Origin: Gnetum montanum
Taxonomy: Eukaryota; Plantae; Gnetophyta
Assembly (NCBI GenBank): GCA_015680685.1
Contig: MNCI01001040.1
Coordinates: 468,279-532,278, forward strand
Length of the DNA stretch: 64,000 nucleotides
Reading direction: 5' to 3'
Position 1 is the first letter of the stretch. Each line of letters opens with the position of its first letter. The notes beneath the pieces are model-generated. The model did no database searches. It had not been told where the DNA came from and saw only the letters and a list, made by a program, of their open reading frames with translations. Below, piece by piece: positions 1 to 64,000 of the stretch. The position numbers were made by a program, and so were the translations under genes.

Positions 1-3
1 GGG

Positions 4-34
<31 letters not shown>

Positions 35-399
35 ATAGTTGGGTGAGAGTATAGTCACTTACACTTAGCCAAAATTTCCAACTTTTCATCACCCAATCAA
101 TGACTTAGTCAATTTCACTTCCCAAGCCCAACTGGCCTTTCCCAAGTAGATGCGCTTGACACACCATGATCCGTGAAGACCTAAAACTAGCACCCATGAC
201 CTGCTGAGGCCTAAAATTGGCACCTATGGCCTACCAAGGCCTAAACTAACACACACACATGCTTAATCTTCTCTACAATTCCTATTGCATACTAAGGCAA
301 ATTTTCATTACATTACTTTTTATTCATTAGTGCATATTAACCTGGTTACGACAGGTGTTGCTTGACATTTTTTGGTTTGTTTTGCAAGATTACAACATG

Positions 400-3300
400 G
401 ACATGCCTGGGTAGCTTCTCTCTCCTCTGGTCCTTATAGAACCTCATGGCAATATCAAGCAATGCATCGATCCACATTTCTTATACCTTGAGCCTACAAC
501 TTATGTTGAATACATAGCATCTATATAGACACCACTAGATTGGCACAACCATCTAGTTAAGGCTCAAAATCTAGAGGCAAGGGATGTCGCAAAGGATCTG
601 CCCATTGAGATCCCCATAACAACACCTAACAATGAGGTGAAAACACTAAAGCTAAGTTCTTCACTAGATCCCAACATGTCCAAAACACCAATAAGGTGCT
701 AAATGACAACATTAAGGTGTTTGCATAGTCATATGAGGACATGTCAGGCTTAGACCCTTGGCTCATCTAGCATAACATCATCCTTAATCCCTACATTAAG
801 CCAATAAAATAAAAGGCACACAAGTTAGGCCTAAGTTGGCATTGGTAGTCCATGATAAAATCACCAAGCTTTACAAAGTTGGTTTCATCTAGGCAATTAA
901 CTATACAAACTAGGTCTCCAACATCATAGTTATGCCTAAGAAAAATGAAAGCATACACATTTGCATAGACTTCTGGGACCTTAACAATGTAACCATAAAA
1001 GACAACTTCCCATTGCCCAATATTGATCAACTGATCAATACCATGACTAGTCATGCCTTGTCATCCTTCATGGATAGGTTCTCAAGCTATGACCAGATTT
1101 GAATCAACCCTAAGCACCAACTCAGCATGACCTTTATGACCCCCTAAGTTACATTTTGTTACACCATAATGCCCTTTAGACTCAAGAACACAGGAGCAAC
1201 TTATCAGCACACAATGACATACATCTTCAATGATTACATGTTAAGCTTGCTTAATGATTACATTGATGACATAGCAATTAAGTCCAAAGCAACCCATAAC
1301 CATGCAAATTATTTGGACATAGTACTTAAATGTTACTTAAAACACAAACTTAGGTTGAACCCTAAGAAGTATGTTTTCAACATCAAAATGGGTCGCATGC
1401 TTAGTTTTGTAGTATCTAAAGTAGGAATACACATAGACCCTGATAAGGTTAAGATCATAACTAACGTAGCACCTTTGGCTAACCTTAAGGAGCTACAAGG
1501 GTTACAAGATAGATTGAAATTCATACATAGGTTTATTGCACAGTTAACCAACAAGTCATAGCCAATGCAACATTTGCTCAAGAAAGGGATCCACTTTGAG
1601 TGGATAGCTCAATGCCAATAGGCATTTGACAACCCAAAAAAAGAGCTAGCTCAACTTCCTATGGTTCACCCTCCACAAGGAAATAAAACCTTTTACATCT
1701 ACCTTGCTACTTCTAACACATCCATCACCTCTTTTCTTTTCCAAAAGAGAAATGATGGCATAGAGGTCCTAGTCTACTAATTAAGCCATGCATTAGTAGC
1801 CCACAAAGCAAAATACAACAATGTGAAAAAGTATTTCCTTACCTTAGTCTTTTCACTTAATAAGTGGAGACATTATTTTTTCTACAGTTAAGTCAACATC
1901 ATTTGCAAGAATAATGTCCTCTGACCAATTACAATGAACATCTACGAAAGTAATCATATTGCATGATGGAAAGAAATAATCATGGAGTTTCACCTACATT
2001 ATCTTGCATAAGCCTCAACCAAAGGTCAAGCTATAGCCACATAACTCATGACTTTTCCTATCAATGATTAAGCAACTATAGATCTAGAATTCCTAGATGA
2101 GCTTGTCAGTAGCATTAGTCAAGTGCCTAATAACTTTGAGGCACTCTTGCATTTTGATAGGGCTTCAACCTCTCAAGGGGATAGTGTCGTTTTCATTATC
2201 ACATTTCCCTCTAGCAAGATCTAACCCTTTGCATTCCTATGCACTAACAACATGGCAAAGTACGAGGTCTCCTCCAAGGTGTCTTTGTAGCACATGACTT
2301 AGGGATTTTACACCTAGCAATTTGAGGTGATTCACAATTAATGGTTAACCAAGTAACAAAGGTTTATACTAGTAAGGTTCAACATTTACAACCTTACTGT
2401 GACCTAATAAAGCACTTGCTTAAACAGTTTGCAACAACAGATGTCCAATACATTCCTCATAACGAGAATGTCATAGCTGACACCTTAGCAACATTAGCCT
2501 TAAGCATCACACTAGACATGTTTCATGCATTGCCCACCTTAGTGGTGGATTGCACTATGCCTATCATGAAAATAACTAATGTTGCATCCATAGCCACAAT
2601 TAGCACAACACACACAAAAGAGTGGTACAACGACATTAAATCATACCTTCTATAGGATGAGCCTCCACACCACTTAACTACCACTCAAAAATATGTAGTG
2701 CATAAATGATTGTGGTAATACGTCATCATGGGTGATAACACCTTGTGTCGTAGAGCCTACGATGACATACTATTAACTTACATGAGCAATAGTGAAGCAC
2801 AAACAATTATTGAGCAAGTCCATGAGGGACTATGTGAAGGTCATATAGCACCCAAAGTAATGGCAGTGAAAATTAGACAATTAGGCTATTATTGGCCTTA
2901 CATGGAGCATGATTGCATTTCTAAAGTCAAAACGTACAACATGTGTCAATAGCATGGCAAATTAATGCATGTGCCACCAATCGAATTGTACATAATGCAA
3001 ATCATGTGGCCATTCCAATGTTGGGGCTTGGATATCATTGGACTTATAACGCCTAAGTCCTCCACAAGCCATAGCTTCATCATAACTACAACTAAGTATT
3101 TTACCAAGTGGGTTGACGCTATTTCCCTTATGAAGACAACATCCCAACAAGTTTTCAAATTTGTGCTTGATAACATAGTGATCCATTTTGGCTTACCCAT
3201 GACCATAGTCATAGACAACAGGCCATAATTTAGTAGTGCTAAAACCAAAGCCTTTTGTGAGCACCTTGGCATTAAACATTCCTTCTCATCATCGTATTAC

Positions 3301-3467
3301 CCCTAGGTGAATGGCCAAGTGGAGGCTACAAACAAAGTCATCGTCAACCTTCTAAAGAAGATGTTGAGCAATAGCAAATAATGATGGCATAACGAATTAG
3401 TCTACACACTCTGAGCCTACTACACTACATGATGAATAGTAACAAAAAAGACACCTTATATTCTTGT
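400..3467 (+). pseudogene. Degenerate Tat pol (RT, RNase H, additional RNase H, integrase)
   Basis: MPFRLKNTGATYQ and YIDD (1169-1561); integrase HHCC region and WPFQCWGLDIIG (2728-3228); many stops and frameshifts. Confidence 0.9.
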
Positions 3468-5379
3468 NCAAATGCTATTGTGCCAGTTTAATGTCATGAC
3501 CCAAGAACAAATGCTATGATAGTTTAACATCATGGTAGATGAGAGGATGTTTTTGTGCCAGTTTATAGTCCTAGTAGACTTTCTATGCCAATTTATAGTT
3601 ATAGAAGACTTTCTGCACTAGTTTATAGTCATAGCAGACTTCTTGTGCTAATTTACAGTTGTAGTAGACTTGTGCTTACCTTGCTTTATTGAGATGCAGC
3701 GCTACATGTTAGGCATAGTATGGATTTAGGTACGAATGATTTATTGGATTGGAAAACTCATTACTGTGTTTATCAGCAAGCTTGAATGCTCTATTGTCAT
3801 AGACCTTAGTGCCCAAGAAAGGCCCTTCCTAGTTGGTTGAGAATTTGTCTATGGGTTTGTGAATGACCTTGAGGACTAGGTCCCCTTTCTTGATTGGGCA
3901 TTGATGTTGGTTGTGATGGTGCTTTTGCCATTGCTTTTCTTGGTACCATTCAATGTGACCAAGTGTCTGCATGCACTCCTCCTCTATTATTCTGATCTTC
4001 ATCAATGAAGTTTGAGAGGATTACCCAGAGTGATGAAACCTACAATTCAAGGGGAAAAATTACTTCAGATCCATAGACAAGAATATAAGGTGTCTTTTTT
4101 GTTACTATTCATCATGTAGTGTANACATTATGGCCCCCTCCCATTTTGTTGATTTTTTCAGGCTCTTTCCATTTCTCAAGATCTCGAGCACCTGTAGCAT
4201 CATGACCCCCCACCATTTTTCTATTTTTATTGACTTCTGTCATCTTTATGGGTTCTCAAGCACCTACAGCATCATCACTTCCCATCATTTTTCTAGTTTT
4301 TGAGCACTTCCCATGAGTGTAGCCTTTCGAGCATTTGTAGCATTTTCTACCCTTAACATTTTATTTGCATTGTGTGTTTTGTGGTTTTCTTATCTTCTTG
4401 GAGTTTTTTTTGTAAGACGAAACCCCAAGGTGATCATGCAAATCTGCATCTCATCATAGCAACAAGTTACTACATTGCTCTGACATGCACGATTGGACTA
4501 GTTGGGCCTCTCAAGAGTGCACATCCCTACCATCCTTGTTACAGTGTACTCACATCCAATCCTATGCATTCATACCCTTTGCATTACCCTACATAATCAA
4601 AACTACAAATCCCTCTAAAGCATACATGTCATAACCACATGGCATCCTCTATGAGCCAAATCATAGAACCCAAGGCAAACATAACATAAGTTGTCCTGTG
4701 GGAAGCCTCTATTGGCTAAGCCTAGGAAAATGTAACATAAGTCATCCTAGGGACGAAACACTAGTCCCATAGATGCAATGTGATTTCATGAGCATCAAAG
4801 TAAAGCCCATCCAATGGCACACAGTCCACTCGATGGAAAGCATTTTGCAGTTAGCAATTAGCATTGTGTAGAACCCAAAGAAGATTCATATCATGGAAAA
4901 GCAAAAATAAAGAAAAGAAAGAAAGAGAAAATGGAGAAAATCACATCCAAAAGCACTCTATGTGTGCTACAATTTCACAACTGTTCAAGCTCTAAATCCA
5001 GCTCAACTCTCTCATAAGCACTTCGATAAGAGGCCAACATTTTCAGAGGCAAGCAACCCTAATGCCATGATCACCATCAACCATGGTAACTCTGCATCCT
5101 GCATCTCAACACCTTGTTTGCACCTTATCTCCCTTGCTATCCCTAGCACATTGCCTACATCCGTTAACCCTAGCATACCACTATCCATAGCATTCTTGAG
5201 CATGGTGAAATGACAATTTACCATGTATGGAAGAGTGAAGTTGATGCCAAGCCTACTATAATGTTTAGTTGTTCTTATTGACATCTCTTGGGCCATCCCT
5301 CCAGACATCAACAAAGAGGAACCAATGAAACACAACCAAATTTGGGCTATGGCATCTCAATTACAAATTTTCCTAAGTT

Positions 5380-6070
5380 TTAGAACAATGCCACTTTCTA
5401 CAAATTTTTCTAAGTGCTAAGACTATGCTCTCCACTACACCAGAACATAGTCAACCTAGTGAAGAGCATAGTTAGCCCCAAAGATAGATTTTGTGCAATT
5501 TTGTCTAAGTGTTAGTGTGAAGTAAGAAGCTGCAAATTTTTCCTAAGTGTTGGGACTACACTTTCCATTTTACAAAAGCGTAGTTAGTTTAGTAGAGAGT
5601 GTAGTCAACACCAAAGGCTAGTTTTGCAAATTTTCCTAAGTGTCAAGCTAGCAGTTGTAGAGCCTGGTGGGCATGGAATAAATAGTTTGGCAAAGACTAT
5701 GCTCTCCACTACATTGGAGCATAGTCAAGCCTAATTGAAATGGAAGAAATAGTTTGGAAAATTTTTTAAGTGCTGAGACTATGCTCTCCACTACTTAGGA
5801 GCATAGTCAAGCGTAGTCAGTGCTAAAGGCTTATTTTTTTTGCAATTTTTCTAACTATTAAGGCTATGCTCTCTACTACACTGGAGTGTAGTCAAGAATA
5901 ATCAACTAGAAGCCTAATTTCTGTAGAAATTTCTCTAAGTGCTTAGACTATGCTCAACCCCAATTGGGAGCATAGTCAACCTCCATTGGAGCATAGTCAA
6001 CACAGGGCCTAGAATTTTTCTAAGTCTAGGAATATGCTCTCCACTAGTCCATAGCATAGTCAAGCATATA
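5380..6070. repeat. LTR sub-repeat array of hairpin-forming units (GACTATGCTC...GAGCATAGTC)
   Basis: Recurrent TTTTCTAAGTG-x-GACTATGCTCTCCACTAC...GGAGCATAGTCAA units, e.g. near 5420, 5695, 5777, 5946, 6031. Confidence 0.8.
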
Positions 6071-7125
6071 TAGCCAAAAGACCTCTAGAGGCTTCCACAA
6101 TGTAGCATTAGCATTCACATTAGCTCCAACACACCTTTGGCAAGTAGCATGCATCTTTTGGGTATCCCCCTTGTCCCAAAATTGTAACTATGCTTAACAT
6201 CACTCAAGACTGTGGACAACGTAGTCCCAGAGCATAGTCCTCAAACTTGCATTTTTTGCATTGTTGATAGGTACATTGTGGTCTTTTTGACACACAAACA
6301 TGTAGTTGGTAGTGTAATCACAATCTAGCAGTCTCACAGAATCCATTGGAGCACACCAAAGCATAACACCATTTACTTCAGTGGAGAGCATAGTTGGATG
6401 CAGTGTAGTCAAAACCATTCCACTACCACATGGCAACTGATCTACATTTTGTGCTAACCCTAGCCCTATAAATACCCCTATCCTCTATGTTTTAGGGGTT
6501 AGCAAATTTGAAGCAAGGTTTCCATTTTGGCATTTGACATTCCTGAAGTGTGTTTGGCATTTGAGCAAGGGAGGGCATTCGCACACCACTGCAGTCCACC
6601 ATAGTCCATTTCACCCCACAACAACCAACCTAGCAAGTACAAAAACTATAGCAGAATGTCTATCCTCATGGCCAAACACCTCAAGACTGTGACTACACTA
6701 TCTACTGCACCTATTGTACACCACATACCTTTCTCACCCCATTTAAAGTTATCTATCCTCAATCCCATTTAGGGTGGTGCTGCTTTCTCTCTTGCTCTCC
6801 TCCTGTGCATTTTTTAGCATTTTATTATCATTCTGGAATTTTACTTACATTTTTTGCAATTTTTGCATGTAACCTCATGTTAACACCTTTGTTTTCAGTG
6901 GTAACCCTTAACTATGCTCACCATCGTTGACATCGTGAACACCATGCAAACACTTAGCACTATTATGGCATTGCATTTTGTAAGTTCCCATTCAATTGAT
7001 AAGACCATTTTGTGCACCCCAGTCTCCACCTCCAATAGGCCCTCATGTGGATGTAAGGTCAAAGCTATGCACCCATGAACCTCATGGTGTTTCCATTCCA
7101 ACCATTAATGTTTTTGGTCGCTACA

Positions 7126-10100
7126 AAGCCAAAGTTTGTTAAGAGGCTGCAATTTAAGAATAAGCCTCAAAATTTTGTAAAAAAGCCACCTAAATGTTGG
7201 AGTTGTGATAAAGTTGGTCATATAAAGAAAGATTGTAAAGCCCATTTGAAAAAGGGTAAAGAGAGTAATGCATCAAAAAGTGATAAAGCGCCTCCTACTC
7301 AAGAGGGAAATTTGTATGTTGTCTCATCTTCTAATAATGTTAATACATATTCATGATATGTGAACTTAGGTGCATCTCATCACAACACTTCACATGTTGA
7401 TTAGTTTAGTGAGTATACATCATCTGATCTCAGAATGATAAGATTGGGTAATGATGGTTTATGCAAAGTTATAGGTTATTAAAAGGTAAAGATTTAGTTT
7501 AAAAATTGAATAGTTAAATTGATTCCCAATGTACATCATGTTCCAACACTTACTAAAAATATTTTGTCTATAAGTGAATTGGATGATGCAGGACTAACTA
7601 TTACATTTGAAGGTAGAAAATGTTTACTACTACATGGTTCATCTCTTTTGGCTTCTAGAATTAAAATAGACAAGTTGTATAAATTTGAAGCTAAGACATT
7701 AAAGGAGAAACTAAGTGCATTTAAAGTTATTCATTTAAATTCAAGCATTGATTTGTAACATAAAATAATGGGATATCTTGGTGAAAAAAGACTTAAGAAA
7801 CTTTACAAGCAAGGTAAATTTAAGCTTTCAAAAGATTCCTTGGATTTCTATCATCATTATCTACATGGTAAACAAAGGCATCACAGTTTTCAAAGAAGTA
7901 ATGCTAAATCTCTTCAGATATTAGAACAAATACATAGTGATGTATGTGAACCAGTTAAAGATATTAAAACAAGTTCTCTTAGATGTGTTATGTATTATGC
8001 TTATTTTACTAATGATTATTCTAGAAAGAGCTAGATCTATTTATTAAAACATAAGTTTGAAGTATTTGAAAAATTCATAGAATTCAAAGCTCTTGTTGAG
8101 AGTTATTCAGGAAAGAACATCAAAATTCTAAGAACTAACAATGGTGGTGAGTTTTTCTCAAATGAATTTAATGTTTTTTTGTAAAGAACATGGCATTCAA
8201 AGGCAAAATACTATGCCATGGACTCCTAAACAAAATGGAGTTGCAAAGCACTTCAATCAAACATTGATGAAACATGCTAGATGTATGCTTAGTGAGTCTA
8301 ATCTTGACAAGTGTTTCTACGATGAAGCAATAGTGACTACATGTTATCTTATCAATAAATCTCATTCATTAGAACTTGGTGGAAAAATTCCAAAAGAAGT
8401 TTGGAGTGGCAGATCTATTAATTTAAATTATTTCAAGATTTTTTATTATGACACCTATGTACATGTTCCAAAATCTAATAGATCCAAATTAGACTTTCAG
8501 TGTGTCAAATATATTTTTCTTGGCTATGAACATGGTGTCAAAGCTTATGAGTTGTATAACCCACAAACTAAAAGGATTATTTATAGTCCAAATGTTATCT
8601 TTAGAGAAAAATGTGAATATATGAAGGAGGAATCTTCTAATACTGAAACTCCTTCAAATGATGTAGCTCCTATTTATGTGCCTGATGAAATTAATAATGA
8701 AATTTTTAAGAGTCATCCTTCCTTAGTTGGGGATATTGCCTCTAGCGAACAAGATGGTGAGAGCATGGTAAACAAGGAGGAACAACATGAAGAGGGAGAA
8801 AATACTTTGAGTGAAGATGAGCTATTAAGATGTTTAACATGTATAAGAAAGTTACCCTCACATCTAGAAGAATATGTCCTATTTATTAAAAATAATGACA
8901 CATCAACATATGATGAGGCATGTTCATCTATGAAAAATTCAAAGTGAAAATAGGCAATGGATGCTGAAATGTCATCAATTCACAAAAATAAAACTTGGAA
9001 ATTAACTAAACTTCCATCAACGAGAAAACCCATTGGAAATAAATAGGTGTATAGAATAAAATCTTGGAATTAATACAAAGCACGACTTGTAGCTGAAGGA
9101 TTTTATTAGAGCAAGGGAATTGATTATGATGAAATCTTCTCTCCAATAGTAAAATTAACATCCATAAGATCATTGTTGGCTATCACAATTGTTTATGAAC
9201 TTGAACAAATGGATGTGAGAATAGCATTCCTCAATGGTGATCTTGAAGAAGAAATATATATGATTCAACCTAAAGGATATGAAATTAAAAAGAATATGGT
9301 GTGTCAATTATTAAAATCACTATATGGGCTCAAATAAGCACCAAGGATGTGGAATAAAAAATTTAATGACCCCATGATAAATTTTAGCTTCGTTAGAAGG
9401 GTTGAAGACTCTTGTATGTATGTTAAAAATACAAGTGACAAATATATTATGTTGCTACTATATGCCAATGACATGTTAATAGCATGTAATAACATACATG
9501 ATATTCAGGAGTTAAAACTCCATCTGTCTTCTTAATTTAAGATGAAGGATCTTGGTGACCCACAAAAAAAAAAATTGGCATGGAAATTAAAAGGGAAAAG
9601 GTTAATAAAAAGCTTTGGCTTGGACAATCTACATATGTTGAAAGTATTTTAAAAAGATTTAATATGCATGATTGCAAACCTGTGACTACACCTTATGAAA
9701 GTAGTATTAAACCCTCAGTTGAACAATGCCCAAAGACAAGTGAAGAAAAAGAGCTCATGGTTAAAATTCCATATGCTAGTGTTATCAGCAGTTTAATGTA
9801 TGCAATGGTCTCTGCTAGACCTAATATTTCTTACATTGTTGGAAAACTTAGCAGGTACATATCTAATCTAGGAAAACAACATTAAATTGTGGTGAAGCAA
9901 GTCTTACAATATCTTTGTGGTACTTCAAATTATGGGATCTATTATAAAAATGATTGCAATGGACTTCATGGCTTCATTGATGCAAATTGAGGTGGTGATA
10001 TTGATAGTAGTAAATCTACTAGTGGATATGTGTTTAATCTTTTTGGTGGTGTTGTTTCTTGAAAAAGTCAGAAACAATCTTGTGTTTCTCAATCTACCAC

Positions 10101-10420
10101 TAAAGCTAAATATGTTGCTACTAACTTAACATGCTAAGAGGCTATATGGCTCCAAAGGCTAATAGCTAAACTTGGCATCACTTAGACTCAGATATTGGTT
10201 GTGATAGTCAAAGTGCCATAAGCATATCCAAGAATCCAACCTTTCATTTCTAAAAGAAGCACATTAAAATACAATATCACTATATACATAAGGAAATTAA
10301 AAAGCAAAGGATTCTTCTAAATAAAATTTCAACTAAATAAAATCTTGTAGATGTACGCACCAAATCAACTCCTGCTAAAAATTTTCTCTAGTGTTGATCA
10401 ACATTTGGTCCTCTTCTGAC
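7126..10420 (+). pseudogene. Ty1/copia gag-pol remnant (element Copia-A): zinc knuckle, protease, INT, RT, RNase H
   Basis: CWSCDKVGHIKKDC knuckle, HSDVCEP, TPKQNGVAKHFNQTL, LLLYANDMLI, PYASVISSLMYAM; INT precedes RT. Confidence 0.92.
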
Positions 10421-10482
10421 CTAATTTTCTAAAAATTGTTTGGATTATTCTTTAAAGCAACTTTACCTTCAAGAGGGAGAAT

Positions 10483-10826
10483 TGTAAGGGTGGATGAAGG
10501 CAAATCTGCCTTGATCTCTTCAAACATTTCTACCCTGCCTTATTATATTTTTATTTATGTCTATGTTATAATTGGTTCTGTACCTATCCCCAACCAAAAT
10601 AAACTACCTTATCCTTTTTTTTAATTTTAGGTTCCATGACAATATATAAGGAACTCAAAAGGAGCATCCAAAGAACCACATTTTTTTAAGCATAAGCTTG
10701 AAAGTCATCTTCCTTCCTTTGTAAATTCTCCTTAAGCTTCAATCCTCCAAAGCTATGTTGCTAATGATCTAAGAGCTAATTTTTTGCTAGGGTTTTTCAC
10801 CTTGAAGGTTTTACCCAAGGTAACTT
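10483..10826 (+). repeat. Copia-A 3' LTR, left part (interrupted by Copia-B; resumes at ~25154-25309)
   Basis: PPT AAGAGGGAGA at 10471-10480, then TG at 10483. The sequence GGTAACTT is continued by AACTCTGTGTCTTTA after 25153. Confidence 0.75.
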
Positions 10827-13392
10827 TGTTAGCCTCTAAGGATGTGCACTACTAGCCTTAGATAACAAAATAAAATAGAATAAAAATAGGGGCAAACAAA
10901 GGTAACTGAATTTTGCATTTTTTTTTATTCAACTGATAATGGCCTTTCAATAGGCAAATACATCAGCAGAAAATAGCAATTTCTATAATAGTTAACTCTT
11001 TAACTTTTGTAATGGTCAACCCTTCAACTTCTATAATAGCCAACCCTTCAATTTCTGTAATGGTTGACCCTTCAACTTCTGTAATGACTGACTCTTAAAC
11101 ACATTTAACATCCTCCCATAAACTAAAATCTTGCAAACTATTACTTTAATAAGAATTATTCAACATGTAGGCTTCAAGCTGCTTTCTCAACCTCTAAAAT
11201 GTTGATAACTTGAGGGGTTTGGCTAGAATATGAATGAGTTAATCTTCACTCTTATAGAACACCAAATCAATAATACCATCATTGCATAGATCATGCAAGA
11301 AGTAAAATCTCACATCAATATGTTTGCTTCTTCCATGTAGCATAGTATTTTTGGATAACTTTATGGCAAAATTACTGTCACATAAAATTATAGTAGCCCC
11401 CTCTTGCATGAAATATAGCCCATTAAGAATTTTCTTAGCCAAATAGCTTGGCAAGCACAAGATCTTGCAACAACAAATTCAGCCTCTATGATTGGCAATG
11501 TGACAATAGATTACTTCTTAGATGACCATGAAATAGCCCCTGTGCCCATCATAAAAACATATCCTGAATTGCTCTTCCTATCATCTTGATCTCCTACATA
11601 ATTAGTATTAGTAAATCCCACAAAATTAGATTTCTCACCTGTCTTGTAAAATAGCCCAAAACCTTTAGTCCCTTGCAAGTAACGAAATATTCTTTTAGTA
11701 GCTAACAAATGCATCTTCTATGGAGACTCTATGTATCTACTAATAAGACTCACAGCATGCATTATATTGAGTTTGGTTGTAGTCAAATACATTAGACTCC
11801 CAACAATTTGCTTGTAAAGTGTAGCCTCCACCTTTCTTCCTTTAGGATCTTTGTTTAGCCTCAAGCCAATCTCAATTGGAGTGCTTACAAGATTACAATC
11901 CTTCATCTTAAACCTCTCCAAAATTTCTCTGACATACTTCTTTTGAGAAATAAATATTTTAATGGGAGATTGCACTACTTCCATGCCAAGATAGTAATGC
12001 ATTTTTTCAAGATCAATCATTTCAATCTCATCCATTATTGACTTCTTAAATTTTACAAACAAATCACTATCATTCCCAATGAAAATAAGATCTTCAACAT
12101 ATAAACATACAATGAGCACTTTTCCTCCTTCAATCTTTATAAAAAGTGTATGCTCATATGGACATTTTTGAAATCCCTCCTTAGAAAAATGGGTATTTAT
12201 ACAACTATACCAAGCTCTTGAAGCTTGTTTTAGTCCATACAAAGCCTTTTTTAATTTATAGACCTTGTGCCCCCTACCAAGCTTCACAAAACCAAGGGGC
12301 TAATCAATAAATACATGTTCCTCCAAGTCTCCATGCAAGAATGCAAACTTAACATCCATTTGGAAGATATGACATGAATTTTATGCTACCAATGCAACCA
12401 CCAATCTAATTGTATCATGCCTTGCAATAGGAGCAAAGACTTCTTTATAGTCAATCCCATATTCTTGCTTGTATCCCTTAGCCACCAATTATGCCTTATA
12501 CTTGTTAACTTCACCAATCCCCATTAGTTTTGTTTTGAAGACCCACTTCACACCAATGGTTTTGTGCACTTTTGGAAGATCAACTAGCTCCCAAGTACCA
12601 TTTCTCTCAATGGCTTCAATTTCATCCTCCATTGCCTTTCTCAATTTTGATTCCTTAATAGCACTTTCAAAAGTTGTGCGATCACAATTTGCAAACCAAG
12701 CAAAATTGGTGATGGTCAATCACAATTCCCTTATAATCCATAATCCATAAGGGTCTTTTTTGAATACAATGAGATTCAACTACTGCTACTATTTGTGAAG
12801 TCTCAGCCTCCACAGTTCTTGGTGCTTTGAACTCTATAGTTCTAGGTTATATAGTTTCAGGTGTTGCAAAGTCTGTAGTTTCACTATCAAAAATAATTGA
12901 AGTAAGCTACTACCCATTCCAATTCCAAGTGCTCTCTTCTTCAAAGATGACATATCTACTACTCACACTCTTCTTTGTCCGAGGATTATACAATTTATAT
13001 ACCTTCAAAGATGACACATTTTTCACTCTTATCCTCCAGCTTCTTCCTCTTCTTATCGAGGATATGTGCATAGGCAATGCAACCAAATATTCTAAAGTGA
13101 TCCACTGCTGATTTCCTCCCACTCCAAGCCTCTTATGATGTCATGTTTTGAATAGCAAAGGTGGGACTTCTATTCAAAACATGGATGCTCTAATTCATAG
13201 CCTCTAGCCAAAAACTCTTTGGAATACTTCATCTTGCTAAGAGGCTTCTCACCATACTGAGGATGGTTCTATTTTTCCTCTCTAATACACCATTTCGTTG
13301 TGGTGTATAGGGGGCTATGAGCTCTCTCCAAATGCCATGATTCTTACAAAAAACATCAAACTCTTTTGAACAATATTCTCCTCCATGATATG

Positions 13393-14439
13393 TGATGAGC
13401 GGTGAGGTACCCCTACACTCAACCATACAAATACAAGCATTCACATGCAATCTAGTCGAACTCCAAGGATTAAGTGCTTATGCGCTTACATAGAACAAGG
13501 ATGGTTTATGCGATTGTTGTCTTCTCAAGCTTACTTGTAAGGCATACTTGTATGGTTAAGTAAACTTGAGGTATATGATTTTTATGCTTTTTATGTTTTG
13601 TGTTCTTGGTGCTTAAAATGGGGAAATGAAATAATTTAGTAACTGATTTGATTTAACTAATCAACTATTCTCTAAGTTGAACACATCCTGAACCAATGTA
13701 ACACTACTGGGATTACTAAACACTAGTCATTACTAGGTTACCTAGTGTTCCACATATGCTCGAAGTGGTCATACAAAGTGTGCTAATTCGTTGATAATTA
13801 ACAATTCAATAGAAATAACATTAAGTAACTAATGAGAGTAGCAAATAATAGTAAATAACATTCAAATGAAATAATTAAGCTATTCTGAATGTTACAAGGT
13901 TTATCACAAAGTTCATCTTTGTTTCTGGACACAAGGTGTGCTCAGGTACACAATGCTTGAATAGAGATCTGTTCACTTTATGACTCCTACTGTGGGCACT
14001 CAGAAATAATTCTAACTTTGGGAGGGAAAAACTACAAGGGTTCGATCAAGAAACTAAAAAACTAATGTGAAACCAAGTGCCCCATGTCTCTTATTTATAG
14101 GCAATGAGACAAGTTCCGACATTGCATGTTCGATATCACTTCGGCATCTCTGATATCATGTATCTGATATCGAGGGTCTGATATTGGGGATCCAATATCG
14201 GGGGTCCGATATTGTGACTCATCATACCCCCACAACTGAATGAAAACTCATCCTTGAGTTCCTTACAAATTATTGGAAAGGCATGGGATTATTGACTGAA
14301 TGATGACTGACGGTGACATGGAATGATAGACTCAAAGTGCCCAGTGAACGGATCAACAAACGTATTACAACATTGGTGTTCATAACCATTGTGGTGAACA
14401 GTTTACATAGATGACATCCAAACCCTCATTTGATAGCTT

Positions 14440-14475
<36 letters not shown>

Positions 14476-17400
14476 TAAGATGAGACACATTGCTATCGAT
14501 GTCAAAATGTGCACACCGTTGTTCATCCATGGCCACATGACCAAGCTTGTTCCTTGTGTAATTGCTCTTGCTCCAGTCCATCCTAAGTGCTCCCTTGTAT
14601 CCCAAGCCATTGTTCATGTGATCACCATTTACACACACAACACAGTCACAAATTAGCAAGGATAGATAAGATATCATATAATTGATACCTTGCCTTGATA
14701 TGAAGCACATTCGCTAGGCTGTGGGTATGGCAGATACTGGGTTAGAGGTTTGCAACTTAACTACCCAAGGTGTAGGGGTGAGATAAGTAATGAAATGGAA
14801 AAATTTGTAATAGGCCCCCACAACTAAGAGTGAACCTTTGGTAGCAATAAGATGGAAAATGAAAGAACAAGGAAGATTAGAGAAATAACAATGGTGAAGC
14901 CAATAAAAAGGCAGAGAAAATGGATGTCATAGATGGGCTAAAACAAGAAATAGTTAAGTGAAAGAAAAGTTTAAGGAAAAGACTTAACAATTGCACCAAA
15001 AAGGAATGCTAGTAGGTCCTCCCTAAAGCAGGCTAATTCCCTTTATGCCCTGACACACCCACAAACCAAAGAGTCTATAGGCTCTAGGTATGACGTATGG
15101 AAGCAATAGTTAAGAATGCACCTAAAAGAATTTACCAAAGAATAACAATGGGTCGACGAAGATATAGACTAATCATAAAATTGAGAATGAGGTGGAATAT
15201 GGAAAGCAATATGGAAAGAGAAGAGAGAATGGAATGGAATCCTAAAATCAAGGTTGTGTAAAGTCCTTTGCATATTATGTGGTTAAGATGACTTAATAAA
15301 ATTTAGCCCAAATCTGGATTAAAACTAACCACATTCAATGACCTCACATCAACACACGTGACCAACCCATCCTCCTGAAGCAACAAGAATGCTTCCATAA
15401 AGCAACCACCATTCCAACAAGAGAAAGATAGGGTAGGAAGTGAGAAAGGGCCTTACTTAGAGGGAACCTTTAGGCATGGATAACATGTCTTTCTAGTGCC
15501 ATAACTAGTTTTTGTAGCCCATGTTCCTTTATTGTGTCTAAGGGGTATGCTTTGAATTCCACTAGTTTGTGTGTTTTTTTGTGTGTTTTTTTGTTAAGTG
15601 GGAACTACACCATGCAAAGACATATTTAATTTATTCAACCTCTTGGTATTAGTTGTCAGTGGAATGGTGGAAAACCTATGAAAAACATCCAAGTACCCAA
15701 GAGAATAGCCAACACTAATGCGTCGAATCCCCTTGAAGTCACACCCTTTTCAATCCATTTAAATCTTTCCTTGGTTTGAAGAGTCCCAACCACAAATTCA
15801 TTAATAGGTTTGATTAGAAAAAGGGACAGTACATTTCCAAAACAAAGGAGACCATGGAGTTGAATGGATGAATGGATAATGTGGACTCATTGCCTATTTT
15901 ATCAAAAGAAACCATATCTTAGCATCAACATGGAAAGTCAAAGGTAAAAACCAAACATTGGAAATCAATCAATATTATAGTACAACCCACCATCATGAGT
16001 ACTTATTATGTGACAAGTGATAATAAATCAAACAAAATGTAACAAAGAAAAAAATAGTAAAAATGCTAACAATGATGCAAAATAAAAAAAAAGTAAAGAT
16101 AAAAAATGTGTTAAAACAAAAAATACAAAAGAAACTGAGGGCTTAGAATAATTAGCATTGATGGCCATCTCCCCCATGACTGAGTTGGAAGGAGAATATT
16201 CGAAATAATGAGCAGGGTTGTCCATCAATAGAGGTAGTGTTGGTATTGGCTGTTTTGGGCTCATGGAAAGGTTTAGTCTACTAGATGTTGACCAATAATT
16301 TATTATCTAGGCTTTCATGGTTATAGATCATCATGGCCCCTGAAGGAAACATTGGCAATGCTCACAAGATTGGACAAAATGATGGGTATCCTAAAATAAT
16401 GTAGGCTAATAATATCCTGCAAGCAAGATTTTAATGGTTGTTCGTCTCCCAGCATGATGAGCCCCACAAGGGCCCTCATGAGTGTCTTGGTGAATTTGCA
16501 ATTGATCTACATCAAGAACACACCATTGGACCAAGTCATCATAACACACCTTGTAAAGGTGTCTATTGATTTCCATGAAATGTTTGACTCGATGGAGAAA
16601 CTATTGTTTCTTTTTAACGTCTAGCCCTTGTGGTGTTTCTTGCATGAGAAGATAAGTAAGAATGTTGTTATACCAATTTGTATCTGTGGGTGATTGATTG
16701 TTTACTACACCTGCAAAGAGGAGTTCATTAGGGAAGTGATCAAAAATTGGATATCTATCCTCTTGTTGTCCCATCGCAACCGAGATAAATGATCGACAAC
16801 AACATTCTCAATGCCCTTACAATCTACTATTGTGATATCAAACTCTTGCAAGATCACTAGCCATTGTATGAAATGAGGGCTCACTGTTGGTTTATTCATA
16901 AGGAACCAGGTCGCACTATGATCTGTGTGTATAAATACCTTATAGCCTAATACATAGTGCCTAAATTTTTCTAGTGCAAATACCACAGCCATTAACTCTT
17001 TTTCTATTGTGGTATAGTTGAGTTGTGCACCAGCAATATTTCGACTTCCATAGTGAATGTAATAGGGATGTCTTTGGTCATCTAACTGTGTAAGTATAGC
17101 TCCTAAAGTAAAATTAGATGCGTCAATCATTATATGGAATAGCCTGGACCAATCAAGAGATTGTAGAATGGGTGTTTCTATGAGCTTTTGCTTCAAGGTT
17201 TGGAAANCTAGAATGGGTGTTTCTATGAGCTTTTGCTTCAAGGTTTGGAAAGCTAGCTCACATTCCTTGGTCTATTCAAAGGGTATGTCCTTCTTTGTTA
17301 ATTCTACCAATGGTTTCGTAATCTTTGAAAAGTTCTTGATGAAGCATCTATAATAGCTAGTATGTCCAAGGAATGATCAGACATCTTTTATAGTTTCAGG

Positions 17401-20400
17401 TTGACAAGTGATTCCTTGGATGACTTTAATCTTTTCAGGATCTACCTCTATCCTTGTTTGTGAAATCTTATGCCCTAATACAATGCCCTCTTGGACCATT
17501 AAGTGGCTTTTCTGCCAATTAAGCCTTAGGTTGGTTTCTACACATCATTTCAATACTTGCTCTAATCAGTCTAATGCTTGTTCAAAGTCTACTCCATAGG
17601 TGGAGAAATCATCCATGAAGACCTCCACACCATTCCCTATTTCCTACTAAAATATGCTTAGAACCAGATGTTGAAATGTTGTTGGGGCATTGCATAAGCC
17701 AAATGGCATCTACCTATATGCAAATGTCCCCCAAGGACTTGTGAATGTAGTATTGGCTTGGTCTTCTGGTGCTATTTGAATTTGATTGTACCCACTGTAA
17801 CCATCCAGAAAACTATAATAGCAATGCCCTACAATGGTATCTAAGACTTGGTCAATGAATGGCAATGGAAAATGGTCTTTAAATGTTGCCATGTTCAGTA
17901 ACATGAAGTCTATACACACCCTCCATTTACCTCCCTTTATAGGCACAATGACTAATAGACTAACCCATTTACTGTTAGCAATGGGATAGATGAACTTGGC
18001 TTTTAGAACCTGTTCAATTTCATCTTTAACCAATTGCTTAAGCTTTGGGTTCAGTCACCTTTGCCATTGTCGTCGAGGCTTCATGGAGGGGTCAGTGTAA
18101 ATTCTATGTTGGCATATCCTAGGATCTATTCCAGTTAATTCAGGATATGACCAAGCAAAGGCTTTGGACCATTTGTTTACCATCTTCAGCAATCTTTCTT
18201 TTTGTTGAGAAGTGAGCTTAGCATTAATGATTACTAGTTTCCCATTCTTGAGAAATGTATACTCCATACTGGTGGGCAACATTTTTAATTCAAGGGGCTC
18301 TTGCTTAAGCTTGTTAGGAATTTTTAACTTCCCCCAGTTGATATTTTCGATGTTAGTACTTGGAAGTTGGTAGTGGACTTGCTCTAATGCATATATGCTA
18401 TCAATATAGACACAAGTTAAGCTCTCAGTTGGTTCCATGCATAAGGTTGAACTGCTTTCTTGGTCAGCTGTCAACCACTGGGTGCCTTCCTATCTTGTGG
18501 CTGCTACATACAAGAATCTTTGTACATTAGTTACTTGTGCACACTGGTTGCATGCAGGTAATGTTAAGCATTGCACAAACCAACACTTCTGCATGTAATT
18601 GCACCCTATGTCACTGTATGCAATGCATGGAACTTTCTTCTTCTCGATCTTCCCAAATGCATTTTCTTTTGATATTTCTAGGGAAAGATCACATATTCCT
18701 AAGCACACATCAATCGTACTTAGCCATGCCCTTCCCATTATGATTGGGAAGTCCCCCTTATAGTTGTTGACTTGGATCACTAGGAAATCAGCTGGATACG
18801 ACCATCCACAAATAGTGATAACAATGTCCTCCACTAGTCCTGATGGGACAGTGATGGAATGGTCGACCAACTTTAAATGAATGTTACTCTTTTTTAGTGG
18901 AGGCAAGTTCTAGGCTCTGTACATTTCTTGAGAGATTATGTTAACACTAGAACCTAAATCCAAAAGAGCTTTGCAAGGTTCATTCCCAGTGATTTGCAAA
19001 TATATAAAAGGATAGTTCAGGATCAGAGAATTTCCTAGGAAGATGGCCAACTTTGATCTAATCGGGAATGGCATGAGTCAACATGACCATGTGCATTAGG
19101 TGTGATTTTTTATTCGAAGGAAGCTTCAAAGATTCAAATGATGATGAGGTGTTTGAATAACTAACCGCTTGTGATTGTAAGGGCCTAGTTGGATTGTTGG
19201 TTCTAAAGAAAGATCTCCTCTTTGATCAGTTATTCAAACCAATAGTAGGTTGAGAGTTGATAGCCCTTGTAGTGTTATGTTGCTACGGCTAGGTAGGAAG
19301 CTCACCCTACATAGTTGGAGTAGGTGGTAATGGAGCTAAGGGTGGAATAGGTGTAGTCGGATGAGAAGGATAGTACATATTTGGAACATCACTCCTAGGA
19401 GAAGGAGTTCTATAGTACTCATGGATCTGGTAGTGAGGCTAAGGAGCAACGTGACTAATGGAGTCAGGTGGAGAGATCGACTGCTGAACATAGTACCCGT
19501 ATGGGTCAAGTTAACGGTAAGGGTTTTGTTGACATGGTAGTGGAATTCCCCATGCTTGTGGCTATTGCCATTGTTGATACTATTCATTCAGTTGTGGTGG
19601 AGCTCCACTCAAATAATATGTCAAGGGTTGGAGGAACTGCTTTGGGTTACCTTGGGAATAAGGTAACCTTCTGGGTGTTTGTCATCTATTTAATCATGGG
19701 TTTAGTGCATACACCTCAGACTCTTGTAGATGTGACACTACTGGACAACATCCTTTAGATGGTCATATTGGCAAATTCCACATCCACCATCATTATTTGT
19801 GTCCAAATCCACAACCTCTTCAATGACGGCAACTTTGCCTTTACCCTTGTTACATGCATACTCAGCTTCTTTCTTTTTCTTGCTCTCTCGATCACTACTT
19901 TGTTCTCTAGACTCCTCTACTATTTTTAGAACGGTTTGAAATTTATCATCTAGGGAGTTCCACATTTGATCTACCTCTACCGATACTTATGATGCCAATT
20001 TTTGAATAGGAAAATTCTTTTTATTCACCATCTCTTTGAGTGATGATTCTTCTTCATCTTTGCAAAATCTAACTTCCTTCTTTCAGAGGAAAGGATCTCT
20101 ATTATATTTCTCCGCACTTTCTCTTTTCCTTAACTCACCTTCCTCCTTGGCAACTTGCTCCAACAATCTTTGTATTTGATGGGCTCTGAGCTCAAATAGC
20201 TTTCCTTAGGCATAAGTCCTAAGGGCTCTTCACATTTCATACCTAAGCCCATCTACAAGATGGCGTAGTTGTTCCCTTTGCAAGTAACCATGGCCAAGGC
20301 AATGATGTAATAATGCATAATATCAGCCCAGGGCAACATCCAAGGGTTCGTGTCCTCCTTGTTTCCATCCTTGGATTTTCTTACGCAAGTTGGACACTTG

Positions 20401-23041
20401 GGAGCACGTTTGATACTTATCATTGAATAGCTCTAACATGGTACTCCATTGATGAATGGACTCCGATTCTAAGGATCAGTACCAGCTTTCTACTTCCTTG
20501 ATCAATGTCTGTGGAAACAACTTTAGTTTTTTCCACTCATTTTTTATATTTTTCAAGGCACATGCATCATGAAATGTTTGTAGATGGTTTTGAGAATTAG
20601 CATTGTATCCCCCTTCAAATCATAGGATGTTTTTCATGTCTAGTCTTTTGATCCTACTATCCTTCTGGTGCCTTGTTGAAATCCTAACAACCTCTATTAT
20701 ATCTAACATGCTCTGGGTGGCAAGTAGGGGTTCATCGTGATCGTATTGTCTATGGTGTCTATGAGGCCTATGTTGTTCCCTACTCTCTCTTCTTTCATGG
20801 TGTGTTTCTCTGGAATGCCCTCATCCCCTTTCTTGATTATTTTGTTTATGATCTCTATTTTGCCTACGATTGTCCTCATGGTCTTTCCCTTTGCAACTAC
20901 GTTTAGATCCTGAAGAAGAGGGGGAAGGAGATGATGAAGGTCAAAAGGAAGAAGGACTGGAACCGTGATAGTACCTGTCACTTTCTCTTTGGTGGTCGCA
21001 GCCTCAATTGCGATTACGATTGGAATGCCCATCATTGTCACATGTTCGTGTTCCTTTTTTGGATCCTTTGTGTCTGTTGGTATCAGAACTTGGGTTATGA
21101 ATAGTTGAGTGAATATTCTGATACACAACTCCTTGACCGAATTCAATGAGAGGAACATCATTTTGTGGAAAACCTATCGAGGCAAGTTCACCACCCTTAT
21201 TTTCACTTAGGACATACAGGACATCCTGAGATCATTTTCCCTTCATAGATTTGTAATGTCTCTCCTATTGTAGGTCCCTTTGATGTTGTGCCTCTGTGGG
21301 TCGATACTCTCTCAAGTCGTGTTCATGCCCAACGTACTCTGCATGTAAGTGATGCATACCAATTCATGTGAAAGCACGAAGAAGCAGGCTTTGGATTGAG
21401 CAATCAGGAAGTAACACTATGTTACCTTCTAAATCATGCCAACGCAGTTGTTCATCCTAGTGGAGGATAAAGGTAAAGTCTGGTACATACTCATCAGGAT
21501 GAGCGTATACCATGCAAAACTATTGGGGCACTAGCAAATCATCATGTGGTCTCTGCCTTTGATTGTTCATTGTGTTGAACCTAGTCAGTGAAGCACTTTC
21601 ATAAGAAGAATGAGACGTGATTAATTATTTAGTGTGCAATACCCTTTTTGGTGATTGTAGGATAGTTATTTCTAAGGGTTCGTTCCAATGATGGAAAGGA
21701 TTGCCTACGTTCTAATGAGCGCACAAACAACAAAATCCCCAGCAGCGGTGCCAATGATGAGCACTGAGATACCCCTACACTCAACCATATGAATACGAGC
21801 GTTCATGCGCAATCTGATCGAACTCCAAGGATTAAGTGCTTATGTGCTTACACAGAACAACGATGGTTTATGCGATCGTTGTCTTCCCAAGTTTAGTTGT
21901 AAGGCATAATTGTATGGTTAAGTAAACTTCAGGTATATGATTTTTATGCTTTTTATGTTTTATGATCTTGNTGCTAGGTTACTCATCTCCATGGGCTTCC
22001 CCCTCCTTAGCTTAGGGAGGTACTTCTTTTGTNAAACCTAGTCAGTGAAGCACTTTCATAAGAAGAATGAGACGTGATTAATTATTTAGTGTGCAATACC
22101 CTTTTTGGTGATTGTAGGATAGTTATTTCTAAGGGTTCGTTCCAATGATGGAAAGGATTGCCTATGTTCTAATGAGCGCACAAACAACAAAATCCCCAGC
22201 AGCGGTGCCAATGATGAGCACTGAGATACCCCTACACTCAACCATATGAATACGAGCGTTCATGCGCAATCTGATCGAACTCCAAGGATTAAGTGCTTAT
22301 GTGCTTACACAGAACAACGATGGTTTATGCGATCGTTGTCTTCCCAAGTTTAGTTGTAAGGCATAATTGTATGGTTAAGTAAACTTCAGGTATATGATTT
22401 TTATGCTTTTTATGTTTTATGATCTTGGTGCTTAAAATGGGAAAATGAAATAATTTAGTAACTAATTTGATTTAACTAATCAACTATTCTCTAACTAGTC
22501 CTATCACCAGCATCCATTCCCACTTGCCAAACACATCCTAAACTAGTGTAACACTATTAGAATTACCAAATGCTAGTTGTTACTGGGTTACCAAGTGTTC
22601 CACGTATGCTAGAAGCGGTCGTACTGAGTGTGCTAATTCATTGATAATTAACAATTCAATAGAAATAACATTAACTAATGAGAGTACAAATAACAGTAAA
22701 TAACATTTAAATAAAATAATTAAGCTATTCTGAATGTTGCAAGGTTTATCACAAAGTTCATCTTTATTTCCAGACACAAGGTGTGCTCAAGTACACAATG
22801 CTCGAATAGAGATCCATTCACTTTATGACTCCTATTGTGGGTACTCAAAAATAATTCTAACTCTGAAAGGGAAAAACTACAAGGGTTCGGCCAAGGGACT
22901 AAAAAACTAATGCGAAACCAAGTGCCCCTTGTCTCTTATTTATAGGCAACGAGACAGGTTCTGACATCACATGTCCGATATTGCTTCGACATCTTCAATA
23001 TGGCATATCCGATATCAGGGGTCCGATATTATGACTCATCA
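13393..23041 (-). mobile_element. Athila-like Ty3/gypsy element (Ath-A), full-length but decayed; integrase core appears deleted
   Basis: LTRs 13393-14224 and 22212-23041 with TGATGAG...CTCATCA termini; perfect TSD ATATG (13388-13392 / 23042-23046); tRNA-Asp-type PBS TGGCACCGCTGCTGGGGA at ~22193-22210 (-); PPT complement next to 14224. Protease 18490-18960, RT 17710-18033, RNase H 16705-17241. Confidence 0.95.
14442..14471. repeat. (AG)15 microsatellite
   Basis: Read directly from the sequence. Confidence 0.95.
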
Positions 23042-25665
23042 ATATGTATGAAGAGTCTTAATGATCTTTTCAAACTTATTCTCAACATGTGCCTTGAAGC
23101 TTTTAAATACATTAAATTCTTCAAACTTCTCCTGCAAAAAAATAAATCCAACTTTTTGAAGTATAATCATCAATGAAAGTGATCAAGTACCTCTTACCTC
23201 CATTTGAAGATGGTTTTATTGACCCACAAATGTTAGAGTGAACCAGCTCAAGGACATTCTTTTCTTTCCATGATTTTCCTTGAAAGAATTGAGAATGATG
23301 TTGTTCACCAACAACACATTCTTCACAGACTTTGGAAGAAATTATGATTTAAGGAAGACTAGTCACCATATTTTTCTATTGCATAGTCTTTGATCCTCCA
23401 AAATTCAAGTGGCCATAGTGAAAATGCCAAAGCCATGTTGGGTCTTTTACTTCAGCCTTCAAGCAAGATTGAGCACTTTCAATCCTCAATGGAAATAATC
23501 TGTTGGAGCTCATTTGAACAATTACAATAGCTCCTATTGAAGGGTCATAAATTTCACAAGCACCCTTTTGAATGATTATTACATAACCCTTTTCTTGCCA
23601 TTGACTAGCACTTAACAAATTTCCTTTCAAATCAAGAACATAAAAACCATTGGAAATTGTTTCTACAAAACCATTCTTGGTTCTAATGGTAATATCCCCC
23701 TTTCCCATTACATTTATAGTAAAACAATCACCAAAACTTACTATAGAATGAAAACTTTCATATAAGTAAGAAAAAGAAGACTTACATCCATACATATGGT
23801 TGTTGTAGCCAATATCCACATACTATACATCTAATTGAGACTCTCGATTGGCTGGAACTGCCATCAACAAAGTCTCATATTCCTTCTCTTCCATAAAATT
23901 TGATTTCTCTCCTTTGTCATTGGGTAGTTTAGTGTAGCATTTGGAACGATAGCGTCCATATTTATGACATCTAAAGCATTCCACCTTAGATTTGTCAACT
24001 CGTCCTCTACCTTTGCCTTGAAATTTATCACCATCCCCTTTGAAATGTCTACTACCATCTTTATTGCTTCAATCTCCTCTTCCTCTACCTCTTCCTCTTG
24101 AGGAATAAGTCAAAGTAGAAACCTTCAAAGCTTGCTCTTTAGAAGTTGATTTTGATTCATCTTCTATTCATGGACTAACTTAGAACTTTGAAGTTCATCA
24201 AGGAAAAGTGCATCAACATCTTTGGATTCTTCAATTGAACAAACAATATAATCAAACTTGGGGGATAGGGAACACAATATCTTCTCAACAATCATCACAT
24301 CCTCCATCTTCTCACCATGAATTGGCTATCCCCATTGTCCTTGCACAATAGTTGGTAACAAACTCCCCATCTTTCATTTATAGAGTCTCAAAATCCCTTC
24401 TCGAGGCTTGAAGCTATGCACGCTTTACTCTTAAAGACCCCTAATATTTCTTCTTCATAGAATCCCAAATACCCTTGGAAGTTTCTTTGCTAAGAATAGT
24501 CTCCAAGATAGAACAATCAATTACTTGAAATAAATAATTCTTTACCTTCAAATCTTTCAATCTCAATCCCTCTAACTCCTTTCTTTGTTCATTTGTGAGT
24601 GCAACCTTAGCTATGAGTTCTACTACACCATCTTTAACAACTTGCCAATACTCCTTAGACTTTAAGAAATTTTTCATCAACATGTTCCAATTGTCATAGT
24701 GACCATCAAAACGTGGGATGGTAAGGTGTACAAAATTTTTAGAGGTCATTTATGCCCTTCTGTGCTCTTCTCTCAAGCCTCCTAAACTAGGTGCACTATT
24801 GTGCTTTTCTCTCTAGCCTCCTGAACCAAGCTCTAACCTTTGAGGTTGTGCACTACTAGCCTCATATAACAAAACAGAACAAAACAAAAATAGGGGCAAA
24901 TAGGGGCAACTAAATTTCACATTTTTTTTATTCAACTGATAATGATAATGGCCTTTAAATAGGCAAATACATCAACGAAAAATAGCATGGGCAAACAAAC
25001 ACATTTTTTTTTATTCAACTGATAATGATAATGACCCTTTAACTTCTATAAGAAGCAACCCTTCAATTTCTCTAACCAATAACAGTCAACCCTTCAACTT
25101 CTATAACAACCTCTTCAACTTCTATAACAACCGACCCTTAAACACATTTAACAAACTCTGTGTCTTTATTTTCTGCAATATTTTCTGCAATTTCTTTTAA
25201 ATTTAATATAATATTGGTGGAAGCGGGAATAACCACTCCTATGGACAACAGAGTATTTGATGTCAATTCTAATCTAACGTAATCGAGAGTTTTACCAAAT
25301 TCTCAAACACATTGATGAATAGTGTTGAACAAGTCTGAAACAAACTGCAAAATGCTCCATTTGTAAACCACACAAGTTAAATTTGATACAGAAGGAAGAT
25401 CACAGAAAGCCAAAGGAAACTTGGGAATATGTTGCAGCCGGGACAGAAAACCCATTTGCTGAAGAAACTCACATAGTATATTTAGATCAATGCCTATGCA
25501 TCTGCACTGCCGACTTAAATTGATTACAGTGGTGAAATAACAGAACATGATCTCACTAGTTTCTGAAGAGTGGTTTCTGCGGATCCATTAAATGAAAAAC
25601 AAAGACATGTTATTTATTTTTTACATAAAACATATAAGGCAGGGCAGGGCAGATTTGTAGCAAAT

Positions 25666-26190
25666 TTAGGAACTGGGCTCCCTCTGCACATCCTCATCGG
25701 GCCTGAACCAAATCTGCTCTTCCACAACAGTGTGAGGCTGAGCTTCTGCTGCCTTGTCCTGTGGTACAAATACTCCCGTCTCAGGATGAGGAACCCAACT
25801 CTTTTCTGCTGCTGTTACTCCTGCCATTATCTGAACCTGAGTCTCAGAAGCAACCCCCACTTTTTCTGAGATTCCCACCCTCGTTCCTTCCTCCTCTAAA
25901 TTCTTATCATAAACTGATGAATGCACATTCCTTCTCCCCAGAATTAACCCACCAATAACAATATCACTACTCGAAAATCACATGAGGCAAGCAATCAAAC
26001 AAAAGTCATAATAAACTGATAAAGCAGAATTCACAGAAAGGCAACTGATTTAAACAAAAAAGTAAACACATATCTAGACTTAAAAGAAAGTAACCAAAAC
26101 CCACTACCCCTACCTGTGCCTGCAGACTGGCATCCAAGATAAACCAGGCCTTGCAGAGATGAGAAGTCTCTGGAGAGTTGTTCTTGCCAT
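25666..26190 (-). CDS. Late-embryogenesis-abundant-like protein, At5g17165 family; 2 exons (26190-26114, 25966-25666), ~125 aa
   Basis: Exon 1 MARTTLQRLLISARPGLSWMPVCRH ends AG|GT at 26114/26113. A phase-compatible acceptor TTTTCGAGTAG| at 25967 gives ...GRRNVHSSVYDKNLEE...SWVPHPETGVFVP...VVEEQIWFRP, the three motifs I recognise from this family. An alternative in-frame acceptor exists at 25931. Confidence 0.85.
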
Positions 26191-26673
26191 ACAAGATAAA
26201 TTTGCTGCAAATACTTTTTCCTTCTTTCTTTTCTTGCTTGCGTTTTGCTTGTTTAGATGAAGTCTGTGTGGCTCTGGGATGTTGGGCGCTTTGATTCCTA
26301 TTAATGCTTGCAAGTTAAAACCATAGTATTGGGTTACCTTAGGAAAGCCTGGTTACCCAAATTGAATTTTCAAAGGATTACAATAGATATTTTATTAATG
26401 TTTGCTGCAGAAATCAATTTCAAACTTCTTGATGATGATGATGATAGGAGCGTAGGTTAGAAGTGTTGAATTGAATTGAATGAATGGAATATTCTGATTG
26501 GATTGGATTGGATACCACAAAGGGCCCCATAAGACAGCAACAGCAAACACTTGCACATGAATAGTGGGTAGGGTGGGGTAGGCAAGCCAGGGCATTTTAA
26601 AAGAAANCCTATCCTGTACCAACACGGAATCTGTTGATTTTTATGACACTAGTAAGGGATAGGCCCTGAGCTT

Positions 26674-26679
26674 CACGTG
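26674..26679. promoter_or_regulatory. G-box/ABRE core CACGTG ~480 bp upstream of the LEA-like ATG
   Basis: Motif present in an otherwise CpG-depleted region; ABRE cores are typical of LEA promoters. A single hexamer is weak evidence. Confidence 0.35.
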
Positions 26680-29600
26680 TATAGATACCCATTCCTTTTT
26701 TTAAGAACCGTACATAATACTTTTGTACCGTTCCATCCAACTGTATTTGCTAACTTATTAGGACGTAAAAAGACAATCTATACCTATGAAAACAAGAAAT
26801 AGTTTATTTCAATTTAGAAAATTGGTTTTATAATTTTATGAAAATGGAAATGCATAATTTTATTTCAAAATATTGTTACAAAAGTTTTGCTAAAAAAGAG
26901 ATGTTCTTCATCATTCATTATTCAACAAAATCTACATATACATTCTTATTTTAAAAGATTAATTTACTATCGTATCTAGATCAAGAGGTATTGCAATCCT
27001 TTGGGTCTACACACATGTAATTAAATATCAATATCAAAATGCAATTGCAGAAGACATATAAATAGGCCTTTTGTGTTAAAAATCTTCATCTAACTTTATT
27101 TATGTAGAATTATTTTTCCTTATAGATTATTCTTCTGTGTTCTTGAGAATCTTTTCTTGTATCATTCTTCTAAGTTCCTTGGGTTTTAAATTTAAATCTT
27201 TATTTTGAATATTCCATTTTTGAAGCCATTTCTCCACTTATGAAATATTGTTTTTCTTAAGTGGAATTATAAATGTTGTAGAAAAATGTAATTCAAATCT
27301 AACAAGCATCTTTTGATAATATCTCATTAATTGGATGAGGAGCTATAATTTCTAAAGGAAACATGTTAGCTAATCTAAACATATTTCAAATATCTTTATT
27401 GTGCTACTAATAAAAATTCTTGAACAACATGATAATACATTTGCTTTCGAATATCCTATGACCTAGCAGTCAAACTCTTGATTTGAAAGCTCTAAGTCAT
27501 AAGTGCAATTCTACTAGGGAATGCTAAGTTATAAAGTTCTAATTGGACAAAATAACTCAAGGTGCACCAATATTACAATTATTTTTGAGGCTTGAAAATT
27601 TGCACCTAGCACCCCCAACTCCTCCTCTCGCCCCCCAACCTGAGTACATAGAAAGTATAAAATGGCTCCTAGTCATAACCTGAATGGCCCATCACCATGA
27701 CATATAGTTATGACTTCCTCAAATAGGATAAATCATTGCAATCCAACATGATAGAAATGAATGCATCTATTAATTAATTAATTTGTATGATATCCATGAA
27801 GTTTATATTGTTGCTAATTTTATAGTTTAACACATCCAAGTCATAGAATCATATGGAAACTCATAACCTTTAATGATAATGAAAATCACTAGAATCTACA
27901 TCGACTAAATGGTTTTAGGCTACAAAACCAAGGTAGTGCTCTAATAAAGTCTAGCGATGCTTATGAAAGTGACAACTTAAAACAAACATAAAAGAGAAAG
28001 AAAAGCACACTTACCCAAGGAACAGATGCAAAGAGCACATAGGAAAATCAAAAATATTACAACTTCAAAAAGTGTACTTAAGGAGAGCTCAACCTAGATA
28101 TTTATACTTTTTGTAATGACATAGTTTAAGTTCGTCAATACCTAGGCATCAACGGAGTTTTGTCAATGTACCCTAGTAGTTTTGGGCTACAATTCTAGTG
28201 AAATTCAGTAGAGTAGATTGCACCAGGATGTCAATGCATTGGTGTTGATGCAGGGAATGCATCAATGCCCTTGGGTTAACATGGAAGATGCATTGATACC
28301 CTAGGATCAATGTACCCCTACAACTTACACATCAAATTAATGAACTTGAGAAAAGTTGAGACCAAGGGGACATGTCCCAAGGACTACTAAAAGCCCAAAC
28401 GAAGTCGAAAGCATTTGAAGAAACTCAAGATATGCACACCACTTGGAAAGGTGACATAGAAACAAAGGATGCACATTTAAGAGACACAAATCTTAACCAA
28501 ACATGCTAGAACTATAAACACAAGGTGCTAATGATATTTCTCAACTCCAATGCTTACAATAAACTTAGAAAATACTACTAAGTAACTCATCATTTTTCCA
28601 CAACCGAGTAAAGCTAGTCCCATAATTTTAACAACTTAAAACATAAAATAGGAACTAGACATGTGACAAAGTCAATGTGGAGGATTTACAAATATGCAAA
28701 ATTAATCATGACTATGGTACAATATAAGCTAGCTTAGTGAGGAGAGCTAGGTGGTGCTCACTGAGGGTGAAATTCCCCTGACATGCTTGCTTGATATAGG
28801 AAGAAGCTTGAAGTGCTAGGAACAAACATGTGAAATCTCTGTAGTTATGTCTCAAGATCCATCACCATAGTGGAGCTACCTATTCTACTCCTACATCAAT
28901 CACTAATCATGTAATAGTGCCCTTGTTGATCTTGCATGAAGCTTTTTAGATGGCCTGACACTAGATGTCACAGTAATTAGCATCTCATCCTTTGAATTAG
29001 GTACTATCCCAATGACTTCAAGACATTGTCTTAGATTCACAATCATGATGCTCTTCCAGTTTGCTATTTTAGTTGAAGTGGGATGTCTTCTAACATGGTG
29101 GAGTATGCTTGCCAATTCATAGAGCTCTTTAATTAGCCTTAGTAAGGCAAATAATTTCTACTTATCTCTAGCCATGTTTTTGATTTTCTAAGTCAAGGCT
29201 TTAAATAGGAATTAGTAAATGTTAATGGTGCATCATTCCCTCATCATCACCACAATCTTTAACCCTCAAGTGGATATGTTTGATGGTTTTTGGATGAGCA
29301 TGAAGTTATGGGTCATGATCTTATACATTTTATTCTACATCATAGGAAGCTTGAATATTTTAACATCCTCTTTGGCCACCTTTTGAAGAATTTTAACATG
29401 GAGTTTGGACATCATGTTTTGAGTCTGTAGCCACCAATTTTTTTCTTGCTCATTGGAAATTTTGTAACTCTAACAATTATCCAAGTTGAAATGGAACAAG
29501 AACTCCATCAATGAATGTCATGGTACCATCTTTAGCTAGGTTGAGGTAGAACTCTTGTACCTCATATCAATATTAAGTAAAGGGCTAGGTGATGTATTCA

Positions 29601-32600
29601 TAGAAGCCCATCCTTTCTAGTATCTTTTTAAGTCCAAGTAGATTGACCTCAAGAAATTACTAGTAATTCTTCTCTACCTAGATGGGCTATCATTGTATAT
29701 CATTTGCATTCACATCTGCTTCTACATCATTAGCTTTTAGATCATTGTTTACTAGCTTCTTCGACACTAGTTCAAGAGACCCTTACTAACCATGCACCTA
29801 ACCTAAAGTTCAGGGGTATGTTTGCCTATCTCTAGATCTCTCTCTTAAGGGAGGCTTCTCTAGTGTAAGCTTCAGATTTAGGAATTTTGGTTGTTCATCC
29901 TATTTCTTTGGTATTAGTGGTTCTCTTGTGGGCATAGATTGATGGCTAAGATTTTATAACCTCATCTCAAGTTGATCTACAATATCTCAATAATAATCAC
30001 CTATGCATGGTAAGCTATGAAAATACTAAAAATCAAGTAAGTCTCCTAGGAATTATACTACCATTGCAAAAAATGCACATTATAACACTAATAAGTACAA
30101 CTCTTAAGATCATAAGAGAAACATAATCATAATTATGAAACCAAGATGCACATGGGTAAGGAACAATAAATATATTTTAAATAACTATAAAAATTATAAA
30201 ATACATACTTGAATTGATGGCTCTCTCCCTTGACTAAGTTCCAAAATGCTTGGCTTGAACCACATGGAAAAATGCAAATGGAAGAACAAGGAGAAAATGC
30301 TCACTAAAATTTATAGGAATCCAACTTACAATGAAAATTTAGCAAAGTTTGATTTGGTTGTACCATTGGAAGTCAAATAAAAACAACATAAGCAAAGCAA
30401 AATACATGAGAGAGATGTTTGGACCCATCCCCCTTCTATAGTGGCACATTAATGAACAAGGAAGGGGTGGGGGAGAGGCTTATGTTAACGTGGGAGTGTC
30501 AATGCCCTAATGTTGATACAAGGGATGTGGCAATGTATCCTCGTTAAAAGATTGAAATTTTTAATTATTTTTAATGCATTTTTCTTATCTTTTAGCTGGT
30601 GCCTAAGGTTCAAACAAACACAAAACTTACTTGAAACACCAAGTATCTCAAGGTTCAAACAAATATATAACTCACTTGAAACACCAAGGATCTATTTCAA
30701 TAATCTAGAAAATGAGTAAGATGGTAGAGAAACTACAACTTACCTTGGATGACATTTGAACTTATGGAATTTGAACCATAACATAAAATCTAATCATTCT
30801 CATGATTTGAGGATTAGAAAATAGAGAGGGTTATAAAATTGATAGATAAATATAACACCCAAAGGTCACATGAATAGGCATAAGTGAGGTAAGGTGGAAA
30901 GAGATAATCATGATAAAAGAACTTGTTAAGTTACAACCACATAAGTGGAAGATCAATCAAGTACCTTATGCCATGAAACCACTATCATCTCATCAAAGAT
31001 AAGCTTAAGCTCACTCATCCATAATGCCAAATCACCAAGAATTCACAAGTGGGTCCTTTCCATAGCAAACACCTATCTTTCTTAGCCTTGTGAAACTTGT
31101 TGATGAGATACTTATGGATTCTCAACAGCTAGTAAGACATTAGCATCAAACGCAAGTTTATATCTTAGATGGCCAAATATCATCCTTTGTTTCACCTGAT
31201 TGACTTCCTACCATATATAAAATTATACCAAAATGGAAATAAAGAGATGAAGAATTAATTAATGGATAAAAGAGAGAAGGTAAGAGTGCAACATCATCAA
31301 ATCCCTAGCCAATTATTCAATTAGCTCAAGGGAGCACATGATTATTTCCTACATACCATGAGAGATCCATTGCTATGTTTATTCATCACTACTCATCCAC
31401 ATAATAGGGATATACCTCTAAGTCCTCTTTTCAAGCACAAGGGTGCACACAACCACTACTAGTATTATCTAGCCTTGATTATTCCATGGCCCAATCACTG
31501 GTAAAATTGAACCAAGGTAATGTACCACAAATCATTTAGAATTTGAGATTCTAGTTTGGGTTTCCTTCATCCATGCATGTATGCATAATAGATTCTTTGA
31601 ATTTAAGTTTACTGAAAACCTCTTATTGATCCCTCTACCCATGATAACTCACTCCAATCCCTATGATGATTACAATGCCATGACCAAGCTAATGTAATTT
31701 TCATGATAGATATGATCATGACTTGGATCAAGAATTAAAATCTTAGAGCAAATTGATTTTAGGATTTGGGTGAAAGTAGCATTTTACATTATCAAAGTTC
31801 ACTAAGAGAGAGATTTCTAGGCCTTCATAGTCATGATTAGGGCTGAGGCAAAAGATTATCTTGAATCATAACATTTGAAGATCAAGTGATCTAGGCAACA
31901 GGCTAAACATGAGATAAGCATGTCTAATTGACATCACACATGTTTTGCATGGATATTGGTTCAACCTTTCATCTTGAACTTTATTGAAAAATTATATGAT
32001 CAATTCAAGATGGTAGAAATACCAATTTTTGTGGACTAAAGAGCTTGGAATAATACCACTATTCCCATTACCTCTTCTTCTTCATTTGATTTTTTAATTT
32101 TTTTTCATGAAAAATCATTTCTTATAAGAAAAGAATCTTTTGATATGTGTGTAAGGATTGTGGGAATGATTGATGTGCCAAATCATCACACGAAGTCTTT
32201 GACTTGTATGAATACAAGAATCCACCCCTTCCCACATGACATGTATAGGTTTATGGAAATCATGACTCTTTTCTAACTAAGGTGATCAAGAATGGCAAGC
32301 ACATGCACTTTGATCCAATTACACAACGATTATGCCCATCATAGTTGTCATAAGAACCCTCAATAATACAACCTTTTCTTAGTAGTGATCAAGCACTCAT
32401 CTAAGATTTTAAAGCTCATACCTTAAGGTATGATTCCATCACCTACCCACAATTTTAGTAGTGGTAGCTTCAGCAACTTGTGGTGAAAGTTCCAGCTCCT
32501 TGCTAAATTTGAGCCTAGTTCACTGGCAACAGATAGTAAAAAGGTGGATGGATGAACTCTATTAAGTGGATATTCCATTGATCAAGGCTCCACTTTGAAC

Positions 32601-32999
32601 CTACTTAGAACTCTCACATCATCATCACATATGTAACTCACCCATCCATCATTGGCTTATCAAGTGAGCATTCATAAAAAATATTAATTGATTTTTTCAC
32701 ATACACACAAGAAAAGTACTTAAAGGAAGGAAAAACTTATTGAGAATTAATTGTTAGGCTAAAAAAAATTTAAAATTCCTAACTAAGCATACCAACACAC
32801 CAACATTATTAAAGCACATAAACAAAATAATGAAAAAAAAATTGACATGATGTAGAGGATTCCTCCTTGACAACTAATGCATGTATATCATCTAATAGAC
32901 CCTTGGGTGTAATATACAAGATTGAGAGTTTAGCACTTTTAGAGGTCAAAGATATTCTTTATAATGCCTTAAGTATTACCCATTGATCAGAAAAATTTT

Positions 33000-34160
33000 A
33001 TCTAACTCATCTAAATGGTGTATATGCATGGTGCCAAACTGGTAATTGGTATGAATAAATAAGATCCTTTCCACTGAAATTGAAACTTCTTCAAATGGAC
33101 CAAGTATGATAGATTAAAATACAGGACCTTGTCACCCAGTTTGAAATAAAACTCTCTTGCATGAATATCATGGTAAGTCTTGGTATAAGAATATTTCAAT
33201 TCATTATGCATCAATGTGATTCTACGATTCTCATCAAGAGGGTTGAGGTTAATTAATCTCTCTTTTTATATAGAATCTAAGATCATATCAAAGTAAACCA
33301 CACTACCTAAGGTTTTCATTTCAAAATAAATAGGTAATTATGGAACCTATCAATATATCAACTTAAATGATGTGTACCCAATAAGAATCTCCCATGCTAT
33401 TCAATAGCCCTAAAGAACATCATTAATCTTGTTGGACTAGTCTCTTCTATACATACTAATCATTTTCCTTAGTATTTTTATAATTTCATGGTTAGTAATT
33501 TTTGCTTAGCCATTAGCATACAAGTGATAAAGAAATTTAATTTATGATTAAATTCACAAGATTCTAAAAAATTCTTGAAAATATTACCAATAAAATATGT
33601 AGTATTATTGGAGATCAAGATTTCAGGAACACCAAACTTATGAAGTATATGATTACAAAGCCTTTAATGATAACAACTTCCAAGCACTTCATACAATAGT
33701 AAATGCATATATTAATATATTCTTTACCATTGAAGGTTAGAGTAATGGGACCAATCAAGTCAATCCCCCATACGTCAAAGGGTTGATGTGGTTGGATACA
33801 TTTTTATGGTTCCTTCATATATGAGGAATATCTCCCTCCTACTAATACTTGTTGCAGTAGTGTACAAAGTATTGAGCATTAAGAAACATGGTAAGTCAAA
33901 ATTATCCTATTAGTGGCACCTTTGTCTTAATTCTATTTTTGGCATAGTACCTACCACAAACACCATGGTGTGCAGAAGCTAAGATGGTGTCTTGACTCTG
34001 TTCAAGAACACACCATCTCATGAAACCATCAAGGCACATCTTGTAGAGATGATCTTTAATGACCAAGTAAGGCTTTACTTGATTCTCAAGTCATTAGATT
34101 TTTTTTAATTTAGAAGAAATCCTCTAGGCCATTAGGTAATTAAGAATATATATGTACTAG
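33000..34160 (-). pseudogene. Highly decayed Ty3/gypsy integrase remnant
   Basis: Minus strand reads (W)YIYILNYL near 34150, PFDVWGIDLIGP near 33750-33785, and FKLGDKVL...QWKGSY (GPY/F-like) in 33011-33214. Confidence 0.75.
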
Positions 34161-35000
34161 TGTAGGGATACCTCTTCCAATCCCCTTATTCCTTCCCTAC
34201 ATGTGTGTTTTTGTAGGTTGTAGGCTCTATGAAGACATATTGGAGATTTTGGAGTCATCTTGTCTAAGATCTAGGCTCCTAGGAGAGATGTCTCAAGAGA
34301 TAGAAGACATCTAGGCCAAGTTGAGATCTTGTAGGAGACATCTCAGGAGACAGAAGACATCTAGGCCAAGTTGAGAGCTTGCAAGAGATGTCTGGGAAGT
34401 TTGACAAACATCTCAAATAACATGTCTTAAAATGTGATGAGACACCTTAGAAGTTAGATGAGATGTCTCCCAAATGTGGAGATGTCTCAACTAAGACATC
34501 TCTAGAAGAGCTAAGACATCTTAGCTATAGTGTGAGATGTTTTAGTTAGAAGTGAGACGTCTCATCCAAATGGATACTTTTCTTAGTGAGATGTCCTAGA
34601 AAGGCTAGAAGTAACTTGAATGGGTAGCAAAATTTTCAAAATTACTGTTCCAAGTTTGGAAATAGCTAAGTGAATATGGAAAAAGATGGAAAAATTAGAG
34701 GATCTTCAAGTTGAGCTTGAGGAAGATTTCCTAGGATTTTTATCTTGCTTGGTTAATAAATATGAATTGTGTTTCATGCTTGCACCATATAGAGAGATGT
34801 GAGTAAGATGTCATGAGATATCAAGAGGGCACATGTGAAGAGTGAATAACTATATTTGTAGCTCTTCGTCAATAGAGTGAGTTTTGGTCTAGTGTTTCCT
34901 AAGTCTTATGAGTTAAGATCTCAGTCTCAAGTTGTGGGAGAGAATTTCTATCAATTGTTTCTTGCATTGAAAATAATTATTATGTGGTTGTAGAGCCTCA
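34161..35000 (+). repeat. LTR-like sequence related to the LTRs at 35749 and 38507; right end unresolved
   Basis: Starts TGTAGGGATACCTCTTCCAATCCCCTTATT like the other two copies; contains GAGACATCT/GAGATGTCT sub-repeats; interrupts the integrase remnant. Confidence 0.6.
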
Positions 35001-35748
35001 TTCTTTGCAACATCATTTGAGTATATGAGGTTTGTGTTGGATTTTCTATAGGTTGTTGAGCCTTGTTGTAATCTTTTGTTTGAATAATTGAAGATAGCTA
35101 GTTTTATTATTTTCTAGCAAACTAATTATCTTTTCATAATGTCTAGATTTAGTATTGGAAGATGATTTATCATTAGAGTGAACTTCCTCATGTATTGTGA
35201 TAATTAACTGAATGTGATCATCGCAGCTTCTACTTGTCTAAGTGGAACTATAATATATTAATCCATGAGCTCTAATCAAATGTTGTATTTCCTCAATAGT
35301 GGTAAATTCTATGTGTTGTACATGTATTGGGTTATGAGGTTGACTCATGAGCCTAAATCTAGAAGAGCTTTACATGGCATGTTTCATGTTATCTATAAGT
35401 AGATTAAAGGGGTTCTAAGATCTATTTGCCTCTTGGAAATTACACTTGCTTTAATCTAGTGGCTTACAATTTGAATAATCATAACAATTGTAAGATTTTG
35501 ATTACGTCCTTAAGAAAGAAAGATCTTCTTAAAAAGTCTTGCAGTTAAGAGAACTAGATTGGAAATATTAGGCATAATTTCTTTTACTATTGTAGGTGGA
35601 CTTCTATTCTTATTAGCTTTTTATGGGCTTGTATGAAAGAAAGGACATTTTCTTGATTTTGGCTCACACTTGCTAGTAGTATCGTTCATCTATATGTTTA
35701 TGGTTCTAATTGTGTTCTTTTGTTGAGGTTCTGTTGGTAACTCATTGG

Positions 35749-38700
35749 TGTAGGGACACCTCTTCTGATCCCCTTATTATACCCTACATACTATGTGTCT
35801 TTTGGAGTTGATCTTGTTGGGGATGATTCTTGGATGTTTTGGCATGTTTCAGGGTGTTTTTGACTTACTTTGATGAGTTTAGAAGGTTCCAAGATCTATG
35901 GGGACATGTTGGGAGGCATCTGAAGGCTCCTAACATCAAAATAAGGCCTTTTATTTTTGGCATCTTAAGAAGAGACGTCTTCCCAGAGACATCTTTTCAA
36001 AGATGTCTTCCCTGAAGAGTAGATGTCTATCAAAAATAGTAGACATCTCTTCTAAAAGTAGGGCTTTAACACTAGATATCCCAACAAAGTCAAAGATGAC
36101 CCAAATGCATGGGGAAACTTCTGAAAATGCCTTTCCAATTTGAGAAACAACAAAAGCAAGATGGAAATGATTAAAGAGAAGGTGAGAAAACTTAGAAAAC
36201 ATCTAAAGAAGCTCAAGTTGAGTTGAGGAAAGGTTTCTACAATTCTTATCTTCTAGTTTCTTATAAATATTAATGTAATTCACCATTGTAAGTGTCGTAG
36301 TGCCAAGTGCCACAGTGACAAGAACATTAGTGCAAAGTGTCAAACTACCAAGGGTCAAAGTGCAAACACCAAACATCAAACATCCTAATAGAGGACAAGA
36401 GAGAGAGCTCTTGAGGAAGGAAAGCTTATGCAAGAAGAGAACTTGTGCAAGGAAGTCAAGTGAAAGGCAAGGGAGAGGACTTAAGAGAGGTTAGGAGAAT
36501 CTCTTATAAGTATCATGTCTTGAGCTTGGACTCCATTATGAGTAATTAAAGATTAAGAGAGGACACGTGTGGCCTCTAAGATCCTTTGGAGAGTTGTGAG
36601 TTGACCGTAGCTCCTCATCTTTAATGTGTTTTCTATGTATTTTGAGAATTATCTTAATATAAGAAATATTTCTCTATTTTATTGTGTCATTATTATTTTC
36701 TAAGCTACATCTACTTGGAAGTTGTTGATTGGATCCTATTGGGATCTAATGAGGTGCAACCCCTGCACTAGATTGGTGTTTGAGCTAAAATTTGGAGGTT
36801 TCCACACTTCTATGTTGAATCTTGGTGTTTTCTTTGAATGAACGGAACATTGTTGTGGAGACTTTTGTATTTTCTTTTAGATATCATTCTTGTTGCTTTA
36901 GGTATGGCTCCAAAAAAGAAGACATATCAAGAGCTTGGATAAGAGCTTCAAGAGTTTAAGGACTCCTTTAAATGTAATAAGTTCTTCCCAAAGTAAAGGT
37001 CCACAAGCAGCAAGATTTTGTAGAAACTTCAAAAAGGGAAATGAAGAAATTAAATACTAACATGGAAAATATTTTGAGGAGAATTGATAGAATATCTTGT
37101 AGCCACCTGGAAGGAAAGGAAGATAAAGGGTCTAATGAAGTAGAGATCAATGAGAAAAGGAGTTCTCAAGTACCTCTTATTGAGCGAAGGAGTGCTCAAT
37201 ACTTAATGGTTTCAAGGGAGGGAACCAAGAGCTTCATAGAAGGAACAAAAAGATCTTCAAAGTCCAAGATGATGTATGTTGCTGATCAAGGAGAGTTCCT
37301 ACCTCATGAGTCATGGGAGGTGAAGGATCAAAGCCAAGAGAGTGGAAAAGGTCATGGGACTTCTTCAAGNNNNNNNNNNNNNNNNNNNNNNNNNNNNNNN
37401 NNNNNNNNNNNNNNNNNNNNNNNNNNNNNNNNNNNNNNNNNNNNNNNNNNNNNNNNNNNNNNNNNNNNNNNNNNNNNNNNNNNNNNNNNNNNNNNNNNNN
37501 NNNNNNNNNNNNNNNNNNNNNNNNNNNNNNNNNNNNNNNNNNNNNNNNNNNNNNNNNNNNNNNNNNNNNNNNNNNNNNNNNNNNNNNNNNNNNNNNNNNN
37601 NNNNNNNNNNNNNNNNNNNNNNNNNNNNNNNNNNNNNNNNNNNNNNNNNNNNNNNNNNNNNNNNNNNNNNNNNCAAAGATGGATGGGAGAAGCCATGAAG
37701 AGGTAAGTAAGAGTGAGCTTGACCTTGTTGATGGTAGTAACGTCTCTCATATTGAAGCTAGTGTAAGGATGCTAGTTTTTCACTTTAGCTTGGTAGTGGT
37801 TTATTTAATGGTAATGATGACATCATTATCATTGTGCTAATTGTGATGAGATTGAGAGTCTTGTTGTGAATTTTGATGTCATTGTTAGAGAAATAAATAC
37901 TAATAATGATAATTTGTTTAATGATGATGCATATTGGAATAATCATTATTAGAAGGTCATTATTGATGTAAGTGAAGACATTAATAATGATATGATTTTA
38001 AAAAATTTGGAGATGCTTACTACTGATTATAGCAATTATAAATTATGAAGTGTGTTGATGGACTTGATTGTCTTGGATGTAAAATGGAAGTGCAACATGA
38101 AGGCAATCTACATGATGATGAAGAAAGGAAACTAAGTGGTAGTCTTCCAAACACCAAGAAGAAGGAGGTGAAGAAGAGGAAAAATAAAAGAAGAAAGGAT
38201 GTTTAATTAACAAAGCCTAATCCTTTTTCTTTTTCTTATTCTTTATTTGTTGCAGGTTTGTGTCATCATGAGGATGTAAGGGAAGCATTCCAAGGAGATG
38301 ATAAGATGAAGGAAGCATGGTGGGGCATGAAGACAAGCCTCCATGAGCAAGGGAAGCTCAAAACCAAAACCTCTAATGATATTTATTCCCATGTTTGTAC
38401 TGCATTGAGTCATGATTTTTGTGATTGATTTGAGTCATGGGGGCATGATGCCTTCTAGCTTGTGAAAGGTCATGAAGCATGACATTTTTAAGGGTGGGAG
38501 AGCTAGTGTAGGGACACCTCTTTCGATCCCCTTGTTCTACCCTACATACTATGTGTCTTTTTAAGTTGATTTTTTTGTGGATGATTCTTGGATTTCTTGG
38601 CATGTTTTGGGGTGTGTTTGGCTCCCTTTAATGAGTTTAGGAGGTTCTAGGGTCTATGGGGACTTATTGGAAGGCATTTGGAGGCTCCCAGCATCAAAAG

Positions 38701-39438
38701 AAGCACTTTTATTTTTGGCACCTTCAAAAGAGACGTCTCCCCAGAAAGATAGATGTATTACTAGAGACATCTTCCCTAAAGAGTAAACGTCTACTAAAAA
38801 TAGTAGACATATCTCCCAATAGTAGGGCTTTCACAGTATATGTCCAAGCAAAGCCAAAGATGACCTAGATGCATGGGGAAACTTCTGAAAATTTCATTCC
38901 AATTTAGGAAACATCTAAAGGACCTTAATTTGAGTTGAGGAAAGGATTCTAGGGTTCTTATCCTCTATTTTCTTATAAATATTAATGTAATTCACCATTG
39001 TAAGTGTCACAGTGACAAAAATTATAATGCAAAGTGCTAAATTGCTAAGGGTCAAAGTGTAGATGTTGTAGGTCAACATCCCAATAGAGGACAAGAGAGA
39101 GAGAGCTCTTGAGGGAGGACAGCTTGTGTAAGGAATTTTAGTGAAAGTTAAGGGAGAGCACTTAAGAGAGGTTATGAGAATATTTTATAAGTGTCTTGTC
39201 TTGAGGTTGGGCTCCATTGTGAGCAGTTGAGGATTAAGAGAGGATAAGTATGACCTATAAGATCCTTGTGATTGTTGTGAGTTAAGCTTCGCTCCTCATC
39301 TTTGATGTATTTTCTATGTATTTTGAGAATTATCTTAATATAAGGAAGATTTTCTCTATTTTATTGTGTTATTCTTATTTTCTAAGCTAGATCTACTTGG
39401 AAGTTATTGGGGTCTAATGAGATGCAAGCCCTACACCA
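35749..39438 (+). mobile_element. pol-less (non-autonomous) LTR element: LTRs 35749-36770 and 38507-39438
   Basis: Two colinear ~1-kb repeats starting TGTAGGGACACCTCTT; degenerate Met-type PBS TGGTGTTTGAGC at 36774; PPT AGGGTGGGAGAG at 38491; decayed internal frame starting MAPKKKTYQE (~36904). No TSD found, and an N gap lies inside. Confidence 0.75.
37370..37673. other. Assembly gap (304 N)
   Basis: Run of N. Confidence 1.
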
Positions 39439-41938
39439 CACTTCTTACATTGATTATGGTAGAACTAGAGAAAGTGAATTATGAGGTTGCTAAGAATGTT
39501 ACATGATAGAATGATGCATTTAGGATGGTGATTCAACACATGGAGTTGTAAATTAGTAGTATTTTCTAAGATAATAGTAATAAGAAATATGAGAAGAGGC
39601 ATTCATTAGAAAAATAGGTTGTCAAATGTAGTTGATGAACCATGATATCGGGGCCACGATATCGAATCCACAATATTGGGTCCACGATATCGGAGCTTGC
39701 CATGCAATGTCAGATACCCAATATCGCGTCCTACCTCATTGCCTATAAATAAGAGCTGGGCACACTTGGTTTGCATAGTTAGTCTTAGTCTCTTACCCAA
39801 ATTCTTGCCTTCTCTCCCTCTCAGAGTTAGAATTATTTCTACATGCCTGCAGTAGGAGTCATAAAGTGAACGGATCTTTATTCGAGCATTGTGTACCTGA
39901 GCACACCTTGTGTATGGCAATAAAGATGAACTTTATGATAAACCTTGTAGCATTCAGAATAGATTAATTAATATTATTTTCAGTTATTTAATGATTTCCT
40001 TAGTTGATTAATGCTCTCGCTCTCTCTCACCCTACAACTCTCCTAAGTAAGAACACATAGTACGATCACTTCGAGCATGCATGTAACACTTGGTAACCCA
40101 GTAACAATTAGCGCTTGGTAATCCCAGTAGTGTTGCATCAGTTCAAGATGTGTATGGCAAGTGAGAATGGATACTAGTGTTAGGATTAATTAAATCCTAG
40201 TTAATTAGTGGTTAAATTAAATTAGTCACTTAGTTATCTCTCTCCTCCCTTATTAGTAGCAGGCCATAAAAACACATAAAAAATATAAAAATCATATACC
40301 TCAAGTTTACTTAACCATACAATCATGACATACAAGTAAGCTTGGGAAGATAATGATTAACCAACCCATTCTTGTTCCATCAAGGCGCATAAGCACTTAG
40401 TCCTTGGAATTTGACCAAATCGTGCTTGTACGCTTGTATTCGTATGGTTGAGCGTAGGGATACCTCACCGCTCATCATTGGCACCATTGCCGAGGACTTT
40501 GTTGTTTGTGTGCTAACTAAAACATAGGAAATATTTCACATCATTGGAACAAACCCTTAGGGTTGGTTAAAAATAATAATAATATATAATACATTGCACA
40601 CTGAATAGACAATCATGTCTCCTTCTTTGTACGAAAGTGTTTCATCACCTAGGTTTGATACATGTAACAATTGGAGGCGTAGTACACATGATAATCTGCC
40701 AATCCCTCAACAATTTTTCATGGTATATGTTCATCCTGATGAATATGTACCGAACTTTACCTTTATTCTCCACTAGGATGAACAACTGCATTAGCGAGAC
40801 TTAGAAGGTAACATAATGTTACCTCCTGATCACTCTGTCCTGGGCATGCTTCTTCGTGATCTTACACGAATTGTTATGAAACACTTATAGGCAGAGTACA
40901 TTGTGCATGATCAGGACTCAAGAGAGTACCAACCCATGGAGGCACAATGTCAAAGGGATTTGCAATAGGAGAGACATCATGATCCAGGCCTTGCAAGGTC
41001 ATTCTAGCTTCACCAGGCCTTGCAACCCGCGCAAGCACTACGGTAGTTCATCAGGAGGAGAATGCTCTGAGTCTAGGCTGGCCAATTTGGAAAATTTTCT
41101 ACTTTAGCTGTAAACAAGCTCTACGGCTCATCCTTCTTGTCCACCTAAGTAGCTCGCCTGGTCAACAGCCTGTTCAGAAATGGTGCGGAGTTGGTAGTAG
41201 CATTCTGGGTGTACCAGGAATAGTTCAGCAAGTTTTCTAAGTCATGAAGTCTGCTATGCTACGCTACACCTCGCCATGTAGCGTAGCAAGCTTCAGAAGA
41301 AAGTTGCAGAACAAAGTGTCATGCTACGCTACGCTACATAACGTAGTGTAGCATGGCAATAGCTTCACCAACAGTTCCCCACGCTCAATTTTAAATCCTT
41401 CACCAATGTCCCTTTCTGTCAAGAAGCGGCAGACCATGTCTGCTGCTATGCTACACCAAGCTACAAGGCATAGTGAGGTGTAGCAATCCTGCAAAAAAGA
41501 TAGAAGGTGGCTCGAAGGGTGGAAACAGCAAAGTTCGTGAGACATGCATCGCAAGAAACAAAGTTGATAAAATTAGTGAAGCTTTCACAACTAAGGCCAA
41601 TTACTACGCTACACTACACTACATAGTGTAGCAAGCATGCATCACACATATAGCAGAACGATCGACAAGATGCTACGCCAAGCATGCTACACTACAACAA
41701 GATGCTTTATTTACTTTCAAGCATTATTTTGCATTTCCATTCCATCTCAAAAGTACACATTGCAAAAGGCTATATAGACACTGACGTAAGTCCTTGTCTA
41801 ATCAACTAGACTGTTCAGGGTGCCCTTTATCCACACACACCTAGCACGGCCCTCCCTTGGGTACAAGGTCAAAACTGTCGCACCCGACGACCCCTCGGTG
41901 TTTTCCAGCTACCAATGTTTTTGATTGCTACAATTTTC

Positions 41939-41954
41939 TGGTGCTAGAAGGAGG
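41939..41954 (+). other. Primer binding site (tRNA-Arg type, TGGTGCTAGAAGGAGG)
   Basis: Lies just after the LTR end ...GCTACA (41932); matches the TGGCGCTAGAAGGAGG PBS typical of Tat/Ogre, with one C-to-T change. Confidence 0.85.
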
Positions 41955-42009
41955 ACCTTTTGGTGCCTTTTCCATGTGTCACAGTAATTTTGTGAGCCTT
42001 ATGTACCCT

Positions 42010-42690
42010 AATACACATAAGCATAAATGTGACACCCTCCTACGGTTGTTTGCGCTTTGTGTGGTGCAGATCGGTCACCTCGACGGTTCCTCGGGAGCCC
42101 TACAGAACACAAGGCCTCCGATTGCCAACTAACTAGCTCTTTTATGGTTGTCTTGCATGTGTTTTGTATCCCATCTCGTGTGGTACAGACTGGTCACTTT
42201 GACGGTTCCTCAGGGATCCTACGAGATGCAAAGCCTTTTTGATCGCTAGTTAGCTTGCCTGTCTTACGGTTGTCTTGCATGCGTTTGGTACCCCATCTTG
42301 TGTGATACAGACCGGTCGCTTCGACAATCCTTCGAGGATCCTGCAAGACACAAAGCCTTCTTGTTAGCTTGCTTGTCTTACGGTAGTCTCGTAAGCCTTC
42401 CATATCCCAATACGCATTAGCGTAGACTTGACACCCATCTGTGGTTGTTTATGTGTCGTGCAGTGTAGATCGGTCGCCTTGACGGTTCCTCAAGTGCCCT
42501 ACGAGACATAAAGCCTCCGACAGCTAGTTACCTCACCTTCCCTTCTTATAGTAGTTTTGCACACGCTTTGCACCTTAGCTCGCACAGACGTAAACGTGAC
42601 ACCCTGTTGTGGTTGTTTACGCCTTGTGTGGTGTAATTCGGTTGCCTCGACGGTTCCTCCAGAATCCGGCAAGACGTAAAGATTCTTTTT
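42010..42690 (+). repeat. ~5 diverged copies of a ~110-170-bp repeat in the Tat-2 5' UTR
   Basis: Recurrent TGTGGTGCAGATCGGTCRCCTCGACGGTTCCTC core near 42060, 42180, 42300, 42463, 42628. Confidence 0.8.
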
Positions 42691-42774
42691 CACTATTTGT
42701 TCCAATTTTCCTATTCGTTTGCACTCTTTGGCATAGCTTTTGCACTATCCTTTTGTCTAACTACCTTCTTAACA

Positions 42775-45700
42775 ATGGCTTTTTCAACTACCGCTGCCAA
42801 TGCCTTCAACGTGGAAACCCCCTTCAACGTTGAAGTTCCCATCACGGTTCAAGGCACCGCTGGTGCTGAACAACCTTTGAACCCAACATTGGAAGCACAT
42901 CGATCTCTCAGAATCCAAAACTAGGAACTTGAGGCATTAGCCCAGCAACACAAGCGTTACATTTTCCTTTGTGCAAAGGTGCAGGCTAATCTACCCTTGG
43001 ATTTACACGAAATCAAAGAAAAACGTAGCTTCGAGTTTGCTTATTGCAACGGGAAGGAATTCGTTCCTGCCCCCGGCATTCCTTTGCTTTTAACATAAGC
43101 ATATCAAAGGCTATTCGACCAATTAATCTAATTGGCTATACTTAGGGAGCAACAGGACATCGCGTCCAACCAGGACGACGCCTTTCAAGACAGATAGGAG
43201 GAACTCGATTCCCAATCTGACGAGGGAGGTTAGGCCAACCCCATTCCTGTCGCACCTACCCAGTCCTTCTGGGCCAACCTACTGTCTGTCACTACCCCCT
43301 TTGCCATCACACCTACGCTTCAGCAGCCTACAACTAAAAATGCAATGGGTAGCCATGCCACATTCTCGGCATATCATCGCCCTTATTCCCTTGTTGCGTT
43401 CGCAGCAACTGTGCCCCTGCAAACTGTTTATCAGTACATTCCTATAGTGCGTAACATGCCTATCATGGCTACCCTACCGCATGTTCACATTGTACCTACT
43501 TCGCAACTGCACATAGCTTCCATGTCAATTCCTACATACATGTCTATTCCATCCACTTTGGCAAGCCACAGCCTATCCACATGGTGGATCCCATTCGCTT
43601 CTTCATTTGTTCTACAACCATCGTAGATGTCTCACTATGTTCGCCCTCAGACCTACCTAACCCCGCAAACAGTACATCCTAGCACAGGGCCATGGTCTGT
43701 CCCGTCGGTAATCCAAATAGTCTATTCGGCAGCTCAACCTGCTATTACTGCATTGACAATACCACCCACTAGGTGGTGGACAATGCAAGTAGCACCTTTA
43801 GTGGGGGCAGCCCCAACGGCACTGCCGATGAGTCAGCCCACCACCGCCACCATGCCGCATGTGGGAGCTACCACTGCAGTCTCTCAACCATCTACAAGGT
43901 TGCCAGGTCTAGACTAAGCATTTTAGCTCATCCAGACCCTCACTAAGGAAATAAAACACCTCAAATTTGTTGGGTCTAACATGGTACAAGTCATGGACTT
44001 TTATCAGGATGACCTCGTTAGCCCTGCAATCCGTGCTTTAACGTTACCCCCCAGGATGTCTCTCCTACACTTCACAAAGTATGACGGGGAGGGAGATCCC
44101 AACGCACATCTTGTCACTTTCAGGTCTAAGTCTTTGCTATCACAACAATGACCGCATACGATCATTCGCATCTTCACCATGTCCCTAGCTGGGAAATCCC
44201 TAGATTGGTACCGCACGTTGCCACATTCATCCATTTCAACTTTGGAAGAGCTGCTGACCCAGTTTGTGACACGCTTCAAGTACAACTTGAAGCTAGAAAC
44301 CACGCTAGATCAGTTGATGAGTGTGAAATAGGACACGCTAGAACCAGTCCAAAAATTCATTCAACGTTGGAGCGCAACCCTTAACGAAATCCGTGAGCCC
44401 ATTACGGAGGCCCACTTGCTGGCCGTCTTTAAGGGTGCAGTAAACGACTTCATCAAGTCCAAACTGTACTATCTCGCTCCTCGCTCTCTCAATCAAGATT
44501 TCGCTCAAACTAAGAGCATACAGGACACGGCCAAGATAAGAAAAGACCTGGAATACATCGCTTACAAGAGCACCTTCGCAAAGAAGGAAAAAGGTAAGGC
44601 CCCGACAACCACTGTGGCGGCTGTGGCAACAAAGGCCAAGCCAAAACCTAGCAGCAGTGGTAGCAAGAATAACAAGAAACCGACCATACCTACAGCTAAC
44701 CCCATGCCCAAACTAGGCCAAGCACCACAACCTGCTGTGCCTACACCCAAGACATCTACATACACCAAACCCAACTTTTAGCACAAAGATCGCTCGAAAT
44801 ACACCCCGCTACCTCTCAAACCTTCAGAACTCCTGAAGCAACTGTTGGCAGCGGGAAACACAAGACATCAACACTACTACGAGCTCCTTAGGAATCCCTC
44901 TTTGGCCTTGCCCAATGAGCCCCCAGTTCCTAGGGGTTTTAGGCTAGACAAGTTTTGTGACTACCACCAACTATGTGGTCACACCACGGATTATTGTTTG
45001 TCATTGCAGGATGACATCCAAAGATTAATTGATCTAGGGAAGCTGGTGTTGAACGAAAGCAACCCAGTACGCCTTGAAAATCAATCTATGTATGTGTACA
45101 CAGATCCCCTCAACACCAATAATGCCAGTTACGTAATCAACACCATCGGCATTAACAATGATCCCAGGCCACCCTTCTAGCCATTTGTGATCCGTGTGCC
45201 TCAGCGTAGTGCACCAGCACCACCAATGATTAGTCCAAGCTCGCAGCCGTCCTTCATCCTAAAAGTCCCACCATGGGCATCCACCTTGCCACCGCCTATT
45301 GGCGAGGCCGCACGGTCCTATCAGTTAACATCTTTAGCTCCATTCGTCATTAGGAGATCGACGTCTTCAAAAACCCTTACCCTACGCAACAGAATTGAAC
45401 AACCTCCTCACCACTGGTCAAGCGAGACGTCGAAGGGAAGTACCATCAGGGGTATCCCCAAGCCTACGCCTTTGCCCCTCGCTTCTACATCTTCGTCACC
45501 AAAGATGAAGGTCGACATGATTACGCAGCCTTCATTACCCTACTGATAGGGATCTGAACCCAAATCTGAGGTCACCTCTCCTTGGGAGATTCGTCTTCTA
45601 GGACGAATCAAAGAGGAAGAGGGTGTCAAACAAGCAGGTGCCCAAGACCTTCTAGATGCCCTCACCCAGGTCAAGCAAGCCCTACAGCAGAAAATGCTAC

Positions 45701-46337
45701 ACCGAGCTTATATGACCTAATCATGACATCTGTACCCCACCAAGAAGCTCTAGTCCACATATTAACGGTGATTCCGATCGATGAAAACATGCCAGTAGAA
45801 GAGGAAGCGATCCACTCGGTAATGCTTCCCTCTATACCCGCAGAGCCTGCACCACCCCAATTAACTTTCTGTAACGACACCATTAGGGAAGATCCTGAAG
45901 GGGGTCAAGTGACTACGGTGCCTCTTTCCATCACAATTCGAGTCGAACAACACCGGATCTGAAGGGTACACGTTGATGATGGGGCTGCCACAAACATCAT
46001 TTCCTTCCCTATTGTGGATAAGTTGGGATTGGTGAACTAGATCAAACCAACGAAGACATCGTGTCTAAGGTCCTTCAACGGGGCATGCGTCCTGGTGAAA
46101 GGCACAGTTCATGTAAACTTCATAGCAGGGGACTAGTTCCCCACAGACGCAACGTTCATCGTAGTCAAAGAAATGCCCAGGTTTAACTTGATCTTGGGAA
46201 GATAATGGTTAGTGCAACTTAGGGCTGTCTCCTCGCCTATACACCAGGAAATCCACTTACCATACACGGGTAGGGAGGTGGTAATCCATGGTGACAAAGT
46301 GGCAACGCAAGCAATCAGCAACGTAAACATGGAATAG
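42775..46337 (+). pseudogene. Tat-2 gag-protease with a long Pro/Thr-rich N-terminus
   Basis: ORF fragments at 43345, 43627, 44416, 44845 and 45187 share the frame of ATG 42775. Motifs: KYDGEGDPNAHL (~44077), Tat-type FCDYHQLCGHTTDYC, and after a frame change protease RVHVDDGAATNII (~45963) and FNLILGR. Confidence 0.88.
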
Positions 46338-46659
46338 GGCTCAAAGGTTACGACCTGTGAGAATGAAGCACCTGTTCATGCATGCATTAATCATTCAATG
46401 GAAGGATTGGCTTAGCAAGCCGACTCCCAAATCAAAAACGCATGGGTCGAGTTGCCCTTCCAAGTGGAGGACAACGATGTGAATAAGTGCCCTGGCGAAA
46501 CACCTCAGCCTTACATTCCAATCGACCCACAACGGGTCAAGAAGCAGCTACGCATAGCATAGCAACCCTACTGCTTCCTACCAAGTTGCCATCCCTTGTA
46601 CATTCGTCATTTCCTTGCCTTGTTAGTATGCCATCCTTTTGGCATGCTACGCTAATAGC

Positions 46660-47046
46660 CCGAAATGGCCTAAAACTATCATCACCGTTTTCTGCTTCGT
46701 TAACGTATTACCTCTTTTGGACAATGGCCCAGAATGGCCTAAAACTAGCATTGTTGCTTTTTCGCTTTATTCTTTTAGCATGTTATGCAATGACCCAAAA
46801 TGACCTAAAACTAGCACCGTTGCTTTCTGCTTTATTAACATGCTATTTTTCTAGCATGCAATGCTAACGCCCCAAGATGGCCTAAAACTAGCATCATCAC
46901 TTTGTTGCTTTGTTAATGAACTATCTCTTTTGGCAATGGCCCGAAATGGCCTAAAACTAGCATTGTTGCCTTTCGCTTTGACATGTTGCATAATGGCCCG
47001 AAATGGCCCAAAACTAGCAATGGCTTGAGATGGCCTAAAACTAGCA
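46660..47046 (+). repeat. Tandem imperfect repeats with core ATGGCCTAAAACTAGCA
   Basis: About seven cores; a similar motif occurs at 178-250 in Tat-1. Confidence 0.8.
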
Positions 47047-47224
47047 TATGAGAGCATGAATACTTTACATAGTACACAAGTTAACATAAAATCAGTTTCT
47101 TTTCTGAAGCTTTTCATTTCGTTCAAAATTTTTGCCTATTGGTAATGTTTGCAAAATTTTCAAAGAATTTCAAAATTTTAGCATTTCAAAATTAGCAAAA
47201 AATTCAAAAAAAAATCTCATGCTA

Positions 47225-50200
47225 TCATGGGGTGTCTCTGTTTGCATCGCCTTCGCCACTTGCCTCTGCTTCATCTGCTGGTGCATCATCTGCCCCTGCA
47301 TTGCCTTCTGCCGGTTCTTCATTCCCTCCCTCCACAGGTCTCACACCCTCATCTAGAGCCTACATCGCAAGAATTAAGTAGTTAGCTAGGGCAACAACTG
47401 CAACAAATGCAAGCTATAACATAGCATGAGCATCTACTCATTAAAGTGACTAACCTGAGAGGGGCCCACGTCGGTCTCAAAGGGTATCCAGTCTAGACCA
47501 AACCTGAGGTGATGCCAAATCTCTTTTTTCATAATGTCCATCCAATGCCTGTCGCTAGGTTCAGCATTCACAACAGCAGCTTTCTCCCTTTCCACAGTCA
47601 TCTATCTTAGAGGTTCCATGGAAAGGGAGGTGGTTGCGGTCTCTCCTATAGGAAGGTCCACCTTCAAGTCAGGAGATTCCGTAACCTTCACCCACTCTTT
47701 AAACTTAGCATAGGCCTTAGAAGCGCCAATGGCATTCATGAATGCTTTATAAAAGAATGGCTTCATAGCAGCGTCTTTGTACAGTCTCCGATGGGTGTCG
47801 TTCTCCAGCTTGTATGCATGTTTGTGGTTTCTCTGGGTTCGCCCCCATTCAAAGACTTTAGCACTAATATCTTTCATATCCTGACACTTCTAGGCTAGCA
47901 AGTCCATCTGCATTTATTGTTCGACTATCTCGCAGGTGGATTCAACATTCTGGTGAACGACAGTCCAAAACCTGGCGTAGTCATCTACATCCCTCTTACA
48001 ATCGACAACGTTAGGGTTATGGTTTATGAGGAAGTCGACCCTCGACCTAAGGATCGCCACCTCAGTGACCAGCTCAGCCTCTCTCTTCTTAGCCCTATGG
48101 GCCCGTTTCCACAGATCCTCATTAGTGCACTTACACTTCCACAGAGAGCGTGCTGAGTGCAAGACGCACTTGTGAGCCTCATCGAACACACGATGAGGTA
48201 CATGGGTCATGTCAAGTGAGAGTGTAGGCACGGCATCAATTCTCATGGGTTGAGCTGGGTCCCATTTGAGCCGAGAGCCTGCGTCAACCTAAGGAACAAA
48301 GCAATCGCATTAGCATAGCAAAATCAACAAACTCAAAAGTTTTTAACAAAACAACATAGGATCATTTAATACTGCCACTTACCTGCACGAGGGTCCACCT
48401 ACTGAAGGCGTCTGATCATGTCGTCAACAAGCCCCTGCACGAACGTAAACTTGTCAGGGATCTCAGCCCACAACTCCGCACAAATCAGAGGAGGTCTCAT
48501 GACATTAGCAGTAACACCTGTTACACGATTAACCATGTCAGCAATGGCCAAAATGGACTATGATAAGGTAGACATCCCACCAACTCACCAGTGCCTGACT
48601 ATGGTCTTTCTTCTTGCTGATGCAAGATTATTGTAGTAGCCTCAGTGGAGGACCCTGCCAAATCCATACAAGCCCCTTCCTCATGCGCTGGTGCCTTTCT
48701 TTTTAGGAGACCAACATCTTTTTTATTCAAGGGAGACACCTCTTCGTCAATAGGAGGAGGCTCCCTAATGACAAGCATCCCTGCCCTAGAGACAGGAGCT
48801 CCCTTATTCCTGACCAGGGCCCTTTCCTCCGAGACTAGGGCCTCCACATCTTTATTCATCGCCCTCGTCCTAAGCATCGACACTTCCTCATCGCCTTCTT
48901 CTTCATCTTCTTCTTTCTCTGCTAAGCAAAAAAGGCATGTTTCGGTCGATTCAAAACAAGCTAGTTCAAAACAAATGCTACGCTACGCCGCACTGCCTAG
49001 CGTAGCAAACTATAATAAAGTAAGCATTACACAAAAATTCTTACCAATGGGGGGTTGCGTCCTCTGTAGCTTGAGCCACAATCTTTGTCCCTACTCTTCG
49101 TGAAGGGTTTCCTTGGCTCAGGGAGGTCTCTTCCTTCGCAACTCCTTGGGCACAGTCTCAACTATGAGACGTTCACCTCATGTCACGCTACTAGTTATGA
49201 TAGGGGACATCTCTCCTACGCTATCCTAGCCACGAATGCTACGAGCTGCCAAATTTTTAGTCATTATAGACAACGACTCCCCAACCATTTCCAAGGGATC
49301 CTAGGCTTACATAGTCTAGAGAACCTATCGAATTCATGGCTTGGGAATCTGATCACGATCTCGCACGAACCAGACTCCATCCTCCTAGACCACTAGGAAC
49401 TCCGCGAAGTGCTTCAAACAGCCTATGTAGAAGGCATAGTGTATGTTAGAGCGACACTTCGTTTGCTCATGGAGCCCAAAAATCTCAACCTGCAAGCCAC
49501 TACATAGGAAACTAGCCCAGTTGTAACGGGCCCCTTCTTCCATAACCTCTTGCATTACCCAGGCCTACTCAAGCCCCAGGACCTTCTCTTAGGTGAGCAG
49601 TTGAGGGAATGCATGAGCACAAAAGATCGAGTAAATCTCCATGGCAAGGCCATCCTTAAGCTTTTCCAAAGGGAATTCTTTTCGCTCCTTGGTGAGCCTC
49701 AACCACTCCTTGATATGCTGCTTCTGAAGGGTCAACTCCTGTTTTCCCTTCAACACTACGGAGGCACCATTGTCAAGAACATCAAAAAGATTTGCAAACA
49801 GCTGGTCATTGATTTCAATGATCACCTGCACACCCCGTACGTACGTGCAAAAATGAATTGTCCTCCTAGAGAAGGAGTTGACTAAGGAAAGCATCTCGGC
49901 AGTAGAGATGCTCGAATTCGAAGCCAAGAATAGATCCATAAGCCTCTCGAGCAAGGAGTCCAAGGCCCCTCATTCTAACCAGCTTTGGCTCGCTGCTACT
50001 TCGCCATATTTGAAGTAGATGTTTGCCCCCTGCCTCTTGGTGGTTACCACCATCACCTCACGAGGCTTCTTTGCCCTTGCAACAATTTTCACAAAATGCA
50101 CGTAGCATAACACTGCAGAGAATTCAAAGATTACGAAAACACTTGAGCACACAGTGCCTACCTTTTAACCCACCAGGTCTATATGGAACGGGAACAGCGG

Positions 50201-51714
50201 GAGTTTAATCAAAGCCTCTTTAACCGTGACCTGCTTGAAGGGTTCTTTCCAATCCTTATCCAGCCAACCCTTCTCCCTACACTGATTATAGAGAGTGTCG
50301 AGCATGTGTAGATAGGTACGGTATTCTCCCCCACATTGACCAATCACACCCATCCACAGGTTCTTGGCAGAAGCAAACTCCCGTAAGGCTAGCTGCACTA
50401 TAGCCAGTAGACCCGGTTGGTTGTGAACCCCGTCATCATCAATGTAAAACCTAGTGACAAACATACACCGTTAAGCCTTTGGTTGGTATGGTCAGCGTTG
50501 CACAACAAAGCAAAGAAAAGATGCAAAACTCACGTGCCAGCACAATAGACAGTCCCCTGTGGGTTCTGAAAGTATATCGCCATGTGATGTGTGAGAAACA
50601 ATGTGTTGTATTGGTGATAGTAGTTGAATTCCGGCATGTCCCAAATCGAGGCTAAATGCCTCAACCCTGTTGAGTGTTGGCTAGATCCTCCTCCCTACTT
50701 GCTCATGATTGCCTCATCGGTAAAATATCTCAGGATGCCCCGATTTGTCCCTGGCAACATGGCTTCTATTATGCTGGATGCCTCCTTCTCCTCTAAGGAA
50801 GACCAAACAATCACACTACAGTGGTTGAGAAGGAATTGCAAGAAGTCTTGTGCCTCTTCCTTGAACCAAACTGCTTGATCTCCCAAACGTATTTGGGGAG
50901 GAGGAGCATTGGCCACAAGTCTGCTCACATGGCACAAGACCCCTCCAATGTCCAAAACAATCAGCTGGGACCTTGGTCCTGCCCTGCACAATGTAGTCAG
51001 CAAATATTAGTATCACACTTGAACGTAATACATGCGCAACATAGCAACTTCTAGTAGCCCATACATATAGTATAGCATGACCCTTTTCCCATACATATAG
51101 TATAGCATGACCCTCTGCCTGTACATAGCGTAGCAAGGGTGTGGAAGCCTAACGTAGCAGGAGCATGCGAATAGCCTAGCATAGCAGGAGCATGCGAATA
51201 GCCTAGCATAGCAGGAGCATGCGAATAGCCTAGCGTAGTAGCAAAACAATTGATGACATGCCCTAACAAAACATGTGTCACATTACCACATCACACCATG
51301 GCCTAGCCCCCTCAAGGGTTCACGTTGCAACATGCTAAGGTCAAGCGACTTAAACTACCTTAGCCCCCGTGGTTGTAACAACCACAGCTGTGGTGGTTTT
51401 AACGGCCTTGCATGCAATCACGATGCAATGTTTATGCATCTTCCATGGCCGAAACGATGACTACGGTGGTGCAAAGGCCAAAATGATGCAACCACAGAAA
51501 ACGTGGAGAACCAAGAATGGACGCAAACAAATAGGATGCAAAACTAGAGCAGAAAATAGCAAAAAGTGCAACACAAAAAAGGCAAAGAGGACAGAGTAAC
51601 TTACTGGGTCAACAGTGTGCTCTTTCACGCCAGAACGCGCACTTGTGGCGCATGCCTCAGGGTCTTTTTCACCTCCTCAACCTTCACAAGTTCCAAATGA
51701 GTCTTAGGAGCCAT
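47225..51714 (-). pseudogene. Spliced antisense accessory gene of Tat-2: FCP1/NIF-like HAD domain, transposon-associated central domain, coiled coil and acidic tail (~1,150 codons, several in-frame stops)
   Basis: Exons 51714-51605, 50983-50534, 50450-49045, 48921-48383, 48288-47455, 47359-47225. All five introns are GT-AG with compatible phases (2,2,1,0,0). Starts MAPKTHLE, ends TGA TAG; ATAAATA at 51872-51866. The TAA at 50167-50165 may be a decayed CAA, an intronic base triplet, or a true boundary between two genes. Confidence 0.8.
51057..51240. repeat. Tandem repeats (30-bp x2 and 27-bp x~3.5) in intron 1 of the antisense gene
   Basis: CCCATACATATAGTATAGCATGACCCT twice; GCAGGAGCATGCGAATAGCCTAGCATA repeated. 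Confidence 0.9.
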
Positions 51715-52196
51715 GGTCCTGCTTGCAGATTTACGCCCTTCACTATAGAAATTCACCTTGCTAATCGATCAACACAATTGCTTCGCGTTCCAAAATCGCC
51801 TTGTGCTCTGATGAGGGTTCTGCGCTCTTACGATAAAAATGGTGAAATTACCAAGGTCTAACCCCTATTTATGGCCATAAGAGGAGGGAAAACTTGTTGC
51901 CCTCTCTCTCTCCGATTAATGTGGAGTGCGCCGTATAGCGTAGCATGCTCGCCATGACATCATAACACGATTAGCATTAAAGCCTTGACACACTTCAAGC
52001 CAGCTACTTACCTTCCCAAAAACAAAAAATAATATTTGTTTTTGATTAAGGGTCTGAAAAGATCTTAAACTAGCAATCCTAGCATAGTTGCACCCCTCAG
52101 GGTCCAAAAAGACCCTAAATTAGTAGTTTCAACCTATTACGATCGCAATCCACAAATAACGTTAAACTAACAACACCACATGCTTACATCAGTGGT

Positions 52197-52241
52197 TATC
52201 TCATCTTCTTTCACATAGGTAGTATCACATTTCTTAGTGGT
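52197..52241 (+). repeat. Left 45-bp direct repeat (identical to 56449-56493)
   Basis: TATCTCATCTTCTTTCACATAGGTAGTATCACATTTCTTAGTGGT at both ends of the PLE. Confidence 0.97.
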
Positions 52242-52641
52242 AGTTAAAGTTATCAATCTACGATTGGTAGTTCACCTCTCGACCAAAGAAAAGCATTTCA
52301 TGTGTGGCTCTACCATCCAACATCAAAATATCTTTTTTTTCTTAAAGCCCACTGAATATTTTTTTTTGGGACTCTATCTTAAGCATTATCTAACTCGATG
52401 AAAATCATATTCACATTATTCTTTTTATATTAAAATTTTTGCATAAGTTTTCTTAGTAAGAAAACGACTTCTATAATTAAACTCCCTAGCATAAAACCAA
52501 ACCGATTCATTAAAATGATAAGAATAGCTTACCATAAATATATAAAATTTCATAAGCATAAATTTATTCTTCTAAATTTTTGTAAATCTTCCAACCACTT
52601 GTGGAGTCGTCCCTAAGAACTTCTCCTTTCGGCCGAACCAG

Positions 52642-53805
52642 ATGGCCAAGCCCCATCCTGGCCCTGCCAGACAGCCTGCTAAAAATCAGCAGAAAAAACA
52701 GCCGCAACAGAAACAACAACAGCAGCAAAAATCCAAAAATTCCAAGCAACAGCAACAACATCTACAGCAAAAACAACAAAATCAACATCTTCAACAGCAA
52801 CAACAATTTCACACACAGCCAAATCGCAGACAGCAAAATCAGCAAAACATGCAAGGGAATCAACAAACTAAACAAAAACAACAGTTTTTCACTGCTTCTA
52901 GATCTAACCAAAATAATTTTGCTTCAGGTTCTAACTCAGATCCTGGCATTAATTCGATTAATTTTGGTTCTGGTTTTCGTTCGGGTTCTAGTTTTCGTTT
53001 GGGTTCTGTTTTCTTGCAAGACGTAGGTTCTGGTTTTGGTCATGGTGCTCCTGCAGGCCCTAACCTCAGACCCGGCCGTGGCCGCGGTCGCGGCCGCATT
53101 TTTGAGCACGGTGCAGACAGATCTGTTTTTGGTTCAGTTTGACGCGGTAGAAATTTCAGTTGTTTTGAGGGTCGCACGGGGGGCAGATCTGGCGGCAGAG
53201 GTCGCACAACCTTCAGATCTGATAGATCTGAGGATTTCATTCCCGGTTCTACTCCTTGATCAGAGTCTTTTGGTTCAGGGCCTCCTCGACCTCGTTGTTT
53301 CAACCGTCGCCCTCACCCTTCTTTCGCGCCTCGACCGCCCGCACGATCCGATCTCCCTCTAGCTTCGCGCTCTAATCCACGCTCTTTTGTCTTTGGATCT
53401 GGTTTCACTGCAGGTTCCAACTCTGCTTAGCCGCAGCCGCCGCCCTCCCGATCTGCTCAGCCACTGCATTTCGATTCTGTTTCAGGATTAAACCCTAATC
53501 CCGTTTGGCGTGCTGCGTCCGCCGCTAATGGTGCTTCTGTTTCTACGTCTCTTTTCTGTTTTCCCGCCGCTGCTGATGCTGCTTCCGCCGCCGCCGCTAC
53601 TTCCGCCGCCACCGCCGCCGCCGTCACCTTTAGTAGCGGATCTTCCTCCCTTGGTGTGGCTGTTGTCACCTTTAGCAGCAGATCTTCCTCCCTTGGTGTG
53701 GGCTTCAATGGAATGAATGTTTGTAATTTGAATTCTGAGGCTATTTGTCTTGAGGATAGTAATTCTTCTGGGTCTTTAAACCCAGACGGCCCAGCCCTGA
53801 ATTAA
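52642..53805 (+). pseudogene. PLE ORF1, 387 codons, low complexity (Q/N-rich, then RG/FG/S-rich, then poly-Ala)
   Basis: One frame from ATG 52642 to TAA 53803-53805, broken only by TGA 53140, TGA 53257 and TAG 53428, each one C-to-T change from CGA/CAG. TATAAA at 52541. Confidence 0.8.
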
Positions 53806-53816
53806 GGGGCTAGGCC
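53775..53816 (+). promoter_or_regulatory. Putative -1 programmed ribosomal frameshift signal (T TTA AAC, 6-nt spacer, hairpin)
   Basis: Slippery heptamer 53775-53781 is correctly phased in ORF1, and its -1 frame is the RT frame. Stem 53788-53798 / 53806-53816. Confidence 0.8.
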
Positions 53817-55994
53817 CCACATGACCCCCTGTCCCCGCCTTTCAAACACCCTCCCTTCTCTTCTTTGTCCCATTCAAACCTCCATTCCCGTTGTCTTTGG
53901 GTAATCTACTTCAATGTGTGCCCTAAACAACCCCCCGCAAATTCCCCCCTTTGCTCCATTTATGCCACTGCCCGAACCCTCCTCCCTTCAAATTTTTCAC
54001 CTCGTGCCCAGAAACCCTCTCTTCATTCCCGTTTGAATTTTTGGTTACCAGCGCTTGACCAAAAAGCCTACGCTCATTTGCTCTTCGCCAGAAAAACCGT
54101 CCGAGAAGTCGAAAACCGTCTTTCCAACTTCGCGGTACATAATTTTTCTTCTCGCGTTCTTTCAGCAAACGAAACGAAGCTCCTGGGTCATGGTTTAAAA
54201 TTTATCCCCCGCCCCCCTCCCATGGATAAAATAGCTATCCTTAATGAATATACCGCGTTTTCCCACCTTCTGCGTTTGCGTAACTTCTTTAAGGATAATC
54301 CTGATGTTGATTTGCCATCTTCTAAATTTCTTTGTGCTATTCAGATGGCTAAAATTAAAATTCGCCGTTCTAATTGGGATCCCCCTCCCGGCAGCTAGAA
54401 TGGGGAACTTGAACATAGCATTCGCTATGGTCTTAAGTCCCTTCACTCTGCCCTCACCTCCCTCGATGTCCGCCAAAGACCCATGCTTCCAAGATGTCTT
54501 CTTGGAGCCCTTCGTGGACTCCGAAAAGATAACAGCATCGTCATTCGTCCTACTGACAAGAATTTGGGGGTGTGTGTTTTAGACTCCAGTTGGTATCTAA
54601 TGGAAGCCAACGGTCAGCTTGCTGATTCAGAAGTTTGCCTTCAAGTGGATGCCGTCCCATGGGATCCTGTTCGTCTCAGACTGCTTGCCATCATCGACCG
54701 CTTTCCGAAGAAATTGTCTGTTTTTAAGGATGTTTTGTTACAAAACAAGGTTCGCAAACCTTGTAATTTCTACATCCCTAAAATTCATAAACCGGTCATG
54801 GTTGGTCGGCCTATTTGTTCTTATAAAGGCTACATCCTTGAACTTGCTTCTCGCCTGCTCCATTTCTTGCTGTTACCAATCCTTTGCCATCAACCCAATC
54901 ACCTTTTGGATTCCTCTACCTTGATCCGTGACCTCCATGCTAGACCTCTACCTCTTAATGTAATTATTTTTACATTTGATGTAGAATCTCTATATCCTAG
55001 CATTCCCACGGATCAAGGGCTTCAGGTTCTTCAGGACATGGTTGATAAATATTTTGCTGCAAATCCCATCCCTTTGCAGTCGATGTACAGCAATGCCATC
55101 ATGCAACTCTCTGCTTTGGTGCTTCAAGAACACTACCTTGAATTTAACGGGGTAGTGTACAAGCAAACCAGGGGCACTGCCATGGGTAGCAACTTTGCAG
55201 TTGTTTACGCATGTCTTTTTCTGTGTCATTTGGAAAAGCATGTCTTCGTTGCTCCCTGGTCCGATAACCTTTTATATTTTAAAAGGTTTATCAATGATGC
55301 TTTTGGCATTTGGAACGGCTCCGAGGATTCCCTTCGTACCTTGCTTGAAAGGTATAGTAATGTTTATCCTTCCATAAACATTACTCCCACCCTCTCTAAC
55401 TCCACGGTTAATATTTTGGATGTTACTTTTTTCAAAGGTCCTCATTTTGCTGACACTGGTATCTTGTCTACCAAGTGTTATCAAAAACCTTTGAATACTT
55501 ATCAGTACATCCCCTTCTCCTCTTGGAATCCATTCCATCAGAAGAAGGCTTTTATTATTGCGAAGTTGAAACTGTACCTGATTAGGGAATCCTGCCTCGG
55601 CGATCTTCAGCAGATTCGGCAACAACTGTTCTACAGACTTCGGGCTTGTGGCTATCCTTCTCGGCTGTTGTTCAAATGTTTTGGCTTAGTTCCTGCTGCT
55701 TCCTGAGGTTCACTTCTGGAACGACTTCAGCAAAGTCATAGCTTCCATAAGGTTCAGGCCCCTCTCATCTTCAAATTGGATTTTAGTCCATCCACTAAAT
55801 CCTTGAACGTGAGGGCACTCCTAAACCCTTTTCTGAGTCAGCTTCGGCAAAAAGATCCGAAACTCAAGGACGTCATTCCAGACATGATCTCTTGCTGGCG
55901 TAATCCAAAAAAGCTGCATTCTTTTCTTGTTTAGAACAAGTTCAGTGCTCAACCCCCACCCCCACTTCGACCTGAACGAGTGGGGCCGGTTTAA
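53775..55994 (+). pseudogene. PLE reverse transcriptase ORF2 (740 codons, 4 in-frame stops), no GIY-YIG after the thumb/linker
   Basis: Motifs VHNFSSRVLSANETKLLGHGLKFIP, IRPTDKNLGVCVLD, IPKIHKP..GRPI, FTFDVESLYPSIP, YKQTRGTAMGS, RFIND (FIDD with a CpG transition, 55287-55298), YQKPLNTYQYIPFSS and WRNPKKLHSFLV. Stops at 53811, 54396, 55704, 55932; terminal TAA 55992-55994. Confidence 0.92.
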
Positions 55995-56099
55995 TTTTTC
56001 GAAGCTGGAATGTTTCCAAATTTTAAATTCAACTGGTCAAGTTGGGGATCTATAAATTGAGCACTTTGGCTCTTGTGACATTGTACATCTCATCGCAGA

Positions 56100-56145
56100 A
56101 AACATACTGAAGAGGGGTGAGACTCCCCGAAAACGTTTTATGTTT
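56100..56145 (+). ncRNA. Minimal type I hammerhead ribozyme
   Basis: Stem I AAACATA/TATGTTT (56100-56106 / 56139-56145), core CTGAAGA (56107-56113), stem II GGGG/CCCC (56114-56117 / 56125-56128), GAAA (56129-56132), palindromic ACGT, then U-H (56137-56138). Confidence 0.9.
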
Positions 56146-56272
56146 GAAACGTTGATTTGTTCATGTCATCTTAGAGCCTCTTTTCCTTTTTTGTTCCATT
56201 TTGTTTAGCTTTCTATTTCTACTCTCTTTGCTTTCCTCCACCATACTTCCACCTGCCGCACAAGACCACAGC

Positions 56273-56450
56273 AAATTTTTTCAGCTACAACCTTAAAATT
56301 TTTTTAGCTACAACCTTAAAAATTTTTTCAACTACAACCTTAAAATTTTTTTAGCTACAACCTTAAAATTTTTTCAGCTACAACCTTAAAATTTTTTCAG
56401 CTACAACCTTAAAAATTTTTTCAGCTACAACCTAAAAATTTTTTCAGCTA
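56273..56450 (+). repeat. 3'-terminal tandem array, ~7.6 x 23 bp (AAAATTTTTTCAGCTACAACCTT)
   Basis: Seven full units plus one partial unit running into the right 45-bp repeat with a 2-nt TA overlap. Confidence 0.97.
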
Positions 56451-56493
56451 TCTCATCTTCTTTCACATAGGTAGTATCACATTTCTTAGTGGT
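56449..56493 (+). repeat. Right 45-bp direct repeat
   Basis: Identical to 52197-52241. Confidence 0.97.
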
Positions 56494-56871
56494 TGCATGT
56501 TTCCATTTTTGCATCAACAATCCAATACTTCTCATGCTCGCAATTTCCTGTTTTGCTTACTATTATCTTACCTATTAAGATTTTGCATGTTGCGACCTGG
56601 CAGTCCGAAATGACATTAAACTAGCAGTTTGGCATTTTGGAAGCAACAGTTACACAGCTTCGCACTTTACATCAGCAATTTTATACCTTTATCAATTCTA
56701 CATTCTTGTGCCTTGGCAGTTCGCCACGACCTCAAACTAGCAAACTTTCAATCTTTACATTGCCACACTTAGCAAGTTGCATCTCGGCATTGCTTTGTAG
56801 ATTTTCGTTTTACACAATCTCTGACACCCCTTAACCAAAATTTCATCTTATGATGATAGGTCAAGCGAGAG

Positions 56872-59800
56872 ATGGAAATCCATCATGACCTTTCCACGCC
56901 TTTAACATTAGCAGGGCCACAAGGCGAGCTCGTGAGACAGTTGAACCCCGACATGATCGACTGGGAGTCAACTACGACTAGCACTATAGCAACCTTAGAA
57001 ACATCCCTGAATTGGCCCAGGCACCTAGTCCAAGCCCTAGACTTAGAGGCCAGGGATGTAACTGAGAACCCTCTTGTTAAGACACCTGTGACCACGTCAA
57101 AGGGGAAGATGAAAACTTTAAGACTCAACTCCCTCCTAGACACACAAACATATAAAAGCGTAGCTAAAATTCTACAAGACAACATCGATGTCTTCGCATG
57201 GTTATACTACGACATGCCGAGTCTGGATCCATGGCTAATTTAGCACAACATCGTCCTAGACCCACACGTGAAGGCAGTCAAGCAAAAAGCTCACAAAGTT
57301 AAGCCAGAAATTGCACTCGCTGTGAGGGATGAAATCAATAAGCTATACCAAGCAGGTTTTATCCACGTAATTGACTATTCAGAGTGGGTATCCAACACCG
57401 TTGTGGTTTCGAAGAAAATAGGAGGGATACGGATCTACATAGACTTTCAAGACTTGAACAAGGCAACGATCAAAGACAACTTCCCACTCCTGAGCATTGA
57501 TTAGCTCATCGACACCACGGCTGGTCATGCTCTACTATCCTTCATGAATGGTTTCTCCGGATACAACCAAATCCGCATTAACCCAGAGCACCAGCTATCA
57601 ACAACCTTCATGACCCCATGGACGACCTTCTACTATACCATGATGTCGTTTGGGCTCAAGAATGCTAGAGCAACCTACCAGCGAGCCATGACTTAGATTT
57701 TCAGTGACTACATCCTAGAAACATTAAATGACTACATAGATGATATAGCGGTCAAAGCCAAAGAGGCCACTGATCACCCGCACGACCTAGGGGTAGCCCT
57801 CAAATGCTGCCAAGTGCACGATTTACACCTCAATCCTAAGAAGTGCGTCTTCGGGGTAAAAATTGGATGCATGTTAGGATTCGTAGTATCGGCGGCTCAA
57901 CAAAGTCAAGGCCAGCGTCAACCTAGCACCTCCAACAAACCTTAAAGAGTTACATGGTTTACAAGGCAGGGTGCAATTCATTCGAAGGTTTATAGCAAGG
58001 TTGACCGACAAGTTACACCCCATGCAACATCTACTAAAGAAGGGGGTTGACTTCAAATGGACAACCCAATGTCAACAAGCCTTCAATGATTTGAAGAAAG
58101 GACTCGCGCATCTCCCGATAGTGCACCCGCCACAAAGGGACAAACCTTTTTTCATATACCTTGCCACCTTCGACACATCCATAGTGGCACTGTTATGTCA
58201 GAAGCGAGATGATAGTTCTGAGATACCAGTGTACTACCTGAGCCATGCACTAGTAGCATATGAGGAAAAATACAATGAAGTGGAGAGGAATTGCATAGCC
58301 TTAGTGTTCGCACTAAAAAAGTGAGGACATTACCTGTTCCGCAGCATAACCAATATCATTTGCAAAATCAATATACTCCGGGCTATCACCAACAACCCAT
58401 ATGAAAATAGCAAGATAGCCTGATGGAAGGCAATAACTGCAGAATTCAACGTATGCTATGTAAGTCAATTGTCGACAAAGGGTCAAGCCATAGCGACCCA
58501 ACTCACAACCTCGCCAGTCGATGACCAGGCAACCATAGACCCCAAGTTTCCGGATGAATATGTTAGCAATGTCAACATTGTCCTATCGCATCTCGAAGCC
58601 ACTTTACACTTCAACGATGATTCAACCGTGCAAGGAGGTAGCGCCGTGACTATCATCACGTTCCCCTCTGGGGAAATGCACCCATCCACTTATTAATTTA
58701 TGTTCCCTTGTACCAACAACGTGGCCGAGTACGAGGGGCTACTTAGAGGCCTCTTAACTGCCCGAGCATTATGCATACAACACCTGACAATCTGAGGAGA
58801 TTCACAACTAGTCGTGAATCAAATCACCGAGATCTACGCCTGCAAGGCTACACACTTGCAACCCTATTGCGACCTAGTAAAAGTCCTACTTAAGCAATTT
58901 GCGACCACTAATGTGCAACATGTGCCACGCAACGAAAACATCATGGCAGACACCTTGGCTACCCTAGCGTTAAACATTTCATCACATTCCCTGGCAAACC
59001 TGCCAACCTCGATCATAGAATGCGCAGAGCCTATCACTCAGGTGGAACACATGGCATCTGTCAATGCTGCGGATACCTAAGAGTGGTATGCCAACATTAA
59101 AGATTATCTACATCACAGTGAACCCCCAGGTGGATTAACATCGGCCCAGAGAGATGCAATCCGTAAACGTGCTCGGCAATACATGCTCATGGGAAACAAC
59201 ACCCTATGCTGACGATCCTACAATGAGATATTGCTAGCATGCGTGGGTGATGAGCAGGCACAAAAGGTAGTTAATGAGGTTCATGAAAGATTATGCAGTG
59301 GACACATAGCACCTAGGGCCATGGTTGCCAAAATCAGATGTCTAGGATACTATTGGACTTACATGGAGCGTGACTTCCTGTCGAAAGTCAAGACGTGCGA
59401 CACGTGCCAAAGATATGCAAATCTCATACACATAGCACCTACAGACCTACACCCAACGCAAATCACGTGGCCCTTCCAACGATGGGGATTAGACTTCATA
59501 GGGCCCATCATGCCTAAGTCCTCCATAGGGCATAGCTTCATTATCACTGCCACAAAGTATTTTACCAAGTGGGTGGAAGCTATTCCCCTAAGGAAGATGA
59601 CATCTCAGCAAATCTACCACTTCATCCTCGACCACATTGTAATAAGGTTTGGGCTTCCAATGACTATTTTGATCAACAATGGGCCACAGTTCAGTAGTAT
59701 GGAAACTCAAACCTTCTATAGCAATCTAGGCATTAAACAATCATTTTCTTCCCCTTATTATCCACAGGCAAATGGGTAGGCGGAGGCTACAAATAAGTCC

Positions 59801-60325
59801 ATCATCAACTTGCTTAAGCGGATGCTGAACAACGACAAGAGGTGGTGGCACAAGCAAATCCTATACGTCGTCTGGGCCTATAGAACGACTTGCAGAACTG
59901 CAACAAGTAAGACCCCTTATAGTCTCATTTACGAATTTGAAGCTGTATTTTCTCTTGAGTTGCAGGTACCCTCACTTCGGATGATCCTATTCGATGTCAT
60001 GAGCGAAGCCCAGAACAACAAATCATGAACCATCAACCTTGATTCAGTGGAGGAGGAATGTGTGCAAATGTTGAGACGAATCGAGCACTACTAGAGCAAA
60101 CAGTAGCAGAAGCACCGTGCAAACCGGCATCAACGACCAGTGCAGAAAGAAGACCTCATCCTCAAGGCCGTCTGTGAGCACGTGAATAAATTCTCAACCA
60201 ACTAGGAAGGTCCTTATGTGGTCACCAAAGCCTTCGAAAACAGAGCCTTCAAGCTAGTGGACATGAATGGCAACGAGTTCGCAAACCTAGTGAATCACTT
60301 GTATCTCAAGCCGTACTACGTCTGA
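56872..60325 (+). pseudogene. Tat-2 RT - RNase H - additional RNase H - integrase
   Basis: DFQDLNKATIKDNFPL, NDYIDD (~57727-57744), PVYYLSHAL, CTNNVAEYEGL (~58709-58741), WPFQRWGLDFIGP, SPYYPQANG; ends LKPYYV* at 60325. Confidence 0.95.
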
Positions 60326-60334
60326 AGCGCAACA

Positions 60335-60600
60335 GAAACTACAACAGCAACCATCTGCTACGACGGTAAACTGGCAATCGCACCAAGCACCATCTACTAC
60401 GACAATAAACTAGCAACATCGAGCAGTGCCCGCTACTACGTAAAACTGGCAGCAACCGTCTACTATGACGTAAAACTAGCACTGTTAGTCCACTATGACT
60501 ATAAACTGGCGTTGCACATCCACCACGACAAGAAACTGACATGTACGATCTGCTGGGACCTTAAACCAACATGCGGTCTACCAAGACCTTAAACTGGGTT
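60335..60600 (+). repeat. Short diverged tandem repeats in the Tat-2 3' UTR (CTACTACGAC/TAAACTGGCA motifs)
   Basis: Recurrent ~30-bp units directly after the integrase stop. Confidence 0.7.
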
Positions 60601-61661
60601 TGTGCTGCATCCCCAGCATGTACCAGCACTAGAGACACATCGAACGAGTGGGCACGATGCTAATGTGTGGGTGGAACATCATAGCTTTGGAAGGTCATTC
60701 ACGACACACTGAGAACATAGTTTGGGACACACGCGATGTCGTCACCCTTGGCATCATGCTGATCCTTTGAAGACACCGTATGGTATCACACTGGCCCTTC
60801 GAACCTACCGTCGCCACAGCCCATCACCCTGACGATGGTTCTCAGGCTATCTCCTGCATCTGGAGTTCCAGCAGTATTGTGGCCTAGCCACAATATTGTT
60901 GCTCCTGCTCCCTACTAACGCCTAGGCTTGCACAACGTTAGCTATGTGGTAACTGATCCCATAGCTGAACCAGGAATGTAAACCCCTAGTAGGGATTCCA
61001 GAGCATCCGCACCCGCAACAGCGCCCGACGCCTTCGAGGCGAGCTCCTCCATGTCGATACTACCAAGGCCGCTTCTGGCCTTCCTGCTTTGGGCATCTCA
61101 CACCAACGACAGTGCCCAAGAGTAACAAATATGCCAGTAGCTAGCAAGACCTTGTCCTCACAAACACATCTTGCCACAGCAACAAATGCTATAGCATCAC
61201 AAAGCAAGTGCCTCAGCTAGCTTGGCTACTACAGAGTGTAAACTCCCGTGGCATGCGTAACACAGCTCGTCACCTAAGGAACACAGTGCTAGTTCCATGG
61301 TGCGCGTAACACAACTCGCTACATGGAACACACTGGTAGGTAGGTCAAAATTCTTCATGGATGTAATGCAACTCATCCTGTGGAGGGAGTACCTGTCCTA
61401 CGAGAGGTTGAAGAACAGTGCCAGCCAAAGATGAAAACATGAAGGAGTTCCTCAGAGCATTCCGATGAGGAAGTATGCTAAACATCATCTTTGCTCTCTG
61501 CCTTAACCTCTGCAAAACCAATGCAACACTCTCAAGTGTGGCTAAGTGACGTCTCGACACTCACCAAGCGACAGCCTCAGCATCTCACCTACTATGGTGT
61601 TTTGTATTCTTTACCGACGTCTATGGAGCCTGTTCTCTAGACCTCGACAAAGAGGGGCTAA

Positions 61662-63363
61662 TGAAACACCTCAAAAAATGCAAGGTCATTCTAGCTTCAC
61701 CAAGCCTTGCAACATGTGCAAGCACTATGGTAGTTCATCAGGAGGAGAACGCTATGAGTCCGGGTCAGCCAGTTCGATAAATTTTCTACTTTAGGTGTAA
61801 ACAGGCTCTACGGCTCATCTTGCCTATCCACCTAAGTAGCCCGCCTGATCGACAGCCTACTCAGAAATGGTGCAAAGTTGACAGCAACATTCTAGGTGCA
61901 CCAAGAATAGTTCGACAAGTTTTCTAAGTCACAAAGTCTACTATGCTATGCTACACCTCGCCATGTAGCGTAGTAAGATTCGAAAGACAGTTGCAGAACG
62001 AAGTGCCATGCTACGCTACACCACATAACGTAACGTAGCATGGCAATAGCTTCACCAATAGTTCCTCATGCTCAATTTCAAATCCTTCACCAATGTTCCT
62101 TTCCATCAGGAAGTGGTGGACCATGTCTGCTACTATGCTACACCGAGCTACAAGGCGCAACGAGGTGTAGCAATCCCTTGGAAAAGATAAAAGGTGGCTT
62201 GAAGGGCAGAAACAGCAAAGTTTACGAGACATGCATCACAGGAAACAAAGTTGATAAAATCAGCGAAGCTTTCACGACTAAGGTCGGTTGCTACACTACA
62301 CTACTCTATGTAGCGTAGCAAGCATGTATCACACATATAGCAAAACGAACGACAAGATGCTACGCCAAGCATGCTACGCTACAAAGAACAGCAAGGCATG
62401 TGGGTGGTTGTGCGACATCAATGCACTTCACCTAATTGGACCATTGGTACACGTCTTTAGATGCTGACGGCATAATTACAGCGTGGCAGGTTTACAATTA
62501 TAGCATAGTAGGTTTGCATGACAACAGTCTTGCAAGTCCAACTGTCATATCCGGCATGTGTGGCACCAGCAGATCAACATGTGCCCTTTGGCCATATAAA
62601 TACCCCGAGAAACAGCATTCAAGGAGTTGGAAAATTTTGAACGAAATGGCTTCAAAGGGTTTGGAATTTTTTGGAAAATAGCATTCAAAATAGGTCCAAT
62701 CCCCGGTTTGGTTGGCACTCTTTCACTAAGTCTCCTACTCTTTTCTCTAACACTCAAGCTCTCTCCTCGACACGTTGCAACAATATTGTAAGCTGTTTGT
62801 TTGACATTGTAAATAGTTAGCGTGTTTAGCTGACATTTTATTCTATACCCTTTCTACCACCTTGGTAGAATCTTTGTATTGTCAGTGCCTAAGGCTGCCC
62901 CCAAGCGCACCACCTGTTCTATTCTCTATACGCCCTGATTACTCTCAAGATCTCTGCACTTCATCACGCTATGCAACCAACTGTATCCATCTTGACAAAG
63001 CAAGTCTGTAGCTTTGGAGCGGTGCATGTTTCTAACTACACTTTACTTTATTTCTTGCATGTTGTCTCGTTTGCATTATTTTTTCTATTTTATTCACTTT
63101 CAAGCATTACTTCGCATTTGTTGTCGCATTTTCTGCTTTATTTACTTTCAAGCATTATTTTGCATTTCCATTCCGTCTCAAAAGTACACGTTGCAAAAGG
63201 CTATATAGATGCCAACGTAAGTCCTTGTCTGATCGACCAGATTGTTCAAGGTGCCTCATATCTGCACATACCCAACATGGCCCTCCCAAGGGTACGGGGT
63301 CGAAACTGTCGCACCCGCTGACCCCTTGGTGTTTTCCAGCCACCGACGTTTTCAGTCACTACA
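61662..63363 (+). repeat. Tat-2 3' LTR (~1.7 kb) with TATAAATA at 62595-62602
   Basis: TG after the PPT; colinear with 40992-41932; ends ...GTCACTACA, after which the Ath-B sequence resumes. Confidence 0.9.
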
Positions 63364-64000
63364 CTATCCATAACCCAGATTCTAGTACCAACAGACACAA
63401 AGGGTTTGAAAAAGAAACATGAGCACATGACAAAGATGGACATTCCTATCATAATCGCAATCGAGGTCGCGACCACTGAAGAGAAGGAAGCAGGCACCGA
63501 CATGGTGACAGTTCCCCTTCTTCTTTACCTTTATCATCTTCCTCACCCTCTCCTTCAAGATCTAAACGTAGTCACAAAGAAAAAGATCATGAGGATAAGG
63601 GTAAGTGAAACAAGAGTCATAGACGAAACAGTCAAGAAAGGGGATGAGGGCACTCTAGAGAAGCACACCATGAAAGAAGGGAGAGTAGGGAACAACATAG
63701 GCATCATAGACTCCACAGACTGGATGATCACAATGAACCCCTACTCGCTACTCGAAGTATGCTAGACATAACTAAGGCCGTTAGGAGCCCAACAAGGCAC
63801 CAAAAAAATAGTAGGATCAAGAGATTAGATATGAACAACATCCCATGATTTGAAGGGGGATACAATGCTAATCCTTAAAATCATCTACAAGAATTTCATG
63901 ATGCATGTGCCTTACAAAACATAGAAAGTGAATGGAAAAAAATTAAGCTGTTCCCACGGACACTAGTCAAAGAAGCGGAGAGTTGGTACCAGCCCTTAGA

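Follow-up and report, generated by a model that had tools for sequence, protein, structure and literature searches.

A 4.3-kb insertion in the genome of Gnetum montanum is probably a dead, 5'-shortened Penelope-like element (PLE) with two open reading frames and no endonuclease (EN), belonging to the Coprina-type lineage of plants (Selaginella and gymnosperms), which lies within a gypsy retrotransposon and likely entered it through reverse transcription primed on a staggered break made by the host. The features of the element, located within the 64,000-nucleotide stretch analysed (hereafter the window), are collected in Table 1. The initial annotation correctly recognized a real unit at this site and assigned it to the PLEs, as borne out by a reverse transcriptase (RT) resembling that of telomerase, the DKN motif, a thumb and a hammerhead. 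Its description as a self-contained unit bounded by 45-bp terminal repeats fared less well, as the repeat behaves like host DNA in the contigs of sequencing run X6. The PLE hallmarks comprise the hammerhead and TATA box of the window copy, tandems among its relatives and a 3'-biased read depth across the family. The relatives also have in common ORFs that overlap, a -1 slippery site lying in frame and mostly accompanied by a hairpin, and a TATA box 35-56 nt ahead of the hammerhead. The window copy bears no 5' pseudo-LTR.

Table 1. Features of the element and of its insertion site (positions in the window)
Feature	Position	Strand	Basis or remark
45-bp duplication, left copy	52197..52241	+	100% identical to right copy
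AT-rich segment (70% AT)	52242..52641	+	composition
ORF1 C-terminal half, low-complexity (Q/K-rich, RG-rich, A-rich)	52642..53805	+	stops 53140, 53257, 53428
-1 slippery heptamer T TTA AAC, ORF1 frame	53775..53781	+	sequence
Hairpin 6 nt 3' of slippery site	53788..53816	+	predicted fold
ORF2: PLE RT, thumb and linker, no endonuclease	53814..55994	+	alignment, model, Foldseek
TATA box, 56 nt ahead of hammerhead core	56051..56056	+	family-conserved position
Minimal type I hammerhead (predicted)	56100..56145	+	motif and stems
Pyrimidine-rich spacer	56146..56272	+	between hammerhead and array
23-bp array, 7.7 copies	56273..56450	+	tandem repeat
45-bp duplication, right copy	56449..56493	+	100% identical to left copy
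Host element: decayed gypsy-type pol, RT, RNase H and second RNase H	56860..59080	+	Pfam RVT_1, RT_RNaseH_2, RVT_3

The RT is encoded in the -1 frame, as originally proposed, with stops at 53811, 54396, 55704, 55932 and 55992. Its predicted fold (pLDDT 85) resembles that of telomerase RT, each of the ten best Foldseek matches being a TERT, and the DKN motif is invariant across the RT alignment; the window RT was undetected by Pfam and a PDB sequence search returned no match. This ORF2 is dead, bearing an Asn in place of the first catalytic Asp (55293-55295) and stops at 54396 and 55704, where other family copies carry sense codons, and at 54772 it lacks 3 bases that other copies have. The earlier statement that all seven internal stops are single transitions from sense codons is correct and carries no information, because any stop codon is one transition away from some sense codon. 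The stop at 55932 leaves 11 residues past the linker Trp and read-through leaves 31, compared with 14-24 residues in 75 of 80 relatives (at most 24 in 76 of 80); this stop may be either a defect or the natural end of ORF2.

The absence of a nuclease is a trait of the family and not a deletion. No GIY-YIG domain was found in the six frames of positions 50000-59000 (best E 7.9), in 402 reading frames from 66 related loci and the window (best E 1.1), or in any of 95 proteins bearing the RT motif of the lineage. An EN-bearing element of Dryad or Neptune type that lost its nuclease in the window copy alone would account for an RT ending at the linker, where EN-bearing elements go on, but this explanation is refuted by these searches and has next to no probability. 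The EN-bearing proteins (13 among 322) all fall in another clade and are approximately 28-32% identical to the window RT among the matches listed, and just 112 nt lie between the final stop of ORF2 and the hammerhead core.

The initial annotation had supposed an undescribed lineage matching no plant PLE. Instead, the RT groups with EN-minus proteins of Selaginella, Picea (a Picea glauca protein lies inside its clade), Ginkgo and Cryptomeria, with support of 100 for a clade of 21 rows, 99 for one of 28 rows and 98 with Ginkgo and Cryptomeria included. Of 322 proteins, 274 cover the core, and the rows of these trees (199, then 60) were chosen among them once near-copies had been removed. No sequence labelled Coprina Sm1/Sm2, Cc1, Pc1, Dryad, Athena or TERT is included; the name Coprina comes from printed motifs and a Microbotryum protein. 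Both FTFDVESLYPSIPT and RGTAMGSNFAVVYAC are common to the window RT and the row "Selagine1", printed next to "CoprinaP1" in Fig. S1 of PMC8557442 (published systems are cited here from excerpts of the papers named), and the RT thus matches a described family through its clade and these motifs. The Microbotryum protein, whose element is called Coprina in the same source, falls on the EN-minus side of the tree. EN(-) PLEs are recorded from Selaginella, Pinus taeda and Picea abies in the excerpt of PMC9033089, and that of PMC13159263 describes a Coprina with two ORFs; the excerpts of PMC4700185, PMC9370799, PMC11539532, PMC12477314 and bioRxiv 10.64898/2026.07.22.740005 held only background for this lineage. 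The nearest named kin are from Ginkgo and Cryptomeria, the nearest named protein being 52% identical among the matches listed, and Cryptomeria harbors intact natural copies of 626-639 aa, with XP_057832304.2 as an example of an intact ORF2. Judged by these sequences PLEs occur in Ginkgo, in contrast to the excerpted statement of PMC10473749 that Penelope is absent outside conifers.

Sequence comparison likewise bears out the proposal of two ORFs joined by a -1 frameshift signal. The same class of slippery site is present in the window and in 41 of 42 ORF2s of related loci (a count leaving out 24-plus of the 66 loci, where the ORF2 start is not intact). Chance heptamers, of which 7903 codons of ORF1 contain 41, were in no case accompanied by a comparable hairpin. 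Taken alone, the window hairpin is of modest stability (z -1.67; 11 of 200 shuffles equally stable); it holds the ORF1 stop in its loop and the ORF2-frame stop 53811 at its single mismatch. The low-complexity ORF1 of the initial annotation stands as a Q/RG/A-rich frame with three internal stops, but it is incomplete, the conserved N-terminal helical domain of approximately 210 aa being absent from all six frames of the entire window. In a relative, L001, this domain is predicted to be all-helical (pLDDT 86), and searches with it gave no PDB match at E≤0.001, no Atlas match above 0.80, four database matches in total and nothing resembling a nuclease; tentatively, it belongs to no recognised family. 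The AT-rich segment that occupies the 5' end of the window copy has low read depth (18-56 over 52232-52535), contains the ORF1 domain on neither strand and does not match the 3' end of the element, and may represent 5'-junction filler, an intron or a subfamily leader.

At the 3' end, a TATA box lies 30-70 nt upstream of 43 of 46 hammerheads in the family (24 of 27 distinct contexts), against a background of 5.4%, which suggests that the box at 56051 is likely a pseudo-LTR promoter for the next tandem unit. The promoter had earlier been placed in the 5' leader, and a TATAAA does occur near 52540, but the family-conserved box is the one before the hammerhead. The hammerhead itself is supported by its motif and stems, although Rfam misses it at both the gathering threshold and E≤5: stem I would pair 56100-56106 with 56139-56145, followed by the core CTGAAGA (56107-56113), a 4-bp stem II, GAAA (56129-56132) and a palindromic stem III. 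Unconstrained folding of 56085-56165 gave a different and unremarkable structure (z -0.72). By analogy with six related loci (L002, L005, L015, L030, L032 and L036), in which the hammerhead is followed by similar DNA and then by a further ORF, the spacer may be the start of the 5' UTR of the next unit. The 23-bp array had been rightly noted, and the 3' end of the insertion falls inside it, with 2 bases common to array and target; 8-10 contigs of run X6 diverge from the window at 56449 into one shared other sequence.

The 45-bp repeat is most likely a target-site duplication of gypsy host DNA. One contig of run X6 matches the left flank as far as 52237 and picks up again at 56558; another contig of the same run, 88% identical, covers 56449-56620 without the array. 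The case for an empty site thus consists of two diverged contigs from one run, none of those listed spanning the site base by base. Both flanks have read depths of thousands to tens of thousands. A complete unit of an undescribed PLE lineage, with 45-bp terminal repeats of its own and a 5' TATA leader, would agree with the identity of the two repeats, the TATAAA near 52540 and the distance to the nearest named protein, but is highly improbable and largely refuted: the RT nests with Selaginella and conifer EN-minus RTs, the 45-mer occurs in host-type contigs, the TATA box that the family conserves lies at the 3' end and the ORF1 domain is missing. Ten related loci flanked on either side by unique DNA showed no long duplication at their ends (longest shared word 6-11 nt, at ends set by cross-matching that may be blurred), and a long target duplication is therefore not established as a trait of the family.

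The family is multi-copy with a 3' bias, and at least one copy, that of the window, lies outside telomeric repeats. Its summed read depth is approximately 600-3800 over the 3' part of the RT and 0-85 over ORF1, two runs each gave 87 contigs at a single site, and the matched contigs are mostly 85-95% alike. In two RNA runs only 68 and 32 reads matched, with 1 read each at ≥95% identity, and no relatives were found in viral contigs. Such copy number, together with the clean and exact 45-bp duplication, which resembles the variable-length TPRT duplications described for EN-bearing PLEs, and the presence of EN-bearing Dryads in conifers, might also be expected if the same family borrowed a nuclease in trans from Dryads, LINE ORF2 or similar sources, paired nicks yielding the duplication in a partly parasitic life style. 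This is improbable: no EN-bearing plant relative is among the matches listed (120 of 395), a further 8 and the best 150, the ten related loci show no target duplication, and no helper was identified.

The position of the window copy outside telomeric repeats, claimed at the outset, is confirmed by the absence of tandem TTTAGGG or CCCTAAA from the 64 kb. The telomere adjacency of Coprina is thus lacking here, the array having a weak match alone (8 of 9 positions of the plant telomere C-strand, equalled in 147 of 5000 shuffles), and a telomeric origin of the 23-mer was set aside as weak and post hoc. Since the literature words this adjacency as holding "generally", its lack lowers typicality and not membership of the RT clade. 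In published telomeric EN-minus PLEs, reverse telomeric repeats directly follow the hammerhead. Among the relatives, 3 of 66 loci (L029, L031 and L060) have a perfect (CCCTAAA)n next to the element, head-to-tail tandems occur in L015, L020 and L037, and at least 10 loci are flanked on either side by unique sequence that is non-telomeric. The family might be telomere-restricted, with the window copy a rare stray or moved by recombination or within a subtelomeric block and the depth derived mostly from subtelomeric arrays. These telomere-adjoining loci and tandems would fit, as would the placement of seven of eight named Cryptomeria members (one cluster) on scaffolds of 15-52 kb, several with neighbouring locus numbers. 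We consider this unlikely, though a serious contender, in that the exact duplication at both ends within gypsy fits direct insertion, the matched contigs are old and diverged, and the loci in unique DNA are non-telomeric. It differs from the explanation preferred here solely in the frequency of internal insertion.

A further-reaching reading, which we advance tentatively and at less than even confidence, is that a plant branch of the "telomeric" EN-free PLEs left the chromosome ends, acquiring in very large plant genomes a genome-wide, break-seeking habit with long target duplications, a TATA-hammerhead module, a -1 frameshift and the ORF1 domain; its RT, akin to that of telomerase, would heal staggered internal breaks with cDNA of the element. 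The preferred explanation, set out at the beginning and considered probable, runs as follows. The TATA box, conserved in position, would drive transcription of the next head-to-tail unit. ORF1, with its helical or coiled-coil part and disordered tail, would be translated, and -1 frameshifting at the slippery site would yield a rarer ORF1-RT fusion. As the RT has no nuclease, a free 3'-OH would be needed, and the enzyme, of predicted telomerase-like fold, would prime either on that of a chromosome end or on one exposed at a break in the interior. The insertion ends within the array, at a point approximately 310 nt beyond the hammerhead where reverse transcription may have begun; a start there would mean that this ribozyme had left the template uncut. 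Insertion of an EN-bearing PLE in vitro does not need hammerhead cutting (PMC11167929). Synthesis presumably halted in ORF1, with 400 nt of other DNA becoming attached 5' of it, and the 45-bp duplication would have been generated when the staggered ends were filled in; in mammalian cells, breaks with 3' overhangs give rise to tandem duplications (PMC8355091, excerpt). The copy would have decayed afterwards.

The Selaginella Coprina elements Sm1 and Sm2 were reportedly described by Gladyshev and Arkhipova in 2007. According to the excerpts, those of Selaginella moellendorffii share the RT3/RT4 signature motifs of the window RT and lack an IFD and an endonuclease (PMC8557442, PMC4209133, PMC13159263); they too bear a 3' type I hammerhead, and a Selaginella protein in the window RT clade is 41% identical. 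The window copy differs in its gypsy site, 45-bp duplication, 23-bp array tail and lack of a telomeric array, and in its minimal hammerhead with palindromic stem III, the Selaginella hammerheads being described as canonical. Among gymnosperms, Pinus taeda and Picea abies likewise carry endonuclease-less, EN(-) PLEs (Lin, Faridi, Casola 2016, via PMC9033089). Coprina-1_Alen of Ascochyta lentis, as excerpted from PMC13159263, shares the two ORFs, a coiled-coil/disordered ORF1, an ORF2 with RT and thumb and the absence of EN, but is fungal, lies at chromosome ends between telomeric repeats in 13 of 13 copies (one isolate) and is presented in that excerpt with no mention of a frameshift signal. 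The Athena/Terminon elements of bdelloid rotifers also have an EN-minus RT, a coiled-coil ORF1 separable by a frameshift, a 3' hammerhead, head-to-tail arrays and 5' truncation (PMC8557442 and PMC6431247, excerpts); they differ in RT clade, judged by the printed RT3/RT4 motifs, in the reverse telomeric repeats after the hammerhead and in a pseudoknot where the window has a simple predicted hairpin. PLE-X of Chara and Selaginella comprises EN-minus plant PLEs with hammerheads and non-telomeric insertion, apparently genome-wide in Chara and in 28S rDNA in Selaginella (PMC8557442, excerpt), but belongs to the Chlamys clade, with a CxC motif and an IFD. The latter is missing from the window RT, whose RT3-RT4 spacing is short, though approximately 6 residues longer than in plant relatives. 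Naiad/Chlamys elements bear an N-terminal GIY-YIG, and no EN match lies upstream of the window RT. The conifer Penelope/Poseidon element Dryad is likewise a gymnosperm, interstitial PLE, but both Dryad and Neptune have a single ORF with a C-terminal GIY-YIG, unlike the window element and its clade.

Among mobile elements, telomerase has its closest relatives in the EN-minus PLEs. The source of their primers away from telomeres is called an open matter in the excerpt of PMC8557442. Outside the 2007 and 2016 primary papers, the literature searched contains no description, for plant members, of the conserved slippery site and its hairpin, of the distance from TATA box to hammerhead or of the ORF1 domain. 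The window copy itself, being dead, is of little use, but its family offers an internal insertion that can be dated and has clean junctions, numerous relatives and, in a conifer whose genome is sequenced, intact ORFs. Nuclease-free priming is testable with the intact copies of Cryptomeria, and these, if the break-seeking reading is true, would provide a biochemical handle on a proposed ancestor-like state of telomerase.

The 45-bp repeat, low-complexity frame, -1 RT, 23-bp array and hammerhead-type motif that the initial annotation ascribed to the Penelope-like retroelement (PLE) at 52197-56493 are all present, with no Rfam detection of a hammerhead ribozyme at its motif. Both flanks consist of a high-copy gypsy-type element with an RT and two RNase H domains, and no tandem telomeric repeat occurs across the 64-kb window. 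A decayed NIF/FCP1-like HAD phosphatase ORF (Pfam PF03031, E 5.8e-5; read depth in the thousands) lies on the minus strand at 50165-51006, upstream of the gypsy pol and in antisense orientation to it, and may be an additional ORF of host origin that the LTR element carries. Exact repeats at 13569-22035 and 21578-22428, comprising two copies of a 393-bp stretch at a distance of 457 bp, together with pieces matching 13569-13825, reflect either a recent duplication or an assembly artefact.

Features of the PLE in window coordinates
Feature	Position	Remark
45-bp direct repeat, exact	ends of 52197-56493	two copies 4252 bp apart
Low-complexity frame (ORF1)	52642 to stop at 53803	three internal stops
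Slippery heptamer	53775	T TTA AAC
Hairpin downstream of slippery site	53788-53816
RT (ORF2)		-1 frame relative to low-complexity frame
TATA box	56051	family-conserved position before hammerhead
Hammerhead-type motif	56100-56145
23-bp array		7.7 copies

A search with the window ORF2, its stops read as X, returned 395 matches, and the best named among the 120 listed came from Cryptomeria japonica (52%), Ginkgo, Selaginella moellendorffii (41%), Closterium and Microbotryum; a Picea glauca protein is present in one cluster of relatives. With FastTree (199 rows), the window RT grouped at support 100 with proteins of Selaginella, Ginkgo, Picea and Cryptomeria, in a clade of 21 rows whose sister is Closterium, and IQ-TREE (60 rows) recovered the identical clade (99), with a window subgroup containing Ginkgo and Cryptomeria (98). 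As none of the rows is labelled Sm1/Sm2, Dryad, Athena or TERT, the clade name Coprina rests on printed motifs: in PMC8557442, the row 'Selagine1' of Fig. S1, to which the window is identical in RT3 and RT4, is printed next to 'CoprinaP1', and Sm1 and Sm2 are named as Coprina in PMC13159263. The lineage is thus not undescribed, as had been proposed, since PLEs without a GIY-YIG endonuclease (EN-minus) from Selaginella and conifers are already in print, with EN(-) elements of Selaginella, pine and spruce listed in PMC9033089. The ten best structure matches of the predicted window RT (pLDDT 85) are all TERTs. Among the relatives, a Picea glauca RT of the family (P0264, ABT39_MTgene4059) is labelled as a mitochondrial gene, which means either that nuclear DNA entered the organelle assembly or that the element inserted into the mitochondrial genome. 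In Cryptomeria, eight intact and nearly identical ORF2s (P0001 cluster) are annotated as uncharacterized host genes; seven are on 15-52 kb scaffolds and several have neighbouring locus numbers, which suggests recent tandem arrays. The Ginkgo gene model Gb_40217 (P0121) joins an RNase H-like piece (E 0.002) to an ORF1 tail and RT of the family, which suggests a further PLE copy nested in a different retroelement.

A GIY-YIG profile built from four GIY-YIG-bearing matches was positive for 13 of 322 proteins, including none of the 95 that bear the lineage motif, and reached a best E of 1.1 over 402 frames of 66 related metagenome loci and the window. On these grounds, deletion of the nuclease in the window copy only is rejected; lack of the nuclease is a trait of the family. 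Most proteins with a recognisable linker (76/80) stop at most 24 residues after it, and a search for longer forms, weak as a negative, gave eight matches, the sole close one being a Ginkgo gene model. Reliance on a borrowed nuclease is considered improbable.

The 66 loci form 11-22 groups by RT identity, and counts across them are not all independent. Their ORF1 and ORF2 overlap in a -1 relation, with an in-frame slippery heptamer at 41 of 42 intact ORF2 starts, most of them followed within a few bases by a strong hairpin; across 11 loci with 7903 ORF1 codons in total, none of 41 chance heptamers had a comparable hairpin. For 43 of 46 hammerheads, representing 24 of 27 distinct contexts, a TATA box lies 35-56 nt upstream of the core, against a background of 5.4%. 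Because this box is conserved and several loci are head-to-tail tandems with the hammerhead upstream of the next ORF1, the TATA-hammerhead at the 3' end most likely serves as the module from which the next unit starts, with the DNA beyond it, array included, most likely forming the 5' UTR of that unit. Many ORF1s of loci L011-L038 carry CCCTAA-type runs coding for Pro-Asn repeats, and such telomere-like words within coding sequence are possible internal priming or capping sites.

In relatives, ORF1 contains a conserved, all-helical domain of ~210 residues with a PxSL..PP motif (L001:417-1085 and 39 other loci of the 66), common to gene models of Ginkgo (E 6e-10) and, weakly, Closterium; it is modelled as long helices and has no Pfam, PDB or Atlas match, nor a fold match for the model. 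This domain is absent from every frame of the window, where ORF1 begins in the low-complexity part that follows it in relatives and is preceded by 400 nt of unexplained sequence. An imperfect palindrome occupies 52434-52478 of this segment, a variant at 52450 recurs in contigs from each of the four DNA runs, and the segment is left at 52508 by three RNA reads; part of the segment is therefore a small separate repeat. The window RT has Asn in place of the first catalytic Asp, and ORF2 has internal stops, two of them sense codons in other copies, and is three bases shorter at 54772 than those copies. Judged by its sequence, the window copy is truncated and dead.

The element is covered by contigs from four DNA runs, which come from three organisms. 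Summed depth, not equal to copy number, is 0-85 across ORF1 and climbs to about 600-3800 across the 3' RT, and in each of two runs a variant at one site is shared by 87 contigs; the profile is read only as many diverged copies, most of them truncated at the 5' end. In the host, depth stands at 5100-7300 as far as 52231 and drops to 37-56 in the bin that follows. One contig passes through 52237 and picks up again at 56558, and a second, 88% alike, spans 56449-56620, with the 45-mer as its start and no array. Both are compatible with an unoccupied site that holds a single 45-mer, and the 45-bp repeat, initially taken as the element's own ends, is hence most likely a target duplication. Ten related loci without a long terminal duplication count against this as a family trait. 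Other copies diverge at 56449 into another common sequence, and the window copy therefore ends within its own UTR.

Most likely, -1 frameshifting would join a telomerase-like RT to the ORF1 product, and this fusion would extend any exposed 3' end, usually the telomere. In the window that end was probably provided by a staggered break at an internal site; priming would have used two bases of microhomology within the array, and fill-in would probably have closed the break, duplicating 45 bp. The frameshifting, the activity of the promoter, cleavage by the ribozyme and the priming step are all inferred. In vitro, an EN+ PLE initiates at internal positions of RNA that has not been cleaved (PMC11167929), which the end of the window copy beyond the hammerhead fits, and breaks with 3' overhangs lead to tandem duplications in mammalian cells (PMC8355091). 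Perfect (CCCTAAA)n adjoins the element in 3 of 66 loci, as expected for telomeric Coprina, and at least ten loci are flanked on both sides by unique non-telomeric DNA; a family that is mostly telomeric and only rarely strays elsewhere, which is possible if rather unlikely, overlaps with extension of any exposed 3' end except in the frequency of internal insertion. Two-ORF Coprina (PMC13159263), genome-wide EN-minus PLE-X in Chara (PMC8557442) and an Athena ORF1 with frameshift are already described, and anatomy not found in these sources may already appear in the 2007 and 2016 primary papers. The window family adds useful new anatomy and raises internal insertion by an EN-minus PLE as a testable question.

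Follow-up and report, generated by a model that had tools for sequence, protein, structure and literature searches.

The window analysed here, a stretch of 64,000 nt from Gnetum montanum (contig MNCI01001040.1), contains an endonuclease-less Penelope-like element (PLE), while the remainder of the window, including the flanks of the element, consists of LTR-retroelement debris (Table 1). The remnant of a first open reading frame (ORF1) overlaps a reverse transcriptase (RT) frame that is uninterrupted across 53763-55994, as judged from single tblastn segments. The best named RT homologs were found in Cryptomeria japonica (51-54%), in Ginkgo-type gene models (48%) and in Selaginella moellendorffii (46%), and elements that carry GIY-YIG (PF01541) are among the homologs too, with identities of about 30%. 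We take the N-terminal and core motifs of the window RT to be those of PLEs. The frame stops 273 aa past the GxAMG motif, and a scan for the GIY-YIG motif was negative in the window and in 14 out of 14 families of its clade. Pfam yielded nothing above cut-off for the window RT or for ORF1, a PDB search gave no match, and Rfam gave no relevant match for the window. Moreover, a profile of the conserved helical domain from the ORF1 of relatives found no match in the window, so that only the low-complexity tail of ORF1 is present here; the same profile weakly matches a Ginkgo model (E 4e-4).

Table 1 Features of the Penelope-like element and its ORF1/RT overlap (positions of the window).
Feature	Position	Strand
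Left copy of the perfect 45-bp direct repeat, which may be a target-site duplication	52197-52241	
ORF1 remnant with Q-rich, RG-rich and A-rich low-complexity tail; ATG at 52642	52576-53805	+
TAA after which the -1 (RT) frame opens	53760-53762	+
PLE reverse transcriptase, without GIY-YIG endonuclease, single frame throughout	53763-55994	+
Block without listed variant of at least 5% in sister copies	53764-53793	+
Small hairpin, 53767-73 able to pair with 53780-86, surrounding most of the slip site	53767-53786	+
Slippery heptamer U UUA AAC, in ORF1 phase	53775-53781	+
Spacer CCAGAC, 6 nt	53782-53787	+
Stem-loop predicted to be stimulatory, stem of about 10 bp (53788-97 paired to 53807-16), variable 9-nt loop	53788-53816	+
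ORF1 stop TAA, inside the hairpin loop, 21 nt past the heptamer	53803-53805	+
Hammerhead ribozyme motif of type I, helix III palindromic, 3' UTR	56100-56145	+
23-bp tandem repeat, 7.7 copies, 3' end	56273-56450	+
45-bp perfect direct repeat, right copy	56449-56493	

The window copy is dead, with three internal stops in ORF1 (53140, 53257, 53428) and four in the RT frame (53811, 54396, 55704, 55932), seven in all, and it is probably 5'-truncated. The 45-bp repeat has only two copies in the window, which flank the whole element; should it represent a target-site duplication, it would be unusually long and would suggest that the element inserted at a staggered break. Host or filler DNA may make up the AT-rich stretch at 52242-52580. 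No CCCTAAA match is present between 54776 and 56600, and six occur in the whole window.

Within the 43-nt overlap of ORF1 and the RT frame, which stands in the -1 relation to it, lie a phased slippery heptamer, a spacer and a hairpin. A previous, sequence-only reading had described this arrangement as a coronavirus-style -1 frameshift cassette, and a recheck of the window sequence bore out every coordinate that it had given. ORF1 is read TCT TTA AAC, placing TTTAAAC in the X XXY YYZ phase; the arms that had been assigned to 53788-98 and 53806-16 enclose the ORF1 stop in their loop; the sole stem mismatch, C53792:A53812, indeed belongs to the TAG at 53811-13 of the RT frame; and this frame lacks an ATG ahead of its N-terminal motif, as had been stated, the first ATG being at 54222, past the HNFS motif. 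From the proposed stem of 11 pairs about 10 bp were retained, but the 11th pair (T53798:G53806) is absent from other copies. As required of a -1 frameshift site, the heptamer is phased and lies in the overlap, and the predicted structure begins within 5-9 nt downstream. Seven of the 265 plus-strand heptamers in the window precede a fold of -15 kcal/mol or better, giving a chance expectation of approximately 0.0013 heptamers with such a fold for the 12 positions of the overlap that are in phase. Compared with shuffled sequences, the 29-nt hairpin alone had a z of -3.0 (1 out of 200 shuffles equally good) and a 57-nt block a z of -4.4, while the 89-nt stretch from 53782 was unexceptional with a z of only -0.97, the hairpin and the 89-nt stretch having been picked post hoc.

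The U UUA AAC signal of coronaviruses uses a pseudoknot, that of astroviruses is A AAA AAC, and HIV-1 uses a stem-loop. For the window, a pseudoknot was considered and rejected, the longest helix between the loop and the next 30 nt downstream being 3 bp, a length equalled by 272 of 300 shuffles. The coronavirus likeness is thus confined to the heptamer, since the predicted stimulator is a plain hairpin with a stem of some 10 bp and not a pseudoknot, which brings the window site nearer to the astrovirus or HIV-1 design. More generally, it resembles the -1 signals of viruses and LTR retroelements in its X XXY YYZ heptamer, a spacer of 5-9 nt, a downstream structure and the fusion of a structural ORF to a polymerase; unlike the viral carriers of such signals, the window element is a non-viral retroelement. 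A possible H-type pseudoknot was observed in one relative (L003, positions 170-260), where a 6-bp loop helix past the heptamer was matched in 14 of 300 shuffles, whereas the other families have plain hairpins. The slip site itself occupies the loop of a small hairpin (53767-53786), whose 3' arm is the spacer and which could tune frameshifting. Enclosing hairpins of different sequence recur in some relatives (L003, L004, L007, L018; not significant in L003). As a general feature this hairpin was discarded, because p was 0.05 or lower at only 5 of 22 sites, one of which owes its significance to a second heptamer located in the loop of the first stem.

For the sister copies, contigs of four DNA runs, representing three samples and three organism labels, were aligned to 53500-54200, and a narrower alignment on 53735-53860 comprised 31 contigs of one DNA run, three contigs of two presumed-RNA runs and one read of an RNA run. 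Contigs omit rare variants, and the data are therefore to be read as presence of variants. The heptamer is kept in the sister copies, with no listed variant of at least 5% across 53764-53793. The full list of variants at or above this level in 53735-53860 comprises 53794, 53798, 53799, 53806, 53812 and 53826, three of them in the loop, and from these positions a family stem of about 10 bp with a 9-nt loop can be deduced. Position 53812, where the sequence-only reading had expected a G in other copies, has this letter in the majority (330/382, 175/217, 163/184 and 155/229 of summed contig depth in the four DNA runs, among the variants listed), and the A of the window is the minority letter. The pair at 53794 is broken in a minority (51/409 of depth), and compensatory stem changes, which had also been anticipated, were not seen within the window family. 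No sister copy carries an indel that fuses ORF1 and RT into one frame, 53735-53860 being without indels; within 53500-54200 the indels near the site total 3 nt among the variants listed, all upstream of 53764, and in a single X5 contig 1 nt is inserted at 54027. Furthermore, subfamilies with different ORF1 tails turn alike abruptly 11-12 nt before the heptamer, as seen from depth and loose ends.

Distant relatives retain the same design. A metagenome scan provided 76 loci, from which 10 cut by contig edges, 13 broken or short and three with a long in-frame N-terminus were dropped, leaving 50 testable loci, many of them near-duplicates. A phased heptamer within the ORF1/RT overlap was present in 45 of the 50, and in 39 of the 50 a stem of -12 kcal/mol or better also starts 3-10 nt after it. 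Clustering at 90% RT identity gave 25 clusters, 20 with a phased heptamer and 14 also with a strong stem, while at 60% identity 12 of 16 clusters were phased and only seven had both heptamer and strong stem. Across these 16 clusters, heptamer counts by phase were 20:4:0, and a long or edge-cut upstream ORF stood in the -1 relation in 12, as opposed to one cluster with an ORF of at least 150 codons in the +1 relation. In a quick, midpoint-rooted tree of 51 RT cores, from which P0078 was dropped and which held no named Athena or Coprina, the window fell into a clade of 26 rows with an SH-aLRT of 100, together with Selaginella, Ginkgo, Cryptomeria and the closest loci; L003 adjoins a protein whose cluster includes a Picea glauca entry. 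Via their clusters 39 testable loci were placed in this clade of Selaginella, Ginkgo and conifer elements, 38 of which are phased, and the lone unphased one (L039) differs by a one-letter change in the same cassette. As 31 of the 39 form a single cluster at 60% identity, the clade amounts to about six independent lineages.

The usual heptamer among the relatives is AAAAAAC, and the stems downstream are unrelated in sequence, with z values between -2.6 and -7.0 for the window and for 11 families of the clade (four lineages); two of the approximately six lineages (L001, L002) have the heptamer without a significant stem at the tested site. The ORF1 domain was in the frame that needs a -1 shift at 26 of the 30 loci where it was found, and only the frame of these matches is informative, because the profile was built from 21 of the 30 loci. 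The share of paired cells in the stem is 86% for the largest related family, versus 19-46% when the stem is slid. Covariation in the stem of the related family is modest: only two of 14 stem pairs have changes in both partners, a number not above that of shuffles (334/500), although pairing and covariation score beat all 500 shuffles in a control that ignores relatedness. An ATG ahead of the N-terminal RT motif is absent from the window and six of 14 clade families and present in the other eight. In a neighbouring clade (L048, L052, L056 and the edge-cut L049, L053, L058), we observed one frame of 1,000-1,850 aa, and fused and frameshifted designs therefore coexist among related PLEs. These one-frame elements (L048, L052, L056, P0081, P0084), whose RT is homologous to that of the window at approximately 28-32% identity and whose ORF1 and RT share one long frame, lie outside the clade of the window and have no need of a frameshift.

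Ribosomes undergo -1 frameshifting by tandem slippage at a heptamer, stimulated by a downstream structure. Considering that both sister copies and distant relatives retain this design, the RT of the element is likely made as in retroviruses, via a programmed slip backward by one letter, and the conserved heptamer and hairpin very probably act as a programmed -1 ribosomal frameshift signal of an endonuclease-less PLE. On an intact copy, the majority of ribosomes would translate ORF1 up to its stop in the hairpin loop. A minority would be held up by the hairpin while UUA occupies the P site and AAC the A site, move back in tandem by one base onto UUU and AAA, and go on in the RT frame. We infer from established rules of -1 frameshifting the slippage itself, its efficiency and the stoichiometry of the products, which would be abundant ORF1 protein alongside a scarcer ORF1-RT fusion. 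Where a family has an ATG upstream, independent initiation of the RT might serve as an extra route. The interpretation given by the sequence-only reading was largely right. Its estimate of the fusion length, about 1,115 aa (380 + 737 = 1,117 aa by our count from the ATG at 52642), is probably too short, as it presumes a start at this ATG in a copy that lacks the conserved ORF1 domain. One contig of a presumed-RNA run extends 2,425 nt ahead of the slip block, compared with approximately 1,520 nt from the left repeat in the window, and in seven relatives (L004, L005, L008, L009, L016, L023, L034) ORF1 is 635-821 aa long from its first Met, from which fusions of roughly 1,200-1,500 aa would follow. 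The ORF1-RT fusion of an intact copy thus probably falls within this range, which defines the likely full-length protein needed for the biochemistry of endonuclease-less PLEs.

Synthesis of the RT could instead start separately, at an ATG ahead of the N-terminal motif, by reinitiation, leaky scanning or from a shorter RNA, with the cassette being a relic or serving another purpose. The eight clade families with an in-frame upstream ATG would allow this, and some annotated Cryptomeria proteins begin at such an ATG; however, the window and the remaining six families have none, and the families that do possess it still keep heptamer and stem, which makes a separate start improbable. A splice that links ORF1 with RT or excises the overlap is disfavoured and appears more improbable still. 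Conserved introns are drawn for PLEs according to the legend of Fig. 1 of PMC8557442, and the Ginkgo models Gb_11119 and Gb_40217 connect the RT with an ORF1-like part, although they may be prediction artefacts over the frameshift. Against this, the three contigs from the two presumed-RNA runs have the block unbroken, no splice-like joint was present in the sister-copy contigs, contrary to what a spliced fusion would predict, and splicing leaves the phased heptamers unexplained. In Ginkgo-type models (P0014, P0078), the link between an ORF1-like region and the RT is possibly a predicted intron that bridges the frameshift.

Similarly improbable is a role of the conserved block as a cis element in RNA packaging or reverse transcription, with no more than a resemblance to a frameshift signal. 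The heptanucleotide TAAACCC at 53777-83 corresponds to a permutation of the telomere repeat of plants. A second hairpin around the slip site and the fold of the 57-nt block, which is better than in its shuffles (z -4.4), would suit such an element. Nevertheless, the relatives use AAAAAAC and unrelated stems, so that only phase and spacing are kept, and the enclosing hairpin reached significance at only 5/22 sites. Programmed -1 frameshifting is the preferred reading.

Frameshifting between ORF1 and RT has a precedent in animals: according to the legend of Fig. 1 in Craig et al. 2021 (PMC8557442), ORF1 of animal PLEs may be set apart through a frameshift that involves a pseudoknot. From that arrangement, as worded in the legend, the window differs by its simple hairpin, its gymnosperm host, its interstitial position and its 45-bp flanking repeats. 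The mechanism is known and already drawn for animal PLEs; we document its predicted signal, with a hairpin as stimulator, throughout a clade of endonuclease-less elements associated with plants. We presume that the animal frameshift in question is that of Athena. With the animal endonuclease-deficient PLEs of the Athena/Terminon type the window element shares an RT without GIY-YIG, a coiled-coil-type ORF1 and a 3' hammerhead, while their hallmarks, reverse-complement telomeric repeats after the hammerhead and a telomeric location, are absent from the window. The sections available of the review by Arkhipova and Yushenova (PMC6431247) describe two-ORF EN-minus PLEs and Terminons and do not discuss frameshifts.

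In plants, telomere-associated EN-minus PLEs were reported from Selaginella moellendorffii (Gladyshev and Arkhipova 2007, as cited in the available passages of PMC4209133 and PMC12477314), Selaginella being the plant example of telomeric PLEs in PMC12477314, and PMC4209133 describes canonical type I hammerheads in Selaginella PLEs. The window hammerhead resembles those characterised for PLEs in the passages of PMC4209133. A S. moellendorffii protein, which we do not equate with the published element, is 46% identical to the window RT and belongs to the same SH-aLRT 100 clade; the published Selaginella PLEs are telomere-attached in these accounts, whereas the window element is without telomere attachment. 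The same passages of PMC4209133 and PMC12477314 make no mention of a frameshift for Selaginella PLEs, and the corresponding portions of PMC3846280, PMC5408684, PMC5718144, PMC11539532 and bioRxiv 2022.06.16.496473 added nothing on PLE frameshifting. Overall, searches of full-text literature showed no frameshift in a plant PLE, and the Terminon paper (Arkhipova et al. 2017), the 2007 article by Gladyshev and Arkhipova, that of Lin et al. (2016), the supplements of these or Repbase/Dfam entries may already note one.

Our analysis would extend programmed -1 frameshifting in PLEs from animals to a plant-associated clade, and could explain why plant annotations present these elements as RT-only genes or odd spliced fusions. 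Additionally, it offers a natural series of candidate frameshift signals from plant genomes, with the same phase, unrelated stems and an ORF1 stop 3 to approximately 500 nt downstream. Endonuclease-less PLEs are the sister group of telomerase. A broader and tentative proposal, which we regard as possible rather than probable, is that a land-plant-wide clade of these elements has kept hairpin-stimulated -1 frameshifting since before the lycophyte/conifer split, with a gag-pol-like ratio of helical ORF1 to ORF1-RT and non-telomeric insertion with long duplications. If true, a particle-forming, frameshift-regulated strategy would be general, and perhaps ancestral, among the retroelements nearest to telomerase.

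The conserved helical ORF1 domain of the relatives spans about 220 aa (approximately 405-1079 in L001) and has no Pfam match; a search with it returned three unnamed proteins only. Several ORF1 tails among L013-L033 contain CCCTAA-type tandem repeats that are read as Asn-Pro runs, as if telomeric repeats had been incorporated into the coding sequence. Finally, the Picea glauca protein ABT39_MTgene4059 (P0098, in the cluster of P0011), named as a mitochondrial-assembly gene, clusters with PLE RTs.
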